A stretch of 63,831 nucleotides of DNA, filler included, from a bacterium (lineage in GTDB: Bacteria; UBP15; UBA6099; JAJRTR01), in assembly GCA_024278215.1 (NCBI GenBank). It is 5 parts of 5 records of this genome, joined end to end, with 100 filler letters (N's around TTAATTAATTAA, not from the genome) between each part and the next. Parts side by side here need not be neighbours in the genome. Positions count along the whole stretch, not along the records: positions 19,034 to 31,266 come from JAJRTR010000059.1; 4 more parts are not named here. The stretch is one strand, 5' to 3'. Shown one piece after another: positions 1-63,831 of this stretch. Each line of letters begins with the position of its first letter. Within the stretch, counting starts at the first letter, position 1. The notes below the pieces were generated by a model, which saw only the letters and a list, made by a program, of their open reading frames with translations, ran no database searches and was not told where the DNA came from. A program made the position numbers and the translations under genes.

Positions 1-166
1 AAATTATGTTCGTAGCGAGGTCGAGCGAAATTGTTCAGAGCAAGGCGGAGGTGTAAAATCCTCGCAGGCGTACTTGTAGAGTACGTCGAGGACGATTTCG
101 CGCCGACAACGCAGCTATGGACAATAGCAGCCGACCGCAGTTGAATCATAATTTTGCGAATGGCTC
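1..166 (+). mobile_element. MITE copy A (left end cut by window/contig start)
   Basis: Near-identical to 7080-7258; ends in right inverted repeat CATAATTTTGCGAATGGCTC. Confidence 0.85.
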
Positions 167-173
167 AACAGCG

Positions 174-1184
174 TTACATTTCAATATTTTTCAGGATGCG
201 CGCGAATATTTCGTCCTGATTTGCAGCAAACGAGGAAAATTCCGCCGCCCCGAGCCAGTTGAGGCCCGCGCCGCGTTCGCTGCTTTTCTGCTGGAATTCG
301 GCGTTATTGAAACCTTTCGAGAACATGTCGATGAGTTTCTGCTGAATTTCTTCCGGAGTGCCGATCGGCACACCGAGCCCGCCCCATGCTCCGACGTTTA
401 TATCGTAACCCAGCTCCTTCGCAGTGGGTACATCGGGGAACTCGCCGACCCGTTTGTCGCCGAAGACAGCGAGCAGCCTGAGCTGGCCGGCCTTGACGAA
501 AGTGAATACTTCCGATGGACTCGATACAACAGCGTCCAAATGGCCGCCCAGGAGATCCTGAACAGAGGGTGCCGCGCCGTCATAAGGCACATAGCTGTAG
601 TCCACACCAAGAGAATCGGCCATAACAGCCGCTGCAAGGTGCCATATTGAATATTGTCCCGATGTCCCGATGTTTACCTCGCCGTTGTGGCTTTTCGAGT
701 GATTCACGAAATCCTCGAACGATTTCCACGGCGAGTCCGCCTTGACTGAAAGCGACGCCGGCCCGTAGTTCAGCCTGGCAAGAAGGTCGAAATCCTTGTA
801 AGATACGGTTTCATCAATATCCGTCCTGTGCTTGAGAATTGTGCTCTCAACAGTAACATAAGTCACCGTATAGCCGTCGGGGGCCGCATGTGCGCCGAAG
901 CGCATCCCGGTTGCGCCCGCGTTGCCGGGTCTGTTTTCCACAACGACGTTCGCGCCGGTTTCCTCTTCCGTGTAGCGTGCCAGTGTCCGTGTGATGAAAT
1001 CCGACAGGCCACCCTGCTTCGGCGGACATATCAGGTGGATGTCTTTCTTCGGGAACTCCTTTACCATCTTCGCAAGTTCTTCTTTCGTCATTTCCCCTTG
1101 CTTGCCGCTGTCCACACAACCACCAACGGCAACAGCCGCAACAATCGCAATAATCAGAGCCGGTATCATCAGGTGCGTTTTCAT
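174..1184 (-). CDS. Tripartite tricarboxylate transporter substrate-binding lipoprotein (TctC/Bug family)
   Basis: Motifs PPKQGGLSD, VVENRPG, PDGYT, PYDGAAP, PDVPT; signal peptide with VGGC lipobox; GGAGG RBS before ATG 1184. Confidence 0.9.
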   Translation of the reverse strand: MKTHLMIPALIIAIVAAVAVGGCVDSGKQGEMTKEELAKMVKEFPKKDIHLICPPKQGGLSDFITRTLARYTEEETGANVVVENRPGNAGATGMRFGAHAAPDGYTVTYVTVESTILKHRTDIDETVSYKDFDLLARLNYGPASLSVKADSPWKSFEDFVNHSKSHNGEVNIGTSGQYSIWHLAAAVMADSLGVDYSYVPYDGAAPSVQDLLGGHLDAVVSSPSEVFTFVKAGQLRLLAVFGDKRVGEFPDVPTAKELGYDINVGAWGGLGVPIGTPEEIQQKLIDMFSKGFNNAEFQQKSSERGAGLNWLGAAEFSSFAANQDEIFARILKNIEM

Positions 1185-1216
1185 ATAAAATCTCCTCCAG
1201 TGATATAGTATCATTC

Positions 1217-1261
1217 TAACCCGCATATTTCACCAATGCGAGCCAAAAATCGGGAGAATGC
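1217..1261 (+). repeat. Short palindromic repeat (TAACCCGCATATTTCACCAATGCG...) with 3' extension
   Basis: Matches 31753-31796 over ~44 nt, and the copies at 41271 and 54054. Confidence 0.8.
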
Positions 1262-1382
1262 GCAATAACCATTTTCGCGAGAAATATGATCAGGCCGAGG
1301 TACGGTGCCCCCGCCACACACATCTTGCGCGATTGCAGGTTTTACATACATACTAGTTATTATATATTATACTCTAGTGATG

Positions 1383-1412
1383 TTGACATACTACCAAGCA
1401 AAAATATATAAT
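1383..1412 (+). promoter_or_regulatory. Sigma70-type promoter upstream of HTH-gyrB-gyrA
   Basis: TTGACA (1383-1388), 18-nt spacer, TATAAT (1407-1412). Confidence 0.65.
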
Positions 1413-1458
1413 CTTGTGTGTGGACAAACAGTGAAAAAACGAAATATGAAAAACAAAC

Positions 1459-1637
1459 GAGCCAGTTGCAAAATCATGTTCGAAGCGAGGTCGAGCGAAA
1501 TTGGTCGGAAGCAAGGCGGAGGTGCAAAATCCCCGCAGGCGTACTTGTAAAGTACGTCGAGGATGATTTTGTGCCGACAACGCAGCTGTTGCCAATTGCA
1601 GCCGACCGTAGCCGAATCAGAATTTTGCAATTGGCTC
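1459..1637 (+). mobile_element. MITE copy B (179 bp, complete)
   Basis: TIRs GAGCCAGTTGCAAAAT...ATTTTGCAATTGGCTC; flanked by AAAC on both sides. Confidence 0.9.
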
Positions 1638-1727
1638 AAACAGATTACATACACTTAAGTATACTTGTTTATATGCCAACAAATTACCCATAAATACAAA
1701 GAAAGGAAAGCGGGTATATCAATTTTC

Positions 1728-1937
1728 ATGGAAGGTTTCACGGATAAATCGTTCACAACGCAGCAGGCCGCCAACATGTTGAGAGTCCACAAGAATACGC
1801 TTCTGAACTGGATACGCCTTGGCAAGATCAGTGATGTCGAGCGAAACAAGAACAACTACAGAATATGGACGTTAAAGGATATTCAGGCGGCGAAAAAAAT
1901 CAGAAGAAAAGAAAAACAGCTCGAGCTGGAACTGTAG
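1728..1937 (+). CDS. Small MerR/Xis-like helix-turn-helix DNA-binding protein
   Basis: FTTQQAANMLRVHKNTLLNW...RNKNNYRIWT, a MerR-type wHTH pattern. Confidence 0.8.
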   Translation: MEGFTDKSFTTQQAANMLRVHKNTLLNWIRLGKISDVERNKNNYRIWTLKDIQAAKKIRRKEKQLELEL

Positions 1938-1965
1938 TAGCGAAACAGCAGCCGGGGTCGAATGA

Positions 1966-3981
<2,016 letters not shown>

Positions 3982-4087
3982 GGAAGTAATATCACAGGCT
4001 TGAAACGGGTTGGAATCCAGATTTATCCGGAATAATGTAAAAAGTCGCAAAAACCGCCGATTGTAACACGAACTGGAGATACGAAAA

Positions 4088-6775
4088 ATGAGTAATACGG
4101 AAAACACAGGCACGACACAGACTTTTGATGTTCGAATAGAAAAACAGATGAAGGAGTCATACATAGATTACGCGATGAGCGTGATCGTAGGGCGCGCGCT
4201 TCCCGATGTTCGGGACGGGTTAAAACCGGTTCACAGGCGGATTCTCTATACTATGGGCGACCTGGGACTCACTCCGGAGAAGGCACACAGGAAATGTGCC
4301 AAGATCGTCGGAGATGTCATGGGGCGTTTCCATCCCCACGGCGACACGGCCATATACGATACGCTGGTGCGTCTCGCGCAGGATTTCAACATGCGCTATC
4401 CACTTGTCGACGGACACGGCAACTTCGGTTCCATCGACGGCGACAACGCGGCGGCCATGCGGTATACGGAAGCGCGAATGGCCAAGCCCGCCATAGACCT
4501 TCTGGCCGACATAAAAATGGACACTGTCGATTTCGCGGATAATTATGATTCCACTGAAAAAGAACCGACGGTGCTGCCGAATAAACTGCCGAACCTGCTG
4601 CTCAACGGCTCTTCGGGCATTGCCGTGGGGATGGCCACCAGCATTCCACCTCACAATATGAACGAAGTAATCGACGCGACAGTGAAGTTTATCGACAATC
4701 CGGAGACGACGGAAGTTGCCGATCTGATGGCGGACATCAAGGGTCCGGATTTCCCGACCGGCGGCGAGATTCTCGGAAAGCAGGGCCTGCGAGACGCCTA
4801 TGAAACCGGCAGAGGGAAAGTTACGGTGCGGGGCAGGGTCGTGGTCGAAACACAGAAAAACGGTCGCGAGCGGCTCATTGTGACCGAAATGCCCTATATG
4901 GTCAACAAGTCCAATATGATCGAAAGCATGGCGGACCTTGTGCGCAACAAGAAGATCGAGGGCATCACCGACATCCGCGATGAATCGTCACGAGAGGGCA
5001 TCCGGGTGGTCATCGAACTGAAAAGAGACGCAAACCCATACGTTGTCCAGAACCTGCTCTACAAACACACTCAATTACAGAATACTTTCAGCATAATCAT
5101 GCTTGCGCTCGACAATAACAAACCCGTTGTTCACACGTTAAAAGAAATGTTGTGGAAATTCATCGAACACCGCCGCGTGGTGGTGCGTCGACGCACGGAA
5201 TTCGAACTGAAAAAGGCGAAAGCACGCGCCCACATACTCGAAGGACTCCACATAGCTCTGGAAAATATCGACGAAGTTATCGCAATCATAAAGAAAAGCA
5301 ACGACGGCCCCACTGCACGTGCGGCACTCATAGCACGCTTTGAACTATCCGAAATCCAGGCGCAGGCCATACTTGACATGAGACTACAGAAACTTACCGG
5401 ACTGGAACAGCAGTCGCTGCTAGACGAACTTGAAAAACTGCTCGAGCAGATCGCCGAGTTCGAAGACATACTGGCGAATCCGCACCGCATCGACACGATA
5501 ATAAAGGAAGAACTCGTCGAGATGAAAGCGAAATACGGCGACGAGCGACGCACGGAGATCGCCGCGGGCTCGGCCGACTTCGACATCGAAGACCTCATCC
5601 AGCGCGAAGAAGTCGTCATCACCGTCACGCGCGCGGGCTACATCAAACGCCTGCCGGTAGACACCTACCGCAGCCAGGGGCGCGGCGGACGCGGCATCAT
5701 CGGCTCGACACAGAAAGCCGACGACATCATACGGCACCTCTTTGTCACTTCCAGCCACGATTACATACTCTTCTTCTCGAATCGCGGCCAGGTATACCGC
5801 ATGAAGGGCTACCAGATACCGCAGGCGAGCCGCACCGCCAAGGGCATCCCCATCGTCAACCTGCTACAGCTCAACGAGGGCGAATGGATCACCGCGACAA
5901 TCCCCATCACTGAATTTGCCGAAGACCATTACCTGCTTATGGTTACGAAATTCGGCATAGTGAAAAAAACAGTGCTCAGAGCGTTCGACACATCGCGCAA
6001 AGGCGGCATCCGCGCTCTGACACTCAGACAGGACGATCAGCTTCGCTATGTGCTCATGACAGATGGTGCGCAGGACATCATCCTCGCCACAAAAACAGGA
6101 CTTAGCATCAGGTTCCACGAATCCGATGTGCGCTTCATGGGACGCGCCGCCGCCGGTGTGCGCGGCATAAGGCTCGGCCCGGACAACGAAGTCGTCGGCG
6201 CGGGCATTGTCAACGACGACGCCTCGCTGCTTGTCGTCTGCGAAAAAGGATACGGCAAACGCACTTTGCTCAGCCAGTACCGCACGCAGAAACGCGGCGG
6301 CAAAGGCATCCTCACGATCAAAGCCTCGGAGCGCAACGGCAACGTCATCGGCATCGCCGTCGCGGACATCGACGAAGAACTCATGATGATCTCGGCAAAA
6401 GGCATCGTCATCAGGCAGAAGGTAGCGGACATCTCGGAAACGGTAGGCCGCAGTACAATGGGCGTACGACTGATGCGGCTCGGCAAAGGTGACAGCGTCG
6501 TCACATTCGAAGTATTCAAAAAAGAAGAGGTGGAGGAGAACGGCTACGGAGAAAACGGAGAAAATTCCGAAAACAATAATAATGATAATAACAATGAAGG
6601 TGAAAACGGCAACGCGGAAAACTCTGTCGAAAAAAACGAAGGCAACGAAGAAGCCGACACCTCTGGAGAAAGCTCCGAAGAAAACGCCGCAAACACAACA
6701 ACTGAAGCAGAAAACACGGCAGGAGCGGAAACTACCGTAGAACCCGACGCCGCGCCCGATACGGAAACCACATAG
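4088..6775 (+). CDS. gyrA: DNA gyrase subunit A with long acidic C-terminal tail
   Basis: [28 protein letters not shown], GyrA-box QGRGGRG, beta-pinwheel repeats. Confidence 0.98.
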
Positions 6776-6814
6776 CAGCCCCCTTGCGGTGCCTTAAGCG
6801 ATGTTGAAGCACTG

Positions 6815-6974
6815 GAGCCAATTGCATAATTAAGTTCGAAGCGAGGTCGAACGAAATTATTCAGAAGCAAGGCGGAGGTGCAAAATCACCGCAGGCGTAC
6901 TTGCAGAGTACGTTGAGGAAGATTTTGTGCCGACAACGCAGCTGTTGACAATTGCAGCCGACTGTAGCCGAATC
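6815..6974 (+). mobile_element. MITE copy C (cut by contig end)
   Basis: Starts GAGCCAATTGCATAAT; body matches the other copies. Confidence 0.85.
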
Positions 6975-7074
6975 NNNNNNNNNNNNNNNNNNNNNNNNNN
7001 NNNNNNNNNNNNNNNNNNTTAATTAATTAANNNNNNNNNNNNNNNNNNNNNNNNNNNNNNNNNNNNNNNNNNNN
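6975..7074. other. Artificial contig spacer
   Basis: N-run with a central TTAATTAATTAA six-frame-stop linker, 100 nt. Confidence 0.97.
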
Positions 7075-7079
7075 CAGTA

Positions 7080-7258
7080 GAGCCAATTGCAAAATTATGT
7101 TCGTAGCGAGGTCGAGCGAAATTGTTCCGAAGCAAGGCGGAGATGCGAAATCCCCGCAGGCGTACTTGTAGAGTACGTCGAGGACGATTTTACACCGACA
7201 ACGCAGCTATGGACAATAGCAGCCGACCGCAGCAGAATCATAATTTTGCAATTGGCTC
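7080..7258 (+). mobile_element. MITE copy D (179 bp)
   Basis: Perfect 20-bp TIR GAGCCAATTGCAAAATTATG...CATAATTTTGCAATTGGCTC. Confidence 0.9.
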
Positions 7259-7475
7259 CACGGTCTGTTTTTAAAGAATTATTTTATTGGGGGTATGCAC
7301 TTGATTCCGGTTGTCATGATATATCGCCTGCACTCTTTTTCTCATTATCCCTGATACGCATAATTTTTCCGTCGTTCCCAGGCGCTCCGGCTTCGTAACG
7401 TATAACAGCTATTGCCCTGGCAGACAAACTGTTGTGCACAGATACATCTGTGCCGATAGCAAAAGCGAAAAGGTT

Positions 7476-8264
7476 TCAGTCCTTTTCGCTGTTTGCCGCA
7501 TACTCCGAGCCCAGGTATATCCTTATCACTTCCGGATCGTTCTGCACTTCGCGGGGCTTGCCCTGTGCAATCTTCTTGCCTGTGTCGATGACGATCACTT
7601 CGTCGGAAATCTCCATCACAAGCGACATGTCGTGTTCGACGAGCAGTACAGTAACACCGGATTCCCTGATGCGTGTGATCAGGTGCGCCATATCGTCGGT
7701 TTCCCTGGAGTTGAGGCCTGCGGCCGGTTCGTCCAGCAGGAGCAGTTCGGGGTCGAGAGCCAGGGCGCGCGCGACTTCGAGCGCTTTCTGGTTGCCGAAC
7801 GGCAAGCTTTTCGACGGCAAGTCCGCAATATTTTCGAGGCCCGTGAATTCGAGCCACCTCATCGCCGCGTCACGAATCTCTTTTTCCTCTCTTACGGCGC
7901 GGGGCAGCCTGAGCGCGGCGGCGGCGAAGCCGGTTTTAGTACGGCAGTGGCGGGCAAGCATCACGTTCTGGAGCGCCGTCATGTTGCCGAATACTTTTAC
8001 GTTCTGGAATGTGCGCGCGATGCCGAGCGCGGCGATACGGAAGGATTTCAGACATGATATGTCCTGATTGTGGAATATGATTTTCCCGGATGTCGGCGGG
8101 AAAGTGCCGGCGAGCATGTTGAAGATTGTTGTTTTCCCCGCGCCGTTAGGACCGATTATTGATTTTATCTGGTTGCCGGACACCTCGAAGTCGACGCCCT
8201 GCACGGCATCGAGCCCGCCGAAGGACTTGCGGAGATTTTCCACTGCCAGTATCGCTTCACTCAT
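7476..8264 (-). CDS. livG: Branched-chain amino acid ABC transporter ATP-binding protein (LivG-like)
   Basis: GPNGAGKTT, RTFQN, LLLLDEPAAGLN, LVEHDM, DPEVIRIYLG. Confidence 0.9.
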   Translation of the reverse strand: MSEAILAVENLRKSFGGLDAVQGVDFEVSGNQIKSIIGPNGAGKTTIFNMLAGTFPPTSGKIIFHNQDISCLKSFRIAALGIARTFQNVKVFGNMTALQNVMLARHCRTKTGFAAAALRLPRAVREEKEIRDAAMRWLEFTGLENIADLPSKSLPFGNQKALEVARALALDPELLLLDEPAAGLNSRETDDMAHLITRIRESGVTVLLVEHDMSLVMEISDEVIVIDTGKKIAQGKPREVQNDPEVIRIYLGSEYAANSEKD

Positions 8265-8361
8265 ATTTGTTTTTTCTCTGTGTCCTCTTTGTTATATCAC
8301 ATTATTATGCGGTCGGGGCCGGCTTCATCCCGAACAAACCGCTTCGCGTACTCCTTTTAGC

Positions 8362-9363
8362 TTACCGGCAACTATTGTCTTCGCTATTGCCGCGGACCGC
8401 GCCGAGCTTTTTTGAAATGCTCTTCACGAGGTCCGCTGTCCCGGCAAAAATTCCGTCGGGCATGAATATCATTATCACTACAATTATCGCTCCGTACATG
8501 AGGATGTCCATCTCGCGGAACGCCCGCAGGAATTCCGGCAGGAGCGTGAGGAAAATTGTGGCGACGACAGTTCCCCACAGATTTGCCATTCCGCCGACGG
8601 CGACCATGGCGACGAGCATTACGGACAACATGAGGTCCGCCGAGTCCACCCCGATAAACTTTTCTTTGTGTGCGTAGAGAAAACCGGCGACGGCGGCCAT
8701 GGCGGCGCTGAGGACGAAAATCTTGAGTTTGAAAGCTGCGACGTTCACACCCATGGCACTGGCGGCGTCCTCGTTGCCGTGGATCGACATGAGCGCTCTG
8801 CCGGGCCGTGAGTTCATCAGGTTGAAAGCCAGCAGCAGGCATACGATGACTGTGCCCCATATAAGATAATAGTAGTAAAAACCATTGTGGGCGGTGAGAT
8901 CGACGCCGAATATTACGAGCGGCGGCACCTTCGGGATGCCTGACGATCCGCCGGTGAGTTCAATGTTGGACTGAACCATATTATAGACTATTTCGCCGAT
9001 GCCGAGCGTAGCCATAGCCAGGTAGTGGCCCCTTAGCCGCAGCGTGGGGATGCCGATGAGGTAGGCGACGAGCACGGTGAGCGAGACAGCGGCAATGAAC
9101 GTAGCCCACAGCGGCCAGCCGAAACGTGTCGAGAGTATGGCGGTTGTGTAGCCGCCGAGCGCGAAGAACGCGGCGTGCCCGAGCGATATCTGGCCCGTGT
9201 AGCCGATGAGCAGGCAGAGCCCGATAGTAACGATACAGAGTATGCCCGCCTTTGAAAACACCAGCATATAATATGCGTGGCCCTGGATATAGGGACCCAG
9301 CTGCATGGCCGCTATCACGACGGCTATCATAACGGCGAATGGAAGCCTGCTGAATTTCCCCAT
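8362..9363 (-). CDS. livM: Branched-chain amino acid ABC transporter permease (LivM-like)
   Basis: GYTGQISLGHAAFFALGGY, LRLRGHYLAMATL. Confidence 0.9.
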   Translation of the reverse strand: MGKFSRLPFAVMIAVVIAAMQLGPYIQGHAYYMLVFSKAGILCIVTIGLCLLIGYTGQISLGHAAFFALGGYTTAILSTRFGWPLWATFIAAVSLTVLVAYLIGIPTLRLRGHYLAMATLGIGEIVYNMVQSNIELTGGSSGIPKVPPLVIFGVDLTAHNGFYYYYLIWGTVIVCLLLAFNLMNSRPGRALMSIHGNEDAASAMGVNVAAFKLKIFVLSAAMAAVAGFLYAHKEKFIGVDSADLMLSVMLVAMVAVGGMANLWGTVVATIFLTLLPEFLRAFREMDILMYGAIIVVIMIFMPDGIFAGTADLVKSISKKLGAVRGNSEDNSCR

Positions 9364-9366
9364 CGG

Positions 9367-10260
9367 TCAGAATTCTTTCAATTTACTTACTTCGGATTTC
9401 CCCAGTATGCCGCTGGGCCGGACAAACAACACGAGCAGCAGGAGAGCAAGCGTTATCGCTTCCTTGTATGTAGACGAGATGTAGGCGGCGCTGAATGTCT
9501 CGAACAGCCCGAGCAGCAGACCGGCGACGACGGAACCCATTCCGTTGCCCAGACCGCCTATAATCGCCACGATGAAGCCCTTTAGTCCGAGAATCGCGCC
9601 GCGCCCGTATTCCATGCTCGCTATCGGCGTGTAGACGATGCCCGCTATCGCTCCCAGCGCCGCGCTCAAAACAAACGACAGCAATACTGTCCCGTTGACG
9701 TTTATCCCCATAAGTTGCGCCGTCTCGCGATCTTCCGAGCAGGCTCGCATCGCTTTGCCGATCATCGTGCGCTCAAAAAATAGAAATAAAAGCAATACGA
9801 CAACTGCGCAGATACCCAGTATCCATAGAGTATGCACCTGCACGATTGCTCCGGATATTTTCAGCGGTGTCGACGTTGTGAATGGTTTCATATATACCGG
9901 GTACTTGCCCCACACGAACATCGCAATTCCACGCAGGAGTATGCCACCGCCGATTGTTATGATAATCAGAGTTATTACCGATGGTTTCTTCAGAGGATTT
10001 ATCATTGTACGCTCGAAAACACCGCCGATGAACGCCACCGCTATAACGGTCATGAAGAACGCCACCGGCACGGGTATGTTCCATGTCACACTGAAGGTGA
10101 CCATAGTGAAACCGCCGAGCACAACGAATTCGCCCTGCGCGAAATTTATGATTCCCGTCGCATTATAAATAATATTGAATCCGAGCGCGATCAGGATGTA
10201 TACACTCCCGTTCGCCACGCCGGAAAAGAAGTACTGCAAGAGTGCTTCGTGAAGTTCCAT
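9367..10260 (-). CDS. livH: Branched-chain amino acid ABC transporter permease (LivH-like)
   Basis: GSVYILIALG, INFAQGE, GKAMRAC, RPSGILG. Confidence 0.9.
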   Translation of the reverse strand: MELHEALLQYFFSGVANGSVYILIALGFNIIYNATGIINFAQGEFVVLGGFTMVTFSVTWNIPVPVAFFMTVIAVAFIGGVFERTMINPLKKPSVITLIIITIGGGILLRGIAMFVWGKYPVYMKPFTTSTPLKISGAIVQVHTLWILGICAVVVLLLFLFFERTMIGKAMRACSEDRETAQLMGINVNGTVLLSFVLSAALGAIAGIVYTPIASMEYGRGAILGLKGFIVAIIGGLGNGMGSVVAGLLLGLFETFSAAYISSTYKEAITLALLLLVLFVRPSGILGKSEVSKLKEF

Positions 10261-10431
10261 CTACCCGCCTATCTTCAAATATTACAACTTGCGCTAATAT
10301 TTCATCCATCGTCGATCAGAACAATTAATATATACTCCGGACGGAAAAAATTAAATGAACTGATGAAAAAAGGGCATACATGCCGCTGGCCTGCGAATCA
10401 AAAATATCGCCTGATGTTTGTCGGCGCAGAC

Positions 10432-12570
10432 TCATTTTTTAACGATGATGCAGAAACTGTCGTAGGATGTATGGTCGTCGATCTCGACGGCGGCGAAGTC
10501 GATCATTTTCGCAGGGTCAGCCAGTTTCGAGAGGTCGACGACACGGCCGCCGAACACGATATAAACAGTCGGCGCGAGTGTACCGCCGTCAGAAAATATC
10601 GTGCCTTCGGCGATGGTTTTTCTCAGGGTGTCGATCACGTTTTCGCGGTCTGCGACGTCGGCCCGCGCGTCGGCGAGTGTGAGTCTGGCCAGCCCGTGCG
10701 AATCGATCATCACCAGTGGCCTGCTCACTTTCCGGCCCAGCCCGAGAAACCCTTTTTTCTCTTTCCTGCCTGAAAAAACAAAGCAGGAGCCGTCATCGAA
10801 CACCATATCCGGCTCGCCATCGCCGCCGAGTGTTTCCCTCGCGACTTCCTCGGCCTGCTCCGCATCGATCTTTTCAGTGCTCCTGCGCGAGACGAGCGTC
10901 GACGCGCCCGTCGCCGATGCGCGAACGATATTTTTACGCCTGTCGACACTTATCTCCACTTCGATACCGGCCGGGTCGCACCCTGCGTCCACAAGCAAAC
11001 GTACAGCAAGCGAACGTACACTGTTTATATCTTCCTCCGAAGGATCGACGATGCTCTTTTCGACAACTTCCTTCATCAGCGCCATGCCGACGCCCACCGC
11101 GGAAACAACTTCAGCATCGCCTGCAAGCCTGTAGCCGAGCCCCAGCCGCTTCGCCGCCGCCGGTGCGATAACCGAGGCACCGCCGCCGCCACCGATGACC
11201 AGCAATCGCGCGGTGTCGACCGGATACTCTTTCATAAGCTCCCTGCAAACTTTTTCCACCTTTCGCGCCGCCGCCTGTATCATGCCGCGTGCGAGGTCTT
11301 CGGCAGGCACGCCCGTATCTGCCGAAAGCGCGTCGAACGCGAGCCGGGCCGCGACGCGGTTGCCTCGCGAGTAGTCGCCCTCGTCCAGCACGCCCAGGAA
11401 ATTCGCCGCGCATGTCGTCGTTATCGCCGCAAGTTTACCCGCACGCGTTTCAACAACCGCGTAATCAGCCGGGTCGCCGGGTAGAGGCGATATATGTTTT
11501 ATTTGCGGTTTGTCAAACTCGGCCGCGTCGCAATAGCAACAATACCGAAGCCCGGCGATATGCGCGCTGCGCGGGCCGACAGCCACGACCCGCCCCTTCT
11601 CCACACGCGCCATCGAGCCGCCCGCCACACCTATCGTGCGCACGTCGAGCGTCTCGAGATACAGTACATTGCCGCCGATAACGGCCTGCTTGCGACCGGG
11701 TTTGCTGTCGCGGATGAAACTCACATCCGTGCTCGTGCCGCCCACTTCGACAAACAGTCCGTTGGCTATCTTTTCACATAAAATCGCTGCCGACACACCG
11801 GCAGCGGGGCCGGAGAGTATCGTCTTTATCGGCGTCTTCTCCATATTGTCGGCGGACATCACGCCGCCGTCACTGCGCATGATCATCAGTGCCGGTTTTA
11901 TCCCCATCCGCTCGACGGCCTGCTTCGTTCGACGCGCTACTTCCATCATCTTAGGCAGTATGCTCGCGTTCACTACCGACGTGCGCGCGCGTGCTTTCAG
12001 TCCGTACAGACCGGAAACCTCGTGGCTCGCCGTAGCGGGCACGCCTATTCGCGCTATGATCTCCACCACCTTATTTTCGTTGCCGGGATCATCCACTGCG
12101 AACGGCTCGGCGACAGCGTAAGCCTCGACACGGTCGGAATTATCTTTCACGATGTTCTCCACGACCGCGCCTTCTATCTCACCGGGCGTAATAAAAACCG
12201 GTGTCACGCTGATTGATCTGTCGCCGGAAATTCTCACTTCGTTGAAGTTGAGCTCTCGCCGCGCCTGTACGCCCGCCGCGCCTTCGGCGACTCCTATCAG
12301 CCCGACCGGAGCCACGTCGCCCTCGAGCAGCGCGTTTGTCGCCTGCGTCGTACTGTGCGCGACAAATATCACATCCGACGCTTCGAAACCGCCCTCTCCG
12401 ACAAGTTCACCGATGCACCGCCATATCCCACGCGCGACCCCCTCTTCCGCCGTGTGCGTTGTCGGGCAACACGCTTTTGCGACTATCTTCAGCGTCCTGT
12501 GGTCGATAGCCACCGCGTGGGTGAATGTGCCGCCGACATCTATGCCGATCCTGATCGCCATGTCCGCCAT
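10432..12570 (-). CDS. Hydantoinase/oxoprolinase A family protein
   Basis: IGIDVGGTFT, HSTTQATNALLE, MRSDGG, ILSGPAAG, EVGGTSTD; start overlaps upstream stop (TAATG). Confidence 0.88.
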   Translation of the reverse strand: MADMAIRIGIDVGGTFTHAVAIDHRTLKIVAKACCPTTHTAEEGVARGIWRCIGELVGEGGFEASDVIFVAHSTTQATNALLEGDVAPVGLIGVAEGAAGVQARRELNFNEVRISGDRSISVTPVFITPGEIEGAVVENIVKDNSDRVEAYAVAEPFAVDDPGNENKVVEIIARIGVPATASHEVSGLYGLKARARTSVVNASILPKMMEVARRTKQAVERMGIKPALMIMRSDGGVMSADNMEKTPIKTILSGPAAGVSAAILCEKIANGLFVEVGGTSTDVSFIRDSKPGRKQAVIGGNVLYLETLDVRTIGVAGGSMARVEKGRVVAVGPRSAHIAGLRYCCYCDAAEFDKPQIKHISPLPGDPADYAVVETRAGKLAAITTTCAANFLGVLDEGDYSRGNRVAARLAFDALSADTGVPAEDLARGMIQAAARKVEKVCRELMKEYPVDTARLLVIGGGGGASVIAPAAAKRLGLGYRLAGDAEVVSAVGVGMALMKEVVEKSIVDPSEEDINSVRSLAVRLLVDAGCDPAGIEVEISVDRRKNIVRASATGASTLVSRRSTEKIDAEQAEEVARETLGGDGEPDMVFDDGSCFVFSGRKEKKGFLGLGRKVSRPLVMIDSHGLARLTLADARADVADRENVIDTLRKTIAEGTIFSDGGTLAPTVYIVFGGRVVDLSKLADPAKMIDFAAVEIDDHTSYDSFCIIVKK

Positions 12571-13001
12571 TATTCTGCTCCATCCGGTGTGTCGAGTGTC
12601 GCGATGTACCGCCGCCCGATAACCACCGCGGCCCAGGCGTCCATATCGCCGGGCAGGCCGAAAAGCCCGAACGGAACAAGGCGAGCGGGCCATGGCCTCG
12701 GATTCTCTTTTTCATATAAACGGCGCGCTTCGAGAGTCGTGTTTTTTTCATGCGCTTGTATTATGGGCATTTTATCCCCGAAAAACGATTTCACTGTTTC
12801 CGCTGTTTTTTTGTAGCCGGTTCCGTCACCTATAACGATCCTGTCGATGCGCTCGAACCTTTCAATAATATCTTCGAGGTCGGCGGAAAGCGTTTCCGGC
12901 TTCGACTCCATTATCTCGAGCGCCGCGCCGCGCGAGTCCATGACCGCGAGACCGCACTTCGCGGTCCCCGGATCAACAGAAAGAAAAACGAACCCTGTCA
13001 A
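12570..13001 (-). CDS. YqgF/RuvX-like RNase H-fold nuclease
   Basis: LSVDPGTAKCGLA, IVIGDGT, EKNTTLEAR; AGGAGG RBS; TTG start overlaps comF stop. Confidence 0.8.
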   Translation of the reverse strand: MTGFVFLSVDPGTAKCGLAVMDSRGAALEIMESKPETLSADLEDIIERFERIDRIVIGDGTGYKKTAETVKSFFGDKMPIIQAHEKNTTLEARRLYEKENPRPWPARLVPFGLFGLPGDMDAWAAVVIGRRYIATLDTPDGAE

Positions 13002-13741
13002 CTCGCGCCTCCTCTCGCCAGTGTCAGGACAACTACACGCGCCGCGCCGCCTTCCTTCAGTACACGCGAACACTCGTTCACTGTCGCACCGGTCGTCATG
13101 ACATCGTCGATGAGCAATACTGTTTTATCCTTCACATCCGCTCTCCCCTTAAGCCTGAACGCGCCGCTCACGTTCTTCCTGCGCTCTTTCGGGGATAGCA
13201 GAGACTGCGGTCTGGTGTTTTTTATACGTAACAGACAGTTCTCGATCCGCTTGTCCCATATCCGCGCTGCCTCCTCCGCAAGATACTGCGACTGGTTGAA
13301 TCCCCTCCATATTCTGCGCCGGGGATGCAGCGGCACGGGCACAATAAAATCAACGTCGCCGAAGATGTCGAAGATGTCCACGCCGGTCGTCGCTCGGCGT
13401 GCCAGCCTGCCCCGCAGGTAGCGCCCCATGCCGTAGCTGCGGTGGAACTTGAATCGCATCACTATTTCCCTCACCGGCGACTGGTAGTTCAGCGCCGAGC
13501 GCGCGGCGTCGAAATATATTTCCTGTTCCCGGCACCAGCCGCAATCGGCGGCGGCGTTGATACCCGGCGGCAGCGGAATACCGCACCGGCGGCAATACGG
13601 TTCGCTGATTTCACGTATCTTTCTCTCGCAATCCGGGCACACGAGTTCGGAACCGGCCCTTCCGCAGCCCGGACATTTGTGCGGAAAAAATATCGTGAAA
13701 ACTTCGTTTATGTAAGAGCCGGCTGTTGTCAGGAGGTCCAT
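12998..13741 (-). CDS. comF: ComF family amidophosphoribosyltransferase-like protein
   Basis: Double zinc ribbon, PVPLH, RGFNQS, LIDDVMTTGAT. Confidence 0.92.
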   Translation of the reverse strand: MDLLTTAGSYINEVFTIFFPHKCPGCGRAGSELVCPDCERKIREISEPYCRRCGIPLPPGINAAADCGWCREQEIYFDAARSALNYQSPVREIVMRFKFHRSYGMGRYLRGRLARRATTGVDIFDIFGDVDFIVPVPLHPRRRIWRGFNQSQYLAEEAARIWDKRIENCLLRIKNTRPQSLLSPKERRKNVSGAFRLKGRADVKDKTVLLIDDVMTTGATVNECSRVLKEGGAARVVVLTLARGGAS

Positions 13742-13832
13742 AAGGATGTGAGGTCCATAACAGTATTATATATATACTCTCTGCGAACTCTGTGATCTTT
13801 GTGTTGGATTCTTTTCCCCGCTACGCTCCGGT

Positions 13833-14315
13833 TCAATCTGTTTCATTCTTTATAATGCTGTTTATAATGGAACTGCTGGAGTAGCCCGGCAGGTGCGGAA
13901 TGACAACGAGCCTGCCGCCGTCCGCTTCCACTTCCGCACGGCCTACAATTGTTTTCGGGTTATAGTCGCCGCCTTTGACAAGGACATGCGGGCGCACCTG
14001 TTTGACAAGTTCGAGAGGCGTCCACTCGCTGAACACGACTACATAGTCGACGAAATAGAAAGAAGCAAGGATTTCGGCGCGTTCTTCCTGCGGAAAGATC
14101 GGACGGGTAGGTCCCTTGAGCCGCGACACCGACTGATCGCTGTTAAGACCGACGACAAGGACATCGCCTTCCGAGCGCGCTTTAAAGAGACAGTCGATAT
14201 GGCCCGGGTGCAAAACATCAAAACACCCGTTCGTGAATACAACAACTTTGCCCTCTTCCCTGAGCTTCGCGCATATCCCGCCGATGTCTTTTCTCTCAAT
14301 TATCTTGTTGTTCAT
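13833..14315 (-). CDS. rfaE2: D-glycero-beta-D-manno-heptose 1-phosphate adenylyltransferase
   Basis: FTNGCFDVLHPGH, GLNSDQSV, LKGPTRP, KGGDY. Confidence 0.93.
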   Translation of the reverse strand: MNNKIIERKDIGGICAKLREEGKVVVFTNGCFDVLHPGHIDCLFKARSEGDVLVVGLNSDQSVSRLKGPTRPIFPQEERAEILASFYFVDYVVVFSEWTPLELVKQVRPHVLVKGGDYNPKTIVGRAEVEADGGRLVVIPHLPGYSSSSIINSIIKNETD

Positions 14316-14343
14316 GCCGCCCTGTTTCCCCGTGATCCCGTTG

Positions 14344-15342
14344 CTACTGAAGAACCGTTTCTATGAAATTCTTCAACTCGTCCTGTCCGACGGAAGTTGT
14401 GCCACGCTTGCGGACAACGACGCCTGCCGCGAAGTTGGCCAGTTCGACGGCATCCCGGTAGTGAATGCCCGCGCTGAGCGCCACGGTAAGCGTAGACAGC
14501 ACGGTGTCGCCCGCGCCGGTTACGTCATACACCTGTGTGGAAAGAGCGGGAATTGCCACAAAATCGCTACCCGGACCGAACAGCGCCATGCCGTCTTCTC
14601 CGAGTGTGATAAGCGCCGCCTCGACGCCGAGCCGCCTCCGCAATCGTTTCCCCGCCTCTTTCAGACTCTCTTCATCCTTGATAGTAATCTCCGCTATCGC
14701 CGAAGCTTCTTTCCTGTTGGGAGTAATGATGTTGACGCCTTTGAAACATTCCGTGTTTGGCGGCTTTATGTCCGCCGCGACGATAACGCCTGCCTCCTTT
14801 GCCATCGTCAGCAGGTTACCCATGAACGCCGGGCTTATCACACCTTTGTTGTAGTCCGACACAGCTATGCCGTCGATCTGACCGATGATCTTTCCAAGCG
14901 CTTTAACCATGCGTCCGGCGATCCTGTTGTTCATGGGTGAAGCGTCTTCCTGGTCGGCCCTCATGACCTGTTGCCCATGAGCGATAATGCGCACTTTGGA
15001 AGTTGTGGGTCGTGATGAATCCGTTATTATGTTGTCGGTGTTGATGCCGCCGTCCCTGAGTATCTGTTTGAGACGCCTGCCGTCCGCGTCCTTGCCGACG
15101 ATGCCGAGCAGGCTCGCTCGTGCGCCCAGCGAAAGGATGTTGGACACCGTATTCGCCGCGCCGCCGGGATGATATGTCCGTTTCCGGATTTCCACGACCG
15201 GCACAGGCGCTTCGGGCGATATTCTCGTCGCGCTGCCCCACACATATTCGTCCAGCATTATATCGCCGACAACGAGTATGTTCTTTCCTTTGAATTTATT
15301 GATCATGCGAATGTATTTATCAAACTTTTTCTTCGACGCCAT
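14344..15342 (-). CDS. rfaE1: D-glycero-beta-D-manno-heptose-7-phosphate kinase
   Basis: GDIMLD, RISPEAPVPV, SDYNKG, TPNRKE, DVTGAGDT. Confidence 0.93.
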   Translation of the reverse strand: MASKKKFDKYIRMINKFKGKNILVVGDIMLDEYVWGSATRISPEAPVPVVEIRKRTYHPGGAANTVSNILSLGARASLLGIVGKDADGRRLKQILRDGGINTDNIITDSSRPTTSKVRIIAHGQQVMRADQEDASPMNNRIAGRMVKALGKIIGQIDGIAVSDYNKGVISPAFMGNLLTMAKEAGVIVAADIKPPNTECFKGVNIITPNRKEASAIAEITIKDEESLKEAGKRLRRRLGVEAALITLGEDGMALFGPGSDFVAIPALSTQVYDVTGAGDTVLSTLTVALSAGIHYRDAVELANFAAGVVVRKRGTTSVGQDELKNFIETVLQ

Positions 15343-15345
15343 CTC

Positions 15346-16359
15346 TTATTTTCTCCCCGCAAGTTTCTCGAGCGCAGTTATCTGGTCGTTTGTGCCAAGG
15401 CATATCAGCAGGTCGCCCGTGTTCAATGTCGTGCTGGGCGACGGGTTAGTGATCAGGCCGCCCTCACCGGTTTTTATCGCAAGTATTATCGTGCCCGTGG
15501 ATTTGCGCACATCCGAATCGACAAGGGTTTTCCCGTTGATGCGAGATGATGGCGCGACTCCGATTTCGGCCATTCTCAATTCGAGATCATCATTTCCCAT
15601 CGCCGTTTCAAGAAAATCCGTCACAGACGGCATCAACACCTGCGACGCTATGCGGCGACCGCCGATCTCGTATGGCAGCACAACCTTGTCCGCGCCCGCA
15701 CGCAACAGTTTGTTTTTGTTCGCGTCGTCCTCCGCGCGTGCCACGACTTTTATATCCGGGTTCATGCCTCGCGCCGTCAGGATAATAAAAAGGTTGTCGG
15801 CGTCTTTTCCCACCACGGCTACAAGTGTGTTCGCCCTCTCGATGCCCGCCTGCCGCAGTGTCGCTTCGTCTTCCGCATGGCCCTCGATAAACAGAACTCC
15901 CTTTCCCTTAAGCACTTCCTGGTCGGGTATTTCCGAATCGATCACTACGAATTTTTCGTTCATCGACAGGAAATGTTCGACTACATGGTATCCGATCTTG
16001 CCGTAGCCGCACACTATAACATGGTTCTTCAGCGCATCTATCTTTTTTTCCATGCCCCTCCTCCAGAGGTTGCCGAAAACATTCTTCTGTATCATATACA
16101 GCACAAAGTATTGTATGCAATAGGCGATGATAACTACGCCGGAGACAATCAGTACTATTGTGAAGATGCGACCGGTATCTGACAACTCGTGAATCTCGGT
16201 GAAGCCGACTGTGGCCACGGTGATGACCGTCATGTACACAGCGTCGAGCAGCGGCCAACCCTCGATGATCCTGTATCCCGCTGTCCCGAGAACAAGAAGC
16301 ATTAACGGCAGCAGAAATGTCAACCCTATAGCTGTGCCGGGACTTATTTTCTTAAACAT
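15346..16359 (-). CDS. Potassium channel protein with TrkA-N/TrkA-C domains
   Basis: Pore TVATVGF, CGYGKIG, AGADKVVLP, C-terminal RCK-C; start placed at ATG 16359. Confidence 0.9.
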   Translation of the reverse strand: MFKKISPGTAIGLTFLLPLMLLVLGTAGYRIIEGWPLLDAVYMTVITVATVGFTEIHELSDTGRIFTIVLIVSGVVIIAYCIQYFVLYMIQKNVFGNLWRRGMEKKIDALKNHVIVCGYGKIGYHVVEHFLSMNEKFVVIDSEIPDQEVLKGKGVLFIEGHAEDEATLRQAGIERANTLVAVVGKDADNLFIILTARGMNPDIKVVARAEDDANKNKLLRAGADKVVLPYEIGGRRIASQVLMPSVTDFLETAMGNDDLELRMAEIGVAPSSRINGKTLVDSDVRKSTGTIILAIKTGEGGLITNPSPSTTLNTGDLLICLGTNDQITALEKLAGRK

Positions 16360-16417
16360 ACGGCTCCCATAATTGTTGATTGCATATATTCCCCGGGTTC
16401 CGGAGTTCGGGTTCCGG

Positions 16418-17590
16418 CTAACGCTCCAGACGCGCGACTCCTCCGGCTGCAAGTGTTACGTAAACTTCCGGCTCGCGCCCGGTCTTCTGCGGATATTCCG
16501 CCATAATACGCTCACGAAGCGCACCGGCGGCGTCCTCCCGCACAAGGGCCACGACACACCCGCCGAACCCCGCGCCGGTCATCCGCGCGCCCGGCACACC
16601 ATCGTGCGACCTCGCGATCTCATTCATCACGTCCAGTTCGCGGCAGCTCACTTCGTAATCGTCGCGAAGGCTGTCGTGCGACTCACTCATAAGCGTGCCG
16701 AACGTCGCCAGGTCGCCGTTCTCAAGGCTTTCGACAGCCTCGCGCACCCGCCGGTTTTCCTCCACTACATGGCGGCACTTGCGCAACACAGCCTCCGGCA
16801 GCCTGTCGCTGTAACGGCCCAGCATATCGGGCGTAACGTCACGCAACGCCTTTATGCACGGTTCCCACTGCGAGATTAGCCGCACGCCTTCCTCGCACGC
16901 GCGACGCCGCGCGTTGTACTCCGAATCGACCAAGCCGCGCGACCTGTTCGTATTGAGTATCATTATTACATGCCCAGAAAGCGCGAGCGGCACCTGTTCA
17001 TATCCCCGCGAGCGGCAGTCGAGGAACAGCGCTGAATCCGGAGCGCACAGCGCGGACGCGAACTGATCCATTATGCCGCACATCATGCCGAGATATTCGT
17101 GTTCCGCCTTCTGCCCGTAGAGCGCGATGTCCCTGCGCCCGACACACAGCCCGTGTATTTCGTTAATGAAACAACCTGTCGCCACCTCGAGCGCCGCCGA
17201 CGAACTAAGGCCCGTACCCTGCGGCACATCGCCGCTGACGACCGCGTCGAACCCCGGCAATTTTTCGCACAGTTCCGACTCGAAAACCCGTGCGACGCCC
17301 TCTACATAACGGCTCCAGCGCGGTGTCTTGTTGTCGAACTGCGCGTCAAGGTCGAGCTCGACTGTTTCGCCGTAATCGAGTGACTGGACACGCACTTTGC
17401 GGTCGCGCCGCGCGGCACCGACGATCACAACACCGAAATCCAACGCCACAGGCAACACGAATCCATCGTTATAATCGGTATGCTCGCCGATCAGGTTTAC
17501 CCTTCCCGGCGCGTTCACAGCGACAGTATCCGCGCTGCCGCCGAACCGTCTTTCGAATGCCTCGAATATGATTTCCGTGTCCTTTTTCAT
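16418..17590 (-). CDS. galK: Galactokinase
   Basis: APGRVNLIGEHTDYNDG, GLSSSAALE, CGIMDQ, GARMTGAGFGG. Confidence 0.96.
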   Translation of the reverse strand: MKKDTEIIFEAFERRFGGSADTVAVNAPGRVNLIGEHTDYNDGFVLPVALDFGVVIVGAARRDRKVRVQSLDYGETVELDLDAQFDNKTPRWSRYVEGVARVFESELCEKLPGFDAVVSGDVPQGTGLSSSAALEVATGCFINEIHGLCVGRRDIALYGQKAEHEYLGMMCGIMDQFASALCAPDSALFLDCRSRGYEQVPLALSGHVIMILNTNRSRGLVDSEYNARRRACEEGVRLISQWEPCIKALRDVTPDMLGRYSDRLPEAVLRKCRHVVEENRRVREAVESLENGDLATFGTLMSESHDSLRDDYEVSCRELDVMNEIARSHDGVPGARMTGAGFGGCVVALVREDAAGALRERIMAEYPQKTGREPEVYVTLAAGGVARLER

Positions 17591-17691
17591 AGCTGCAAGA
17601 TTCGAATGCACTGATACTTTATGCTATTGTAGTGGCCGATGCGCTTCTTTACAATATAATATTAACGAACCAACGGGAAGAAGCTTTTTAA

Positions 17692-18933
17692 ATGAAAGAA
17701 TTCAAACTCGAAATGTACGAATTCCGCGCGGTATACCTCGAATGCGGCCCGAACGCGGAGGAGATGATCGACAACACAATCGTGCGCCGCGACGGCAAAG
17801 AAGCAACCTCGCGATTCGACGCCGGCGAACGCTCGATCGAAGCGCTCGCGAACACAAACGCCAACTTCGCGATAGTTCCATACGATGTCGGCTTCCCGCC
17901 CGGCATAGCCGAACAGCAACACGAATTTTTCGCGGACATCACGAAAAAACTCAACGACCACGGCATCGAAACACTCGCACTGCTCACATCTTCTTCATAT
18001 CTCGTCGAGGGCGAATATGCGAAGGCCCGCTGGGGCGCGCTGCTGCCGGGACAAAGTGACGTGATTTATTCCGTCTTCTCAAGACGCGCTATGGCGTGCT
18101 GGAATAATACGGAATGGACCAACCGGCTCGCACTGCTCGTGCGCGGCGCAATGCAGTCGGGCGCAAGCGGGATTTTCTTTGATTTTCCATGCTTCGGATC
18201 AGCACCCATAGTGGTGAAGGGCAGGCTCGAAGGCCCCGCCGGCTGCCACTGCCCGGTTTGCAGACAGCAGTATCGCGCGTTCTCGGAAGAGACCGGCGCG
18301 TCGAAGAAAAACATACCGAAAAACCTGCGCGACCTCAGCGAGGGCAACGAAGGCAGACTCTATGCAGTGTGGCGCGCCGGGCGTTTGCGCGACGCGCTAG
18401 AAAAATTATTCGATGCCGCGCGAAATGAAAACACTGACGCCCTCACCGCCGTTTCTGTTCCGCATCTCACCACACTGCCCACACTTCCTCTTTTCGGGAT
18501 CGACCCGGAATGGGCGCTCACCGTTCCGGACATCTGCTGCGTCGAACACCATCTGGACCCGGCGATCTCGAAGTCGGGAATCGTCTATGAATCACCTGTA
18601 TTCAAAACACTGTATGCTTACTCGAAAAATCCGCTTCCCGCCGCGCTCGGCTGTGTATACGGGCCGTCGCCGGACATCGTGAAACCACCGAATGTATATG
18701 GCGCGTCCCAGGCGGGCGGGTTCTCCTGCGGTGTGTCGGCGCTGGTCAGAGGCGGGAAATACAACCAGTCGACATTTGAGGATGCCGCCGGAGCCGGGTT
18801 CATCACCGGCGAGCCGTATCAGGACCAGCGCGACACTGTGGCGGGACTCTACAACTGGATGGAAAAAAACTGGGACATATTCGAGAAGTCCGAGCCTGTC
18901 GCAGAAGTCGGCATCCTGTTCTCGATGAAAAAA
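17692..18933 (+). CDS. Hypothetical glycoside-hydrolase-like protein (partial, cut by contig end)
   Basis: Long ORF with GIFFD and CHCPVC, resembling GH42/GHL TIM-barrel proteins; divergent from galK. Confidence 0.55.
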
Positions 18934-19033
18934 NNNNNNNNNNNNNNNNNNNNNNNNNNNNNNNNNNNNNNNNNNNNTTAATTAATTAANNNNNNNNNNN
19001 NNNNNNNNNNNNNNNNNNNNNNNNNNNNNNNNN
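18934..19033. other. Artificial contig spacer
   Basis: N-run with TTAATTAATTAA linker. Confidence 0.97.
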
Positions 19034-19521
19034 GGAAATCGCAGACGATCGCACGGATGCGGAAACAAACAGCCTCCGACAAGCAGGCCTACGTTGTGAA
19101 AGCGGAAAAAATGTATGACCGGCATTTCGCCGGAATTGATGAGGCCGATGCATATATGATCTATCGCGGAGTGATTGAATTGTTGAGACATTCACCTAAG
19201 CACAAAGTAGCGATGGAAATCCGAAAAAACCTGAAGCCCATTGACATAAGTGCTGATATGTGATACAATGCGTTATGCTGGCTGCAACGGCGAATCGGGA
19301 GAAAAAAGATGACCTCGTGCGGTCGATAATCGGAAAAGCTTTTTCCCGAGGCTTCCGATTTTGCAGACGATCGCGCGAGGTTTTCTGTTTTTTATGGCGG
19401 TGGCGGGACGCAGGCCCTCCTTACCTGGAGCCGACGGAGACACCTTGCCTGTACGCAGAGCAAGAAGGCCGTAATCGTGTTCGACTCCCGATGCCGCTAA
19501 GATTTTTTAGAAGGAGTTGGA

Positions 19522-19995
19522 ATGAATTACAGACGGGACGTAGCATATTTTAGTTATGTGGTTCGCCATAAATGGTTCGTCATGCTCGCATGTTTTCGGT
19601 GTAAACTCTTTTGGCGAGGCGTGACGCACGATTTATCCAAGTTTAGGCCCGATGAGTTTTTCCCCTACGCTCGACGTTTTTACAATCCGGACGGCTCAAC
19701 GCGGACGGTTGTGTCGAGCAACTACCATGACCCACTATTTGATAGGGCATGGGCCTTACATCAGAGGCGAAATAAGCATCATTGGGAGTGGTGGGTATGG
19801 CCTGTGAAGGCTCATGCAGAAAAAATAATGCCTATGCAAATAGACGATATTGTCGAGATGGTCTGTGACTGGGAAGGTGCCGGAAGAGCGCAAGGCCATG
19901 GGAATGACGTAGCGTCGTGGTATAAGAAAAACAAAAGCAAAATGAAGCTGCATGACGAGACTATATTCATTCTCGAAGCGCTTATTGGGCAATGA
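19522..19995 (+). CDS. Phage HD-like protein (DUF5662-type)
   Basis: RHKWFV, HDLSKF, HQRRNKHHWEWW, EMVCDW; AGGAG RBS. Confidence 0.75.
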   Translation: MNYRRDVAYFSYVVRHKWFVMLACFRCKLFWRGVTHDLSKFRPDEFFPYARRFYNPDGSTRTVVSSNYHDPLFDRAWALHQRRNKHHWEWWVWPVKAHAEKIMPMQIDDIVEMVCDWEGAGRAQGHGNDVASWYKKNKSKMKLHDETIFILEALIGQ

Positions 19996-20750
19996 ACTAC
20001 ATCGACCTGTTTTCGGGAATAGGGGGATTCGCGCTCGGCGCGTATTGGGCCGGATTGAAAGTTGAAAACCACTATTTCAGTGAAGTCGATCCATACTGCG
20101 TGCAACTGTATAGGGAGAGATTCCCTGAATCAATACCACTAGGAGATATAAGCGCTTATGAGAACTGGGCCCTCCCGGACGGAGAATACATTGTTTCCGG
20201 CGGGTTCCCTTGCACACCGTTCAGTGTTGCCGGGAAGCAAAGAGGCGAGGAGGATGACCGCTACCTCTGGCCGGCGATGTTTGGCGTTATACAAAAAGTC
20301 AGGCCCCGTTGGGTCGTTTGTGAGAACGTTACTGCTATCGACGGCATGGTACTCGAATCTGTGCTTTCTGACCTGGAGTCCGCAGGGTACGAAACGGCGC
20401 CGCCGCTTGAAATACCGGCTGTCGCGGTCGGTTGTTACGGAGAACGGTATCGCACGTGGATTATTGCCTATGCCGACGGCGAGCGAGCCGACCAATGGTC
20501 CAACAACGAACGCCACTCGAACGAGTGGAGTATGGAGGCGCACGACCAGGAAGGGCGCGCGCCACGGAGCCGGGTTTCACGACGTCTTGTACGCACTCTA
20601 TGGCGTGAAGAAGCCGTCCCCGATTTTTTACGAAGCGATTATGTTCTACCCGACAGGGTGGACAGAGTTAGGGCACTCGGAAATGCGATTGTCCCTCAAA
20701 TAGCGGAACAGTTGTTTCGCGCGATTATCACAGCGGAATATGAACGTTGA
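19992..20750 (+). CDS. DNA (cytosine-5) methyltransferase
   Basis: DLFSGIGG, GGFPC, ENV, RYRTW, LGNAIVP. Confidence 0.93.
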   Translation: MNYIDLFSGIGGFALGAYWAGLKVENHYFSEVDPYCVQLYRERFPESIPLGDISAYENWALPDGEYIVSGGFPCTPFSVAGKQRGEEDDRYLWPAMFGVIQKVRPRWVVCENVTAIDGMVLESVLSDLESAGYETAPPLEIPAVAVGCYGERYRTWIIAYADGERADQWSNNERHSNEWSMEAHDQEGRAPRSRVSRRLVRTLWREEAVPDFLRSDYVLPDRVDRVRALGNAIVPQIAEQLFRAIITAEYER

Positions 20751-21507
20751 ATGGATTATTTATTTAGCTTCCACGAGCAGCGTCGAGAATTGCGGCCGAT
20801 GATTAAATACTTCGGTTCCAAATGGCGGAGCGCGCTCCGATATCCAGTACCGAAATATGCAACAATAATCGAGCCGTTTGCGGGAGGAGCCGGATATAGC
20901 TTGAGGTACCCGGATCACAATATCGTTTTGATAGACAAGGATCCAATAATAATATCGATATGGAGATATTTACAAACGGTTACTCCGGATGAAATTTTGG
21001 CATTGCCTGATGTCGATACATCTGTCGATGATCTTGATATATGCCAACAGGCTCGATGGCTTATAGGATTTTGGCTGAATACCGGCGCTCGCTCATGCAA
21101 AACGCCGTCTTCATGGATGAGGTCAGGAATTAACCCGGGGTCATTTTGGGGGGAAAGTTTGCGCCGGCGTATTGCAGCACAAGTAGCCAGAATTCGACAT
21201 TGGGAGATGCATTGTAACGATTATGCCGCCATAGATGTTCCAGAGCCGGCGACCTGGTTCGTCGATCCGCCATATCAGATGCTAGGAATGTATTATAGAT
21301 ATAACAGGAAAACTATTGATTATGCAGCATTAGCGGAATGGTGCAAGACGCGCCCAGGGCAAGTTATCGTGTGCGAACAAGAAGGCGCAGATTGGCTACC
21401 GTTCAAGAAACTTATTCACTCGCATACGGCACGACACACTATGTCATCGGAGGTTATTTGGACAAATGCTTAACGGGAAAATTGTTTCGCGCGATTATCA
21501 AAGCGGA
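20712..21507 (+). repeat. 26-bp direct repeats (20712-20737 and 21482-21507) flanking the adenine MTase gene
   Basis: TTGTTTCGCGCGATTATCA(C/A)AGCGGA, one mismatch. Confidence 0.85.
20751..21473 (+). CDS. DNA adenine methyltransferase (Dam/D12-like)
   Basis: KYFGSK, EPFAGGA, FVDPPY; true start may be ATG 20799. Confidence 0.85.
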   Translation: MDYLFSFHEQRRELRPMIKYFGSKWRSALRYPVPKYATIIEPFAGGAGYSLRYPDHNIVLIDKDPIIISIWRYLQTVTPDEILALPDVDTSVDDLDICQQARWLIGFWLNTGARSCKTPSSWMRSGINPGSFWGESLRRRIAAQVARIRHWEMHCNDYAAIDVPEPATWFVDPPYQMLGMYYRYNRKTIDYAALAEWCKTRPGQVIVCEQEGADWLPFKKLIHSHTARHTMSSEVIWTNA

Positions 21508-21516
21508 GGAGAAACA

Positions 21517-21729
21517 ATGACTCCGGAACTGTTCCAGAAGCTCAAACGATACCTGTGGGTATTTGCTTCGCCTATGGGAGCCGGAACATGGGATGAACAT
21601 GGTTCGTTTCGCAATCCACACAAGGGAAATCGTCGGTATCTCTATCGGTGGGATGCTAAACCGAAATCTGACGTTTGGCGGCCGATGGAATATCAGGAAG
21701 CGTTGTTGATATGGCCTATAAGAGATTAA
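21517..21729 (+). CDS. Phage hypothetical protein
   Basis: GGAGGAG RBS before ATG 21517; tight packing with neighbours. Confidence 0.55.
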   Translation: MTPELFQKLKRYLWVFASPMGAGTWDEHGSFRNPHKGNRRYLYRWDAKPKSDVWRPMEYQEALLIWPIRD

Positions 21730-22265
21730 GGAATAGCATACTGCTGCGCGGCGGGAGTTGGTTTAACGACGGGTCTCTCTGTTGCATAGTAAATCGTCTC
21801 GGCAATGATCCGTCGAGACGTAGCAGATATTCCGGATTCCGAATCGTTCGAAAAGCAAACCCGCCAAGCAATAAAGGAGAAAAGATGAAATTACAGGTGA
21901 GCCGAGGCGGGAACTGGGTCAACTTCGCGGCCTACTGTCGTGTGGGGAAACGTTACTACGACGCCCCGTCGAGCCGCTATAACGGAGTTGGGTTCCGTGT
22001 TGTACGGAATGCAAAACCAATAAGTCATGAAGGAGAAAAGATGAACTTACAGGTGAGACGCGGAGGGACCTGGTTCTACCACGCGCCCTACTGTCGCGTG
22101 GCTGGTCGGCACTACATCGCTCCGTCGTGCTGTTACGAAACCACCGGCTTCCGTGTTGTACGGAAGGCACAATCTATTGAACCCAGTCGTGATCTAATAA
22201 TCACGATTGAAATAAAACTAACCCAGGAGGGTGGAGAATGGACAAAGACAATCTCGTTAAGGTAA
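21711..22265 (+). CDS. ORF with three tandem 156-bp units, each encoding an FGE/CLec C-terminal (DGR VR-like) segment
   Basis: RGGxW...C...R....PS......GFRxVR cores at 21747-21851, 21903-22007 and 22059-22163; units 2 and 3 preceded by AAGGAGAAAAG-ATG. Confidence 0.75.
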   Translation: MAYKRLRNSILLRGGSWFNDGSLCCIVNRLGNDPSRRSRYSGFRIVRKANPPSNKGEKMKLQVSRGGNWVNFAAYCRVGKRYYDAPSSRYNGVGFRVVRNAKPISHEGEKMNLQVRRGGTWFYHAPYCRVAGRHYIAPSCCYETTGFRVVRKAQSIEPSRDLIITIEIKLTQEGGEWTKTISLR

Positions 22266-22843
22266 CGAAGGGGACTTTCCAGATGGGCTCGGACGACGGG
22301 CACCAGGACGAACGGCCTGTTCATGAAGTCGAAATAGCCCGCGACTTTTTGATTTCAAAGTATCCGACGACGTTCGAGCAGTTTGACGCATTCTGCGAAG
22401 CAACCGGAAGAAACAAGCCCAACGACAGCGATTGGGGCCGTGGCGAAAGACCGGCAATCAACGTCAACTGGTATGACGCTATCGCTTACTGCAACTGGCT
22501 GAGTGAGAAGGAAGGTCTCACGCCCTGCTACACGATCGACGGAGAGCAGGTGGAGTGTGATTTCGACGCCAACGGCTATCGACTCCCGACCGAGGAAGAG
22601 TGGGAATACGCCGCTCGCGGAGGGACGGAATCACAGGGCTATAAATACGCCGGCTCGAACAGCCTCGAAGACGTGGGCTGGTACTGGGGAAACTCAGGCG
22701 GCCGGACGCATCCAGTCGGCGAGAAAAAGCCGAACGAACTCGGAATCCACGACATGAGCGGGAACGTGTGGGAATGGTGTTGGGACGAGTACGACTCGAA
22801 GGCATATGAGAAAAAATGGAAACGAAATATAATCGTCGGATAA
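22238..22843 (+). CDS. FGE-sulfatase (CLec-fold) domain protein lacking its C-terminal RGGSW...GFR segment
   Basis: FQMGS, DERPVHEV, PAINVNWYDAIAYCNWLS, YRLPTEEEWEYAARGG, PNELGIHDMSGNVWEWCWD, then stop. Confidence 0.9.
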   Translation: MDKDNLVKVTKGTFQMGSDDGHQDERPVHEVEIARDFLISKYPTTFEQFDAFCEATGRNKPNDSDWGRGERPAINVNWYDAIAYCNWLSEKEGLTPCYTIDGEQVECDFDANGYRLPTEEEWEYAARGGTESQGYKYAGSNSLEDVGWYWGNSGGRTHPVGEKKPNELGIHDMSGNVWEWCWDEYDSKAYEKKWKRNIIVG

Positions 22844-23211
22844 TGCGCGGCGGGGGCGGGGACAGCTACGCGACATTCTCTTGCGTGGCACATCGCGACT
22901 ACGACAATCCGTCGCGCTGCAGCGGCATCATCGGATTCCGGGTAGTACGCAAAGAGGAAGGGGGGGAAAGGAAAGTAAAAATCGACAGGAATGGGGATTT
23001 ATGGATCGAACGCAGGGGGAAACTCGTCCGACAAAGCTGCATGCGGGCAACCACAATGGGGACATGTGGGGAACATTGCCCGATGTTTCATTATTGGGAA
23101 AGAGATGGTCTTTGGTATGTCCGCTTATGTACCCAGCGCGAGTGGGACTGGGTCTTCGAGCAATTTGAAATCGAGGACCGATCTGGCTTAACAGATGAAA
23201 ACGAGATATAA
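22816..23211 (+). CDS. VR-like cassette 4 fused to a Cys-rich phage hypothetical domain
   Basis: Core 22846-22950, in the -1 frame relative to the FGE gene; continues into KIDRNGDLWIER...CGEHCP. Confidence 0.65.
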   Translation: METKYNRRIMRGGGGDSYATFSCVAHRDYDNPSRCSGIIGFRVVRKEEGGERKVKIDRNGDLWIERRGKLVRQSCMRATTMGTCGEHCPMFHYWERDGLWYVRLCTQREWDWVFEQFEIEDRSGLTDENEI

Positions 23212-23383
23212 TCGTCGGATACTACGTGGCGGAAGCTGGAGCTACTACTTAATCTACTGTCGCTTAGCTTACCGCACCGCAGTTATTCCGCCGGGGCGTT
23301 ACTACAACGTCGGCTTTCGCTTCGTACGGAATACTGATGGCTCGGTGATGAGAATGGGGGTTGATGATGCGCCAGATAATTGA
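23195..23383 (+). CDS. VR-like cassette 5 (stand-alone short ORF)
   Basis: Core 23225-23329 RGGSW...GFRFVR; leader nearly identical to that of cassette 4. Confidence 0.65.
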   Translation: MKTRYNRRILRGGSWSYYLIYCRLAYRTAVIPPGRYYNVGFRFVRNTDGSVMRMGVDDAPDN

Positions 23384-23735
23384 TCTTGCAAAAAAGCATA
23401 GACGCAAAGTAGTCGCCGGGGTACTTTCGACCGTTGCAATCGCGGCTGTGGTATCGGGCGTATCCGTCCTGCTTTACCAGCACAAAGACATTTCGCGTCT
23501 GGAACGAGAGGTGCGAGAGAAGCGAGCTGAGATTGAATCGATGCAAACATATATGCGCTTCTTAATCGACCGTTCGAAGGAAGACCGCGCCGCTCTGACG
23601 GCGGAACGGGAGATGCGGCAATTTTTCGAAACGAATATCCAACACGCAGCGAAAGCTTTGGATTCCGCCCTCGATGATTACTACACGGCACAGTGGCGGA
23701 TATATGAGCTTGAAGAAGAGCTGAAGAAAGAGTAG
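23361..23735 (+). CDS. Phage membrane-anchored coiled-coil protein
   Basis: One hydrophobic helix followed by a charged heptad-like region. Confidence 0.6.
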   Translation: MMMRQIIDLAKKHRRKVVAGVLSTVAIAAVVSGVSVLLYQHKDISRLEREVREKRAEIESMQTYMRFLIDRSKEDRAALTAEREMRQFFETNIQHAAKALDSALDDYYTAQWRIYELEEELKKE

Positions 23736-23748
23736 AATCAGAATTGGA

Positions 23749-24225
23749 ATGGCTATCAAGCTATCAGATATAAAGCTGAACGATCAAAACCCACGCAAAG
23801 CGACCGACAGGCAGATAGAAAAGCTCGCGAAGTCAATATCTGAATTCCCAAAAATGATGGCGTTGCGCCCGATCATAGTCGATGATGATAACGTCGTCCT
23901 CGCCGGGAACATGCGCTATCGTGCTTTGCGACTGCTTGGCAAAACAGAGATTCCTAATGCATGGGTCAAAAAAGCATCGACGTTAACTGATGAAGAGCGG
24001 CGGCGGCTTGTGATCGTTGACAATGCCAATTTCGTGGAATGGGATTATGATTCGTTGGGGCAATGGGATATTGGCGAACTCGGCAATTGGGGGGTTGGCG
24101 AGAATGTAATATCAAACATTGATATTCCTAAGTTTGAACCCGTAGATGAATCAGAAGTCCCAGATTTTATGCGTGAAAAAAAGCTTATGATTTGTCCTGA
24201 GTGCGGGCACGAATGGGCGGTTTAG
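23749..24225 (+). CDS. ParB N-terminal-like domain protein with C-terminal CPECG
   Basis: NDQNPR, RPIIVD, LAGNMRYRAL, IVDN...EWD. Confidence 0.85.
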   Translation: MAIKLSDIKLNDQNPRKATDRQIEKLAKSISEFPKMMALRPIIVDDDNVVLAGNMRYRALRLLGKTEIPNAWVKKASTLTDEERRRLVIVDNANFVEWDYDSLGQWDIGELGNWGVGENVISNIDIPKFEPVDESEVPDFMREKKLMICPECGHEWAV

Positions 24226-24833
24226 TTATTGATTGGTGTAATTTCTCCGCAGCGAAATATGCGGTTATGCGCTGGCATTATTCAAAGCGCATGCCTGCTC
24301 CGCCACGCGCATGCATTGGCGTGTGGGAAAATAATATATTCATTGGCACAATTATTTTTTCCCGTGGCGCGTCGGCTGGTATTGGATCGCCGTATAAATT
24401 ATCAAATACAGAATGTGTAGAATTGACACGAGTTGCACTTGGGAAGCACGAGGAACAAGTGTCGCGAATATTATCAATTGCCATCAAAAAACTGAAAAGG
24501 AAATGCCCTCCCTTGCGATTGATCGTGTCATATGCTGACCCGTGGCAGGGACATATGGGGAAGATTTATCAAGCCGGCAACTGGATATATACCGGACAGA
24601 CGGCCCCGGCAATTGTATATTTCGACGAATCAGGGAAAGAAATTCATAATAGATCAATCGGTGTGACAGGATATAGAAAACAATTCGGCGTTATGAAAAA
24701 GACGCGAACGCCTGATGAATTGCAAAAGACTGTTAGGCCGCCGAAATACAGATATCTATATCCGCTTGATTCTGCAATGCGAAAACGTATATTATTACTT
24801 TCGAGGCCGTATCCGTCTGCGCACGTGGTGTAA
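24213..24833 (+). CDS. Mom-like (phage Mu Mom family) DNA adenine hypermodification enzyme
   Basis: WHYS, GVWE, ELTRVAL, IVSYAD..QGHMGKIYQAGNWIYTG, KYRYLYPL...YP. Confidence 0.8.
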   Translation: MGGLVIDWCNFSAAKYAVMRWHYSKRMPAPPRACIGVWENNIFIGTIIFSRGASAGIGSPYKLSNTECVELTRVALGKHEEQVSRILSIAIKKLKRKCPPLRLIVSYADPWQGHMGKIYQAGNWIYTGQTAPAIVYFDESGKEIHNRSIGVTGYRKQFGVMKKTRTPDELQKTVRPPKYRYLYPLDSAMRKRILLLSRPYPSAHVV

Positions 24834-24889
24834 TGGAGCATTTGTAGATTCCATCTGCAAGGAGGGGGTTCGAATCCCGCCCGTGCGCT
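24819..24889 (+). tRNA. Atypical tRNA-Gly (anticodon TCC)
   Basis: Acceptor GCGCACG/CGTGCGC + T73; D arm GTGT-AATGGA-GCAT; anticodon arm TGTAG-ATTCCAT-CTGCA; T arm GGGGG-TTCGAAT-CCCGCC with one extra base; no encoded CCA. Confidence 0.8.
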
Positions 24890-24919
24890 GAAATATATGA
24901 AAAACAAGGGATAAACAAT

Positions 24920-25216
24920 ATGCCGTGGCAAAAAGGACAATCAGGAAATCCCAAAGGGCGGCCACCGAAGGTCAAGTGCATCCCGGACATCCTCAGGAAA
25001 ATAGCAGAGGAAGAAGGTACGAGTGACGGCAGATACACGAAAATTGAAGTCATAATGCGGAAGGTGTTCGAGTTTGCGCTTGAAGGGCGTCCGTGGGCCG
25101 TGCAATTCATCGCGGAACGGACGGAAGGCAAGGTGCCGGACAAGCATGAAATTTCCGGCCGTGATGCGGCTCCGATCGGGATGAAAGTCGTCCTCGACAA
25201 TGGCAAAGACTCGTAG
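24920..25216 (+). CDS. Putative terminase small subunit (DUF5681-like)
   Basis: KGQSGNPKGRPP N-terminus, ERTEGK; immediately upstream of TerL. Confidence 0.75.
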   Translation: MPWQKGQSGNPKGRPPKVKCIPDILRKIAEEEGTSDGRYTKIEVIMRKVFEFALEGRPWAVQFIAERTEGKVPDKHEISGRDAAPIGMKVVLDNGKDS

Positions 25217-26408
25217 AAGCATCACATATCGGTTATTGCCTGCCCAGACCAAGGTTTATCTACTCGAAAAGAAGTACAAAGCTTTTATCGGTGGAATAGG
25301 GTCGGGGAAAACATGGTTCGGCGCGTGGTGGTCGGTGCAACAACTCAATGGTGTGGGAGACGGTATGATTCTCGCGCCGACATACAGGATGCTCGAAGAT
25401 GTGACGCAACGACAATTTATTGATTTTCTTGACGCGCACAATATCCAATATGTGCATGAGACTGGCAAAAGCAGGGTCAGGACGTCGAGTGGGTATGTAT
25501 TTTTGCGTTCGGCAGAGCACCCGGAGCGATTGCGCGGAACGAATCTTGCCTGGGCATGGGGGGATGAGGCCGCGTTATGGAGAGTCGGCGCCTTCAAAAT
25601 CCTGCTTGGCCGGCTGCGGAAAAATGATGCACGCGCCCTGTTGACTACTACTCCTGCTGGGTTTAACTGGGTGTATGAGTATTTAGAGGAATTGCAGTCG
25701 GAACAATTCGGATATGTAATCGGATCAACGCGTGAGAACGTGCACCTTGATAATGAATTTGTATCGAGCCTAGAAGAGGCGTACACTGCAGAATACGCGG
25801 CGCAGGAGATCGACGGTCAATTCGTTGCATTCGAGGGGCTGGTGTATCCCGAGGTGCGAGACGGAGTACATATCATCGAGCCGTTCGATATCCCGTCCGA
25901 CTGGAGGCGGTATCGGGGTATTGATTTCGGATTTGTAAATCCATTTGTGTGTTTATGGGCCGCAGTTGATCACGATGGACGAATCTATTTCTACCGAGAG
26001 CATTACAAGACAAAAACATTATTGGTAGACCATGCCCGTATGATCAAGGCTGCGGATGTTTGCAATGATCAGAGAGACGTAGTACGATATAGTCAAACCG
26101 TGGCAGATCATGACACGCAAGATGTCGCGGAGTTACGGTCACACGGCATAGCGACAACGAAGGCACGAAAGAGCGTGTCGGTGGGAATTCAGAAGGTGAA
26201 AGCCAGGCTTGCAGTACAAGCAGATGGGAAGCCCAGAATGTTTTTTTTCTCGTCGTTGGTGCATACTCGTAAAGAACTGCGGTCATATCGATGGTCTGAT
26301 AAGGCGTTAAAAGACGAGCCGATAAAAGAAAGCGACCACGCGATGGATGCAATGCGGTATATTGTAATGGCGGTAGACGGCCCGAAGGTGGGGGTGCGAA
26401 TAGTATGA
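25200..26408 (+). CDS. Terminase large subunit
   Basis: Walker A GGIGSGKT, Walker B WGDEAA, TTTP, nuclease GIDFG and DHAMDAMRY. Confidence 0.95.
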   Translation: MAKTRRSITYRLLPAQTKVYLLEKKYKAFIGGIGSGKTWFGAWWSVQQLNGVGDGMILAPTYRMLEDVTQRQFIDFLDAHNIQYVHETGKSRVRTSSGYVFLRSAEHPERLRGTNLAWAWGDEAALWRVGAFKILLGRLRKNDARALLTTTPAGFNWVYEYLEELQSEQFGYVIGSTRENVHLDNEFVSSLEEAYTAEYAAQEIDGQFVAFEGLVYPEVRDGVHIIEPFDIPSDWRRYRGIDFGFVNPFVCLWAAVDHDGRIYFYREHYKTKTLLVDHARMIKAADVCNDQRDVVRYSQTVADHDTQDVAELRSHGIATTKARKSVSVGIQKVKARLAVQADGKPRMFFFSSLVHTRKELRSYRWSDKALKDEPIKESDHAMDAMRYIVMAVDGPKVGVRIV

Positions 26409-28426
26409 AATCGATTCCCGCAATGATTGCCGACGGAATTAGAACACGAATACATAGATGGGCCTATACAAAAGCAACAACGCAGATCAGATTGACCGAC
26501 CCTGGCGTGCGCAAGGTCTTTGGGATTGACCTCGGCGACCAAGAGGAATTGACCGACCCGTTCAAACAACTCCCGATTGTGCGTGCAGCGATAAGCGCAA
26601 AGGCAGCGAACATCGCGCAGGTGCCATTTGTGATTCGGCAGCGTGGGGCGGACGAGCCGGTGCCCGAGAACCATCCGCTCGTGGAATTGTTCAACGATAT
26701 CAATCCGTATCTCTCGAAATATGATTTTTTCGAACTGATAGTGACATACATGGACGGATGGGGAGACGCGCCGATTTTTCTTGAACGCGAGTTTGAAAGA
26801 GCGCCTGGAATCCCACAGTTTTTGTGGATGGAATTCCCGACAATGGTCCGCGCAGCAAAGTACCAACAGAGGTTCGTGTGATGGTTGGTGCGGCGCGGGA
26901 AGCAACAAGAATTTTTTCTGCCTGAAGAAACAATCCTGATTAAATATCCGAACCCATATGACAAGTTGAGGGGGTTATCGAAGCTGTCTGCGTTGGAGAT
27001 TACCAACAAGGCCGATTGGGGCGCGATCAAGTCGAACCAGATGATTTTCGAAAATGACATCGGAGCAGGTGTTGTTTTTTCGGCACCTGAGGGCGTCGAG
27101 CTGGAAGATGCCGATTACAAGCGGATAGAACAGGAGCTCATCAAAAAGCGCGAAGGCGCGAAGTATCATCACAAGGCTATGATCCTCTCCGGCGGAATGA
27201 AGGCCGACGACCTGCGAAAGACGAATCGTGACATGCAGTATATCGAATTGCGGAAGTTCAACCGCGAAGACGTATCGATGGTCATGAAGGTTCCGAAGCC
27301 TGAGCTTGAATTGTACGAGGATATTAATTACGCGACGGCGCTTAGCTCCGATCGGTCGTTCTGGAAAAAAACACTGATACCGCTTATGCGGAAGATCGAA
27401 GACGCGCTCAACACGCAGTTTTTCTACCGGCGTGGGTACGAGTGTTATTTCGATGTAGCGCAGATCGACGTACTCAATAGCGAGGTGCTCGAAAAGGCCG
27501 ATACTGCGCAAAAATATATCGCAATCGGATATACGCTGAACCAAGTCAATGAGCGTCTAGGGCTCGGGTTCCCTGAGGTCCCCTGGGGGGATGATCCGTT
27601 CGCAGGAACAGCACTACTGCCTGAGCCGCAGGTGCGCGACGTGACGCCGAAAGCGCCAGAATCCATAATGAGCGAAGTGCATCGTAAGCAGTGGCTGGAC
27701 ATCGTGCAAAAAATCCTGCCCGAGGTAGGGCGCGCAAGTAAAAGCGTAAAAGCCTATTTCAAAAAGATCGAAAGAAAAATCCTGCGCGAAATGATCAAGC
27801 GCGTCGATGGGCGCGTGGTTGAGATCAAGGCGCCGACTGATGATTACGAATGGATTGAAGATCTGTTTGAAGAATCGGAATTGAAACGGATCATCGAAGC
27901 GCATCATCGTGCAGCGGCGAAAACCGGCATCGTGTCGATAGATACTCCGGCAAAAGTGGACCCAGACCCTATCGTCAGGGCTGTCCTGGCTGCGCATGGC
28001 GGGGACAAGATAGCCGATATCAATCGGAGAGCGAGCCGATACGTAATTGAAAAGTTGCGCAGCATCCTCGACCAGGCGATTGCCGATGGTGTGCCTGAAG
28101 AAGAAGTGGCGCAGAGAATAGCGACCGGATTGAAATCGAGCATGGCGAACATTTCGCGTCGCGCGCGGACAATCGCGCGGACAGAAATACACGGCGCGTA
28201 TTCGCAGGGGCGACACGAAACGATGATGCAGACGGCGCCCGTGCGGCTGCGGTGGCTCAGTACGCATGATGACGCTGTGCGTGAGAGCCACGAAATGATG
28301 GACGGCGAAGTCACCGACCCGGGAGAGATGTTTTCAAATGGGCTGCGATTTCCGCTCGATCCGAACGCCACAGACCCGGGGGAAGTGATAAATTGTCGGT
28401 GCGCCGTGATAGCGGAATATGAATAG
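26405..28426 (+). CDS. Portal protein fused to MuF/gp7-like head morphogenesis domain; in-frame TGA at 26879-26881
   Basis: ORFs 26405-26881 and 26885-28426 are in one frame; portal motifs YPNPYDKLRGLS, DMQYIE, TLNQVNERLG; MuF motifs RARTIARTE, WLS..D..VRESH, VINCRC. Confidence 0.85.
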
Positions 28427-28429
28427 GAG

Positions 28430-29161
28430 ATGATGATGGATAAATTGATAGCGGTATCGTACGGAATCAAAACCGTCGAGGCTAAAGGCAAAACACTCTA
28501 TCGTGCGACTGCGAACACAAAGGCAATTGACCGTGACAATGAAATCATCCTGCCGTCAGGCTGCACGAATCTGAAACAATGGCTCGCAACGAACCCAGTG
28601 ATTTTTTACGGGCATGCGTGGATGTCCTGGGATGGCGAATCTGAGGAGAAATTGCCGATCGGCAGGGCGGAGAAAGCGCACCGAAGAAAATCAGACGGAG
28701 CTATTGAGATTGCCTGGTGGTTCCACGAGGGTGATTTTGCGCAGAAGGTGAAATATTTAGTGGACGAAACAGTGCTCAATGCAACGAGTATCGGATTTAT
28801 CGCTAAGGAATGGGAAAGCAATCCGGAAGTGATCGAGGAAATCATTGAGTCTGAAGGCATCGAACAGGAGAAGAAGGCAAAACTTCCGGGAGCGGTCTGC
28901 ACGAAATGGGAATTATTAGAATTGTCTGTCGTGTCGATCCCGTCGAACAGGGAAGCGGAAATCCTGCGGTCGCTTGAGCCTGAAAGCGCGCTTGCGTTGG
29001 CGCTCAAGTCCGTGCACTTGCCGGCAGGCAAGCGAAGTGATACAATGTCCAATAGCGAAGATGTAGAAGAGGTGGAAGCAGACGCGACGCCGCCTCAACG
29101 CTGCAAGACGTTCGCAGAAAAATATCAGGGGGTGTTTCAATGGACAAGCTTGAAGCACTGA
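28430..29161 (+). CDS. HK97-family prohead protease
   Basis: IDRDNEII, NPVIFYGH, PIG, TSIGF, ELLELSVVSIPSN. Confidence 0.88.
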   Translation: MMMDKLIAVSYGIKTVEAKGKTLYRATANTKAIDRDNEIILPSGCTNLKQWLATNPVIFYGHAWMSWDGESEEKLPIGRAEKAHRRKSDGAIEIAWWFHEGDFAQKVKYLVDETVLNATSIGFIAKEWESNPEVIEEIIESEGIEQEKKAKLPGAVCTKWELLELSVVSIPSNREAEILRSLEPESALALALKSVHLPAGKRSDTMSNSEDVEEVEADATPPQRCKTFAEKYQGVFQWTSLKH

Positions 29162-30480
29162 AAAAGAATGCCGAACTGCTCAAAAAATTGATCGAGCAGA
29201 CCGAGGACGAGCAGACGGCGAAAGCATATTCGGAGCAGTACGACGAATGTCTCCGTGAAATCGCGCGAGAAGAAGCGCGCGAAGAGCAGAAGACGGAGAT
29301 CAAGGCGCTCAAAGACGAAATCGCCGCGATGAAATCGTCTCAAGCAAAAATCTTCGACGTTATCGAGGCGGGGACGATTACCGTCGGTGCCGGGAAGACG
29401 GAGTCCTATAAGGGCTTCAATCTGAACCGCGAAGTGAAGCTCGCCGGTATGCGGGCGATCAAACATCAGGGGATCATCAACCGGAGGTTCGCTGCGGATC
29501 CTGAACTCGCTATGAATTTGTCGAAAATGTTCATCGACAAGTACGTCGAGGCGAGCCGGAAATCGCCGTTGGAAATCGCAAGAGCAAAAGCGGCGATGCA
29601 GGAAGGGACCGATCCCGAAGGTGGATATCTCACGCCGACCGAACAGCGATTCGAGCTCGTCGCGTATGCGCGCGAGGCTTCTATCGCGCTGCAACGGGCG
29701 ACGCACATCTCGATGACCTCCGACGTGATGACCATTCCGACCGAGTTGACCAAAGTCTCGGTAGCTGTCACGGCCGAAGAGGCGCAGGCGACCGAGACCG
29801 AGCCGACGTTCGACCAGGTAACGTTGACCGCGAAGCGGTACGACGGATACGGAAAAACGTCGAACGAACTCCTCGAAGACGCGGCAGTCAACGGCGGAAT
29901 CGTAGGACTGCTCCTCGACCAATTCATCGAGGCGACCGGCAAAGCGATCGATTCGGTCGTGTTCACGGCTCCTGGGGATCCTGCGTCGGGTATTTTCTCG
30001 GCAAAAGCCGGCGCGTCGGTCGTGTTCGATTCCGGCTCGACCGCCTTCTCGGAAATCATCGAGGCCGACCTCCGCGAAGCGATTCGCAAGGTGAAAAAGG
30101 AATACAGGGACGGCGCCGTGTGGATGATGCACGACGAGCTCCTGTGGGACTACATCCGTGGACTGAAAGACTCGAACTGAAACTACCTGTTCGCCGAAGC
30201 GCGAAGCGGTGGCCCGCCGCCGCAGTCGATCTGGGGCTACGATGTCGTTTCGAGCTCGCAAATGAACGCAGTGTCTGATAGTGCCGCAGGCGCGACCTTC
30301 GGCGCTTTCGGAAATCTCCGGGGTGCATACATCGGAGACAGAATCACGAACTTCGATATCATGATCGATCCATACACGCTTATGGAGTATCATCAGTCGA
30401 GGTTCTATTGCTACACAAGATGGGCGGTAGTAATCGCGCTGCCGAACTATTTCTGCCGAATCGTGACGGCTGCAAGCTAA
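29140..30480 (+). CDS. HK97-fold major capsid protein; in-frame TGA at 30178-30180
   Basis: EGGYLTP, SNELLED; LKDSN*NYLF...IWGYDV continues in frame to TAA 30478-30480. Confidence 0.88.
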
Positions 30481-30489
30481 GCGATGTGA

Positions 30490-30519
30490 CGGGGCGTCCT
30501 TCGGGGCGCTCCGGTTTAT
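30490..30519 (+). terminator. Hairpin/terminator after the capsid gene
   Basis: CGGGGCGTCC-TTCG-GGGCGCTCCG stem-loop, short T tract. Confidence 0.6.
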
Positions 30520-30532
30520 ACCGAGAGGACGA

Positions 30533-30694
30533 ATGACCAAATCATATAAACGAGAATGTCCGAATTGCCGACGCAAAACGCATGATGAGCATGAAACAAT
30601 ATGTATCGCCTGCGGGCACGCAACGAGGGAATACGTTCCGCCGAGGACGTCGTTCAAAAGCAAAGTCGTAACGAAATCCCCACCCGAGAAATAA
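30533..30694 (+). CDS. Small zinc-ribbon protein (53 aa; below the ORF-track cutoff)
   Basis: GAGG RBS; MTKSYKRECPNC...CIACG...PPEK*. Confidence 0.6.
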   Translation: MTKSYKRECPNCRRKTHDEHETICIACGHATREYVPPRTSFKSKVVTKSPPEK

Positions 30695-30695
30695 C

Positions 30696-31266
30696 GTGCT
30701 TCGCCTCAATTGGGCGCATTCATACGATGCGATAGGCAACGCGCTCGGATATTCGACGCATGCAAAAATGCTTAGAGCCGCATTAGAGCGTCGATCGGAT
30801 GTCGAGATTGTAGACGACGACTCTGCTCCTATTTCAGTCCACATCGTTACGCCGGATATTTACCTGCCTGATTACCAAAAATTCAACGTGCTCTATACGA
30901 TGTACGAGATGGTCGAGCTGCCGCCGCGATGGATTGAGCCGCTGCAATATGCCGACCTCATCGTTGTACCGTGTTCGCATAATCAGGATTTATTCAGCCG
31001 GTATGTGGCGGATATCCCGGTTGATGTTTGTCTTGAGGGAGTAGAGGTAGACAAATTCACTTTTTATGCTCGGCAGTTTCCGAAATTATACCGGTTTGTG
31101 TTTTACTGGTGTGGCGCGTCGAATCCTCGGAAAGGGTATCACTACACGATTGCAGCATTGGCCGCGTTCAACAACACCCACCCGGATCTAGCAAGTAAAA
31201 TCCTGCTGTACATGAAAACGACGCAGGTAAGTGATCAAGAACATATTATCGGATACAAGGCAGGCA
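30696..31266 (+). CDS. Phage glycosyltransferase, GT-B/GT4-like (partial)
   Basis: GYSTHA, YTMYE...P..W, DLIVVPC, GVE...F, NPRKG. Confidence 0.75.
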
Positions 31267-31366
31267 NNNNNNNNNNNNNNNNNNNNNNNNNNNNNNNNNN
31301 NNNNNNNNNNTTAATTAATTAANNNNNNNNNNNNNNNNNNNNNNNNNNNNNNNNNNNNNNNNNNNN
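31267..31366. other. Artificial contig spacer
   Basis: N-run with TTAATTAATTAA linker. Confidence 0.97.
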
Positions 31367-31821
31367 ACCCTTTTGATGTTCACTCCGGTCGCTCCGGCGC
31401 TTACGTTGGAAACGCAGACGCGGTATGTTCGATGGTCAACGAGATAAACCGCGACGTTCGTGCGCGCGGAGCTGTATTCGGGGTGGTCATGATCCCTTAT
31501 GTCCTTGACGACAAAAGGTACGATTCCCCGGGAGACAATATTTACCCGCCGGAATTATATGGAAACGCTTTTCTGGATTGTATGAACCACAGCGGCATCC
31601 CCTTTTTCAATCTTCACGGCGCGTTCGACGGCAACAGCCTCGATATCAATAATCCGGATACAGTTTTTTTCAGGGACCGCCATTTCAATGAAACCGGGAA
31701 CAGGAAAGCGGCGGAACTGCTCGCACCGTTTGAAAGGAAACTCCTAGGCGCAAACCCGCATATTTCACCAATGCGGGCCAATAATCGGGAGAATGCCTGT
31801 AATACAAAGCGCGGCAAGTGA
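31367..31821 (+). CDS. SGNH/GDSL hydrolase-like protein, C-terminal fragment
   Basis: Block V-like DRHFNETGN; 5' end lost at contig edge. Confidence 0.6.
31753..31796 (+). repeat. Short palindromic repeat
   Basis: AACCCGCATATTTCACCAATGCGGGCC + AATAATCGGGAGAATGC. Confidence 0.8.
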
Positions 31822-31847
31822 GTGTGCGGGGGAGCACAGAACGAACC

Positions 31848-32447
31848 TCATCCGAGCACGGCGCGCCACCTTTCAATATTTCTCAACTTTGTGCAGACGG
31901 CATCGGGTGTGATGCCGCGCCCGACGAGTAGTGCGGCTATCGTTTCTATGTCATGTTCACGCGACTGAAGTTCCGGGGACACGACGCAGATTTTGAAACC
32001 GGCTTCCTTCAACATATCGCAATCCGGTTTTTCAAGTGGAAACTCCGTAAAGCAGTCGACCCACACCCACTGCGCGAGTCCCCGTGCCGCCATCACTGTT
32101 TCGATGCTTTCATACTCGGAATACCTTACCGCCTGCCGGGTTTGCTCTTCCGCACCGAGCCGCGCTATCATCGGGAACGACGAATCGAGAAAAAAGAAAT
32201 TCTCGATACTGTACTCTTTGAGGAGTTCCAGCGTGCGGAATTCGATCCCCTCGCTTTTTACATTTATTATCATTGTGCCGTGCCTGTATTGTTCAAGATA
32301 GAGTGAAAAATCCACACCTCCAAGAAAAGGGTCATGGTTGAGAATCAGGCGTTTGCCGTAAGCCCTGAGGTCGAGTTCGACCCCGAACGACACCGGCACG
32401 TTTTTCAACTCATCAATTGTGTTTATCCTGTGAGCTATGAATTCCAT
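31848..32447 (-). CDS. GDPD-like phosphodiesterase-fold protein
   Basis: IAHRIN, GVELDLR, LNHDP, INVKSEG, WVWVDCF, VSPELQ. Confidence 0.7.
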   Translation of the reverse strand: MEFIAHRINTIDELKNVPVSFGVELDLRAYGKRLILNHDPFLGGVDFSLYLEQYRHGTMIINVKSEGIEFRTLELLKEYSIENFFFLDSSFPMIARLGAEEQTRQAVRYSEYESIETVMAARGLAQWVWVDCFTEFPLEKPDCDMLKEAGFKICVVSPELQSREHDIETIAALLVGRGITPDAVCTKLRNIERWRAVLG

Positions 32448-33147
32448 GTTTTATATCATGTTTCAATCGGACACTGAAATCAAATGTTCTTTTGATGAAT
32501 TTCCATTTTGCGGGCAGGCCGGTGTTCCATGTCGAATGTCCGTGCCGCCTGCCGGGGAAAACAACGGGAAACCTGATGACAGAAAGATGGAGTTTTCTGG
32601 CCATATAAAAAGCGTACAGGTCGAGAGAGAAATCATTGGGCGGGTTCTCCCATCTCGCGAAGAAACTTCTGTGGAATACATTCGGCTGTGCATTTATATC
32701 CCACAGGGTTACACCGAGATAAATAGTTTCGAAAGCGCTCATTCCGAATGTGAATATGTTGTCGGCGAGAGGCCTGCCGCGCCGTGCTCCCTTTACGAAG
32801 ATGTTCCGGGCATCGCCTCTCGATTCGATGATTTCGAGCGCTTTCAGCGTGTCGCCGGGGTCTGTCTGGAGATCTGCGTGAGTCCATGCGAGAAACTCAC
32901 CTTCAGCCTCCTTTAAACCGGAGATTATTCCGAAACCATAGCCCCTGTTTTCCTTCAAATGTACGATCTTGAGAAAAGGAAAGTAGGGGGCCAGGTGTGT
33001 GAGAACTTCGCCGCTGTCGTCCGTCGAGCCGTTTTCCACAATTATCATTTCGACGTCATTCCTCCGCAGGTTTTTCCCAAAGTCACTTATAAGCAACGGT
33101 ATGTTTCGCGACTCATTGTAACATGGTATAACAATGGAAAGTTTCAC
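32413..33147 (-). CDS. Glycosyltransferase family 2
   Basis: SIVIPCYNE, VENGSTD, NRGYG, WTHADLQ. Confidence 0.92.
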   Translation of the reverse strand: MKLSIVIPCYNESRNIPLLISDFGKNLRRNDVEMIIVENGSTDDSGEVLTHLAPYFPFLKIVHLKENRGYGFGIISGLKEAEGEFLAWTHADLQTDPGDTLKALEIIESRGDARNIFVKGARRGRPLADNIFTFGMSAFETIYLGVTLWDINAQPNVFHRSFFARWENPPNDFSLDLYAFYMARKLHLSVIRFPVVFPGRRHGHSTWNTGLPAKWKFIKRTFDFSVRLKHDIKHGIHSSQDKHN

Positions 33148-33162
33148 CGGACGGCTCCGCTT

Positions 33163-34797
33163 CTATTCGTATTTCTGAGAAAAACTCGAGTATTTCGCCG
33201 ATAGATCGTCCACAGCGCCCGGAGAAACCAGTGGGTCCGTCTCGAGGCGGTAGGGGTGGCGGAGACACTTATGGAAATAACTCTGCCAGTATGTATATGT
33301 TTTCAAATCGTCCGGGGTGCCCCAGCACACATAGTGGTCGACGTCGAACACTTTCACATTATAGCCCATCCCGGCCAGTTCGCCGGCGAGACTGTCGATA
33401 TAGAGTTCGCCGTTCACCCGGATGTTCTTAGACACAATGCGCTCATAGCCGTCGATGAAGAGACTTGCCGAGGAAAAATAAAAAGCGCCGATGAGCGCGT
33501 GATCTTCGAGCGGCTTGCCGGAGATCGGTTTTTTGACCGAAACGGTCGCCGCGCGGCCCGGTTCGGCAAGGACGGCCCAGCCATACATTCCGGGATCGCG
33601 CATCACACATGGATTCCCCCGGAACGTCCATATTACAACATCTGTGTCGCCGCTGCTGATAAGAGACAAAAACTTTGCGTTGTTCCAGATCATACCATTA
33701 TCACAGGCTGATATGAAGATCGGCTCATCGGGGGCTATCCCTTCCAGTCCCAGCCGGACTGTGGTCGCCTGGCCGTCTGTAACACTGTCCAGCACAACAG
33801 CCCGCGCGCCGGGATATTCATTATGTATTTCGCACGGCAGGTCGAATGATTCCCCGTGCTCACGCAAGTATACGAATACCACCCGATCCGCCCGGGGAGC
33901 GCAGGCAGCCGCCTGGAGAAACATCGGTTTCCCGCTTACGGCAACAAGTGGTTTCGGGATGTCGTAGTCAATAGCGAACCTTGCACCTTTCCCTGCGATC
34001 GGCATCAGCATCGTTCCCCGGATTTTCCCGCGCTTCCGCGGTTTGACAGCCTCCCGGAAGTAATTCGACCACGCGGTGTATTCCGCAATATCCCGTGGTG
34101 TTCCCCACTGCAGCATGTGCTGTATTTCGTAGACGGAGACCCTGAGCCCGGCGGCGGCGAGAAGGTTGTACACCATACTTACATAGTATTCACCTTTTAC
34201 CTGCACATTCAGTTCCATCAAACGGGGGAAGAACCTGCGGACATATTCCCCTTTCCTGAAATAGTATGTTCCATTCGATGCGAATTCACTCAACCTGTCG
34301 TTCGTGAAAGGTTTTTTCTCCTGTATCTCGATCATCCATTGCCGCTCATCGCGGATAAACGCATAGTTGGAGGGATGCAGCATGTGTGGATGGAATCCCC
34401 GATAGGCCGGGATTGCGCCGTCGGCATTTCTTCCGCGGGTGTGATCGAGGAAATCCCGGTAGTTCCAGAAAGTCCCGAAGTCGCAATAATTCACGATCAC
34501 TTCATCGTCATGTACTAGGTCCGGGAACCGGCATACCGAATAGACGGGGCCTTTCTTGTGGGGAGGCGTTCCGACTATGACGCCGGCGGGAGCGATACGG
34601 CGCAGAACACTTTCCAGACCCGAATCCGCCAGGTGATCGCTGTTGCATATAAACAGGAAATCGGATTCTCCCGGAAAGAGGTTCACCACATGCTCGATCA
34701 TCGGCATGTCATCGACTTCGATCAATGGTTTGGGAACCATGCAGCCGGATTCGACAAAACGGCTTCCGGCTCCGGCCATCGGGATAATTATCTGCAT
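33163..34797 (-). CDS. Two-domain sugar nucleotidyltransferase-like protein
   Basis: Two copies of P(M/I)AGxGxRF...PKPL...WGTPxD. Confidence 0.85.
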   Translation of the reverse strand: MQIIIPMAGAGSRFVESGCMVPKPLIEVDDMPMIEHVVNLFPGESDFLFICNSDHLADSGLESVLRRIAPAGVIVGTPPHKKGPVYSVCRFPDLVHDDEVIVNYCDFGTFWNYRDFLDHTRGRNADGAIPAYRGFHPHMLHPSNYAFIRDERQWMIEIQEKKPFTNDRLSEFASNGTYYFRKGEYVRRFFPRLMELNVQVKGEYYVSMVYNLLAAAGLRVSVYEIQHMLQWGTPRDIAEYTAWSNYFREAVKPRKRGKIRGTMLMPIAGKGARFAIDYDIPKPLVAVSGKPMFLQAAACAPRADRVVFVYLREHGESFDLPCEIHNEYPGARAVVLDSVTDGQATTVRLGLEGIAPDEPIFISACDNGMIWNNAKFLSLISSGDTDVVIWTFRGNPCVMRDPGMYGWAVLAEPGRAATVSVKKPISGKPLEDHALIGAFYFSSASLFIDGYERIVSKNIRVNGELYIDSLAGELAGMGYNVKVFDVDHYVCWGTPDDLKTYTYWQSYFHKCLRHPYRLETDPLVSPGAVDDLSAKYSSFSQKYE

Positions 34798-34814
34798 CGG
34801 CGCTTGCCCTCATT

Positions 34815-35921
34815 TTATATATCGCGGCGGTGTTTCTCGGCTTCCCAACCGCCCAGATACATTATCTCATCTTCCCGCAGCGGCTTCATCTTCTGTCCTT
34901 TGCCCGCCAGAACAAGAAGATGAAATTTCAGAATGGACTCCATGTCGCGGACCGCCCGCATGTTCGTTGCGACAAAAAAAATGCGGCCTCGATAGATCAC
35001 GGTCCGGGGGGGCTCGCCGTATTTATCAAGATAGGCTTTTAAAACATCATAGTCGTCGAGACTTTCAATATTTAAAGGCATGAAGCCGTTGTATACCACT
35101 GTGTCCGGACGAAAAGGCGGCTCGTATAGTAATTCCGGATGAGCCGCTGCAATGCGCAATAGGCCCGCGTCCGCCGCCTCACCGCAAACGTACTGTGTCC
35201 CCGATACTTCATTTACATACCCGGACACAGCATTTGTTATTCTGAATCTCTCCGTCGTTATTCCGGAAGCGGATTCAAGAGCGGTTGCGACATAGTCGGT
35301 GGTTTCAATCACATCCGAAATGTCTGATCCGGAAACGATAAGGCCGTGGTTCTCCAGAAAAACCACAAGATGTTCGCCGGCTGCATCGACACCACGCTTT
35401 TTTATTTCCCTGATCACAGCATGTGCAAGCTCGATTCCGGGGGTATGATATTCCACGAGAACAGCGTCCGGGAAAGTTGCGCCCAGGACCTCCCTCCATC
35501 CGTCCCGCGAAGCTACCGCTGTAGCAGTCAGGGGATGCGTGTGCAGAACACATTTGCCGAGAACCGAGTGCATGAATGTTTCGATAGAGGAACGCAGCGA
35601 GCCGGACACAGCCACTCGCTCCAGAGCCGATACCGCGAATCGCTCGAAGTCTTTCCTGTCGGGATGTTTCGACAACATAAACTCGTCAAGCATTTCTATC
35701 AGAAGTTCGTAATGCACTTCGGCCAGTCCACAGCCGGGCGCAACATCACCAAGAGAAAAACCTGACGCTGTGATAATCATAAGCCCCGCTTGCGTTTTCA
35801 CGGAAGCATTGCCGCCGCCCGCCTGGACCAGGTCGAATCTTTCACCGGCGAATCTTGACATTCGCGTCAATTCATCAATAGCTGTTTCATTGATATTCTT
35901 CATTATGCTATTTGGCATCAC
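34815..35921 (-). CDS. Class II aldolase/adducin family protein
   Basis: QAGGGNASVK, SIETFMH, LHTHP, LENHGL. Confidence 0.85.
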   Translation of the reverse strand: MMPNSIMKNINETAIDELTRMSRFAGERFDLVQAGGGNASVKTQAGLMIITASGFSLGDVAPGCGLAEVHYELLIEMLDEFMLSKHPDRKDFERFAVSALERVAVSGSLRSSIETFMHSVLGKCVLHTHPLTATAVASRDGWREVLGATFPDAVLVEYHTPGIELAHAVIREIKKRGVDAAGEHLVVFLENHGLIVSGSDISDVIETTDYVATALESASGITTERFRITNAVSGYVNEVSGTQYVCGEAADAGLLRIAAAHPELLYEPPFRPDTVVYNGFMPLNIESLDDYDVLKAYLDKYGEPPRTVIYRGRIFFVATNMRAVRDMESILKFHLLVLAGKGQKMKPLREDEIMYLGGWEAEKHRRDI

Positions 35922-36066
35922 TCCGAAAATATATTAACAGATGCGGGAAATCATGTAAAATATCAGTGCTATGTCCTTATCCCGCTGTAAGCGACAACAT
36001 ATCGTCGCAAAAAAGTTGCGAACACCGGTGCGGTCGGTCTGCGCGTTAAGATACGGAGAATAAACA

Positions 36067-37071
36067 TTGATGAACATATTTATATTAGTTATATCGTTTG
36101 TTCTGACGTTTACCGTAGCGTTTCTCTCTTCGAGGTCTTTAAACGTCCGTGCCCGAGCTGTAATATTCGCCGTCTATTTTTTCTTGTATGTACTGTTTTT
36201 TCCGGTCTTCCTGTGGTTGCCGGTATATTTTACGGTCGATTTCTCGAAAAAAGTGGCATACCCCGAAGGATTCAAGGACGGAATATACTTCAATCGTGTC
36301 AATGAAAGCAGACTTCTCCCGATCAACAAGGATGGGCTGATCGCCGACATGGACTACAAGCCCGGCGCGTCAGGCAAGTGCCGGATAGTGATTATCGGAG
36401 ACTCTTTCGCCGCAGGATATGGACTGAAGTTCAAGGATACTCTGGGGGCGTATCTCCAGAACGATCTTGGGAGCGGATACCAGGTGATAAATGGCGCTTT
36501 CTTCGGAACCAATACTGAAATGCAGGTTGATTACTTCTGCAACCACCTGCTCAAATATAAGCCTGAGATCGTGATCATACGGCACCGGATGGACGATGTG
36601 ATGCCGCTGGCGGAGAAATATTATCTCGAACGGACAGGCGACGTTATCAGGAAATACGCACCGCACTGGCCGCCCGCAATCAGGAACCGGTTTTTCAGAT
36701 TCGAGATGCTTCTCATCCGTGAAAGGTTCTGGAGCTACTACCGCGCCAATACCCGGAAAGTCATCAAGGAAAACATGCTGGACTTTTTCGATCGACTGAA
36801 CAACTGCACATCCGCGGAAGGCATACGTGTGTTGTTGATAAGCGATAAATGCCGCCGGGGATACGAGGCGGTCTGCGAGGCTGCGGGAGTGGAAGCCGCG
36901 AGTTTCGGCTGGGAAATATTAAATCCGCACGAGACGATCGATTTCTCCGCACCGGAAATGATTATCGCAGGGGACGGGCATCCGTCGGCACGTGCAAACC
37001 GTGTTCTCGCAGGCCTCATCCGCGATAAACTTCACAGCGATCACGCGAAGCCGGGGACCGGTCGCTGGTGA
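36067..37071 (+). CDS. Membrane-anchored SGNH/GDSL hydrolase
   Basis: Two N-terminal TM helices, IGDSFAAG, DGHPS. Confidence 0.85.
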   Translation: MMNIFILVISFVLTFTVAFLSSRSLNVRARAVIFAVYFFLYVLFFPVFLWLPVYFTVDFSKKVAYPEGFKDGIYFNRVNESRLLPINKDGLIADMDYKPGASGKCRIVIIGDSFAAGYGLKFKDTLGAYLQNDLGSGYQVINGAFFGTNTEMQVDYFCNHLLKYKPEIVIIRHRMDDVMPLAEKYYLERTGDVIRKYAPHWPPAIRNRFFRFEMLLIRERFWSYYRANTRKVIKENMLDFFDRLNNCTSAEGIRVLLISDKCRRGYEAVCEAAGVEAASFGWEILNPHETIDFSAPEMIIAGDGHPSARANRVLAGLIRDKLHSDHAKPGTGRW

Positions 37072-37195
37072 GCAGCCTCAATACTGCTTAGTTTATACCC
37101 CACGATAGGCGGGACGCCTGTCGCAGCGGTGATAGTACAGCAGAAAGTAGAACAGGCATCCCTCCTGTTTCTTCGTACAACTTTAAATCTGCGGG

Positions 37196-38503
37196 TTACC
37201 GGCTTCTGTTTTTGTCCGGCGGCGGGCGCATCAGTTCGTTCGAGACAGTATCTATGAAGTTGAGGGCACCGCTGAAGCCAAGGTAAGGCGAGTCGGACAG
37301 CGCGTGCCTGTGATAGTTCGTAAAGCCGAATGGCACGGAGACGCAGGTACCGGGAGGACTGTTGATGTAGTTGCGCAGCATGTCTTCGGCAATGATAATA
37401 TCGCAACCGTCGCGGAAAGCTTCCGAGGTGACTTGCACTATCTCGCCGGGCTTAAGATTGAAACGGCAGGGTATCCCGTCCCGAACAAGTGATTTAGGCA
37501 GGGGTGTCAGGTGTTTTTCCTGAGCTGTGGCGATCATCGCAAGCGGCCTGCAGCCCAACTCGATAAAGAAATCACGCACAGGTTCCATCATGTGGGGGTC
37601 GCCGCCGAAGAAAAAGCGTCGGCCAAGAAATATTTTGTTTATTATCCACTTCATGCCGGGCAGCACACGGGCGAGCTCGGACTCGGAATATGCAGCCGCC
37701 TGCTCTTCGAGTCCGAGGGCCGCGCCGATTTCTTCAAGCCAGCGGACAGTACCGTGAAAGCCGAAAGGGAGACCTGTTTCTATAAGTTTAGCGCCGGTTC
37801 GGGAGGCGATAATTCGCGCGGCTTCCCTGGCGTGTGGAAGAGATATGATAACACCGGCGCTCCCCGCCCGACGCAGATGGGAAAGCGGTCGTCCGCTGAG
37901 CCAGATCGATACGGGATCGAGCGACAACCCCCGCAGCATATTCTCGATTTGCGTGATATTTGATGTATGGTCTTTCTCGTTTCTATCCATCATATAACCT
38001 ATGACGGCAACTCGCGCCGGTCCCGGGTCACCGTTCAGGTCCAGGTTCGATGCAAGTGATTTCATTGCCTGCGCATAACCGTCGAGCCAGTCCGAACTCA
38101 GTGACAGAGACGGCACTTCGAAAATCGGTTTCGACAGTTTCCTGCCCATGTCTCTCACAATCGAATCGTACTGAGTGGCGGTTATCGTAGCCATGGGCAT
38201 AGAGACATACATTAGCCCGCCGGCTTCCGGCAGCGCACAGGTTTCGTGGATGATTCTCCGTATTTTCTCCGACCTGTCGTGAACTATGCTTGTCACGTCC
38301 AGATTCCGGGGTCTTACTATTCTGTCCGGGCCGGAACAATTCAGCAGGGTCGAGTTGAGATCATGCCGTCCGTAAATAAATTCTGCCTTGAATGTGGCAC
38401 AGTCCGGACCGTCCACATACAGGTACAGGTCGGGGATTGCGTTCACCGCAAGATACAGGCCGATGATATATGAGTAGTTTATCGGTAGAGCCGCTTCTTC
38501 CAT
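37196..38503 (-). CDS. Nitrogenase component-1-like oxidoreductase subunit (paralog, not true NifD/NifK)
   Basis: VDGPDC, PFGFHGTVRWLEEIG, PYLGFSGA; most P-cluster/FeMoco ligands absent. Confidence 0.8.
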   Translation of the reverse strand: MEEAALPINYSYIIGLYLAVNAIPDLYLYVDGPDCATFKAEFIYGRHDLNSTLLNCSGPDRIVRPRNLDVTSIVHDRSEKIRRIIHETCALPEAGGLMYVSMPMATITATQYDSIVRDMGRKLSKPIFEVPSLSLSSDWLDGYAQAMKSLASNLDLNGDPGPARVAVIGYMMDRNEKDHTSNITQIENMLRGLSLDPVSIWLSGRPLSHLRRAGSAGVIISLPHAREAARIIASRTGAKLIETGLPFGFHGTVRWLEEIGAALGLEEQAAAYSESELARVLPGMKWIINKIFLGRRFFFGGDPHMMEPVRDFFIELGCRPLAMIATAQEKHLTPLPKSLVRDGIPCRFNLKPGEIVQVTSEAFRDGCDIIIAEDMLRNYINSPPGTCVSVPFGFTNYHRHALSDSPYLGFSGALNFIDTVSNELMRPPPDKNRSR

Positions 38504-38571
38504 GTTTGCCGAACGTATCCAATCCGGAAGTTTCGTAATACTTCAGCCGACCGAAGCGAAGCTTCTTTTTA

Positions 38572-41211
38572 TTACTGCAGGAACTTCCTGTACCGGCTGA
38601 AGAAAGGAACAGAGCAGGCGGCGACAAGTCTTCTTAGTGTGCGTACAGCCCCTGTGAATCCCATCTCGAAGAATTGCAGGGAGAATTGTTCTTTTCCGGC
38701 ACGCACGATACGCTGATCGAAATAGAAATCCGAATAGAAACAACTTGCCGGAGAATCGAGCATGAGCTTTTCGAGTTCCGCGGGAGTCGAGAAGGTTCCG
38801 AGGTCTTTTTCCATAATTTTTCCGCCAAGGCGGGGACTCCCGGCCCGCGCGGGGTGATAAGTCAGGTACTGAGTCCCGAAGCCGATCTCTTCGAGCATTT
38901 CCATAATCGGCACTCCCCCGGCAAGCCGCGCGTTTGAAATCATTTTCATGCCGGCGCCCTCAAACACAAACCCTAAAGTATATTTACGTGCTTCCTCCGC
39001 CAGGCGGTTCCACTCATCGAGCTGCTCTTTTTCGATTTTTTCGATCGCGTCGAGTTTCTTGTCGGGGACACCAAGTTCCCCGGCTACGGTCTCCAGCCAT
39101 TCTCGTGTGCCGCGCATTCCGTAGGGCGCGGGCGGCATGATGGTTTTCACGGGGACATCGCCGAATATCTGATTGTATATCCCGGTATATGTGTCGTCGG
39201 GATAAAAAACGGTGAGCGCGGCTGCTCGATAATTATCAAATATGCACGGGTCTATTTTCGGGATGAAAATCTCGTTCACAACAATGCCCAGTACGCCAAG
39301 AAGTGAAATGATTTCATCGAGTCCTTTTTTTTCAGGAAAGCCGATCAGGTTGACTGCAAGCGGGTTGACTTCTTTTTCGGCGAAACCGGTTTCTTTTTTG
39401 AGACTGATAAAGAATTCATGATGCGGATTGATGCTTATCGAATTCTCAGGCCCCGCGTAGAACAGGGGCACGGGACACTTTTCCCTTGCCGCCGCAATGA
39501 GGGAAGGCACATCCTCGCCATAGACCATCGGAACACAGGTATTGTTGAAAACAAGAATCCTGCTGCTGCCGATTTCGTCAATTGCATCCGATATCAGGGC
39601 CGAGAGTTTCTCGCCCGAACCCATAATGACATCCATCTCCCTGATATCTGTCGAGTATGTCTTCGAGCCGCTGTGAAACATCTCCGTATCCGGCGACATA
39701 GCAGGCGAAAGCCAGGGGTAGTTATAGGGGATAAACTCATCGGACTTGATCTGCGGTGTTGCGAAAGCGCACTCGACATCCGTGTGCATGATCTGGGTTA
39801 CGGGGATGTCGTAGACAAGCACCTGCCCCCTGTTGCGAGAAAACTGCCAGTACGCGAAAAAGCGTGCCCATTTATCGGCGCAAGAGCCCTCTATGGAAAC
39901 TACGTCCGGCCCGTTGCCTTTCGAGTCGTTCCCGGTCGTTTCCAGACATTTTCTGCGTATCGTTTCGAGCTCGTCGAGCCGGAAATCACCGAGTCTGTGC
40001 GATACCCTCTGGAGTAGCCTGACAAAAGGCGCGGTGATTCTGCCTTCATCAAGAAAAATATCGAAGTGCGCAGCGGCGATATCAGGGCTCGCGCTCCTGT
40101 CCGCCGGTCTCAGAGAAACCCTGGCCTGACCTATCAACGGCCCGGAAAAACCTATCGCCACACCGCCCCCGGATATTTCATCGACATAATCAACAGCGAA
40201 GCCCTGACCTGCAACGCCCGTTCCCCGCAGGCCCAGCAACAGAGAAAAAGCGTCATTCAGTTTTTCTTCTTCCCGCCGCAGATGCCCGACCGGCGTTGCG
40301 GCGACCATTGCCCCGGCAGTTTCGCCGGTCGTTCGCGGCTTCCTGAGGTTTCGCAGGCTCTGAAGATCATCAGGATCAATAAGATATTTCATGAAAGCCT
40401 TCTGATCCAGCGGTGACGGCAGCGGTATTTCAGACACATCAAGTCCGAGAAGTTTTTCCGCGACAGCAGCCACCTGCAAGGAGAACTCACTGGACGGGTC
40501 ATATTCAAACGCCGTGAGTCCATGGTGCCTGGCAAGAACAGGCGTTTCCGATATCGGTAGACTTCCCAGCGTCCGCGCTTCTATGAGTGAGACAAACTCA
40601 CCGGACTTCAGCTTCGGACCGCCGCCGCCCCTTTCGTTCACCACAACTCCCGCCAGCGCAACTCCATTCACACTGTATCTCAAAACCGCTTTTGCTATAT
40701 TATTCGCCGCATAGTACGACATCTCGTCCTCGGCTATCACAATGACTACTTTATTACCGAAGCCCTTCCGCAGTGGTGCCGCGAATCCACCGCAGACTAC
40801 ATCGCCCAGAACATCAAAAACGACAACGTCGAATTTCCCACTCTCCATGACATTCCACTTCTCGAGATATTCCATCACCCTGGCTATACCTCTGCCGCCG
40901 CAGCCGATGCCCGCCTCCGGGCCTCCGGCCTCGATACACTTGATCCCCAGACGGCCCTTGTTGAACACCGACCCCGCCTCACGGTCATTGTCCGCGTTGG
41001 ATATCCAACTCATTACAGTATTCAGATCATCCATGTTCTCCAGCAGGATCAGTGTCGAGTCGCTCTTGGGATCGCATCCAACATGCAGCACCTTCAGGCC
41101 CTTCGTGGCATAATACGCACTGAGATTGGCGGCCAGTGTCGATTTGCCCACTCCGCCTTTCCCGAAAACTACTATGTGGTTCGGTGCTTTTTTCCCCACA
41201 GCTACTCGCAT
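38572..41211 (-). CDS. NifH-like ATPase/Fe protein fused to a nitrogenase component-1-like domain
   Basis: GKGGVGKST, GCDPKSDST, EAGGPEAGIGCGGRG, DVLGDVVCGGFA; then HTDVEC, STDIREMDVIMGSGEKL, NTCVPMVYGED, VNLIGF, PYGMRGT..WL. Confidence 0.88.
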   Translation of the reverse strand: MRVAVGKKAPNHIVVFGKGGVGKSTLAANLSAYYATKGLKVLHVGCDPKSDSTLILLENMDDLNTVMSWISNADNDREAGSVFNKGRLGIKCIEAGGPEAGIGCGGRGIARVMEYLEKWNVMESGKFDVVVFDVLGDVVCGGFAAPLRKGFGNKVVIVIAEDEMSYYAANNIAKAVLRYSVNGVALAGVVVNERGGGGPKLKSGEFVSLIEARTLGSLPISETPVLARHHGLTAFEYDPSSEFSLQVAAVAEKLLGLDVSEIPLPSPLDQKAFMKYLIDPDDLQSLRNLRKPRTTGETAGAMVAATPVGHLRREEEKLNDAFSLLLGLRGTGVAGQGFAVDYVDEISGGGVAIGFSGPLIGQARVSLRPADRSASPDIAAAHFDIFLDEGRITAPFVRLLQRVSHRLGDFRLDELETIRRKCLETTGNDSKGNGPDVVSIEGSCADKWARFFAYWQFSRNRGQVLVYDIPVTQIMHTDVECAFATPQIKSDEFIPYNYPWLSPAMSPDTEMFHSGSKTYSTDIREMDVIMGSGEKLSALISDAIDEIGSSRILVFNNTCVPMVYGEDVPSLIAAAREKCPVPLFYAGPENSISINPHHEFFISLKKETGFAEKEVNPLAVNLIGFPEKKGLDEIISLLGVLGIVVNEIFIPKIDPCIFDNYRAAALTVFYPDDTYTGIYNQIFGDVPVKTIMPPAPYGMRGTREWLETVAGELGVPDKKLDAIEKIEKEQLDEWNRLAEEARKYTLGFVFEGAGMKMISNARLAGGVPIMEMLEEIGFGTQYLTYHPARAGSPRLGGKIMEKDLGTFSTPAELEKLMLDSPASCFYSDFYFDQRIVRAGKEQFSLQFFEMGFTGAVRTLRRLVAACSVPFFSRYRKFLQ

Positions 41212-41270
41212 TCATTCCAATATTGGCGCTGGAGATTCCAGTTCGTACTTCCTGTGCCTGAATCACTTAT

Positions 41271-41299
41271 TAGCCCGCATTGGTGAAATATGCGGGTTA
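41271..41299 (-). repeat. Short palindromic repeat
   Basis: Reverse complement TAACCCGCATATTTCACCAATGCGGGCTA. Confidence 0.8.
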
Positions 41300-41353
41300 G
41301 AGCCGCTTGAAAAACTCTCGATCTCGCTACGAACATACTTTTTCAAGTGACTC
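41300..41353 (-). mobile_element. 54-bp internally deleted relative of the MITE
   Basis: Ends GAGCCGCTTGAAAAA...TTTTTCAAGTGACTC; internal CTCGCTACGAACATA identical to MITE sequence. Confidence 0.6.
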
Positions 41354-41465
41354 TTTATTATAACCGGTTTCGCTTGCGAAAAACCGAAAATTACTCTGAG
41401 CGAGCGAATCGACTGGAGAATCTGCCGCTTATGTGCAAATGAAACAGCCGCATGTGGCCGCTTCC

Positions 41466-43361
41466 TCACAGTCCGAACTTTTCAGAAAGATACTCACTAA
41501 AAAAATCCGTGTTCCATACGTCCATTTCGCGTGGCTTGAACCCTTCAGCGCCGACCGGGTGCAGTTCGTCTGTCCCATAGAACTCCGCATAGTTCTTCCT
41601 GATTCCGAAGCAACAGCCGTTAAGCCCACAGTCGGCGCAGGCATCAGTTTTTATCATGTCCCGGCTTCTTCCCGCCGTCTCCAGAACCCGCGCGTCCGGG
41701 AAATACACGGGGTTTCCATCGAGAATACACAGAGGGATGCCGCACATGGCTGTAAGGCCGGAGAATGGAACGCGGAGTTCGTAGCATAAGTCGAGCGCTT
41801 TTGTCAGAGGTTTTTTCAACTCGCTCATTCTTGGGATCAACCCCCTGAATATCATCGCACCGTATATGGGCGCGGCCACGGAAAATACAATTTGTGTCCT
41901 GTCGAGCGCGGCGGCAGTGAACTCGACGAATTCGGAAAGCGCCGTGTAATTGAACGAATTTATCACATGGCTGATCAAGACAAAAACGCCGTTTCTCCTG
42001 AGATTGGCAATTCCCTTCACCGTTTTATCGAAGGAGCCGGGAAGCCCGGTCAGCATATCAGATACTTCCGGTTTATGCGAGTGGAGTGAAACAAGGGCAA
42101 AATCGAGGCCGGCCTCCGCCAGAGCCTGCACCCTATCTTCCCGATGCAAAAGAACCGCATTCGTCTGGAGTCCGACTTTCCTGATATTCCCGGTCTTAAG
42201 CATCTTCACATATTCGACCAGGTTTGCGTTCAGGGTGGGTTCTCCTCCTGAAATACATACGGAACCAACTTCGTAATGGCGGAGTTCGTTGATGTATGAT
42301 TTTACTTTCGATATATCGGGGTTTTTGAAGTATGGCTCAACCCAGCAGAAAAGGCAGCGCTGATTGCATCTGTAATTTATCCTGAGCAGTACTTCCTCAA
42401 CGTATTTCTTTCCTTCTTTTTCAATAATTGCGGGCAGCACAAACTCGTTCTCTATGCCTGCAAGGTCTCGGGGCGAGTCCGGTTCAGCCGGCCACTGTTT
42501 CAAAACCGATCCTGTGAATTCCGGGGTCGGCACAACGAGCGCCCGGTCATCATGGTTGTCGAATTGAGGATGGATTCCCCGGCAGAAAAACCTCAGAAAA
42601 CAGTCTGCACACAATCCGGGTCTGCGCGGAACATTCTGCCCTGTTTCTCCTGTTATCGGCGGAAAAACGAAAAGTGAACGGAAGGTATCCATCGACCTGA
42701 ACAAACATGGGGCGGGACAGTCGCCCGGCTTGAAGTAAAGGCCCGCACCCGCCTTCACGGCCTCATCAAGCGTCTGCTGCAATATCGCTTCCATTTCTGC
42801 AATCGTCGCACAATCCTCACTGTTCACCAACTCCAGGAAAATGCTTCCCACATGCGGAAAACTATTGCCGATGAACTGCACGTGCTGATCCAGATCCATT
42901 ATCGTTTGTTTCAGGAGTGGTATGCGGATTGCTGTTTCAACACCGGCGGCCGCGGTGGACTCGATACCTTTGCGAGCCAGTTCCCAGCCTCCCGTGTATC
43001 GGGTCGCGGCATCTGAAACATCGGGGCTGCGGCTGACGTGCAGAAACATAATGTGAGTCAGACCCGAGGCAAGGATTCTTTCGGCATACGCAGGGTAGGA
43101 CATCATCAATCCGTTGGTATCAAGGCGGATGGTGCTGAAGCCGAGCCTGACCGCCTGCCTTATGTATTCGGCCAGGTGCCGACTGATCGTCGGTTCGCCG
43201 CCTGTGAACACCACGGAGTCGGTAGTCTCTCTCAACTCGCACAACCTTTGCAATATAATTTCCGGCACTATGTCTGTGGGTTCACACAGCACTTTCTTCC
43301 CGCAGAAAAAACAGTTCTGATTGCATTCAGTACATACCGTGATGATTCCCATGCCGAGCAT
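41466..43361 (-). CDS. Twin-domain radical SAM protein
   Basis: CNQNCFFC and CNQRCLFC, each followed by GGEPT and a CxxC-x5-C-xG tail; AGAGG RBS before ATG 43361. Confidence 0.9.
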   Translation of the reverse strand: MLGMGIITVCTECNQNCFFCGKKVLCEPTDIVPEIILQRLCELRETTDSVVFTGGEPTISRHLAEYIRQAVRLGFSTIRLDTNGLMMSYPAYAERILASGLTHIMFLHVSRSPDVSDAATRYTGGWELARKGIESTAAAGVETAIRIPLLKQTIMDLDQHVQFIGNSFPHVGSIFLELVNSEDCATIAEMEAILQQTLDEAVKAGAGLYFKPGDCPAPCLFRSMDTFRSLFVFPPITGETGQNVPRRPGLCADCFLRFFCRGIHPQFDNHDDRALVVPTPEFTGSVLKQWPAEPDSPRDLAGIENEFVLPAIIEKEGKKYVEEVLLRINYRCNQRCLFCWVEPYFKNPDISKVKSYINELRHYEVGSVCISGGEPTLNANLVEYVKMLKTGNIRKVGLQTNAVLLHREDRVQALAEAGLDFALVSLHSHKPEVSDMLTGLPGSFDKTVKGIANLRRNGVFVLISHVINSFNYTALSEFVEFTAAALDRTQIVFSVAAPIYGAMIFRGLIPRMSELKKPLTKALDLCYELRVPFSGLTAMCGIPLCILDGNPVYFPDARVLETAGRSRDMIKTDACADCGLNGCCFGIRKNYAEFYGTDELHPVGAEGFKPREMDVWNTDFFSEYLSEKFGL

Positions 43362-43590
43362 AATAAAACCTCTGGATATATTACCCGTTTGTGATCTATC
43401 CGTTTTTTTCATCGACGATCCTGACACCGGGAGCAAAAAGATTCACTCTTTATATCTGATTCCCGGATGATTGGCCGGCCAAACCAAACACCGGTCACTT
43501 AAATAATAATGATGCTCGAAAGAGCCTGTCTTTATCTTAATAATATGTCTCATTGCCACGCTAAGTGAACTGTATTGCGGTTAATGTGGT

Positions 43591-43619
43591 TAACTCGCAA
43601 ATTTCACAAATGCGTGTTA
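43591..43619 (+). repeat. Degenerate short palindromic repeat
   Basis: TAACTCGCAAATTTCACAAATGCGTGTTA. Confidence 0.6.
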
Positions 43620-43699
43620 AAGGTACTTCGGGACGCCGTAAACGACTGTGTGTTGTCGATAAGATGTTACGGTGAAAGTGACGTCGGGCGTCCGACGAT

Positions 43700-44413
43700 C
43701 TATTTCAGGTATTTGCGCAGGAAGGCGACCGCAATATTCCACGCCGCGGTGGAACCGCTGATCTCTTCCTCGGTGCGGCGCGCCGGGTCTGTGTAGAACA
43801 GCAGCGCGTGGCCGAGGCCGGGGAAGATGTGCAGCTCGTATTCTTTGTTATACTTGTCCAGAGCGGCGGCCATTTCTTTTGCCTGCGAAGGCGGCACGAT
43901 AGTGTCTTTTTCGCCGTAGAGCAGCAGGACAGGCGTGTTGATCAGGTTCGCATCGAGCGCGGGCGCGCGCTTCCTGAAAGCTTCGGGTTTGTCCGACGGG
44001 CCTTTCCCGTAGACTTTGACGGATAGCGGATCGGAGACGTCAAACCCGTTATCCACGAGGTATTTATACCAGGTGAATGTGTCTGTAACGCCATAAGCGC
44101 AAATTGCGGCGGCGAATCGCTGGTCGCGCTCGACGGCAAGCAGTGTGATGATGCCGCCATGGCTCGTGCCCATGATCGCGACGCGCGCCGTGTCGGCCTC
44201 GGGCAGCGACCTGAGCGCGGTGGCGGCGTTGAGCGCGTCATCCACTTCGCCATCGGCCACTTCGACTTCGCCTTCCGAGCCATCTTCGCCCCTGTAACTC
44301 GGCGCGATGATAATGTAGCCCAGTTCCGCGAGTTCGCGACATCTTTTCACCGTAAGTTCCGGTACACCACCGATGCCGCCGTGATTGAATATTACACCGG
44401 GCAGGCCACCGTA
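43700..44413 (-). CDS. Alpha/beta hydrolase (S9 peptidase-like), 5' end cut by contig edge
   Basis: YRGEDGSEG, GTSHGG nucleophile, GEKDTIVP, PGLGH. Confidence 0.85.
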   Translation of the reverse strand, partial: YGGLPGVIFNHGGIGGVPELTVKRCRELAELGYIIIAPSYRGEDGSEGEVEVADGEVDDALNAATALRSLPEADTARVAIMGTSHGGIITLLAVERDQRFAAAICAYGVTDTFTWYKYLVDNGFDVSDPLSVKVYGKGPSDKPEAFRKRAPALDANLINTPVLLLYGEKDTIVPPSQAKEMAAALDKYNKEYELHIFPGLGHALLFYTDPARRTEEEISGSTAAWNIAVAFLRKYLK

Positions 44414-44513
44414 NNNNNNNNNNNNNNNNNNNNNNNNNNNNNNNNNNNNNNNNNNNNTTAATTAATTAANNNNNNNNNNNNNNNNNNNNNNNNNNNNNNN
44501 NNNNNNNNNNNNN
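44414..44513. other. Artificial contig spacer
   Basis: N-run with TTAATTAATTAA linker. Confidence 0.97.
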
Positions 44514-44549
44514 ACCCCCAGTAAAGTAATTCTTTAAATACAGACCGTG

Positions 44550-44728
44550 GAGCCAATTGCAAAATTATGATTCTGCTGCGGTCGGCTGCTGTTGCCCATA
44601 GCTGCGTTGTCGGTGTAAAATCGTCCTCGACGTACTCTACAAGTACGCCTGCGGGGATTTCGCATCTCCGCCTTGCTTCGGAACAATTTCGCTCGACCTC
44701 GCTACGAACATAATTTTGCAATTGGCTC
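44550..44728 (-). mobile_element. MITE copy E (179 bp, inverted)
   Basis: Perfect 20-bp TIRs; flanked by CGTG on both sides. Confidence 0.9.
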
Positions 44729-44824
44729 CGTGATGTGTTAAAATAAGAGTGGACGCAGCTTCAACTCACCGTTTCACTAATATATTAAATGCGTCCGGAA
44801 TAACAACTCCAGGGGGTTGCGACT

Positions 44825-45067
44825 ATGCCAGTCAGTCCTATTCATGCAACAGATTATGTCAGCCTCGCCCAGCTTAACGGAGCAGGCAAACTCGACATCA
44901 CAAAACTCAGCAACAATCCGGCAAGATTCCCGACATCCAAAGAAGTTATGAGTGCGAATCCCGCTAAGATTGCAAAGATCTCGGCGAAGATTCCCGGCAA
45001 CGTACCCACCATTCAGGATTTATCGAATGCTGTAGGTATAAAAAGGTCTTTCGACATCAAAGGCTGA
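44825..45067 (+). CDS. Small hypothetical protein (80 aa)
   Basis: AGGGGG RBS, plausible composition, fills an otherwise empty gap. Confidence 0.55.
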   Translation: MPVSPIHATDYVSLAQLNGAGKLDITKLSNNPARFPTSKEVMSANPAKIAKISAKIPGNVPTIQDLSNAVGIKRSFDIKG

Positions 45068-45205
45068 AGAGTTCCGGTCTTTGAGATAGAGAAAACGCAC
45101 CTTGCCGGGTAAGGTGTGGAACTGGTTTTGTTCGCGGCATCTTGCTGAAGTGTTTCAAAAAACCAGATGTAAGAGCCAATTGCGACATTCCGGACCGACA
45201 CGGCT

Positions 45206-47263
45206 CTACTTCGATGCGGTGGATTCTTCGGGATACATCGCTTGCAGGACTTCCGTAAGTTTCAGGCTTTTCAGTTTGTTGGGCCGGGGTCTGCCTTCAC
45301 GGTCGATCTCGCGCACAGTGTAGTACTCGCGGATCATGTGTTCATGGTCGGGAGTGAGTTTTTTCGCCATACGTTTCTTGTTAAGTTTTTTACCCGGCAT
45401 GATCTTTCCCATACCAAGGAAAACTTTTTTCTGATGAGGAATAATCCTGTTCATTACACTTATGGAGACATCTTTTATGAACGGGAGGTCGGGCGGTTTG
45501 AATTTAGTCGTGCTGTAAACGATGTCGTCGAGGCCGGTCGGCACGCCCTCCTCGTGGGCATGTAAAAGCCTCGCGGGAAGTTTGTCGTCATCTGCTGTAA
45601 AACCGCATAAATTATTGAACGCTCTTTGTATGAACCATGTGCGCTCGCCTATGGCGGTCAGTTCGCTTATTGACCATTCTATACCTGTAATATGTTTAAG
45701 GGCGGGCAGCAGGTTGTCTTTTACCGAGAGCGGCCAGGAGACGAACATGCACATGTTAAGCGAAGACACGAGCATGCCGAGGTCTTCGCTTCGTGCCACC
45801 ATTTCCGCTTTGCCGTCTTTCGTGAGCGGCGGGTAGGAACCGTCGAGCCCGAACTCCGGATATTTGTAGACGCCCATTTCCACGACAAGATCATTGTGTG
45901 AAATGTGGCAGGCGCCGCGCGGCGCGGTGGTGTAGGCGAGGGCGAGTCCGTGATAGGCGCGCGGGTCGTGCATCGGAACTTCCATGCCTTTCGAGTGTAT
46001 AGCGAACCGCGCTGATTCATGTCCGATTTTTTCGCTCATTCGCTTGACGCCTTCAGCCAGCATATCGCCTATCCCTTCGCGTTTCGCAATCATTTCGAGA
46101 AGTTGCAGAAGAGTTTCCGACCGGCCCCAGTCGAGCTCCATGCCGCCTGTGTCATCTTTGGAGATCAGCCCTTTTTCATAAGCTTCGGTAATGAACGCGA
46201 TGCTGCTGCCTGCCGATATAGTGTCCATACCCATATCGTTGCACAGTACATTTGCGGCGCACAGGGCTTCCAGGTCGTCGATCATGTTCATAGCGCCCAT
46301 GGCGGCAACCGTTTCATATTCCGGGCCGGGCGCTTTATCCATTTTATATTTACCGTCGGGTATCGTCACCACGCGCTTGCACTTCACCGGGCATCCGAAA
46401 CAGCCCGACGTTTTATCGAGTATCGTGTCGGCCATTGTGATGCCGTTTATTCGGTCTGAGCCGGTGCTCCAGTCCGCCACGCGCCAGTTTTTTGTGGGCA
46501 CATCGCCGACCAGCATACCCAGTTGCATCGTTCCGGCTGTTCCGAAGCGGGAGTAAGCGGTCATTGTGACATCGTCCTTGAGCGCTTTTGATATTTTTTC
46601 GCGCAACGCGGTGAATTCGCCCTTATCGAAAAGTTCGGGTCTCTTCTTGCCGTGAACAGCCACAGCTTTTAATTTTTTTGAGCCCATCACAGCGCCGAGC
46701 CCGGTACGGCCTGCGGCGTTATGAGGCGAGTCCATGATGCACGAATAAAGAACCCTGTTTTCACCGGCCGGGCCGATGCTCATCGTATAAACTTTCTTGA
46801 CTTTCTGTTCTTCCGCTATGAGTGCGGAGACTTCAGATGTCGGCTTACCCCATACAATACCCGCAGGTACTATCGAGGGTTTGCCGTCATTTATGAAAAG
46901 GTAAACAGGTTCCTGCGCCGCGCCGGTGATAACGATGCCGTCGTAACCGGCGTATTTCATATAGGGCGCGAAATAGCCGCCGCAACTCGAGGAACCGAAT
47001 CCGCCGGTGAGCGGCGACCTTGCGGCAACCTGTATGCGGCTCGAACCCGGCATCGGGGTTCCCACATAGGGACCGGTCATGAAGATTATCGGATTATCCG
47101 GGCCGAGTGGGTCCGCCTCATAAGCTTTCAGGTCGAACAGGAGTTTCGAAGCAAGCGCGACGCCGCCCAGATATTCGCGGGCGACTTCAGGTGTCAGTTC
47201 GCGGTCTTCGATCTTTCCGCCTGTCAGATCGACATATAATATTCTGCCGCAATATCCATACAT
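45206..47263 (-). CDS. Aldehyde:ferredoxin oxidoreductase (W/Mo AOR family)
   Basis: YLGG, SPLTG, IGPAGEN, AAGRTGLGAVMGSKKLKA, CFGCPVKC, GPEYET, GMDTIS, HDPR. Confidence 0.93.
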   Translation of the reverse strand: MYGYCGRILYVDLTGGKIEDRELTPEVAREYLGGVALASKLLFDLKAYEADPLGPDNPIIFMTGPYVGTPMPGSSRIQVAARSPLTGGFGSSSCGGYFAPYMKYAGYDGIVITGAAQEPVYLFINDGKPSIVPAGIVWGKPTSEVSALIAEEQKVKKVYTMSIGPAGENRVLYSCIMDSPHNAAGRTGLGAVMGSKKLKAVAVHGKKRPELFDKGEFTALREKISKALKDDVTMTAYSRFGTAGTMQLGMLVGDVPTKNWRVADWSTGSDRINGITMADTILDKTSGCFGCPVKCKRVVTIPDGKYKMDKAPGPEYETVAAMGAMNMIDDLEALCAANVLCNDMGMDTISAGSSIAFITEAYEKGLISKDDTGGMELDWGRSETLLQLLEMIAKREGIGDMLAEGVKRMSEKIGHESARFAIHSKGMEVPMHDPRAYHGLALAYTTAPRGACHISHNDLVVEMGVYKYPEFGLDGSYPPLTKDGKAEMVARSEDLGMLVSSLNMCMFVSWPLSVKDNLLPALKHITGIEWSISELTAIGERTWFIQRAFNNLCGFTADDDKLPARLLHAHEEGVPTGLDDIVYSTTKFKPPDLPFIKDVSISVMNRIIPHQKKVFLGMGKIMPGKKLNKKRMAKKLTPDHEHMIREYYTVREIDREGRPRPNKLKSLKLTEVLQAMYPEESTASK

Positions 47264-47377
47264 AACCGTGTTTCCCCTCTCAGCAAGCAGTTTGAAAAAC
47301 TGTAACACTTCAAACGGGTAAAGAATGTTGTTGAAAAGAGCAGGAGCGTATCGCTATAAAACATTGCCGGGCCGGTT

Positions 47378-49198
47378 CTATTCCCGCGTTCCTATCCTTA
47401 GAACAACAAAATCAGCATCTTCATTCTTATAGAGTTTCTCTATTTCGTCTTTGTATCTGTTTGTGATTTTCTTCAGCCTTGCCTGTCCGTTAGCCGTGGC
47501 TTCTTGATTCTTCGGAGAGAAAGGTCTTACATATAAAGCCTTATGAATCCGTTCGAGAGGGTGATTGTCTTCCTGTTTGCTTTTGACTTCGAAAAATTCA
47601 TGTTCAACAGCTTCCAGCATTTGCTCGTTGTAGACAAGATCGTATGGATGCGCGTAGGAGATCCCCATCGAGTCTGCATACCTGACAGGCACATCGAGGT
47701 CCTCTGCCATCGAGATCACAGCAACCGGAAAGTCCATTTGTTCGCCCGCCACGGCTATCTGTCCGATGAGGCTGCAATGATCAAGGAATTTCTCGCCGAT
47801 TTCCTCCAGGTCGTAATATTCGCCGTTTGCGAATTTTACACGGCTTCCTTGCCTGCCGATAATTTTCAGATACCCTTAGTGATCCAGTATACCCATATCT
47901 CCTGTGTGGAAAAAGCCGTCTTTAGAAAGCACCGAAATATTTATTGCGGGGAGATTGAGGTAGCCGGAGAAAACGCTGTCGCCCCTGACCGTGATCTCGC
48001 CGGGTTGCCCCGGAAGCACCTGTCTGCCTTCCTCGTCCAATATTTTAACTTCGAGGCCCGGTATAACCTTGCCGACAGTGCCCTGTTTCTTCCCGCCCGG
48101 CATATTTATTGATATTACAGGTGATGTTTCGCTCATTCCGTAGCCTTCGACAATTGCGAGCCCGAGTTTATTTTCAAATATATTTTCGACACAGGCCGCA
48201 AGTTTTGCCGCTCCGGAAATGCAGGTTCTTGTGTGGTCGAGGCCTGCTGCCGCCAGCGCTTTCGGGATATATTTTTCGTCGACATTCATGTCCAGCTCGA
48301 CGTATTCGCCGTTTGAAATCTGGAAGATTTTACCGCTGATAAGATCGAGAAGATTCGAGAAAGTGCGAGGCACGCCGGGCAGTATCGTCGGCCTCACAGC
48401 AGCGAGATCGAATGCGAACGTTCCTTTGCGGCAGTAGGCGAGCGTACCCCCGCTGAAAAGAACCAGATATGAGATGATTGTCTGCAATATATGCGCGGTA
48501 GGCAGGTATGCCAGGCAGATGTCGTCCCGGCGAATGTCCAATAATTCGGCACATGTTCTTGCGTTTGCCATAATATTGTTATGGCTGAGCACAGCGCCTT
48601 TAGGCTGACCGCTCATGCCGGAAGTATAAACGATTCGTGCGGGAGTATCGCCGATGATTCCCTGGATGCGCTCATCAACGGCTTCGCGGTTTATCGCCGT
48701 TTTTATAAGGGTATCGTAACGCACTATGCGCTCGTCATCTATCTCATCAGGGATTCTTCCGAACGCTACAATCCATTTAAGAGACGGCATCATTCCCGGA
48801 GGTATCATCGAGATGGTTTCGAGCCTCTGCCGGCGGTCCACGAATATAACACTTATCTCCGAGTCGTTGATTTTATGAATGATATTATCTTCATTATCGT
48901 TGCTGTAAATTCCTACCGTCGCACCGCCGCACGCCTGCACGGCGAAATCCGCAATATTCCATTCTTCTCTCGTCGAGGACAGGATGCCGGCTTTGTCTCC
49001 TGCTACAAAACCACATTCCATAAGCCCGGTTGCAAGTGAAAAAGTATCTTCAATAAGGCTGCGATACGACTTCACTATCGAATATTCACCTCTTTCGTCT
49101 TTCGACGACATCGCCGGTGCGTCACTATACAGTAATGCAGCGTTTCTTATCGCTTCTACAATGCTGACGGACTCGCACACTTTTTGAGGTAATCCCAT
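47378..49198 (-). pseudogene. Long-chain fatty acyl-CoA ligase interrupted by an in-frame TAA (47876-47878)
   Basis: YTSGMSGQPKG, EGYGMSET, FHTGDMG; reads ...LDH*GYLKIIGR... in frame to 47378 (606 codons). Confidence 0.85.
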
Positions 49199-49388
49199 AA
49201 TACTTCCCCTCTAAACGGTACCGGCTGAGAATGTTTTGTTATGCGTAAATTCTATCATCAACATATTATTATTACAATCCGAATCTACACGTCATGCAGC
49301 AGCCGGAAACAATTTCGAAAAGATATTCAGACGCAGATAGAGCAGATTTACGCAGATAAATGCTTCATGATTTTCATCGTTCCACATC

Positions 49389-49412
49389 TGCATTTGTGAA
49401 ATATACGGGTTA
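49389..49412 (-). repeat. Degenerate short palindromic repeat
   Basis: TGCATTTGTGAAATATACGGGTTA. Confidence 0.55.
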
Positions 49413-49875
49413 AGCCTAACCCGGCAAAGCCGGAACCAAACAGGCCGCATTTTCGTGCCCAGACAAATGCGGTTTGAGCACGTCACACGCACGGTCTACG
49501 GTTTGAGCACGGCACACAGAGTTTCATCGTTCCAAAGGTCTACCTTGGAAACGACTGTAACTGGAAGCTCCAGCTTTCACCGATCTCTTTTCAGCATTTC
49601 TTTACCATCCTGCGTAGCATTTCAGTCGCAAGATACTGTAGTGTGCACAAGGTGTAGTGGATAATGAAGACACATCGACACAAGATGTCGTGTCAACTTG
49701 AGTGAAGGGAATCCCTCCCTTCAGATATTTTGAAGGAATTTCGAGGACATGACAGGAATTTCGCCCTTTAATTCCGGATAGTGTACCCGGGGAATTCTGC
49801 GCATGTTTCAAAAACGCACAAGTTTCTTATTGCATTACATGCGCTTTTCAGTGTTGCGGCACCTCCTGTGGCCGG

Positions 49876-51321
49876 TTACTTCTTTTTCTTTTTGTCATCT
49901 TCGGGTTCGGGTTTTGTCACTTTGCCGGTCATGACGAATTCATGGATGCTGCGCGCGGCGACTTTGCCCTGTCCCATAGCGGAGATAACGGTGGCTGCGC
50001 CTGTGACGATGTCGCCGCCCGCAAAAACACCTTTTTTCGATGTTTCCAGTGTGTCCGGGTCTGCAACTATTGTGCCCCAGCGTGTTGTCTTGATGTCGGG
50101 AGTAGTCATGGGAATCAGCGGGTTTGACCTGTTGCCGAGCGCCGGTATGACAGTATCGCATTCGATGACAAATTCGCTTCCTTTTATCGGTATGGGCCTG
50201 CGGCTGCCGGAATCGTCCGGCTCGCCAAGCTCCATCCTTATGCACTCGACGCCGACAACATGGCCTTCGTCGTTGCCGAGTATACGCACAGGGTTTGTGA
50301 GCAGTTCGAGTTTGACGCCTTCCTGCTCGGCATGATGAATTTCTTCATTACGCGCGGGCATCTCGTCGCGGCTGCGCCTGTAGACGATAGTCGACTCCGA
50401 ACCCATGCGCAAAGCCGTGCGCGCCGAGTCCATGGCGACATTTCCGCCGCCTACGGTGATGACTTTTTTACTGATAATCGGCGCGGTGGCATATTCGGGG
50501 AACTTGTATGCTTTCATGAGGTTCGAGCGTGTCAGGTATTCATTTGCCGAGTAGACGCCGACGAGGTTTTCGCCGGGAATGCGCATAAAGATGGGGAGTC
50601 CCGCGCCTGTGGCTACGAATATCGCGTCGTAGCCGTTATTCAGCAAGTCGTCGACGGTGCCGGATTTGCCGACGACGAAGTCTTTGCGTATTTCCACACC
50701 GAGCTTTTCGAGGCCGCCTATTTCGTATTTCACGATTTCTTTTGGGAGCCTGAACTCGGGGATGCCGTACACGAGAACGCCGCCGGTCACGTGGAAGGCT
50801 TCGAATATCGTGACATCGTGGCCGAGTTTGACGAGGTCTCCGGCAACAGTCACACCGGCAGGCCCGGAACCCACGACACCGATCTTCTTACCTGTGGGGG
50901 GCGGCATGTCGGGGATGACCATATCGCCCGCGCGGCGCGCGTAATCGGCAGCGAAGCGTTCGAGTCTGCCTATTGCAACGGGATCGCCTTTCTTGCCGAG
51001 AATGCAACGCGCCTCGCACTGCATTTCCTGCGGGCACACTCTGCCTGTTACCGCCGGCAGCGTATTCTGTTCTTTCAGCGACCATGCGGCTTCGATGAAC
51101 TTGCCCTCTTCGATAAGCAGTATGAATTTAGGGATGTTGATATTGACGGGACACCCTTTCACACAATTGGGCTTTTTACATTTCAGGCAGCGCTGTGCTT
51201 CCTGCACAGCAGTTTCCTCGTCGTAGCCGTAAGGGACTTCATCGAAGTTGTGTCTCCTGCGGCGCGGGTCCTGCTCGGGCATTTTATGCCTTGGAATCTT
51301 TTTGCGTTCTTTCACATCCAT
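49876..51321 (-). CDS. NfnB/SudA/GltD-like flavo-iron-sulfur oxidoreductase large subunit
   Basis: EAQRCLKC...CVKGCP, GRVCPQEMQC, GSGPAG, YGIPEFRLP, GGGNVAMD, YRRS, FAGGD. Confidence 0.92.
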   Translation of the reverse strand: MDVKERKKIPRHKMPEQDPRRRRHNFDEVPYGYDEETAVQEAQRCLKCKKPNCVKGCPVNINIPKFILLIEEGKFIEAAWSLKEQNTLPAVTGRVCPQEMQCEARCILGKKGDPVAIGRLERFAADYARRAGDMVIPDMPPPTGKKIGVVGSGPAGVTVAGDLVKLGHDVTIFEAFHVTGGVLVYGIPEFRLPKEIVKYEIGGLEKLGVEIRKDFVVGKSGTVDDLLNNGYDAIFVATGAGLPIFMRIPGENLVGVYSANEYLTRSNLMKAYKFPEYATAPIISKKVITVGGGNVAMDSARTALRMGSESTIVYRRSRDEMPARNEEIHHAEQEGVKLELLTNPVRILGNDEGHVVGVECIRMELGEPDDSGSRRPIPIKGSEFVIECDTVIPALGNRSNPLIPMTTPDIKTTRWGTIVADPDTLETSKKGVFAGGDIVTGAATVISAMGQGKVAARSIHEFVMTGKVTKPEPEDDKKKKK

Positions 51322-51467
51322 TGCTTTTTTCCGTCTCTCTTTTGCCGCTCTGACCGGCGCGGCTTGATATTTTTTGATTCTGCTGCTTTCTTTTGCCGGT
51401 GTTATTCAACAATATACACAAAACGGGTTTGCGCAGGGCACACATCGTTGTTGTAAGTGTGTGCTAA

Positions 51468-51493
51468 CCGGCATCTGTGAAATATGTGTGCTA
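51468..51493 (-). repeat. Degenerate short palindromic repeat starting at the stop codon of the upstream gene
   Basis: CCGGCATCTGTGAAATATGTGTGCTA. Confidence 0.5.
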
Positions 51494-53983
51494 ATGGGCA
51501 TCACATCTGCACTGGTGGCCGCTTCCGTGCAACTCGGCGTCCTGTGGCAGAGCGTCCACTTCTTCCTTTTTAAAGGACGCCTGGCGCTGCACCACCTCGA
51601 GCCAGTTGATCTTGTGTCCGTCGAGGAACGGGCCGTCGACACATGCAAATTTCGTCTCGTCGCCGAGCGAAACCCTGCACGCGCCGCACATTCCGGTGCC
51701 GTCGAGCATCAGCGGGTTCATCGCTGTCTGAGTCGGCACGCCGAGTTCTTTTGTGACATCCGAAACGAGCATCATCATGAACGTGCAGCCGATGATGTAT
51801 GACTGGTCGATCTTCTCTCCGCGACCGTCCAGCATTGAAATCACTTCCTGGATGCCGCCTTTCATCCCGACCGAGCCGTCCTTGGTGACAATAATGAATT
51901 CGTCGGAAACTTCACGCAGTTTATCTTCCCAGTGGAGCAGGTAGTGGGCAGCGGCCTCTTCGATGCAGATAACTTTGTTGCCCGCTTCCTTCATGGCGCG
52001 GGCGATGGGCAGCATCGCGCCTACCCCGTAGCAGCCGCCGGCGCATACAACTGTGCCGTACTTTTTAACTTCCACTGGTTCGCCGAGTGGTCCGGCGAAG
52101 TGAGCCAGGTGGTCGCCGGTCCTGAGTTTTGCAAGTTCGCGGCTGGACCTGCCTACCTCGAGTGTCACGAGTGTTACTGTACCCTTTTCCGGATCAAAGT
52201 CTGATATTGTATATGGTATTCTTTCGGATTTTTCGTTTGCCATCGCGATGACGAACTGCCCGGGTTTGCATGTGGTCGCGATCTCGGGCGCGAGCACAGT
52301 CGTCATGAATGTGTTGGGGACGATCTCGACTTTTTCGAGAATTCTGAACGGTTTATCGTCGTCTGGTTCGACAGTCGATTTATCCGCCTCGGATGTTTTT
52401 CCCTTCGTACCGATTGCGCTTAGCCCGCACACTATTCCGGAAAGTTTGTGGCCTCTGTAATACTTCGGCAGCGCGTCCACGTCGTCGCAGGGCGACGGTT
52501 CGGGAGCGGCGGGTTTTTCGACTTTAAAGTTATTGTCTGCCAGCTCTTTTGTGATGGCCGCCGCATTGTCGAAACTGAAACCGTCCGCGCCCATCTTCTT
52601 CGCCAGTTCGCAGACGAGTTGCCAGTCGGCAAGTTGTCCGCGCGGGGGGCGGGCAGCGGCCTTCACTGCCTTTACTTCACCTGCGGTATTAAGGAACGTG
52701 CCGTCGACTTCCGTAAGCGCCGCCGCGGGCAGGAACACGTCGGCGGCGAGTTTTGCTTTCGAATCATACAGGTCGGCTACAATCAGGGCGTCGAGCGCGT
52801 CAAGTGCCGTGTCGGCTATGAATGCGCCGGTCGTGTAGACGGCCTTCGCGCCGCCCGTGCCGACCGGTTCGCCGTCGGCTTTCGCGACGATGAAGTTATC
52901 CGACTTCATGACATCTGTCGTAAATTTTCTTAATATGTAAAGTTCCTCGCGCGTCGCCTGTTCGTGAGCGATCATGGCGAATTGCGAGCCGGAGAAGGCC
53001 TTAAGTTTCGCGGCGGCCTGTTCGAGCGCGTCGTCGAGGCCGGTTTTGATAAGACCGTCTTCCACACGTATCAAGCAGGACATTTCCCTTGCGGGATTGT
53101 CGAGCAGTTGCGCGGTCGCGAAACGACCGACAGCACATATACGTGCTTCACGCGCCGGTTCGGTCATACTCGTGGCGACAGCCTGTCCGTCTTTGATTTT
53201 GAGTTTCAGCGAACAGCCCTGAGCGCAGAGGATGCAGGTTGAGAGTTCTTCGGAATCCGGCGCGCCGTGCCATTTAGCGAACCGGTCGGTTAATGTGCCT
53301 GTGGGGCATATATCGATGCAGGCGCCGCAGAACTTGCAGTTGGTTTCCACATGCAGTCGGTCGAAAGCAGTGCCGATGCGGGCGTCTTTGCCGCGGTTCT
53401 GGAAGTCGATGGCGGCCTTGCCGTGTATCTTTTTGCAAATTCGGGCGCAACGACCGCAGAGCACGCAGAGGTTATAATCGCGGTCCATGAACGGGTCGTC
53501 GCGCTCAATATCCATATTCTTATATATGATAGGCAGATCGAATTCAGTGATGTTGTGTTCAAAGGAAAGTTCGCGCAATTCACAGTCGTCGCGGTTGCTG
53601 CAGAAAGTGCAGCGGGTGGCTTTGCCGGTTTTGAACGGGCGGGGGCGGTACTTCTCGCACAGGTCCCTGTGGTAGCATACGAGGCAGGGACTGGTGTGTC
53701 CGCTGAGCATTAGTTTAAGGATTTCCCGGCGTGTTTCGATTATCTCATCGGTTTTAGTGTTGACGACCATGCCGTCGTCGGCGGGCGTAGTGCAGGAAGT
53801 GGGGTTGCCGCGCACGCCTTCGATGTTGACGATGCAAAGCCGGCAGGCGCCGTATGGTTCGAGTGCGGGGTGGGCGCAAAGCGTAGGGATTCTTATCCCG
53901 GCTCTCTGTGCCGCTTCGAGGACGGTGTCGCCCTGTTGCGCCCTTACTTCCTGTCCGTCTATAGTAAGTGTGATTTCGCTCAT
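51491..53983 (-). CDS. NuoG/BfuA-like Fe-S protein fused to an NfnA/SudB-like FAD/NAD-[2Fe-2S] domain
   Basis: N-terminal IPTLC..GACRLC, CVLCGRC, CKFCGAC, STCILCAQGC; C-terminal PGQFVI, ERIPYTI, GPLG, DGTGMCGACRV, ACVDGP. Confidence 0.88.
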   Translation of the reverse strand: MSEITLTIDGQEVRAQQGDTVLEAAQRAGIRIPTLCAHPALEPYGACRLCIVNIEGVRGNPTSCTTPADDGMVVNTKTDEIIETRREILKLMLSGHTSPCLVCYHRDLCEKYRPRPFKTGKATRCTFCSNRDDCELRELSFEHNITEFDLPIIYKNMDIERDDPFMDRDYNLCVLCGRCARICKKIHGKAAIDFQNRGKDARIGTAFDRLHVETNCKFCGACIDICPTGTLTDRFAKWHGAPDSEELSTCILCAQGCSLKLKIKDGQAVATSMTEPAREARICAVGRFATAQLLDNPAREMSCLIRVEDGLIKTGLDDALEQAAAKLKAFSGSQFAMIAHEQATREELYILRKFTTDVMKSDNFIVAKADGEPVGTGGAKAVYTTGAFIADTALDALDALIVADLYDSKAKLAADVFLPAAALTEVDGTFLNTAGEVKAVKAAARPPRGQLADWQLVCELAKKMGADGFSFDNAAAITKELADNNFKVEKPAAPEPSPCDDVDALPKYYRGHKLSGIVCGLSAIGTKGKTSEADKSTVEPDDDKPFRILEKVEIVPNTFMTTVLAPEIATTCKPGQFVIAMANEKSERIPYTISDFDPEKGTVTLVTLEVGRSSRELAKLRTGDHLAHFAGPLGEPVEVKKYGTVVCAGGCYGVGAMLPIARAMKEAGNKVICIEEAAAHYLLHWEDKLREVSDEFIIVTKDGSVGMKGGIQEVISMLDGRGEKIDQSYIIGCTFMMMLVSDVTKELGVPTQTAMNPLMLDGTGMCGACRVSLGDETKFACVDGPFLDGHKINWLEVVQRQASFKKEEVDALPQDAELHGSGHQCRCDAH

Positions 53984-54053
53984 TGCAATCCTTCCTTATT
54001 TAAAAGCTTTCCGCGTCACATTCCGAAATTCGGAACGATGGTTCAAAATATTA

Positions 54054-54081
54054 GGCCCGCATTGGTGAAATATGCGGGTTA
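54054..54081 (-). repeat. Short palindromic repeat starting at the TAA stop of the NuoF fusion
   Basis: Reverse complement TAACCCGCATATTTCACCAATGCGGGCC. Confidence 0.8.
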
Positions 54082-57000
54082 GTGTCCTTTCGGCTGTTTC
54101 GACGAATGCTCCAGCGCTTCGAGGTCGCATCTCAGGCAGCGTTTCGCTTCGAGAACGGCGGCTGCGGTGGTGATTCTTTCCTCGACTTCATCAAATGTTA
54201 TTTTCCTGATGCCGCCCGGCACATGTGGTATAGCCGGGCGTGCTAGTCTCTCGATCTCTTCGTCGGTAAGTTCGACCGGCGGCACATATTCACAAGGTTT
54301 CAGCGACCGGTATTTGCGTTTAACGACTCTGCCCGAGAGGAACCTGCGGATACTGCGTGCCGCAATTTTTCCGTGACTTATGGCAGTCACGACGTTCAAC
54401 GGTCCCGTTACCATATCGCCGCCCGCGAAAACGCCTTCGATGTCGCCGAGATTCGTTTCCCTGTCGACAATAAGCGTACCCTTACGGGATGTTTCAAGTC
54501 GTTTTTCCAGTTTACCATTTTCAAGGAACTCGAGGCTGGAAGTCTGCCCGATAGCGACAATGACTGTGTCGCATTCGATGACATAATCCGAGCCATCGAC
54601 CGGAATCGGGCGGGGCCTTCCGCCTTCTTTCCGGGGTGGACCCAGTTCCATTTTGACACATTCGAGTCCAATGATCCTGTCTTCTTTGACGACGACCTTT
54701 TTCGGGCCGGCGAGGAACTTTATTTCGATGCCTTCTTCCTGAAGTTGTTCGATTTCCTCTTCGAGCGCCGGCATCTGTTCCATAGCGCGGCGGTAAACGA
54801 TGAACACTTCCTTTGCGCCGAGCCTCAGCGCGGTGCGTGCCGAGTCGACAGCGACGTTCCCTCCGCCGATGACAGCGACGGTATCTCCGATATTAACATC
54901 GCGCCTGCGGTTTACATCCGCCAGGAATTTGACGCCGTACAAGACACTTTCATGTTCTGCGCCTTCGATCGGGAGATCGAACGGTTTGTGTGCTCCGACC
55001 GCCAGGAACACCGCGTCGTAGCCGTCACGTTTGAGTTGGCCTATTGTGAAATCCTTGCCGAGTTCCTGTCTGGTTTTTATCTCGACGCCGAGAGCCTTGA
55101 TGTAATTGATGTCATAATCGAGTACACGCCACGGCAGCCTGTATTCAGGAATGCCGACCGCGAGCATACCGCCGGGCACGCCGAGTTTCTCGAATATCGT
55201 GCATTGATAGCCCCACTGCTGAAGATAATAGGCCGCCGCGAGACCCGCCGGTCCCGAGCCGACGATGGCGATTTTCTGTTCCTGCGTAACTTCCGCTTTC
55301 TCCGGCATAAGCCGGTTGCGCCGTTCGTAGCTCGACGCGAATCGTTTCAGCGCGCGGATAGCGATGGGGTCACCCTCTTTTCCGGCTTCGCAGTTCCTTT
55401 CGCACGGATGGGGACATACGCGACCGCATATTCCGGGCAGCGGATTTTCGACGCGCACAACGCGAATGGCGTCCTCGAAATGTCCACGCGCGATATGCCC
55501 GATATACACAGGTACGTCCTGGTTTATCGGACATGTGTACTGGCAGGGTGATGAAATAAGGCTCTTGCAGACCATCGCGTCGCAACGTTTGCGTCTTATG
55601 TGGTCGACGAATTCATCCTTAAAAAAGCGGAGCGCGCTCAGAACAGGATTCGGCATCGTCTGCCCGAGCCCGCAGAGCGAGCCGTTTTTGACTGTTTTCG
55701 CGAGTTTTTCGAGCTTGTCGAGATAGCTCATGTCCGCCCGGCCTTCGATTATATCTGTGAGAAGTCTCAGCAGATGTTGCGAACCCATCCGGCACGGCAC
55801 ACACTTTCCGCAAGATTCACTATGCGTGAAGTCCAGGAAGTATCTTGTAACATCGACCATGCAGGAGGTGTTGTCCATAACGATCATGCCGCCGGAGCCC
55901 ATTATCGAACCGACTTTCGCCAGTTCGTCGTAATCGACTTTCAGGTCCGCGAGTCTTGCCGGTACGCTTCCGCCGGACGGCCCGCCGGTCTGGACCGCCT
56001 TGAACTTTTTGCCCTTCGGTATGCCGCCGCCGATGTCGAAAATAATTTCATGTATTGTTATACCCATCGGCACTTCGATAAGGCCGGTGCGCTTGATCTT
56101 GCCCGCCAGCGCGAATGTCTTTGTCCCCCTGCTTTTCTCGGTTCCATAGCCGGCGAACCACTCGGCGCCCCTGTACAATATCGCGGAAACATTCGCGAGT
56201 GTTTCAACATTATTTATATTTGTCGGCTTGCCGTGCAGACCCGCCTGTGCCGGGAACGGCGGCCTGGGCCGCGGCATCCCGCGCTTGCCCTCGATGGATG
56301 CCATAAGCGACGTTTCTTCGCCGCAGACGAACGCGCCGGCACCCATTTTTATTTTTATATCCAGATTGAAACCGGTTCCCATGATATTTTCGCCGAGGAA
56401 ACCGAGTTCCTTCATCTGCCGTATAGCGTTTTCGATCCGCGCGATGGCCAGCGGGTACTCCGCGCGTGCGTATACTATCGCCTTCGTCGCACCGATGGCG
56501 TAAGCGCCGATGGCGAGTCCTTCGAGCACCGCGTGGGGGTCGCTCTCGAGCACCGCGCGGTCCATGAACGCGCCGGGGTCACCCTCGTCCGCATTGCAGA
56601 TCATATACTTCTGGTCCGACTCTGACCTCAGCGCGAAACCCCATTTGACACCTGTGGGGAAACCCGCCCCGCCGCGCCCGCGCAGTCCCGAGGCTTTCAC
56701 TTCGTCGCAGACTTCCTGCTGCGTCATGCCGAGAGCGCGTACGAGTCCTTTATAGCCGTCGCGCGCCAGGTAGTGGTTCACATTCGTCGGGTCGGTGTGG
56801 CCTGCGTTTCTGAGTACGACACGCACCTGCGGCTTGATCATCGGCAGTTCCTCGAACTTCGGAATGTCGTCGACCGCCACATCGCCGAACGTACACATAG
56901 CTTTTTCGCTGACCACCTCGCCACCGACAATAAGTTTGCCGACAAGTTTCGAGACAAGCTCGGGCGATACGTCGCGGTACATGATACGCCTGCCGTCGCT

Positions 57001-57231
57001 CAATCCGATTTCGACGAGCGGTTCGGCGTAGCACATGCCGAGACAGCCGACCTCGACGATGTCGGCGTCGACGGATTTTTCCGCCAGTTCTTTTTCGAAC
57101 TCGGCACGCACGGCATCGGCGCCGGCGGCGCGTCCGCAGGTAGCCGCGCCTATCAATATTCTCGGTTTTTCAAGCCGATTGAAATCTTCCCATTCGGTTA
57201 CAGCCTGCTTCCTGATATCATCGAACTTCAT
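54079..57231 (-). CDS. NuoF/BfuB-like subunit fused to a GltD/NfnB-like domain (StnB-like)
   Basis: SGLRGRGGAGFPTG, CNADEGDPGAFMDR, GAFVCGEET, ESCGKCVPCR; then GRVCPHPCE, GSGPAG, GIPEYRLP, GGGNVAVD, EAKRCLRC. Confidence 0.92.
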   Translation of the reverse strand: MKFDDIRKQAVTEWEDFNRLEKPRILIGAATCGRAAGADAVRAEFEKELAEKSVDADIVEVGCLGMCYAEPLVEIGLSDGRRIMYRDVSPELVSKLVGKLIVGGEVVSEKAMCTFGDVAVDDIPKFEELPMIKPQVRVVLRNAGHTDPTNVNHYLARDGYKGLVRALGMTQQEVCDEVKASGLRGRGGAGFPTGVKWGFALRSESDQKYMICNADEGDPGAFMDRAVLESDPHAVLEGLAIGAYAIGATKAIVYARAEYPLAIARIENAIRQMKELGFLGENIMGTGFNLDIKIKMGAGAFVCGEETSLMASIEGKRGMPRPRPPFPAQAGLHGKPTNINNVETLANVSAILYRGAEWFAGYGTEKSRGTKTFALAGKIKRTGLIEVPMGITIHEIIFDIGGGIPKGKKFKAVQTGGPSGGSVPARLADLKVDYDELAKVGSIMGSGGMIVMDNTSCMVDVTRYFLDFTHSESCGKCVPCRMGSQHLLRLLTDIIEGRADMSYLDKLEKLAKTVKNGSLCGLGQTMPNPVLSALRFFKDEFVDHIRRKRCDAMVCKSLISSPCQYTCPINQDVPVYIGHIARGHFEDAIRVVRVENPLPGICGRVCPHPCERNCEAGKEGDPIAIRALKRFASSYERRNRLMPEKAEVTQEQKIAIVGSGPAGLAAAYYLQQWGYQCTIFEKLGVPGGMLAVGIPEYRLPWRVLDYDINYIKALGVEIKTRQELGKDFTIGQLKRDGYDAVFLAVGAHKPFDLPIEGAEHESVLYGVKFLADVNRRRDVNIGDTVAVIGGGNVAVDSARTALRLGAKEVFIVYRRAMEQMPALEEEIEQLQEEGIEIKFLAGPKKVVVKEDRIIGLECVKMELGPPRKEGGRPRPIPVDGSDYVIECDTVIVAIGQTSSLEFLENGKLEKRLETSRKGTLIVDRETNLGDIEGVFAGGDMVTGPLNVVTAISHGKIAARSIRRFLSGRVVKRKYRSLKPCEYVPPVELTDEEIERLARPAIPHVPGGIRKITFDEVEERITTAAAVLEAKRCLRCDLEALEHSSKQPKGH

Positions 57232-57698
57232 TCTATCTCCTTAAGAATCTGCTTTGCCTTCTGAGGTGTCATGCGCCCGTATACTGTCTTGTCGATAACC
57301 ATGACCGGGGCGAGTGCGCAGGAACCGAAACACGCCACGCGGTCGATACTGAACTTGTAGTCCGGTGTCGTCTCGCCGGGTCCGATACCCAGTTGTTTGC
57401 ATACTTCGCTCATTATCCGCTTCCCGCCGCGCACATGGCAGGCCGTACCCTGGCACACCCGCACGATGTGGTCGCCGGGCCGGGTGAAACGGAACTGGGC
57501 GTAAAATGTCGCCACCCCGTATATTTCATTTTCGGAAACGCCAAGGTATTCCGATATTTCCTTCACCGCAGCCTCGGATATGTAACTATTCTTTGATTGT
57601 ACTTCCTGGAGGATGGGTATCAAGCTTGAACGCTCGATTTCATACTTCTCGAAAATCGGTTTCAATTCATTTGAAATATTCTTTTCTGCCGTTGGCAA
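57228..57698 (-). CDS. NuoE/BfuC-like [2Fe-2S] subunit
   Basis: VATFY, VCQGTACHVRG, VACFGSCALAP. Confidence 0.92.
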   Translation of the reverse strand: MPTAEKNISNELKPIFEKYEIERSSLIPILQEVQSKNSYISEAAVKEISEYLGVSENEIYGVATFYAQFRFTRPGDHIVRVCQGTACHVRGGKRIMSEVCKQLGIGPGETTPDYKFSIDRVACFGSCALAPVMVIDKTVYGRMTPQKAKQILKEIE

Positions 57699-57839
57699 GT
57701 TGTCCTACCACCTTCCTGTCGCATTATCATATTGATTCATATCCGTGCAGTCCTGCAATACACAATAACAGCAGACGATACAATACACCGATAGTAATGA
57801 TTCAAAAAAGTTAAAAAAGATTCGTGCCGCGAAAAAAAA

Positions 57840-58466
57840 TCAGTCGCCGTAATATTGGACTACAAGTTCCGCTACAAGTTGCGTGATGTCTTCTTCGCAG
57901 CCGCCGCATTCCGTGCCGCACTTTGTGCGCTCCTGCACAGCCTCGAACGTTTTCGCGCCGTGCTCGACAGCTTCCTCGATCTCTCCCCTTGTGACAGCCA
58001 GGCACTCGCAAAGGATGTCTTCCTTGCGCCGCGCGTCAATCCTGTCTTCCTGGCCGGACTTTCTGAAATACTCCTCGACCGCCGCTCTCAGCGCCTTATC
58101 GCCGAGCACCGAGCAGTGTATCTTCTGATCGGGAAGCCCGTCCAGTTCATTTATAATATCCTGCGGTGTCAGCCGCATCGCCTCGTCCAGCTTCATACCG
58201 ACAACCATCGTCGAAAGCATGGATGTGCTGCCGATGGCGCTGGCACAGCCGAATGTTTTCCACTTGCAATCCGCAATAGTATCATTCTCTTTGTCGACCT
58301 TGATCCAGACTTTCATCATGTCGCCGCAGGACATGCTGCCGACCTCGCCGACCCCGTCCGCGGCATAAGTCTCTTCGTCCTCGGTCATTATATTCCGAGG
58401 ATTGAAAAAGTGATCCTTAACTTTTTCGGAATATACCCAACCCTGTCCATCCTGTGATTCCGCCAT
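57840..58466 (-). CDS. nifU: NifU/IscU-type Fe-S scaffold with C-terminal BFD-like [2Fe-2S] domain
   Basis: YSEKVKDHFFNPRN, SCGDMM, FGCASAI, KIHCS, CEC...GTECGGC. Confidence 0.88.
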   Translation of the reverse strand: MAESQDGQGWVYSEKVKDHFFNPRNIMTEDEETYAADGVGEVGSMSCGDMMKVWIKVDKENDTIADCKWKTFGCASAIGSTSMLSTMVVGMKLDEAMRLTPQDIINELDGLPDQKIHCSVLGDKALRAAVEEYFRKSGQEDRIDARRKEDILCECLAVTRGEIEEAVEHGAKTFEAVQERTKCGTECGGCEEDITQLVAELVVQYYGD

Positions 58467-58815
58467 GTTCATCACCCGCTTCTTTGCAGTATACTTTTGC
58501 ATGTCCGGGCCACCGCGGACGGACGTCCGAGAGGGCGCGTACAATACAAGCGTAAAGTATAGCATCGGTTTTTTCAATCCGAAAGTGGTATAAAAAAGTC
58601 GGGCGCGCGACATGTTTAATCTGTCATGCCGAAGAGCCGACCGGATTTTATGCTGCGGCGTTATACCGGCGCAGGCACATCACATCCGGCAGGCAATGAA
58701 AAAATCTTGAAATCTTTTCAATACTGCCTAAAGATAGTAAAGTTAAAGTATGTGTTTCACCATAAATGCCGGGACTCCGCCCCGGAACATGAATAAATAA
58801 AAGGAACAAGGAACA

Positions 58816-59847
58816 ATGGAAAAAGCAGACCTTAACTTCTCGGAACTGCCTTTCAGTTACCAGAAAACCGACTTCAACATACGTTACCGTTTCAAAGACG
58901 GACAATGGGACAAAGGCGAACTCACCGGATCAACGGACATCTCACTGCATATTGCCGCGCAGTGCCTCCACTACGGTCAGCTCGTATTTGAAGGCCTGAA
59001 AGTATTCGAGCGGCCCGATGGCCAGGCCCAGACTTTCAGACTCGAGGAAAACGCAAAGCGTATGGCGCACTCTGCGGAAAAACTCCTCATGGAACCCGTC
59101 CCGATCGAGTTGTTTAAGGAAGCTGTCCATCGAGTCGTAGACGCAAACAGGAAATACATACCGCCCTACGGAAGTGGCGCGAGCCTCTATGTGAGACCCT
59201 ATCTTATCGGCAGCGGAATCCAGCTCGGCGTCAACCCGTCATCTGAATATCTCTTCATCGTATTCGTGTCGCCCGTGGGCCCCTATTATAAAGGTTCCGG
59301 GCTTTCCTGCGTGCATCTTCTCGTCGAGGAGGAAGTGGACCGCGCCGCACCCATGGGCACAGGTGACATCAAGGCCGCCGGAAACTACGCCGCCGGCCTG
59401 CGCGCCTCGATCGGCGCAAAGAGGAAAGGCTTCAGCGAGTGTCTGTACCTCGACGCGAAAGAAAATAAGTACATCGACGAGTCCGGCACATCCAACTTCA
59501 TCGGCATCACCGCCGACAACAAGTATGTCACGCCGAAATCGCCTTCAATCCTGCCCAGCATCACAAACAAGAGCATCATTCAGATAGCGAAGGACGATGG
59601 AATAACAGTCGAGCGGCGTCCCATCGCAGTCGACGAACTCGAAAGTTTCGTCGAATGCGGCTGCGTCGGCACGGCAGCGGTTATCTCACCAGTAGGCAGC
59701 ATTACATGGAGAGATAAAAAGATCGTATATGGCGACGGCGAAAACGCCGGTCCCGTCACAATAAAGCTATACAACAAGCTTTCGGGCATCCAGTCGGGCA
59801 AAGACGAAGACCCCTACGGCTGGACGGAAATCGTACCGGCAGGCTGA
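58816..59847 (+). CDS. ilvE: Branched-chain amino acid aminotransferase
   Basis: LHYGQLVFEGLK, SLYVRP, KAAGNYA, ILPSIT, GTAAVISPV. Confidence 0.95.
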   Translation: MEKADLNFSELPFSYQKTDFNIRYRFKDGQWDKGELTGSTDISLHIAAQCLHYGQLVFEGLKVFERPDGQAQTFRLEENAKRMAHSAEKLLMEPVPIELFKEAVHRVVDANRKYIPPYGSGASLYVRPYLIGSGIQLGVNPSSEYLFIVFVSPVGPYYKGSGLSCVHLLVEEEVDRAAPMGTGDIKAAGNYAAGLRASIGAKRKGFSECLYLDAKENKYIDESGTSNFIGITADNKYVTPKSPSILPSITNKSIIQIAKDDGITVERRPIAVDELESFVECGCVGTAAVISPVGSITWRDKKIVYGDGENAGPVTIKLYNKLSGIQSGKDEDPYGWTEIVPAG

Positions 59848-59910
59848 GTCGCGACAGTGTCTTTCGAGCCGCCTGCAATAATCGTTGTATACCTGCGAAC
59901 CGTTGCTGTC

Positions 59911-59938
59911 TTGACATTGAATTTAAGAGTCTTAAAAT
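59911..59938 (+). promoter_or_regulatory. Sigma70-type promoter of tRNA-His
   Basis: TTGACA-N16-TAAAAT, about 20 nt upstream of the tRNA. Confidence 0.7.
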
Positions 59939-59957
59939 ATATTCCGGTTTATGAGAT

Positions 59958-60032
59958 GGTGAGTGTAGCTTAGTCGGTTAAAGCGCCAGATTGTGGATCT
60001 GGAGATCGGGGGTTCGAGTCCCCTCATTCACC
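59958..60032 (+). tRNA. tRNA-His (GTG)
   Basis: G-1, acceptor GTGAGTG/CATTCAC, C73, anticodon arm CCAGA-TTGTGGA-TCTGG, GGTTCGAGTCC T arm. Confidence 0.95.
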
Positions 60033-60038
60033 CATAGC

Positions 60039-60068
60039 AAAAAGCCCGGTCGAGGCCGGGCTTTTTTT
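60039..60068. terminator. Bidirectional intrinsic terminator
   Basis: AAAAAGCCCGG-TCGAGG-CCGGGCTTTTTTT between the convergent tRNA-His and protease genes. Confidence 0.85.
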
Positions 60069-60128
60069 ACTATTTTCCTGTTGAAGAGTACTCGCGCAGG
60101 AAGTTATCCGCATGTTTCGCTGATGCGG

Positions 60129-63100
60129 TTATCTGGTGATCCTGAATTTCCTTGCTGTAATAGTGCCGCGTACGGCACCGCCCGCACCGGCTGATTCGAT
60201 GAAGTCGTCGATCAGTGTGAAATCTATCCCTTCTGTGAATTGCGTGCCCTGAACCGTGACGATGTCGGGTTCGTGCGAGACCGGGTACATGCCGCATTTG
60301 TCGACTTCTTCGTCGCATATATAGGAGTCGCCGTTGCAGTCTGTGCCTGCAACCACGTAGTGCTCGCCCGCCTCGACCTCGAACATGCTGTATGCGCCGC
60401 CCTCCGCGCCGAGCTGCGTCTGTGACACTGTGTCGCAAGTATCCGATGTGCATGTGTCGGGCGCGATGGCGAGGATATAAATTTCGTCGTTATCACAAGT
60501 CGCGGGCGGCTGTGAGCCTTCTACCCGCATCGCAACCTGTATGGTCGCGTTGCCGCCGTTGGACGTGATGTCGATTGTGCCTGTGTACGAGCCCGCGTCG
60601 AGCCCGCTCCTGTTTACATTTACTGTGAGTATGAAATTGTCGCCGCTCGATGTGTAGGAAGTCGACATCCAGTTGCCGCCGCTGTTCTCCGTGTTGGTGA
60701 TACTATTTATAACGAGGTCGCCGCCGCCCGTGTTGGTGATAGTCACCTGCATGGAGATGCTCGAAGCGCTGAAGTCGAGGGAAGTCGCTGAAAGCTGCAA
60801 GGCGGGGTCCTGAGGCTGCGAGCCGTCGCCCAGTTCGATAGCGGCCCGGACAGCCGCGTAGGCGTTGATGAGGCCCGCGCCGTACTGGTTGTCTGTGCCT
60901 GCCGCGCCGAGGTCGGTTGCGGTCTGCTCGAGTATGGATACGAGCTGGTCGGGCGTGATGTCCGGGTTTGCGGCTTTCACGAGCGCCGCGACGCCCGCCG
61001 CATGCGGTGTCGCCATCGATGTGCCGTCATAATAGGCATAACCCGTATCGTTGTTATTGACATCGTCGCGGATGGTGCTGAGGATGCCGTCGGCCTGGCT
61101 GCCGCCCATCGAGTCGCCGCCCGGGGCCATTATGTCGAGTCCGGGGCCCGCGTTCGAGTAGCTGGTCTTCACGCTGTTTCTGTCCACCGCTCCGACCGCC
61201 ACCGCGTGGTTGCAGATAGCGAGCGGGTTGAGAGCGTTGTTGCTGGATTCGTTGCCCGAAGCGACGAACACAGTGACGCCCGCGGCATAGAGTTGATCGA
61301 AGAGATCGTTATACTGCGCCGGGCAGCTTTCTCCGGGTTCGCCGCCGAGGCTGATGTTGATGATGTCGGCGCGGCGCTGGGGCAGGGTGCCGGAATCGTT
61401 AGGCAATCCGCCCGCGTAGAGCATTCCCTGCATGATGTCGTAGTCTGTGCCGTAGCCCGCGCCGAGCACGCGCACCGGCATGATGGACACGTTCCAGTTT
61501 ATGCCCGCCACTCCTTTGCCGTTATTGGTTTCAGCACCGATTGTTCCCGCGACATGTGTGCCGTGGTAGCCGTTGTGGTCGTAGCTCGTGACCGGTATTG
61601 CGCCGCTTGCACATCTCGAATCCGCGACATCTTCGGGGTCGCTGTCGATCCCGCCCGTACCGTCACATTCAATGTCCGTCTGACTTACAAAGTCGTAGCC
61701 CGCTATGAGATTGGCTTTAAGATCAGCATGATTCTTCACGATGCCCGTGTCGACTACCGCCACCACCACGTCCGACGATCCTGTCGTAAGTCCCCATGCC
61801 TGCGGGAGTTGTATCAGCGGATAATGCCACTGCTTGCCGTACTGCGGATCATTCGGTATCGTCTTTTTCCTGTGGATGCTGTTGAGCGACGCGTATTCAA
61901 CGCCGGGCAGTTCGTTAAGTCGCTCGCATTTGGCGACGGTATACTGCTTCGCTTCGTCCGCGTTCATGCCGGATATATTGCCTCTGAGCAACGCTATGCC
62001 GCTCTGGCTCTGCCTCGCCACCGTCAATCCGCTGTCGCCCGCGATTGCCGCCGCGTCGCTGCCGGGCCGGACTTTCACAAGCACTTCGCCGTTTATGTAA
62101 TTTGCTGATTCGCAATAAGATATCCGCGCGCTCTTATTGCCGTAGCGCACACGTCTGCCCGTGTCGCGGAGCGGCATCGGGCGGATCATCACCGGCGCGG
62201 CGAGCATGTTCGCCGACCTCGTCGGTCCCGCCGCTCTGGATGTCGCCGCCGCCGGGAGGTCCACCGTTCCTTTTATGCCGCCCTGCGAGGCCGTCGAGCC
62301 GAAGCTGTCGATCCCCAGCGTCTTCGTATCCGTACCGCCGCGTACGTCTGTGACTGTGAGTGTGACGGAGTATTCACCCGGCGCGTCGGCATAGAATTTA
62401 TACTTCTTATCATTGACCTTCTTCAACCTGCCGCCATCGCTCGAAAAACTGTACGTAAGCGTATCGCCGTCGGGATCGCTCGCCGAGGCGTTCAGGAGCG
62501 AATAGTCGTTTCCAGTGAGTACAACGGATTTAGATTTTGTGAAGCTCGTGATCGACGGCTCGCTGTTGGCCGCATCGTCGACGCTTACGGGCGTATCGGT
62601 GTTGTCGACAACATCTTCGTCCACTCTGCATCCGGGTGTGTAGGTGCCGGGTTCCATATAGAAGCAGGTTCCCGTGTTGCCGCTATCGACGATGAACCAG
62701 TAGTCCGAGTCGTCGCAGCGGACTTCGAGCCAGCTGTATGTGCCGCCCGACACAGCGCACGTCACCACATATTCGTCGTCTACAGTTCCCGACGTCGGCG
62801 ACACGGAAACGACGACCGTAAGGGGCGTGGGTTCGCCGACCGTCACCGGCGCGTCAACATTATCTATGGACATCCGGTTTATCCTGCAACCCGGTGTGTA
62901 TGAGCCTGCCGCGGAGTATTCGCACGCTTTTGTCCCGTTGCTGAGAAGCGACCACGAATCCGAAGTGCGGCAGCGGCCTTCCATCGAGTTGTAGCTCGTG
63001 TTTGTCGTGCCGCATGTAAGTGTGTATGTATCGTTTATGGTGCCGGACGTCGGCGTGACCGATGCTGAAATGGAATAGGGAAGCGCGATATGCACCTGCT

Positions 63101-63749
63101 CCTGCATCGTCATTTTTACCGTTTCGTCGTTGTCGAGCTGTTGTACCGCCTCGGCGATAGTCGTGCAGGCGGAGAAGTTTATATTCCCGCCGGCCGCCGC
63201 AGTCTGCACCTTTGTATATGCCGCCGCGAGTTTATCAATGCTGAAAGATTCGAGGCTGTTCTGATCTTTCGTAAATGAATAAACGACATACTCGGAAATC
63301 GGGTTGACATCGAGCCCGGATGTGCCGGTCACGAAAGACCTTATCTTTCCGGCCTCCGTCGAAACCACAACCGCCATGTTCGATGTGATTGTAGAGGCAT
63401 TCGAGGGGAGCGTTATAACAAAGTTGCCGTTTACGATGTCGGCAGTTGCAATCGCCCGCCCCTTCAGATTCCCATTGTCGTCGAGGTAATAAAGTCCCGC
63501 AAGACCGTTTGCGATAGCGTCGAGGCCGCTGACCGCGGCAGTCGTTCGCGCACTCGCTTTTGCCGCGCTCGAGCCCGAAGGCACGCGCGCTGTGCCTGTG
63601 ATTCTCGTTGCCGTCTCGCCGGGCGACGGTGCCGGCGCAATACCGCCGGGCGACGTCGAGCCGCCACCACCGCCGCCGCATCCGTACAGCATCGTCGCCA
63701 GCAGCATCAGTACTGCCGGAAGTGTTAGTCCTTTTTTCGTCATTTTCAT
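60129..63749 (-). CDS. Multidomain S8 (subtilisin-family) serine protease lipoprotein
   Basis: Lipobox LYGC + poly-Gly; triad VAVVDTG, HGTHVAGT, GTSMATPH; PKD/Ig-like segments; GGAGG RBS before ATG 63749. Confidence 0.92.
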   Translation of the reverse strand: MKMTKKGLTLPAVLMLLATMLYGCGGGGGGSTSPGGIAPAPSPGETATRITGTARVPSGSSAAKASARTTAAVSGLDAIANGLAGLYYLDDNGNLKGRAIATADIVNGNFVITLPSNASTITSNMAVVVSTEAGKIRSFVTGTSGLDVNPISEYVVYSFTKDQNSLESFSIDKLAAAYTKVQTAAAGGNINFSACTTIAEAVQQLDNDETVKMTMQEQVHIALPYSISASVTPTSGTINDTYTLTCGTTNTSYNSMEGRCRTSDSWSLLSNGTKACEYSAAGSYTPGCRINRMSIDNVDAPVTVGEPTPLTVVVSVSPTSGTVDDEYVVTCAVSGGTYSWLEVRCDDSDYWFIVDSGNTGTCFYMEPGTYTPGCRVDEDVVDNTDTPVSVDDAANSEPSITSFTKSKSVVLTGNDYSLLNASASDPDGDTLTYSFSSDGGRLKKVNDKKYKFYADAPGEYSVTLTVTDVRGGTDTKTLGIDSFGSTASQGGIKGTVDLPAAATSRAAGPTRSANMLAAPVMIRPMPLRDTGRRVRYGNKSARISYCESANYINGEVLVKVRPGSDAAAIAGDSGLTVARQSQSGIALLRGNISGMNADEAKQYTVAKCERLNELPGVEYASLNSIHRKKTIPNDPQYGKQWHYPLIQLPQAWGLTTGSSDVVVAVVDTGIVKNHADLKANLIAGYDFVSQTDIECDGTGGIDSDPEDVADSRCASGAIPVTSYDHNGYHGTHVAGTIGAETNNGKGVAGINWNVSIMPVRVLGAGYGTDYDIMQGMLYAGGLPNDSGTLPQRRADIINISLGGEPGESCPAQYNDLFDQLYAAGVTVFVASGNESSNNALNPLAICNHAVAVGAVDRNSVKTSYSNAGPGLDIMAPGGDSMGGSQADGILSTIRDDVNNNDTGYAYYDGTSMATPHAAGVAALVKAANPDITPDQLVSILEQTATDLGAAGTDNQYGAGLINAYAAVRAAIELGDGSQPQDPALQLSATSLDFSASSISMQVTITNTGGGDLVINSITNTENSGGNWMSTSYTSSGDNFILTVNVNRSGLDAGSYTGTIDITSNGGNATIQVAMRVEGSQPPATCDNDEIYILAIAPDTCTSDTCDTVSQTQLGAEGGAYSMFEVEAGEHYVVAGTDCNGDSYICDEEVDKCGMYPVSHEPDIVTVQGTQFTEGIDFTLIDDFIESAGAGGAVRGTITARKFRITR

Positions 63750-63831
63750 CTCTGACCTCCGCTTTTTCAAGTGTTTTTTCATACGCAGAACCCGGGGGGG
63801 CTTAAAACTGCTGTTATTTATGGAAAGGATA

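Follow-up and report, generated by a model that had tools for sequence, protein, structure and literature searches.

In published descriptions, a DGR target is one polypeptide that is diversified at its own C-terminus. In the known FGE-type DGR proteins, the scaffold polypeptide ends in the VR, with one copy per domain. In another kind of system, exemplified by the PilV shufflon and by pilE/pilS, inversion or gene conversion exchanges the DNA at one expression site. Moreover, passages of three papers describe multi-VR DGRs, with several tandem VRs per element, for Marichromatium purpuratum 984 and for Thiohalocapsa PB-PSB1 (DGR 4/5) (PMC3521204, PMC10907252, PMC6642488).

Here, we describe a locus in a window of 63,831 nucleotides (the whole stretch of DNA that was analysed), which is made of several contigs concatenated with N44-TTAATTAATTAA-N44 spacers at the joints. 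We give a probability of roughly 55% to the reading that this locus encodes a split variable protein with the FGE-type CLec fold and of DGR origin, the modules of which would complete the scaffold in trans.

Organisation of the locus

The locus lies on a phage-like contig of 12,233 bp (window positions 19034-31266) and comprises the following features.

21711..22265, + strand: ORF1, 184 aa, a single frame with three VR-type units in tandem and no scaffold (match to the C-terminal part of PF03781)
21747..21851, + strand: unit 1 (RGGSW...GFRIVR; unit alignment, nhmmer profile)
21875..21887, + strand: internal AGGAG and ATG ahead of unit 2
21903..22007, + strand: unit 2 (unit alignment, nhmmer profile)
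22031..22043, + strand: internal AGGAG and ATG ahead of unit 3
22059..22163, + strand: unit 3 (unit alignment, nhmmer profile)
22238..22843, + strand: core-only FGE/CLec scaffold gene, 201 aa (PF03781 match; AGGAGG 7 nt before the ATG)
22811..22816, + strand: A6 run (GAG AAA AAA TGG), at which slipping into the -1 frame would fuse core and unit 4
22816..23211, + strand: ORF4, 131 aa, made up of a leader, unit 4 and about 84 aa of orphan, Cys-rich extension
22841..22845, + strand: TAATG, in which the core stop overlaps the in-frame ATG of the unit-4 ORF (stop-start coupling)
22846..22950, + strand: unit 4 (RGGGG...GFRVVR), without the usual W5 and C12 (unit alignment, nhmmer profile)
23195..23383, + strand: ORF5, 62 aa, leader and unit 5 (PF03781 positions 212-255, E 0.0016)
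23225..23329, + strand: unit 5 (unit alignment, nhmmer profile)

The core matched the Pfam family PF03781 (FGE-sulfatase) with an E-value of 3.1e-46. Because this match covers only profile positions 3-197 of 255, the core lacks the C-terminal segment, and ORF1 matched positions 206-255 of the same profile (E 1.1e-12). The FGE-sulfatase/CLec domain is present, but it is divided among ORFs, positions 3-197 falling to the core and 206-255 to the units. The core ends 19 residues past its WEW motif, with the TAA at 22841-22843 upstream of unit 4. The scaffold ORF does not terminate in a VR: unit 4 is read in the -1 frame, and other ORFs carry units 1-3 and 5. The sequence-only reading had stated that the FGE gene stops before the RGGSW...GFR segment, and this split of the scaffold was borne out. 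Two core-only relatives, P0108 and P0118, which are 58% identical to the core, have a comparable stop, 18 residues after WEW and without a unit. Together with the cores of two further phage lineages described below (L031/L032 and L057), these relatives make the core stop look natural. The closest relative of the core in genome contigs was 53% identical, and the closest full-length relatives (at most 68% identity) were named FGE/SUMF1 by their sources.

In most viral relatives, core and unit lie within one ORF, and unit 4 sits exactly at the place of the canonical C-terminal unit, in the -1 frame and just past the A6 run. Both observations would suit the view that a -1 shift at GAG AAA AAA TGG, whether programmed or due to a 1-nt homopolymer error or mutation, fuses core and unit 4 into one canonical gene, and that the other units are extras. 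We regard such a fusion as improbable. The 94 nt downstream of the A6 run folded no better than shuffled sequences (z -0.01; 95 of 200 shuffles were as good), and a run of six A is short for transcriptional slippage. The TAATG fits reinitiation instead. In addition, P0108 and P0118 end at a similar place, and the core-only genes of L031/L032 have no downstream unit at all.

Five copies of the segment had been claimed, and all were recovered, at 21747, 21903, 22059, 22846 and 23225, in three neighbouring ORFs and in direct orientation. They had been called exact 105-nt units, which holds for length and register (105 nt each, a single register and no indels in the alignment) but not for sequence, as pairwise identity was 53-70%. 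The unit starts are spaced by 156, 156, 787 and 379 nt, in agreement with the 156-bp period given for the first three. No stop interrupts the shared frame of these three units, and only use of the internal starts would make them three peptides of their own. Units 2 and 3 do have their own ribosome-site motif and ATG, AGGAGAAAAGATGA, at 21875 and 22031, as had been read from the sequence. The 27-nt leaders of units 4 and 5 are likewise near-identical, matching at 25 of 27 positions.

The packing is operon-like: ORF1 overlaps the core start by 28 nt, ORF4 overlaps the core end by 28 nt and is coupled to it by the TAATG, and ORF5 shares 17 nt with ORF4 and runs into the next gene as well. No terminator on the + strand stood out above chance at the locus. 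A relative search with the ORF4 extension (residues 48-131) returned only itself, no candidate relatives of ORF5 were found in a sequence search, and tblastn with ORF1 gave nothing in phages and one weak match in plasmids.

The locus neighbours are early, DNA-modification and repair genes, not tail genes. No recombinase domain was found on the 12.2-kb contig in the stop-to-stop ORF search. In-frame TGA codons occur in the portal gene and in the capsid gene of the contig, which could mean that the element is decaying. Against phages, blastn matched only the methylase, and relatives of Mom were found in 7 loci. Neither unit nor core had a match in 47 loci with TerL relatives (identity at most 50%), and searches with the core, ORF1, TerL and blastn found no close relative of the window phage.

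Codon signature, age and selection of the units

The NNY bias that had been counted at the hypervariable positions was reproduced, with 72 NNY codons out of 80 (16 positions in five units). Among the remaining codons of the units, 45 of 95 are NNY, and Y3 is 44.7% in 11 genes of the contig (binomial p = 1.8e-17 for the bias at the hypervariable positions). Judged by codon usage, the window units carry a DGR-type codon signature. The variable codons include 28 NNT, with ordinary drift superimposed on the NNY signature. Third positions vary in 27 of the 35 codons across the five units, and on this ground the copies are old, as had been proposed from synonymous differences. Framework dN/dS was 0.09-0.39 in all ten unit pairs, and dN at the hypervariable codons was 0.78-1.46. 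These ratios show that the framework codons are under purifying selection.

The earlier statement that RT, Avd and template repeat are missing from the 12.2-kb contig was confirmed. None of its 106 stop-to-stop ORFs (at least 55 aa) matched RVT_1 or Avd; the contig is a phage fragment, and the absence of RT holds for the contig, not necessarily for the entire phage. A sixth unit copy was not found in the 63,831 bases with nhmmer and the five-unit profile, the next match having an E-value of 0.93. Two candidates for a template were rejected. One unit serving as template for another would leave only 6-17 of 32-49 mismatches at A of the putative template, and a single common TR for the five units would need A at all 68 of the 105 columns that vary. 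The window modules look like an old, now static library that is not currently mutagenised.

It is very improbable that the units are variants of one hypervariable VR from a mixed population that were strung together by the assembler. The contig does come from a draft or metagenome assembly, and a passage of Wu et al. 2018 voices suspicion of such assembly errors in one tandem array (PMC5758913). However, the framework synonymous sites and the flanks of the window units differ (dS 0.55-2.6), which A-mutagenesis of a single VR cannot yield, and an analogous layout recurs in independent assemblies, among which L032 and L033 share identical units and a third unit recurs near-identically in L031.

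Split layouts in other phages

A HMMER search of 1.84 billion cluster representatives identified dozens of small proteins built solely of 2-5 units, and ORF1 is a member of this mini-protein family. The search gave 786 matches. Sorted by our own regular expressions, the 149 non-self best matches comprised 79 proteins with full domains in tandem, 44 short-period (44-57 aa) arrays without core motif, 7 arrays accompanied by one core and 19 others. Most unit-only arrays have a Met 7-20 residues ahead of unit 1 and end 4-15 residues past the last unit. On the strength of these protein sequences, unit-only genes are a real class. In 121 units of 49 array proteins, K/E/Q/M/W make up 92 of the 1936 hypervariable residues (4.8%) versus 13.5% overall, which speaks for a DGR origin.

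For this analysis, a split layout was defined as a core-only FGE gene with at least two adjacent unit-only ORFs and no full gene. Among 227 loci with a unit or core match, a core-only gene with at least two unit-only ORFs and without a canonical gene was found only in the window (one core-only ORF, three unit-only ORFs, five units and no canonical full gene) and in two lineages, L031/L032/L033 and L057. A look for the same layout in other phages had been suggested as a check, and it is thus present in two further phage lineages. Only three lineages with a split layout were found in all, and the layout of the window itself comes from a single assembly.

On the marine scaffold L032, six mini-ORFs with 13 units lie directly upstream of a core-only gene, and L031 and L033 have the same layout. 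The cores of L031 and L032, of 152-153 aa, cover Pfam positions 32-193 of 255 and stop ahead of any unit. In L032, nine framework codons do not differ at any base across 10 of 10 units, and 128 of 160 hypervariable codons are NNY; by these counts, the marine units carry a fresh adenine-mutagenesis signature. L032 and L033 share identical units, and a third unit recurs in L031 with two residues changed. In L057, a core-only gene for 202 aa precedes about 12 single-unit ORFs, which are 44-50 codons long and each overlap their predecessor, and the TAATG-type stop-start arrangement also occurs between these mini-genes. This 99-kb record, 90% complete by CheckV, had no RVT_1 match and only one FGE core, which suggests that a static library can persist without a DGR.

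Such persistence bears on the view that units and core are the remains of at least one DGR target gene in a decaying prophage or phage fragment, functionless and open by chance or recent history. RT, Avd and TR are missing from the contig, synonymous drift is heavy, and only codon 22 among the nine framework codons invariant in L032 is identical in all five window units. The loss of W5 and C12 from unit 4 and the in-frame TGA codons in the portal and capsid genes would also fit decay. We nevertheless consider a relic unlikely, given that the four ORFs are all open, overlap tightly and are linked by stop-start coupling, that the framework dN/dS is low in every pair, that the split layout is intact in the RT-less phage L057, and that core-only relatives (P0108 and P0118) exist.

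Proposed assembly in trans and comparison with known systems

Returning to the split variable protein, the invariant scaffold (core, 22238-22843) would be translated alone, and its gene stops ahead of the last sub-domain. This sub-domain, comprising the entire variable face, is encoded five times, in three tightly coupled small ORFs. Each module might dock non-covalently on a core molecule and complete its fold. One scaffold gene would then give several binders that differ in surface, and ORF1, with its three units, could bind more than one core simultaneously. We infer that the ORFs are each translated and that the parts assemble in trans, and we likewise only infer the target. Counting against assembly in trans, unit 4 is without the usual Trp and Cys and bears an orphan extension.

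Co-folding, which had been proposed as a check, was run for the core with ORF5 (unit 5) and its three runs gave ipSAE values of 0.96, 0.95 and 0.96, whereas the highest value among three controls was 0.00. The mark applied is reached by 58 of 80 solved complexes versus 2 of 110 mismatched pairs, a calibration that is rough here, as own alignments were used. The runs agreed in at least 99% of contacts, with a partner pLDDT of at least 77, and unit residues 5-19, 22-29 and 32-48 touched core residues 173-185, 109-117 and 35-44. Because core and unit are two pieces of a fold with solved structures (FGE and TvpA), the pass may come from likeness to these structures and is not proof that the pair binds. 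The unit profile had its best PDB match in TvpA residues 251-290 (E 3.3e-9). AlphaFold2 gave ORF1 alone (18-row alignment) no confident fold, with a mean pLDDT of 46.9 and a pTM of 0.24. For the natural fusion P0128, with three units and a core, the core was confident (block means 79-94 over residues 161-250, lower towards the C-terminus) and the best fold match of the model was 2Y3C (E 2.5e-4). Its three units had pLDDT values of 29-41 and were undocked, which says little either way with a shallow, repeat-confounded alignment.

Alternatively, the unit arrays could be small variable proteins that act on their own, such as self-associating binders or decoys, with the truncated core in a separate role and the two being neighbours by descent only. 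The 44 arrays without a core in the same protein would agree with such independence, as would ESM Atlas clusters of 58-72-aa proteins in which 38-52% of members have PF03781, the latter being a lead only. Against it stand the poor model of ORF1 alone, the unit genes that abut the core-only gene in all three split lineages, the fused forms P0122, P0128, P0134, P0135 and P0139, which keep units and one core in a single chain, and the co-fold that puts the unit on the core, subject to the same caveat on likeness. On balance, we doubt that the parts act independently.

The sequence-only reading had offered a library of binding surfaces supplied to one scaffold, either as peptides in trans or by cassette recombination. 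It is partly supported: the split scaffold and the DGR-type signature stand, and assembly of peptides in trans gains support from the two further phage lineages, the stop-start coupled junctions and the co-fold. Cassette recombination is not supported, as the units are all direct, no recombinase is encoded on the contig and no resident unit in the core could serve as acceptor. Cassette inversion and gene conversion were rejected on the same grounds, there being no inverted copies, recombinase or acceptor.

With clearly less confidence than for the split protein itself, we suggest that phages might carry a two-part, antibody-like binder, made of an invariant scaffold gene and up to 13 mini-genes for the variable sub-domain, which would be refreshed by a DGR in some phages and frozen here, with the fold completed in trans. 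Its targets would perhaps be variable host proteins inside the cell, such as defence factors. Such intracellular targets may apply because the locus lies among early, DNA-modification and repair genes and not tail genes, a neighbourhood that would suit a function inside the cell or in host takeover better than one as a tail fibre. If this were true, one infection would bring many specificities from little DNA, each further one costing about 150 nt rather than about 750. Several specificities could be presented at once, multi-unit modules could cross-link several scaffolds, and the library could outlast its DGR. The separation of scaffold and variable face, with one core serving many modules, would be a new way to build protein repertoires. 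In addition, DGR surveys would under-count targets. According to the methods of Roux et al. 2021, targets below 300 nt were initially left out of clustering and later mapped to superclusters (PMC8144416), and the genes with one or two units that we identified mostly fall short of 300 nt. Full-text searches and passages of the literature (PMC3521204, PMC6642488, PMC5758913, PMC8144416, PMC10907252 and PMC7824862) gave no account of a core-only gene accompanied by VR mini-genes, and the supplementary tables of the surveys, outside the scope of this search, might list short targets.

Compared with described systems, the window shares its fold family with TvpA (Treponema denticola, PDB 2Y3C), one of the FGE-type CLec DGR variable proteins. 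The VR/TR pairs of L002 and L022 have the same 32-residue RGG...GFR register as the window variable segment, and the NNY codon signature is common to known FGE-type CLec DGR proteins and the window units. Catalytic FGE (SUMF1/FGE) belongs to the same Pfam family, PF03781. The C-terminal FGE segment with the conserved pair of catalytic cysteines is presumably the part that is split off and hypervariable in the window, and for this reason an enzyme role is unlikely. The window units have one Cys, at position 12 in four of five copies, and no fixed second Cys.

Like shufflons and silent cassettes (the PilV shufflon and pilE/pilS), the window offers several alternative C-terminal segments for one constant part. 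Unlike those systems, it has direct repeats in open frames with their own starts, no recombinase on the contig and no resident unit in the core. Unlike in known DGR proteins, the scaffold gene stops before the VR, and five VR segments lie in separate ORFs with no TR or RT at hand. Multi-VR DGRs resemble the window in having several VRs in tandem per element, and 79 of the 149 best matches were of this kind. However, each of their VRs has its own complete domain of about 250-320 aa, whereas the window repeats only the end-piece of 45-55 aa and has a single core for all.

The split FGE locus and its five units

The reading we favour (probability roughly 0.55) is that of a variable protein that is split, its single scaffold being completed in trans by any one of several modules, each of which would be translated separately. 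The modules in the phage-like contig would be a static library left behind by a diversity-generating retroelement (DGR). The split between an FGE core and five units, proposed in the sequence-only reading, was confirmed. The core ORF (22238-22843) matches the FGE-sulfatase family PF03781 at positions 3-197 of 255. The surrounding features are as follows.

21711-22265, ORF1, units 1-3 in a single open frame
21747, 21903, 22059, 22846 and 23225, starts of units 1-5, 105 nt each
22816-23211, ORF4, carrying unit 4
23195-23383, ORF5, 62 residues, carrying unit 5

The units had been called exact; their length of 105 nt and the absence of indels were upheld, but their sequences are 53-70% identical. 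Units 1-3 are indeed spaced by 156 nt, AGGAG and ATG lie upstream of both units 2 and 3, and the 27-nt leaders of units 4 and 5 match at 25 bases. Beyond unit 4, ORF4 continues for approximately 84 Cys-rich residues (22960-23208); a search of 5.8 billion proteins found no relative of this extension, and neither Pfam nor PHROG has a match to it. When the window was scanned with a DNA profile built from the five units, no further copy turned up.

A -1 shift at GAG AAA AAA TGG would link the core to unit 4, making the two a frameshift fusion. This explanation is quite improbable. Downstream RNA folding was no better than that of shuffled sequences, which argues against a programmed shift, and the core TAA overlaps an in-frame ATG of ORF4 (TAATG), a kind of junction also seen between the mini-genes of the viral locus L057. 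Additionally, the relatives P0108 and P0118 (58% identity) end 18 residues past WEW without a unit, the tail similarity itself not being significant, and the marine cores described below have no unit at all downstream. A one-base homopolymer error or mutation could still be present at this junction.

The NNY bias was reproduced, with 72 of 80 hypervariable codons being NNY versus 45 of 95 other codons of the same units (Y3 in contig genes: 44.7%; NNY excess p = 1.8e-17). As the sequence-only reading had stated, the contig lacks a reverse transcriptase (RT) and Avd, neither domain being found in 106 stop-to-stop ORFs. Every unit was ruled out as the template of another. Within the window, AAC is most densely clustered at 6531-6750 (10 in 120 nt), in the gyrA C-terminal region of another contig; this run was rejected as a template repeat (TR), being without similarity to the units.

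With third positions differing in 27 of 35 codons, the claim that the copies are old was borne out. Among nine codons invariant in the marine locus L032, one alone is identical across all five window units, and a single template would require A in 68 of 105 columns. The window units thus stem from a DGR-type process of long ago and have drifted since. Nor was the drift free: framework dN/dS is 0.09-0.39 in 10 of 10 unit pairs (few codons, in a framework set partly picked from the same data), and over the full 156-nt repeat the codons outside the hypervariable set give 0.37 (again few codons). Set beside these ratios, a relic locus is unlikely.

Unit-only proteins and predicted assembly

Searching 1.84 billion cluster representatives with ORF1 returned 786 proteins at E <= 0.001; of the best 150, the 149 that were not the query itself were sorted by simple motif rules. 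Tandem complete FGE domains, a known kind, accounted for 79 of these 149 best-ranked matches, while 44 contained only 2-5 units with a period of 44-57 residues, seven carried a unit array beside one core, and 19 fitted no class. The array lies before the core (P0128 and P0134), after it (P0135 and P0139) or on both sides (P0122). Array-only proteins have a Met a few residues ahead of the first unit and a stop soon after the final GFR strand, and look like complete genes. Within single 90%-identity clusters, lengths step by approximately 51 residues (391/340/289; 234/183; 146/92), indicating that unit number changes quickly and that whole units are gained and lost. The clusters concerned are P0134/P0273-P0280, P0125/P0283-P0286 and P0141/P0271. 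Every member of the P0134 cluster shares a common end after the core, with no unit there, and the N-terminal units differ at variable positions.

K, E, Q, M and W are out of reach of adenine mutagenesis at AAY codons. These residues occupy 92 of 1936 hypervariable positions in 121 units from 49 array-only proteins, versus 13.5% overall. The units are members of a class of small proteins that is widespread and of which we found no description in the literature.

AlphaFold2 gave no confident fold for ORF1 alone (pLDDT 46.9). For the natural fusion P0128, it predicted a confident core with undocked units, and the top fold match of this model was the known DGR variable protein TvpA (2Y3C). Co-folding of the core with the 62-residue ORF5 scored 0.96 (runs 0.96, 0.95 and 0.96), with the highest-scoring of three controls at 0.00; contacts agreed by at least 99% between runs, with a partner pLDDT of at least 77. 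Among solved complexes, 58 of 80 reached this mark, as did 2 of 110 mismatched pairs (rough counts, with own alignments used). In the model, the two conserved strands of the unit (approximately 9-11 and 39-44) pack on the core WEW strand (177-181) and on residues 38-44 and 114-117. The co-fold supports core-ORF5 binding without showing it: each chain is part of a fold for which structures have been solved, so the pass may stem from likeness. What it shows is that a module can stand in for the missing segment; it does not show this happening in the cell. Functional independence of the parts is unlikely beside this predicted fit.

The same layout in marine and viral loci

Using the three-unit protein P0141 to scan metagenomes brought up the marine locus L032 (TARA scaffold, L032:4720-7032), in which 13 units in six consecutive mini-ORFs lie directly upstream of a 153-residue FGE gene. 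This core-only gene covers Pfam positions 32-193 alone, stops seven residues past WEW and is followed by SbcD, SbcC and helicase genes. L031 (L031:1-1150) and L033, from other assemblies, have the same gene order, and two identical units are common to L033 and L032. Codon analysis of L032 covered the 10 canonical-length units, with three longer ones excluded. Nine framework codons were identical at every base in 10 of 10 units, and 128 of 160 hypervariable codons were NNY, including 108 NNC. Within one unit sub-type, variation is limited to 35 of 105 columns; with A placed in each of them, the result is a typical Asn-rich template. This pattern is what recent adenine mutagenesis of every unit would be expected to leave, and looks like an active DGR; no RT or TR was found within the parts of L031 and L032 examined.

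A scan of viral sequences with P0118, a core-only relative, gave 78 loci, and nearly all of them have the canonical form, a single ORF that holds both core and unit. L057:5980-8265 (IMGVR_UViG_3300013132_000033) was the exception: there a 202-residue core-only gene precedes approximately 12 single-unit ORFs of 44-50 codons, each overlapping the preceding one by approximately 10 nt in the -1 frame, with a ribonucleotide reductase gene downstream. This record (99 kb, rated 90% complete) contains a single FGE core and no reverse transcriptase match.

Unit and core HMMs were run on all collected loci. Among the 227 with a match, a core-only gene with at least two unit-only ORFs and no canonical gene occurred in the window, L031/L032/L033 and L057 only. 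With these occurrences side by side, mis-assembly is highly improbable. In all three lineages, the locus lies amid early, DNA-modification or repair genes, not tail genes, from which we infer only a hint of an intracellular target.

The phage contig and comparison with known DGR systems

The 63,831-base window comes from a draft or bin whose contigs were concatenated, and is not one molecule: four N44-TTAATTAATTAA-N44 spacers join the separate contigs.

6975-7074, contig-joining spacer
18934-19033, contig-joining spacer
31267-31366, contig-joining spacer
44414-44513, contig-joining spacer

The phage contig is therefore tied to the bacterial contigs by binning only. The split locus is carried by a phage-like contig of 12,233 bp (19034-31266), a length that the protein search likewise gives for the longest contig with the core protein. 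It has the gene order DUF5662, C5 and N6 DNA methyltransferases, FGE cluster, ParB-like protein, Mom, tRNA-Gly, DUF5681, terminase, portal, protease and major capsid. The other contigs contain ordinary bacterial genes (gyrB/gyrA, permeases, nitrogenase-like proteins, aldehyde ferredoxin oxidoreductase and subtilase).

The tRNA-Gly (anticodon TCC, 24819-24889), located between Mom and the terminase region, is the sole tRNA of the phage contig. The TGA stop of the C5 methyltransferase is directly followed by the in-frame ATG of the N6 methyltransferase (20748-20753), and readthrough there would join the two into one. The portal (26879-26881) and major capsid (30178-30180) genes each contain one in-frame TGA, flanked by Pfam matches (portal profile 1-92 and 108-315; capsid 1-185 and 187-278), and no other called gene of this contig has an internal TGA. 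The capsid TGA aligns to a Gly of an HK97-family capsid (PDB 6TBA). These two TGAs reflect either late-gene readthrough or recoding, or else two nonsense mutations.

In the full-text literature searched, we found no description of a core-only gene with variable-repeat (VR) mini-genes; survey supplementary tables could contain such cases, and one large survey put targets <300 nt aside from initial clustering (PMC8144416). The arrangements described in the accessible DGR texts are multiple targets, tandem full domains and one orphan VR.

What the first reader, a model, noticed from the sequence alone, without database searches (positions are those of the whole stretch)
23749..24889. Mom-like DNA hypermodifier encoded with its own non-canonical tRNA-Gly
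Seen: the last codons and stop of the Mom-like gene overlap the 5' end of a cloverleaf (24819-24889) that keeps the GlyRS identity elements G1-C72, C2-G71, G3-C70, U73 and C35/C36. It has an extra base in the 3' T-stem, a short D-loop, A32-U38 and no CCA. Established: as I recall, Mu Mom transfers glycine from Gly-tRNA(Gly) to adenine N6; EF-Tu reads T-stem pairs 49-65 to 51-63; staphylococci use T-stem-altered tRNA-Gly as non-ribosomal glycine donors. Inference: a ParB-Mom-tRNA module in which the phage makes a chargeable but EF-Tu-evading tRNA as a private glycyl donor for DNA modification. Processing out the tRNA would also remove the mom stop codon, which could be a regulatory link.
Basis: partly seen in the sequence, partly recalled or inferred. 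Interest (0 to 1): 0.88.

Follow-up and report, generated by a model that had tools for sequence, protein, structure and literature searches.

The report
Mom gene with built-in tRNA-Gly-like RNA
A phage-type DNA-modifying enzyme gene (Mom) carries, fused to its end, a glycine-tRNA look-alike that recurs beside hundreds of related Mom genes and probably serves as the enzyme's own glycine carrier rather than as a tRNA for protein synthesis.

Summary
Window 24213-24833 (+) encodes a Mom-family protein (Pfam PF25680, E 1e-44). Its last four codons and its stop codon lie inside a 71-nt tRNA-Gly(UCC)-like cloverleaf at 24819-24889. The cloverleaf has an extra base in the 3' T stem and no encoded CCA.

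This is not a one-off. A covariance model built here finds the same RNA next to 129 of 167 Mom-like loci. A stem scan adds 6 more. In reverse, 76 of 80 viral contigs fetched by the RNA's own T-arm motif hold a Mom-like gene, 75 of them abutting the element on the same strand.

The RNA lies at the 3' end of mom in most loci, at the 5' end in 23, and on the opposite strand in a Microbacterium phage. The GlyRS identity set (G1-C72, C2-G71, G3-C70, U73, C35, C36) is almost invariant. U33, U55, the D arm and the rest of the acceptor stem drift. A bulged purine in the T stem occurs in 85 of 93 distinct long elements.

Mu Mom is published to use Gly-tRNA(Gly). The best reading is therefore a dedicated glycyl donor insulated from translation. 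Charging and EF-Tu evasion are inferred, not shown. I found no prior description.

The parts
23749..24225 (+). ParB_N-domain protein with a C-terminal zinc ribbon. It is the first gene of the module and overlaps the start of mom.
   Evidence: Pfam ParB_N E 7.8e-7 and Zn_Ribbon_YjdM E 1.4e-5. phrog_620 E 1e-23. A relative lies just upstream of mom in 79 of 118 element-bearing loci that have at least 600 nt upstream.
24213..24833 (+). Mom-family GNAT gene. The ATG at 24213 is taken as the start; a GTG at 24201 is also possible. The stop TAA is at 24831-24833.
   Evidence: PF25680 Mom 152.9 bits, E 1.1e-44, covering profile positions 2-202 of 202. phrog_1384 E 2.4e-51. Mu Mom structure 8bv8 E 6.9e-8; the equivalents of H58, Y59, R111, S124, D149 and Y159 are kept and R151 is replaced by W.
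24819..24889 (+). Mom-linked tRNA-Gly-like RNA. It is a cloverleaf with anticodon UCC, a bulged G between T-stem positions 63 and 64, and no encoded CCA.
   Evidence: ARAGORN. Rfam tRNA 29.2 bits with a T-stem insertion. Family model R1 60.5 bits, E 5.5e-12. Family covariation.
24819..24833 (+). 15-nt overlap: the last four mom codons plus the stop lie within acceptor-stem and D-arm positions 1-15 of the RNA.
   Evidence: Sequence and ORF list.
24766..24795 (+). Weak sigma-70-like promoter match inside the 3' end of mom, 24 nt upstream of the RNA. It is optional and unproven.
   Evidence: TTGATT, 16 or 18 nt spacer, TATATT or TATTAT, 9 of 12 matches. Seven sites were found in the 2-kb region against 3.0 +/- 1.7 in shuffles.
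24920..26408 (+). Downstream context: a DUF5681 small protein (24920-25216) and the terminase large subunit (25200-26408). The RNA sits inside a phage gene block, not at an integration junction.
   Evidence: Pfam DUF5681 E 1.5e-15. Terminase_6N E 6e-14.

Best explanation
Window 24819-24889 encodes a member of a large family of tRNA-Gly-derived RNAs that are physically fused to Mom-like genes. I could not find this family in print.

Proposed mechanism:
1. The RNA is transcribed with mom.
2. It is cut out by the host's tRNA-processing enzymes and, in this copy, given CCA by the host.
3. Host GlyRS glycylates it, because it keeps the full glycine identity set.
4. The neighbouring Mom enzyme uses it as the glycyl donor for N6-adenine modification of double-stranded DNA.
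5. Its abnormal body (T-stem bulge; in relatives also loss of U33, U55 or the whole D arm) keeps it out of ribosomal translation, so enzyme and co-substrate form a private pair.

What is shown:
- the RNA's structure
- its conservation pattern
- its near-obligate linkage to Mom genes
- the Mom identity of the protein.

What is taken from the literature: Mu Mom uses Gly-tRNA(Gly).

What is inferred:
- expression and processing
- charging
- use by Mom
- exclusion from EF-Tu and the ribosome.
For: 1. Forward linkage. Model R1 (E <= 0.01) hits 80 of 87 viral-contig and 49 of 80 genome-contig Mom loci. Five more viral loci and one more genome locus have it by stem scan. In 135 of these 139 elements the RNA lies at the 3' end of mom on the same strand, close to the conserved PYP(K) motif. 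In four it lies 0.5-0.7 kb away.

2. Reverse linkage. Eighty contigs were fetched only by the bulged T-arm/acceptor motif.
- 52 have Mom upstream.
- 23 have the Mom domain starting just after the RNA.
- 1 has Mom 1.3 kb away.
- 4 have none: three lie at contig ends and one locus is only 1.4 kb (L222 and L206 checked).

3. The structure is real. 92.1% of cells pair against 67.3% in shuffles (0 of 500 shuffles as high). There are 258 double-change cells against 69. Slid controls give 35-45%.

4. Selection falls on the GlyRS determinants. Among 93 distinct long elements: G1 93, C2 93, G3 91, C70 91, G71 93, C72 93, U73 92, C35 93, C36 91. By contrast U33 is kept in 53, position 34 is T 65/A 19/C 6/G 3, and position 55 is G 46/T 45. 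Acceptor pairs 4-7 covary freely.

5. The linkage does not depend on arrangement. The RNA is found at the 3' end, at the 5' end, and on the opposite strand as a tRNA-Gly(ccc) 33 nt from mom in Microbacterium phage MenE. One contig holds two tandem ParB-Mom-RNA modules, each Mom with its own RNA.

6. The discriminator follows the host. Two related elements in Methanobacteriota genomes have A73, like that host's own tRNA-Gly.

7. The mom frame enters the RNA in all three registers, so the conservation is at RNA level.

8. Mu Mom needs Gly-tRNA(Gly), accepts all three isoacceptors and rejects Gly-tRNA(Ala) (PMC13219725 section 10).

9. Ordinary detectors score the element poorly. Rfam gives 29.2 bits here against 60.6-72.9 for cellular tRNA-Gly. 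Rfam detects 0 of 20 other elements at gathering score.
Against: - No expression, processing, charging or activity data exist. No sequencing run was listed for the window.
- The window's copy is the most tRNA-like kind. It has U33, A37, TTC in the T loop and GG in the D loop, and ARAGORN types it as tRNA-Gly, so it might also decode.
- Its T-stem pairs 49-65, 50-64 and 51-63 are all G-C, which the published table rates as normal to tight EF-Tu binders.
- 27 of 139 elements have no bulge, so the bulge is not indispensable.
- Mu and several other Mom phages, and three subclades of the same Mom clade, do without any such RNA. The RNA is therefore not required for Mom chemistry as such.
- Model R1 also scores cellular tRNA-Gly at 36-54.8 bits. 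The window's 60.5 bits alone does not separate it from a normal tRNA-Gly. Its position and its bulge do.
- The surrounding 12-kb phage-like block may be defective: the portal gene is interrupted by a TGA.
Confidence: 0.6

Rival explanations
1. Cis-acting processing or regulatory element. The tRNA shape serves only as an RNase P/RNase Z cleavage signal ('tRNA punctuation'). It sets the 3' or 5' end of the mom mRNA, or it converts mom mRNA into a non-stop message to limit a toxic enzyme. It is never used as a glycine carrier.
For: The element is on the same strand and abuts or overlaps the mom frame in nearly all loci. The mom frame runs through the whole element in 109 of 139 cases, and the stop lies inside it in 23, including the window. 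Cleavage at the RNA's 5' end would remove the stop codon. Mu mom is known to be tightly regulated: Com is annotated as a translational regulator in the Mu record.
Against: A cleavage signal needs the acceptor/T-arm shape only. It does not need invariant G1-C72/C2-G71/G3-C70, U73 and C35-C36, nor a discriminator that switches to A73 in an archaeal host. The link persists when the RNA is on the opposite strand. CCA is encoded after U73 in 92 of 139 elements, which is a feature of an aminoacyl acceptor end. The two roles are not exclusive.
Confidence: 0.17
2. Pool-buffering tRNA. This is a working translational tRNA-Gly(UCC) that the element carries to replace the Gly-tRNA drained by Mom, or to match codon usage. 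It is not a private donor.
For: The window copy has a canonical 7-nt anticodon loop with U33 and A37, a TTCGAAT T loop and GG in the D loop. ARAGORN calls it tRNA-Gly. Phage tRNAs are common. Mu Mom accepts every tRNA-Gly isoacceptor.
Against: GGA makes up only 19% of glycine codons in the window's ORFs and GGC 51% (crude ORF set). The T-stem bulge at the EF-Tu contact region is conserved in 85 of 93 distinct long elements. Relatives lose U33 (40 of 93), U55 (48 of 93) or the whole D arm (64 short elements of 139), which is hard to reconcile with decoding. Rfam gives 29.2 bits against 60.6-72.9 for real tRNA-Gly.
Confidence: 0.1
3. Counter-defence decoy or spare. The tRNA-like RNA protects against, or replaces tRNA-Gly lost to, host tRNA-targeting defences (anticodon nucleases, GNAT toxins that acetylate Gly-tRNA-Gly). 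It merely travels with other anti-restriction genes such as mom.
For: Anticodon-loop positions 32-34 and 37-38 vary a great deal, as expected for escape from anticodon-loop-targeting enzymes. This idea is recalled from work on phage tRNAs and was not checked here. TacT, which acts on Gly-tRNA-Gly, is cited as a structural relative of Mom.
Against: This does not explain the base-for-base fusion to mom in three different arrangements. It does not explain one RNA per Mom paralogue. It does not explain why no other tRNA species shows such linkage: the other ARAGORN calls within 2.5 kb of 167 loci were 2 Met, 1 Leu, 1 Lys and 1 undetermined.
Confidence: 0.06
4. Chance neighbour, decayed tRNA pseudogene, or leftover integration site in a defective prophage.
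For: The phage-like block is only about 11 kb. Its portal gene is interrupted by TGA and it has no tail genes. The bulged base is G here, whereas it is A in 80 of 93 distinct long relatives.
Against: All stems are intact. The same RNA lies at the same offset in 135 other loci. It sits between mom and the terminase genes, not next to an integrase or at the 101-nt repeats that bound the block.
Confidence: 0.02

Closest known systems
Phage Mu Mom with host Gly-tRNA(Gly) (Silva et al., Nat Commun 2026, PMC13219725)
   Same: The enzyme family is the same (PF25680). Most of the named active-site residues are kept. The presumed chemistry is the same: glycyl transfer from a charged tRNA-Gly to N6 of adenine in double-stranded DNA.
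   Different: Mu has no such RNA within 3.2 kb of mom and scavenges host tRNA-Gly. In the main text of that paper, searches for 'tRNA-like', 'viral tRNA', 'phage-encoded tRNA', 'encode tRNA', 'adjacent', 'neighborhood' and 'ParB' found nothing relevant. Its supplements could not be opened. The window's Mom shows no tblastn match to the Mu record at E <= 1e-3; it is linked to Mu Mom through Pfam and the PDB entry only. It sits in a separate, 99%-supported clade.
Non-proteogenic tRNA-Gly isoacceptors of Staphylococcus aureus that feed FmhB/FemA/FemB (Rietmeyer et al., NAR 2021, PMC7826273; abstract read)
   Same: The concept is the same: extra tRNA-Gly species, charged by the normal GlyRS, that interact poorly with EF-Tu and the ribosome and are preferred by a non-ribosomal aminoacyl-transferase.
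   Different: Those are cellular tRNAs of a staphylococcus-only lineage that serve cell-wall synthesis. Discrimination there lies in D and T stem-loop sequences. Here the carrier is on a phage-type element, the target is DNA, and the gene is fused to the enzyme's ORF. The T-stem pairs are strong G-C pairs with a bulge, and many relatives lack a D arm. Poor EF-Tu binding is only inferred here.
Ordinary phage-encoded tRNAs
   Same: It is a tRNA-shaped gene on a phage-type element. It is detected by ARAGORN and, just barely, by Rfam.
   Different: It scores 29.2 bits against 70.2 for the window's tRNA-His and 60.6-72.9 for cellular tRNA-Gly. It is tied to a single protein family rather than to tRNA clusters or codon usage.
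Aminoacylatable 3' tRNA-like structures (TLS) of plant RNA viruses (for example the tyrosine-accepting TLS paper PMC10870377; search listing only)
   Same: A viral RNA element that mimics a tRNA and is expected to be charged by a host synthetase, sitting at the end of a coding RNA.
   Different: TLSs are the 3' ends of RNA genomes, and their roles lie in replication and translation. This is a DNA-encoded cloverleaf with an ordinary 7-bp acceptor stem. It is linked to a DNA-modifying enzyme, and glycine specificity has not been reported for TLSs as far as I recall.

Membership tests
Mom protein family (Pfam PF25680) | Profile match above the curated cut-off over the whole domain | tested here: met
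   152.9 bits against a cut-off of 27.1, profile positions 2-202 of 202. phrog_1384 'Mom-like DNA modification protein' E 2.4e-51.
Mom protein family (Pfam PF25680) | Residues shown to be needed in Mu Mom (R111 and S124 essential; H58, Y59, D149, R151, Y159 important) | tested here: inconclusive
   The alignment to 8bv8 places R73, S84, H22, Y23, D109 and Y119 at the positions of R111, S124, H58, Y59, D149 and Y159. R151 aligns with W111 and is not conserved in this clade. Six of seven are kept.
Mom protein family (Pfam PF25680) | Forms N6-carbamoylmethyl-adenine in double-stranded DNA from Gly-tRNA(Gly) | not testable with these tools
   Needs enzyme assays and LC-MS.
tRNA (Rfam RF00005), glycine acceptor | Covariance-model score at or above the gathering score | tested here: met
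   29.2 bits against 29.0, which is borderline. Cellular tRNA-Gly score 60.6-72.9.
tRNA (Rfam RF00005), glycine acceptor | Regular 5-bp T stem | tested here: not met
   There is a one-base insertion (G) between positions 63 and 64.
tRNA (Rfam RF00005), glycine acceptor | Bacterial GlyRS identity set: G1-C72, C2-G71, G3-C70, U73, C35, C36. The set itself is recalled from the literature, not taken from a call. | tested here: met
   All six are present in the sequence and near-invariant in the family.
tRNA (Rfam RF00005), glycine acceptor | 3' CCA end and aminoacylation | not testable with these tools
   CCA is not encoded here; GAA follows U73. CCA is encoded in 92 of 139 relatives.
Mom-linked tRNA-Gly-like RNA (family defined here, model R1) | Abuts or overlaps a Mom-like ORF on the same strand | tested here: met
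   It starts 3 nt after the PYP codons and overlaps mom by 15 nt.
Mom-linked tRNA-Gly-like RNA (family defined here, model R1) | Bulged purine between T-stem positions 63 and 64 | tested here: met
   A bulged G is present. Relatives have A in 80, G in 5 and no bulge in 8 of 93.
Mom-linked tRNA-Gly-like RNA (family defined here, model R1) | R1 score clearly above that of ordinary tRNA-Gly | tested here: inconclusive
   60.5 bits against 36-54.8 bits for cellular tRNA-Gly. The margin is small.
Staphylococcal non-proteogenic tRNA-Gly | Belongs to the staphylococcus-only lineage and has weak EF-Tu binding through its T/D sequence | tested here: not met
   It comes from a different source and has G-C pairs at 49-65, 50-64 and 51-63, which are rated normal to tight. 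This is a resemblance of function only, and an inferred one.

The most novel reading that the evidence does not exclude
Mom-like enzymes and their fused tRNA-Gly-like RNAs are natural orthogonal pairs. Each enzyme paralogue brings its own GlyRS-chargeable carrier, blind to the ribosome and sometimes a 65-nt D-armless mini-tRNA. Because the RNA is written inside the enzyme's own reading frame, translating through it and excising it are mutually exclusive, and this sets the enzyme-to-donor ratio. In the boldest form, the unprocessed mom mRNA is itself glycylated at a tRNA-like end and used in cis.
Probability: 0.2. Interest if true: 0.95.

Novelty: new variant of a known kind. Interest (0 to 1): 0.88.

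Why it matters
If the reading is right, this would be the first virus-encoded aminoacyl carrier dedicated to a non-ribosomal reaction, and the first dedicated to DNA modification. It would extend the 2026 discovery that Mom uses charged tRNA.

It would explain a conserved 'C-terminal tail' seen in many predicted Mom proteins (GG..PT..LQ). That tail is simply a translated T arm, acceptor strand and CCA.

It would flag a blind spot in annotation. Rfam at gathering score found 0 of 20 elements. ARAGORN placed a call on 12 of the 135 element-bearing loci in the 167-locus set.

It would supply minimal natural GlyRS substrates that appear to be shaped to avoid translation, which is of interest for engineering orthogonal tRNAs.

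It is directly testable in cultured, harmless systems: Arthrobacter phages of the Marthavirus group, Arthrobacter phage Sicarius2 and Salinibacter phage B2_17.

It also matters for heterologous tests of Mom homologues. Cloning the ORF alone may remove, or unknowingly include, the cognate donor.

Tried and rejected
- Sequencing runs for window 23749-25216: none was listed, and no RNA holder was listed.
- Whole genome of the window: none is held. Host tRNA-Gly and GlyRS type could therefore not be compared.
- Supplements of PMC13219725 (the sequences of Mom Homolog A and B): closed. I could not check whether the homologues tested there carried the RNA.
- ARAGORN alone and Rfam at gathering score greatly under-detect the family. 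A home-made stem scan gave about 7 false positives (L039, L042, L094, L096, L103, L105, L127). It was replaced by model R1.
- 'Conserved protein tail' explanation: rejected. The frame enters the RNA in all three registers, stops fall before, inside or after it, and the stems covary.
- Integration-site explanation: rejected on position.
- The single-sequence fold of the window RNA gives a non-cloverleaf minimum-free-energy structure with z -2.3. This is uninformative.
- The MAFFT/RNAalifold fold of the short class resolved only the acceptor and T arms. Its middle part remains undefined.
- Discriminator-follows-host: only one archaeal lineage (two related loci) supports it. One element with U73 sits in a MAG labelled Woesearchaeota (L128), which may be mis-binned. 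The host of the other A73 element (L008) is unknown.
- Technical slips that were corrected: a structure string of the wrong length (fixed), a score threshold set too high (fixed), a stale file (fixed), and an illegal search term (fixed).
Full report
OBSERVATION

ARAGORN reports tRNA-Gly(tcc) at 24819-24889 on the + strand. Rfam's tRNA model matches 24819-24888 at 29.2 bits against a gathering score of 29, and it needs a one-base insertion in the 3' strand of the T stem.

The sequence reads as follows:
- acceptor stem GCGCACG/CGTGCGC
- U73
- anticodon loop AUUCCAU
- D loop AAUGGA
- T arm GGGGG-UUCGAAU-CCC[G]CC
- GAA after the discriminator, so CCA is not encoded.

The upstream ORF ends GCG CAC GTG GTG TAA, with the stop at 24831-24833. 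Gene and RNA therefore share 15 nt. In the same window an ordinary tRNA-His (59959-60032) scores 70.2 bits. The low score is a property of this RNA, not of the genome.

THE PROTEIN

Window 24213-24833 is a full-length Mom-family protein: PF25680 at 152.9 bits, E 1.1e-44, and phrog_1384 at E 2.4e-51. It aligns to the Mu Mom crystal structure 8bv8 at E 6.9e-8. The counterparts of H58, Y59, R111, S124, D149 and Y159 are kept, and R151 is replaced by W.

The gene before it (23749-24225) has a ParB_N domain and a zinc ribbon. The genes after it are a DUF5681 protein and the large terminase.

WHAT IS PUBLISHED

Silva et al. (Nat Commun 2026, PMC13219725; abstract and sections 10, 13, 14 and 38 read) show the following for Mu Mom:
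- It transfers glycine from Gly-tRNA(Gly) to N6 of adenine in double-stranded DNA.
- All three E. coli tRNA-Gly isoacceptors work.
- Gly-tRNA(Ala) does not work.

Searches of the main text for 'tRNA-like', 'viral tRNA', 'phage-encoded tRNA', 'encode tRNA', 'adjacent', 'neighborhood' and 'ParB' found nothing relevant.

The EF-Tu 'specificity' pairs 49-65, 50-64 and 51-63 come from Schrader and Uhlenbeck (PMC3239215; abstract and passages). The staphylococcal non-proteogenic tRNA-Gly come from Rietmeyer et al. (PMC7826273; abstract).

FORWARD TEST (Mom to RNA)

I collected 167 Mom-like loci: 87 from viral contigs and 80 from prokaryote genomes, 38-54% identical to the window's Mom.

ARAGORN made 18 tRNA calls in these loci.
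- 12 lie within 14 nt of the mom 3' end on the same strand: 9 typed Gly, 2 untyped and 1 'Val' that is really NCC.
- The other 6 are 2 Met, 1 Leu, 1 Lys, 1 undetermined and a second Gly.

A scan for a 7-bp acceptor stem plus T arm then showed a tRNA-like element right after the conserved PYP(K) motif in most loci. From 51 of them I built alignment A2 and covariance model R1.

At E <= 0.01, R1 hits 80 of 87 viral and 49 of 80 genomic loci. The stem scan adds 5 more viral loci and 1 more genomic locus. With the window and three cultured phages this makes 139 elements. In 135 of them the RNA lies at the mom 3' end, close to PYP(K). In four (L058, L072, L079, L084) it lies 0.5-0.7 kb away.

THE STRUCTURE IS REAL, AND SELECTION FALLS ON GLYCINE IDENTITY

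On A2 the cloverleaf pairs in 92.1% of cells against 67.3% in shuffles (0 of 500 shuffles as high). There are 258 double-change cells against 69, and slid controls give 35-45%.

Pairs 1-72, 2-71 and 3-70 are G-C, C-G and G-C in 50 of 50, 50 of 50 and 49 of 51 rows. Pairs 4-7 change freely and compensate.

Among 93 distinct long elements aligned to the model:

| Position | Count (of 93) |
|---|---|
| G1 | 93 |
| C2 | 93 |
| G3 | 91 |
| C70 | 91 |
| G71 | 93 |
| C72 | 93 |
| U73 | 92 |
| C35 | 93 |
| C36 | 91 |
| U33 | 53 |
| Position 34 | T 65, A 19, C 6, G 3 |
| A37 | 74 |
| Position 55 | G 46, T 45 |
| Bulge between 63 and 64 | A 80, G 5, none 8 |

Positions 32 and 38 can pair in 44 of 50 rows.

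Sixty-four of the 139 elements are only 65-68 nt long and lack a normal D arm. CCA follows U73 in 92 of 139.

The nucleotides I recall as the bacterial GlyRS identity set are thus the ones under selection. The nucleotides that every decoding tRNA keeps (U33, U55, the D-loop elbow) are not.

IT IS RNA-LEVEL CONSERVATION

The mom frame enters the element in all three registers. Its stop lies after the element in 109 cases, inside it in 23 (the window among them) and before it in 6. One case has no stop within the locus. The conserved 'GG..PT..LQ' tails of many predicted Mom proteins are read-through translations of the T arm, acceptor strand and CCA.

REVERSE TEST (RNA to Mom)

I searched viral contigs with only the bulged T-arm/acceptor motif and obtained 80 loci. 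At least seven are contigs already seen in the forward test.
- 52 have a Mom-like ORF upstream on the same strand.
- In 23 the Mom domain starts after the element on the same strand, and the open frame runs through the RNA. The gap is 4-25 nt where the profile match reaches the domain's start. This is a 5' arrangement. L222 and L206 were confirmed by ORF listing and by Pfam at E 1e-39 and 6e-27.
- L191 has Mom 1.3 kb upstream.
- Four have none. L203, L217 and L253 are cut by contig ends, and L184 is a 1.4-kb locus.

Contig L056 holds two tandem ParB-Mom-RNA modules with divergent Mom paralogues, each followed by its own RNA.

In Microbacterium phage MenE an annotated tRNA-Gly(ccc) lies 33 nt after the Mom-like gene on the opposite strand.

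CONTROLS AND LIMITS

R1 also recognises cellular tRNA-Gly genes, at 36-54.8 bits. The window's 60.5 bits is only modestly higher. The call rests on position, bulge and its poor fit to the general tRNA model: 29.2 bits against 60.6-72.9 for six cellular tRNA-Gly genes.

Rfam at gathering score detects 0 of 20 other elements.

DISTRIBUTION

On a FastTree of 176 Mom sequences, a 99%-supported clade of 171 holds every locus with a linked tRNA-Gly-like RNA: 137 same-strand elements plus MenE's opposite-strand gene. Absences are concentrated in three subclades: actinomycete prophages, Yersinia/Serratia prophages, and Bacillales with phiEf11. The tree needs 7 changes to explain presence and absence (FastTree only, midpoint root).

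Mu, Listeria LP-026, Salmonella SP-031, Geobacillus PK3.6 and Polaribacter P12002L lie outside the clade and have no hit.

Cultured carriers are:
- Salinibacter phage B2_17: 90.7 bits, annotated tRNA-Gly. Its Mom-like gene matches in two pieces, so it may be frameshifted.
- Arthrobacter phages Sicarius2 and BarretLemon: 57.8 and 60.6 bits, not annotated, overlapping the CDS end by 21 nt.

A ParB_N gene precedes mom in 79 of 118 element-bearing loci against 8 of 38 loci without the element (single-query tblastn, so these are lower bounds).

Of 329 Methanobacteriota genomes, 4 have Mom-like matches. Two of these, which are related to each other, have the RNA, and both have A73 like the host's own tRNA-Gly.

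MECHANISM

Shown:
- a structured tRNA-Gly-derived RNA
- near-obligate two-way linkage to Mom-like genes in several arrangements
- selective retention of glycine identity nucleotides and the acceptor end
- relaxation of decoding features.

From the literature: Mom needs Gly-tRNA(Gly).

Inferred:
- The RNA is processed out of the mom transcript.
- It is completed with CCA by the host. This is needed for this copy.
- It is glycylated by host GlyRS.
- It is used by its neighbouring Mom.
- The bulge sits on the T-stem strand that EF-Tu reads, and with the other defects it keeps the RNA out of translation.

The last point is the weakest. The three pairs are G-C, G-C, G-C here, which the published table rates as normal to tight. 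In addition, 27 of 139 elements have no bulge.

Cleavage at the RNA's 5' end would leave mom mRNA without its stop here, and without 65 nt or more of frame in most relatives. A coupling between enzyme output and donor output is therefore plausible but untested.

RIVALS

- A pure processing or regulatory signal does not explain invariant C35-C36, U73/A73 and pairs 1-3, nor the opposite-strand case.
- A plain translational tRNA does not fit the family, though it cannot be excluded for this rather canonical copy. GGA is 19% of glycine codons.
- A decoy against tRNA-targeting defences does not explain the fusion to mom.
- A pseudogene or attachment-site remnant is contradicted by the family-wide pattern and by position.

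CONTEXT OF THE WINDOW

The window is bacterial chromosome: gyrB, gyrA, aldehyde:ferredoxin oxidoreductase, a NifH-like gene and others. It carries a phage-like block of about 11 kb at 19.5-30.2 kb that holds:
- two DNA methyltransferases
- FGE-sulfatase-domain ORFs
- ParB, Mom and the RNA
- terminase
- portal
- protease
- major head protein.

No tail genes or integrase were seen. The block is bracketed by a perfect 101-nt direct repeat at 18933-19033 and 31266-31366. The portal gene is interrupted by an in-frame TGA at 26879-26881. The block may be a satellite-like or defective element, so activity of this particular copy is uncertain.

NOVELTY

Six full-text searches found no description of a tRNA or tRNA-like gene linked to Mom. 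'Mom-like' together with 'tRNA-Gly' returns no paper. The library omits most subscription journals, and the supplements were closed.

The nearest known idea is the staphylococcal partition of tRNA-Gly isoacceptors. This would be a viral, DNA-directed, gene-fused variant of it.

Noticed in passing
window 18933-19033 and 31266-31366: A perfect 101-nt direct repeat, itself built of 8-nt steps, lies 12,333 nt apart and brackets the phage-like block. The window's own Mom protein was also seen on a separate contig of 12,233 nt, which equals the unit between the repeats. This suggests a 12.3-kb mobile or satellite-like element with head and packaging genes but no tail genes. An assembly join is the alternative.
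   Followed up: partly
window 26405-28426: The portal gene is split by a single in-frame TGA at 26879-26881. The N-terminal part (26405-26881) and the rest with a Mu F domain (26885-28426) are in the same frame. This could be a nonsense mutation, read-through or recoding.
   Followed up: partly
window 21675-23383: A run of three to four short ORFs, each with an FGE-sulfatase (SUMF1-like) domain and 156-nt internal repeats, lies between the methyltransferases and the ParB-Mom module. This is unusual cargo for a phage-like block.
   Followed up: no
window 19992-21520: A C5-cytosine methyltransferase-like ORF (19992-20750, named from motifs seen by eye; not scanned) and a D12-class N6-adenine methyltransferase (20751-21473, Pfam) are adjacent. 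The last 50 nt of the first (20701-20750) recur at 78% identity at 21471-21520, starting at the end of the second.
   Followed up: no
L206 7035-7107, L222 6534-6606 and 21 further loci: There is a second architecture. The tRNA-Gly-like RNA lies at the 5' end of a more divergent Mom-like gene. The annotatable ORF starts upstream of the RNA and reads through it. The Mom domain begins soon after the RNA: 4-25 nt where the profile match reaches the domain's start, up to about 200 nt where the match is partial.
   Followed up: yes
L056 73-2551: Two tandem ParB-Mom-RNA modules lie on one viral contig. The second Mom is divergent, and each has its own RNA (1025-1098 and 2478-2551).
   Followed up: partly
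L171 2630-2701 (Microbacterium phage MenE): An annotated tRNA-Gly(ccc) lies 33 nt after the Mom-like 'acetyltransferase' but on the opposite strand. It has a regular T stem.
   Followed up: partly
L173 2068-2138 (Arthrobacter phage BarretLemon) and L170 2571-2641 (Sicarius2): In cultured SEA-PHAGES genomes the RNA is present but not annotated. It overlaps the last 21 nt of the Mom-like CDS.
   Followed up: yes
64 loci, for example L020 3094-3158 and L032 3091-3155: A short class of 65-68 nt has the acceptor stem, the A-bulged T arm and a central NCC hairpin but no normal D arm. Long and short classes interchange between close Mom relatives (26 changes on the tree).
   Followed up: partly
L116/L310 2097-2173 and L312 1298-1374: Elements in two Methanobacteriota genomes carry A73 instead of U73, matching the host tRNA-Gly discriminator. 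The anticodon loop is irregular: ACC, mis-typed as Val by ARAGORN.
   Followed up: partly
L031 2023-2089, L109 1045-1108, L253 6280-6420: Further loci have a second copy of the RNA, in tandem in L253. Their neighbours were not examined.
   Followed up: no
L303 1350-1460: An RtT RNA (RF00391) lies between tRNA-Tyr and tRNA-Gly in a Serratia control locus. This is ordinary and was seen only as a by-product of the control scan.
   Followed up: no

Follow-up and report, generated by a model that had tools for sequence, protein, structure and literature searches.

What does a nitrogenase-like system reduce when its electron donor is part of the same polypeptide as its catalytic subunit, and to which family does such a system belong? 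The question is raised by three co-oriented minus-strand genes (a twin radical SAM gene, a gene for an 879-aa NifH::NifD-like fusion, and a gene for a 435-aa NifK-like partner) in the window, by which we mean the whole stretch of 63,831 nucleotides that was analysed. This arrangement had been noticed in a previous sequence-only reading, and it is borne out by the open reading frames and by Pfam. The window is a concatenation of five contigs with spacers of the form 44N+TTAATTAATTAA+44N between them, and the locus lies on a contig of 13,047 bp (31367-44413, contig C30), so its true context is 13 kb only; the phage genes and AFOR genes that flank it in the window are unlinked to it because the window joins separate contigs. 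The locus adds a member to an uncharacterised family that was named in 2020, the Group VI nitrogen-fixation-like (NFL) systems (NflH/NflD/NflK), and probably specifies a low-potential reductase that depends on ATP and acts on a substrate other than N2. Group VI has been described from groundwater Elusimicrobia, Gracilibacteria and Myxococcales (Meheust et al., 2020, bioRxiv 10.1101/765248, accessible portion; PMC13474568, section 7), with biochemical data for no member (PMC13474568, section 7).

The fused protein (38572..41211, minus strand; delimited by Pfam, NCBIfam, its relatives and a structure model) begins with an Fe-protein-like NifH domain at residues 12-277 (40381..41178, minus strand; PF00142 Fer4_NifH, E 2.4e-67). 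The domain carries the Walker A motif GKGGVGKST (41137-41163), CDPKSDST, Switch I and Switch II, as well as the cluster cysteines C104 (40900-40902) and C140 (40792-40794), which are present in 120/120 of the relatives listed. In the alignment, the columns of Walker A, Switch I/II and the Cys97 and Cys132 equivalents are invariant with both NifH and BchL, in agreement with the earlier statement that the P-loop and both [4Fe-4S] cysteines are kept. The domain scores below all curated NCBIfam cut-offs, with 224 against 394.35 for nifH, 220.2 against 402 for CfbC, 172.9 against 345.15 for BchL and 155.2 against 331.2 for BchX. Among solved structures MarH is nominally the top match at 177 bits, which is level with NifH at 172-177.

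Placement was assessed with a 127-row quick tree and a 46-row careful tree of NifH-type sequences, neither of which holds an Isr reference row. NifH, CfbC and MarH are each monophyletic in the careful tree (100/99), the MarH clade being pinned by the match of L050 to PDB 9fmg_D at 555 bits (9FMG is the R. rubrum MAR according to a figure legend in Chem Rev 2026, PMC13474568). The window sequence falls outside the branch that holds NifH, CfbC and MarH (96/97 in the careful tree, 99 in the quick tree) and inside a clade composed entirely of fused proteins (100/98 and 100, respectively). This clade groups, with a moderate support of 93 SH-aLRT in the quick tree and 80/85 in the careful tree, with sequences from RBG_16_66_12, GWF2_62_30 and Pseudenhygromyxa, and the relationship to the paralogs of Elusimicrobia and Myxococcales that had been suggested thus holds. 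BchL and BchX form long branches in both trees, and the position of the window relative to them is unsure; the published placement makes Group VI the sister of Group V. Taken together, the trees place the NifH domain outside true NifH, CfbC and MarH and, with moderate support, among the published Group VI sequences, and both trees and the sub-cut-off NCBIfam scores speak against clustering with a characterised family such as CfbCD or MarHDK.

The C-terminal part of the fusion, from about residue 445 to 879 (38575..39879, minus strand), is a NifD-like component-1 domain (Oxidored_nitro at 515-864, E 9.5e-18), which aligns with the NifD profile at an hhalign probability of 98.9%. The partner (37196..38503, minus strand; Oxidored_nitro at 15-424, E 1.7e-39) reaches 99.4% with the NifK profile. 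With the ligand numbering taken from the accessible portion of PMC13474568, C481 (39769-39771) in HTDVEC is the equivalent of NifD Cys88 and is kept in 119/120 of the fused relatives listed, while C559 (39535-39537) in NTC is the equivalent of NifD Cys154, aligns with the corresponding motif of NifE, MarD and NifD, and is kept in 118/120. The single conserved cysteine of the partner, C35 (38399-38401) in DGPDC, is found in 119/120 of the partner relatives listed and is matched to C481 when the partner is aligned with the D-like family, though in a low-confidence stretch; in a competing alignment NifK Cys95 falls on partner C56, where a cysteine is present in just 39/120 of the relatives listed. 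The two cysteines of the component-1 domain and the one of the partner that had been picked out from the sequence are thus all conserved, and they fill three of the six P-cluster positions, within the limit of four that is expected for Group VI. At the NifK Cys153 position the partner has an invariant Pro103 (38195-38197), and at the NifD Cys275 position the fusion has Pro671, which is invariant within the window's clade; an extended alignment of low confidence puts no cysteine at the Cys62 and no histidine at the His442 position.

A true nitrogenase (Nif/Vnf/Anf) is rejected on these grounds, namely the low nifH score, the presence of three cysteines and the lack of FeMo-co ligand positions, and also on gene content. 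The genome is 95% complete, no nifB was found in it, and its only four PF00148 genes are accounted for by two NFL systems, with no nifEN. The absence of FeMo-co ligands and of nifB and nifE/N, which had been noted from the sequence, thus stands, as does that of bch and cfb genes, none of which occurs on the 13-kb contig.

The NifH and NifD-like domains are separated by about 170 aa. While this length agrees with the linker reported earlier, a plain linker is not what the structure model predicts, since a folded module sits inside it. A first flexible tether of about 29 residues (285-313; 40273..40359, minus strand; pLDDT <50, predicted disordered) leads into an ordered insert module of about 110 aa (residues ~313-422; 39946..40275, minus strand; pLDDT 61-85 in the full-length model), which is followed by a second flexible tether of about 21 residues (424-444; 39880..39942, minus strand; pLDDT <50). 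The module is predicted to consist of a helix, four strands and two helices, and when folded alone it reaches a pLDDT of 86.1 and a pTM of 0.80. Fold comparison gave no convincing known fold and matched no peptide-recognition domain. A phmmer search with the module against 1.84 billion representatives returned 6 matches, 3 of which belong to the same fused family, and the other 3 we read as spurious multi-stretch matches; judged by this search and by the relatives, the module is seen only in such fusions, with no copy in short fusions, one in medium ones and two in long relatives of about 1000 aa.

It could be argued that the fusion is an artefact in which adjacent nifH-like and nifD-like genes are read as one after loss of a stop codon. 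Split forms do exist, as two Myxococcales loci have a separate NifH-like gene overlapping the start of a D-like gene of 702-704 aa, and in G003 the fused gene is in three pieces. In the window, however, a single open frame of 879 codons spans both domains, PF00142 and PF00148 occur together in 117/120 of the relatives listed (the total at E<=1e-3 being 209), and the architecture is unchanged in relatives at 74, 64 and 44% identity, which leaves an artefact with a negligible chance of being the explanation. The fused relatives range from 611 to 1094 aa and come from NCBI, JGI, ENA and Logan assemblies and from several phyla.

The likeness of the locus to Group VI extends beyond the grouping of its NifH domain with sequences of the named genomes. 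In both, the ATPase motifs are full and the two cluster cysteines are present, D and K are very divergent with FeMo-co ligands missing and no more than three of the six P-cluster cysteines kept, nifB is absent and a radical SAM gene is adjacent. In contrast, the accessible main texts on Group VI, Supplementary Figure S6 aside, describe H, D and K as separate and never use “fused” or “fusion” for H-D, whereas here H and D are joined via the folded insert module, as they are in most of the relatives retrieved, those from the published genomes included. The neighbours also differ, being a twin radical SAM and sugar-type genes here and not B12- or HemN-type radical SAM genes.

Like CfbCD, the locus pairs an ATP-dependent NifH-like reductase with a component-1-like catalytic protein holding a simple [4Fe-4S] cluster (predicted in the case of the locus), and it shares with CfbD the two ligand positions equivalent to NifD Cys88 and Cys154; CfbD, by contrast, is homomeric with a symmetric 2+2 ligation, while the locus has two subunits with 2+1 cysteines. 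Assignment to CfbCD (F430; Ni-sirohydrochlorin a,c-diamide reductive cyclase) is rejected on the CfbC score, the position outside its clade, the lack of cfb context and the presence of two component-1 genes. DPOR (BchL/ChlL with BchNB/ChlNB) likewise is a heteromeric pair with one interface [4Fe-4S] cluster, bound by three cysteines and a non-Cys ligand, and with no complex cofactor, a description that would also fit the predicted cluster of the locus. In DPOR, though, three cysteines come from one subunit and the other supplies an Asp at the NifK Cys95 position, whereas in the locus one subunit gives two cysteines and the other gives one, which seems to occupy the Cys95-type position. With this 2+1 pattern, the low BchL and BchX scores and no bch or chl gene on the contig, the locus does not qualify as DPOR or COR.

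The methylthio-alkane reductase MarBHDK (PDB 9FMG, 9D9U) and the isethionate reductase IsrHDK reduce small organic molecules and have a radical SAM/NifB-like partner gene, which is reminiscent of the present arrangement. Mar, unlike the locus, has P-like and L-like clusters and needs MarB; the window sequence lies outside the MarH clade, those ligand positions are absent and there is no nifB-like gene, so that this candidate is also rejected. The cysteines of IsrHDK (Group IV-F), as given in PMC13474568, correspond to NifD 88 and NifK 70, 95 and 153, while the K of the locus lacks a Cys153 equivalent. Finally, NifEN with NifH, the scaffold of FeMo-co maturation, shows the same pairing of a component-1 fold with a NifH-type ATPase, and NifE is the best solved-structure match of the D-like profile, but the locus lacks an L-cluster ligand, nifB and a nitrogenase that it could supply.

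The twin radical SAM gene (41466..43361, minus strand; public gene call P0242, 631 aa) lies in an open frame that reaches a TTG at 43436 (41466-43436, 656 aa). Two Radical_SAM stretches are recognised by Pfam (E 1.7e-40), each half having a CX3CX2C motif (C38/C42/C45 and C357/C361/C364, codons 43302-43325 and 42345-42368) that is followed by a conserved 4-Cys auxiliary motif. Both CX3CX2C motifs are found in 48/52 family members, and the auxiliary cysteines C244/C276/C279/C285 and C570/C600/C603/C609 are kept in 52/52. No NifX domain of the NifB type is detected by Pfam. In NCBIfam both halves come closest to HxsC4 (153.8 bits, cut-off 500) and to HxsC (130.3 bits, cut-off 267.9); with both scores under the curated cut-offs and no HxS-repeat ORF on contig C30, identity as an HxsC or HxsC4 maturase is rejected.

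Domain searches on the remainder of the contig identified a class II aldolase-like gene (34815-35921), a tandem nucleotidyltransferase (33163-34797), a GT2 glycosyltransferase (32413-33147) and a 199-aa protein without a family assignment (31848-32447), all on the minus strand. Their orthologs in L002, a related locus at 64% identity, share 58, 72, 70 and 64% identity, respectively, and there the co-oriented block 31848..35921 is kept in inverted orientation with the twin radical SAM ortholog leading. Judged from their domains, the genes conserved beside the system serve sugar activation and sugar transfer and are not tetrapyrrole genes. In seven related loci examined, on contigs of 4.9-14.5 kb, a K-like gene lies directly downstream in six, the exception being L189, whose fused gene is fragmented; five have a radical SAM gene on the contig (L188 has none, and the contig of L177 starts at the fused gene), and five have glycan-type genes there. 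Five of the seven come from the window's own small phylum, which comprises 13 species genomes, and hence are not independent. The neighbourhood also varies. In G002, a genome of the same family, HD-K is accompanied by a chemotaxis receptor and an M20 peptidase, and the 9.7-kb contig contains neither a radical SAM nor a sugar gene; the closest relative has its twin radical SAM gene on a separate contig, next to restriction-modification genes. Between the partner and aldolase genes, a plus-strand ORF (36067..37071) is weakly GDSL/SGNH-like (PF13472, 26 bits, cut-off 32.9), and its membership in the system is uncertain. A 682-aa GDSL-like gene is seen upstream in L001.

These features suggest how a Group VI reductase of this kind may work. 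The Fe-protein-like ATPase (H) forms the N-terminal part of the same chain as the NifD-like subunit (D), and the gene for the separate NifK-like subunit (K) follows immediately downstream. By homology, two such chains would bring their H domains together as a dimer around a [4Fe-4S] cluster, and the dimer would dock on the D/K pair, passing single electrons with ATP hydrolysis to a cluster at the D/K interface and from there onward to an organic substrate. The interface would hold one [4Fe-4S]-type cluster bound by three cysteines and a non-Cys fourth ligand, for which K His47 and K Asp48, found in 119/120 of the relatives listed, are candidates. The single interface cluster proposed in the sequence-only reading is therefore supported but refined, with Cys ligands numbering three (two from the D-like domain and one from the partner) and not four, and the proposed ATP-driven reductase with a tethered electron donor agrees with the fusion, the H motifs and the ligand cysteines. 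If homology also holds for the stoichiometry, an (HD-K)2 tetramer would have one H per D, which implies that a single Fe-protein dimer must alternate between the two halves. The likeliest interpretation has the reductase acting with the adjacent twin radical SAM enzyme on a small-molecule intermediate, which seems to be tied to sugar activation and transfer through the aldolase-like, tandem nucleotidyltransferase and GT2 proteins, and the tether module may serve to bind a substrate or a carrier. A bolder combination of these ideas, to which we give little credence as a whole, would make the ~110-aa module a new domain that holds a substrate or carrier and offers the D/K cluster an intermediate, either hydrophobic or linked to a sugar, that the twin radical SAM, aldolase-like, tandem nucleotidyltransferase and GT2 proteins produce. 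On this view eight genes would form a pathway whose product is a new metabolite, reduced and nucleotide-activated, and not a tetrapyrrole, and the covalent tether would create a natural machine with Fe protein and catalytic protein in a single chain, its one Fe-protein dimer alternating between tetramer halves.

Other functions deserve consideration. The published guess for Group VI is a tetrapyrrole role (Meheust et al., 2020, bioRxiv 10.1101/765248, accessible portion; PMC13474568, section 7), in which D/K would reduce a porphyrinoid C=C bond for a new cofactor, as in DPOR, COR and CfbCD. Its basis, as far as the accessible text gives it, is phylogeny together with B12- and HemN_C-fused radical SAM neighbours in Elusimicrobia, and the present locus is consistent with it in that the D-like domain has exactly the CfbD-type cysteine pair and the genome contains a hydroxymethylbilane synthase gene. 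Yet neither the 13-kb contig nor the relatives' six other loci have a tetrapyrrole gene or a B12-binding or HemN_C domain, a search for ALAD in the genome, which is 95% complete, gave none, and the conserved neighbours are of the sugar type, all of which makes this reading unlikely for the locus.

The Hxs-like character of the twin radical SAM enzyme raises the idea of a RiPP-like maturation with a His-Xaa-Ser (Hxs) system, with the radical SAM protein modifying a peptide and the NFL proteins reducing it. Two Hxs systems do exist in the same genome (HxsB at 470.8 and 499.5, cut-off 370; HxsA4 at 68.8, cut-off 55), and three of its genes end in HxS repeats, but the Hxs genes sit on contigs C37 and C205 and not on that of the locus, the HxsC matches fall well short of their cut-offs, the intergenic gaps of the locus contain neither an HxS-repeat ORF nor an obvious precursor ORF, and the tether module resembles no peptide-recognition domain, so we regard peptide maturation as distinctly improbable. 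Even less probable is metallocluster assembly, which would cast D/K as a NifEN-like scaffold, H as a maturation ATPase and the twin radical SAM protein, with its two radical SAM clusters and two conserved 4-Cys motifs, as a NifB-like cluster fuser making a complex Fe-S cofactor for another enzyme. NifE/NifEN are the top solved structures for the D-like profile (56.8 bits, level with MarD at 55.9) and nifE is the top NCBIfam match of the D-like region (36.2 bits), though all these scores are weak, the L-cluster/FeMo-co cysteine position is the invariant proline, the NifX domain is missing and no recipient enzyme is evident.

The preferred reading, a tethered Group VI reductase, is of wider interest as Group VI is the one large branch of the nitrogenase family without a known reaction, to which the locus adds a compact case beyond the three published lineages, with three core genes and a conserved five-gene companion set. 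The usual fusion of the electron donor to the catalytic subunit, and the private folded tether module of many fusions, are apparently undescribed in the literature searched. A natural tethered Fe protein bears on the gating of ATP-driven electron transfer in nitrogenase-type enzymes and on the engineering of simpler ones, and the sugar-type neighbours argue against taking the tetrapyrrole guess for granted.

Such fusions may also distort genome counts of “NflH only plus NflD” and nifH tallies from annotated metagenomes. The risk of nifH false positives in diazotroph surveys that had been pointed out is real for annotation-based surveys, as more than 20 of the 120 relatives listed carry the JGI label “nitrogenase iron protein NifH”, but it probably does not extend to nifH1/nifH2 PCR. 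With what we take to be the nifH1 and nifH2 primer sequences, the forward site in the window has 2 mismatches and no reverse site occurs at <=3 mismatches.

The nitrogenase-like (NFL) locus fills positions 31367-44413 of the window, which correspond to the whole of one 13,047 bp contig (C30) of the host genome (G000; 4.55 Mb in 207 contigs, 95% complete). The window itself consists of five contigs with four spacers between them (6975-7074, 18934-19033, 31267-31366 and 44414-44513), each made of 44 N, TTAATTAATTAA and another 44 N. Because the window is a set of joined contigs, neighbourhoods are not readable across the joints, and the phage and aldehyde:ferredoxin oxidoreductase genes found elsewhere in it are not context for the locus. 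In minus-strand order, the scan of open reading frames and domains on C30 gives a hydrolase fragment truncated where the contig stops, the twin radical SAM gene (41466-43361, or to 43436; two Radical_SAM stretches in Pfam), the NifH::NifD-like fusion (38572-41211, 879 aa; Fer4_NifH over residues 12-277 and Oxidored_nitro over 515-864) and the NifK-like partner (37196-38503, 435 aa; Oxidored_nitro over its full length). The ORFs and Pfam matches thus agree with the three co-oriented genes described in the sequence-only reading. After the partner gene comes an ORF on the plus strand with a weak GDSL-like match, and past it four more minus-strand genes were recognized by domain scan, encoding a class II aldolase-like protein, a tandem nucleotidyltransferase (33163-34797, 544 aa, with two domain matches at residues 1-244 and 263-497 and no curated family cut-off reached), a GT2 glycosyltransferase and a 199-aa protein without a family.

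In the NifH-like part of the fusion (the H domain), Walker A, Switch I, the cluster loop and Switch II all line up with their counterparts in true NifH and BchL, and C104 and C140 occur in 120 of the 120 fused relatives listed, which bears out the earlier claim that the P-loop and both [4Fe-4S] cysteines are kept. The domain nevertheless scores below all curated NCBIfam cut-offs (224 vs. 394 for nifH, 220 vs. 402 for CfbC, 173 vs. 345 for BchL and 155 vs. 331 for BchX), and its placement was determined from two trees. Tree references were gathered from species genomes and plasmids and labelled according to which curated cut-off they passed (5 CfbC and 11 strong NifH), with 3 NifH, 1 BchL and 1 BchX added by plasmid annotation. 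A tblastn search of the plasmids with the window's NifH domain at E<=1e-20 gave no match, and the named references come from the 282 records found at the default limit with the other NifH-like protein of the host genome. A further clade of 12 rows is taken to be MarH, since the Telmatospirillum sequence in it has a 555-bit match to PDB 9fmg_D and a figure legend in the 2026 review identifies 9FMG as the complex of methylthio-alkane reductase from R. rubrum (Chem Rev 2026, PMC13474568).

In the quick tree of 127 rows, the window sequence lies inside a 15-row, all-fused clade (support 100), itself within a 40-row set (93) that includes sequences from RBG_16_66_12, GWF2_62_30 and Pseudenhygromyxa, and CfbC, NifH and MarH lie beyond a branch with support 99. 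The careful tree, for which 46 of the 127 rows were picked (8 from the clade, 11 other Group VI, 4 CfbC, 5 MarH, 6 NifH, 2 Bch and 10 others), agrees: the window's clade receives 100/98, NifH, CfbC and MarH receive 100/99 each and each come out monophyletic in all 200 bootstrap trees (100%), the branch enclosing these three receives 96/97, and the Group VI set receives 80/85. The positions of BchL and BchX are unsure because both are long branches. The phylogeny that had been proposed as a check therefore places the window outside NifH, CfbC and MarH and together with published Group VI sequences, so that clustering with a characterised family such as CfbCD or MarHDK, which would have spoken against the earlier reading, is not what either tree or the CfbC score gives. 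GWF2_62_30 is among the genomes named for Group VI loci in the available text of Meheust et al. (2020, bioRxiv 10.1101/765248), and from this naming and the tree grouping we infer that the window locus, by its sequence, belongs to the published Group VI NFL family. The kind is thus already known and named, and the window's member extends it to another phylum.

The host genome also holds a second, unfused NflHDK-type set on a contig that is not part of the window (C196:1050-4775; loci L003, L009 and L011), in which a 278-aa NifH-like gene is divergent from 414-aa D/E-like and 445-aa K-like genes. Its NifH-like protein reaches 334.6 bits against nifH, under the cut-off of 394, and in the trees it stands near the base with a Myxococcales sequence, in no labelled clade.

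The H::D fusion is real and common. A protein search found 209 relatives of the fusion at E<=1e-3, a count that is uninformative on the number of unfused forms as the search was restricted to 483-1539 aa, and PF00142 and PF00148 occur together in 117 of the 120 listed, which argues against the lost-stop error that had been named as a possible origin. Named fused relatives come from MAGs of Elusimicrobia (including RBG_16_66_12) and Deltaproteobacteria/Myxococcales and from the isolate Pseudenhygromyxa. Among 13 species genomes of the host phylum, all of one order, the full-length fused gene is present in four (the host itself, then 74%, 64% and 44% identity), and a fifth, G003, has it in three ORFs of 86, 192 and 595 aa (L189:4094-7009), either decaying or mis-assembled. 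Split forms also exist: in two Myxococcales loci a separate NifH-like gene abuts a 702-704-aa D-like gene, and on a groundwater Deltaproteobacteria contig a 271-aa NifH-like gene was found with no adjoining component-1 gene recognised. Two other arrangements were observed. RBG_16_66_12 carries two fused paralogs 2 kb apart (L100:6192-7946 and L100:10001-12289), one with and one without the tether module described below, and a Myxococcota MAG (L125:2627-5884) and protein P0085 have a ~1090-aa fusion in the tandem order NifH-NifH-NifD-like (PF00142 at 542.6 bits over several stretches, then PF00148). This tandem form encodes a whole Fe-protein dimer in a single chain and, outside the main Group VI set, clusters with a Thermoplasmata protein that is also fused.

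The tether, taken as the stretch that separates the NifH domain from the first cysteine of the NifD-like part (D), is 204 aa in the window and 78-385 aa among the 120 listed relatives. An AlphaFold2 model of the fusion (15-sequence alignment; pLDDT 73.7, pTM 0.55) has two stretches predicted to be disordered, residues 285-313 and 424-444, and between them, at residues 313-422, a predicted ordered unit of one helix, four strands and two helices, which modelled alone with seven sequences reaches pLDDT 86.1 and pTM 0.80. An HMM of this module finds one copy in medium-length forms, two in long forms of ~1000 aa, and none in short fused forms (740-810 aa) or in the D-like proteins of the Myxococcales loci with split genes. 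Its matches among all proteins collected and the ORFs of 14 loci were to fused H::D proteins only, one additional match being the second fused paralog in the RBG_16_66_12 locus. That the module might be common to the radical SAM neighbours was rejected, no radical SAM protein having matched in the same set. Searching 1.84 billion representatives with one sequence of the module yielded six matches, three of them to the fused family and three to long proteins over multiple stretches, which we read as spurious. Foldseek against the PDB returned no match at E<=1e-3, and the ESM Atlas, searched with the homologue P0004, only TM <0.5. VIA-align against 48,161 chains was led by Mdm12 (Z 6.3), with lipid-binding SMP/TULIP-type proteins at Z 3.5-5.1; this likeness is a lead only because these values are under the tool's stated noise (typical best Z 7-8).

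The cysteines reported for component 1 are well conserved. D aligns to the NifD profile at 98.9% probability, with HTDVEC481 falling on HGPVGC (Av Cys88) and NNTC559 on SEC (Av Cys154). Pro671 takes the place of Cys275, and in an extended alignment of low confidence the Cys62 position lacks a Cys and the His442 position a His. The partner aligns to NifK at 99.4% probability, and its counterpart of Cys153 is Pro103 in 120 of 120 relatives. C481 and C559 are kept in 119 and 118 of the 120 listed fused relatives, and C35 of the partner, its only conserved cysteine, in 119 of 120 (C56 in 39; H47 and D48 in 119 each), so that the two D cysteines and one partner cysteine seen in the sequence-only reading hold across the family. 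Comparison of the partner and D-like profiles pairs C35 with C481, a Cys88/Cys95-type position, in a low-confidence stretch for which a rival alignment exists. The interface ligands would then comprise a CfbD-type Cys pair from D (numbering as in PMC13474568), one Cys from the partner and a fourth ligand, for which H47 and D48 of the partner are candidates. DPOR, with three Cys and an Asp, is alike in number but unlike in distribution. The absence of nifB, noted earlier for the locus, extends to the 95% complete genome, in which the only component-1 genes are four, the C30 pair and those of the unfused C196 set.

By analogy with NifH-type reductases of DPOR and CfbCD, two H domains would dimerise on a [4Fe-4S] cluster, and the dimer would bind ATP, dock over the D/K interface cluster and in each cycle hand a single electron to a bound organic substrate. 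As there is one H per D chain, a tetramer would own a single Fe-protein dimer for two catalytic halves, which implies alternating use, and the tandem H-H-D fusions, with a whole dimer per chain, show that attachment of the donor is under selection.

The neighbourhood sample is small, with eight loci of the wider Group VI and seven of the window's relatives, namely the window locus itself, L001, L002, L177, L178, L188 and L189. A K-like gene follows the fusion in six of these seven, and a radical SAM gene and glycan-type genes (GT2, nucleotidyltransferase, Bac_transf, Acyl_transf_3 or GDSL-like) are each on the contig in five. The gene directly upstream of the fusion is not a conserved ortholog; in L001 and L002 its place is taken by a single radical SAM protein of 518 aa, which shares only 28% identity with each half of the twin protein. 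L002 does have an ortholog of the twin gene (68% identity, truncated by the contig end), leading an operon with the aldolase (58%), the 544-aa nucleotidyltransferase (72%), GT2 (70%) and the 199-aa protein (64%). This operon converges on HD-K, the fusion and partner genes, whereas the window's companion genes are co-oriented with them, and the preservation of the set through this inversion is the best evidence that the eight genes belong together. Two relatives speak against a fixed cluster: in the closest one the twin radical SAM gene is on a different contig, next to restriction-modification genes, and in a same-family genome the only genes seen next to HD-K encode a chemotaxis receptor and a peptidase. 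The twin protein carries CX3CX2C in both halves, as do 48 of 52 relatives of 560-700 aa, and two extra 4-Cys motifs are invariant in the 52, so that it should bear four Fe-S clusters.

As substrate we rank first an intermediate, either sugar-linked or otherwise a small molecule, that the twin radical SAM protein would help to make. A tetrapyrrole, the guess offered both in the available text of Meheust et al. (2020, bioRxiv 10.1101/765248) and in section 7 of the review (Chem Rev 2026, PMC13474568), which call the function of Group VI unknown, ranks second: the host genome has hydroxymethylbilane synthase, but ALAD was not found in it, and the seven loci contain no tetrapyrrole gene and no B12/HemN-type radical SAM, genes which are present in one Myxococcales Group VI locus. 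Ranked third is a peptide of the His-Xaa-Ser (Hxs) type, toward which point the HxsC-like NCBIfam scores of the twin protein, which are weak, and two bona fide Hxs systems in the same genome (C37:12274-22535, L180, and C205:2803-4629, L181), with HxsB over its cut-off twice, HxsA4 over its cut-off, three tandem ~275-aa genes ending in HxS repeats plus Trp, and several HxsC-like radical SAM genes. These systems lie on contigs other than C30, which is co-occurrence and not linkage; the two intergenic gaps of the NFL locus hold no recognisable precursor-peptide ORF, and the literature searched gave no description of an Hxs-nitrogenase link. That D/K would act as a cluster-assembly machine ranks last, behind the sugar-linked or other small-molecule intermediate and both other substrates.

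The suggestion that the nifH domain could be a false positive in diazotroph surveys stands in part. More than 20 of the 120 listed fused relatives carry the JGI name "nitrogenase iron protein NifH," so that annotation-based nifH counts do pick up Group VI fusions, whereas the curated NCBI cut-off excludes the window fusion (224 vs. 394). With what we take to be the nifH1/nifH2 primer sequences, the window gene has a forward site with two mismatches and no reverse site at three mismatches or fewer. The Group VI texts searched make no mention of the H-D fusion or the tether module; since both also occur in published genomes, they count as features of a known family that had gone undescribed, and not as a new family.

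Two observations concern other contigs of the window. Positions 25200-31266 hold a phage head-morphogenesis block with large terminase, portal, Mu F-like and capsid genes, the portal gene being in two ORFs (26405-26881 and 26885-28426). Positions 45206-57698 (contig C31) encode an aldehyde:ferredoxin oxidoreductase, an AMP-binding enzyme and a NuoF/GltD-type flavin-FeS set of 1050-aa, 830-aa and 481-aa proteins with a 2Fe-2S thioredoxin-like ferredoxin, which looks like an electron-bifurcating module.
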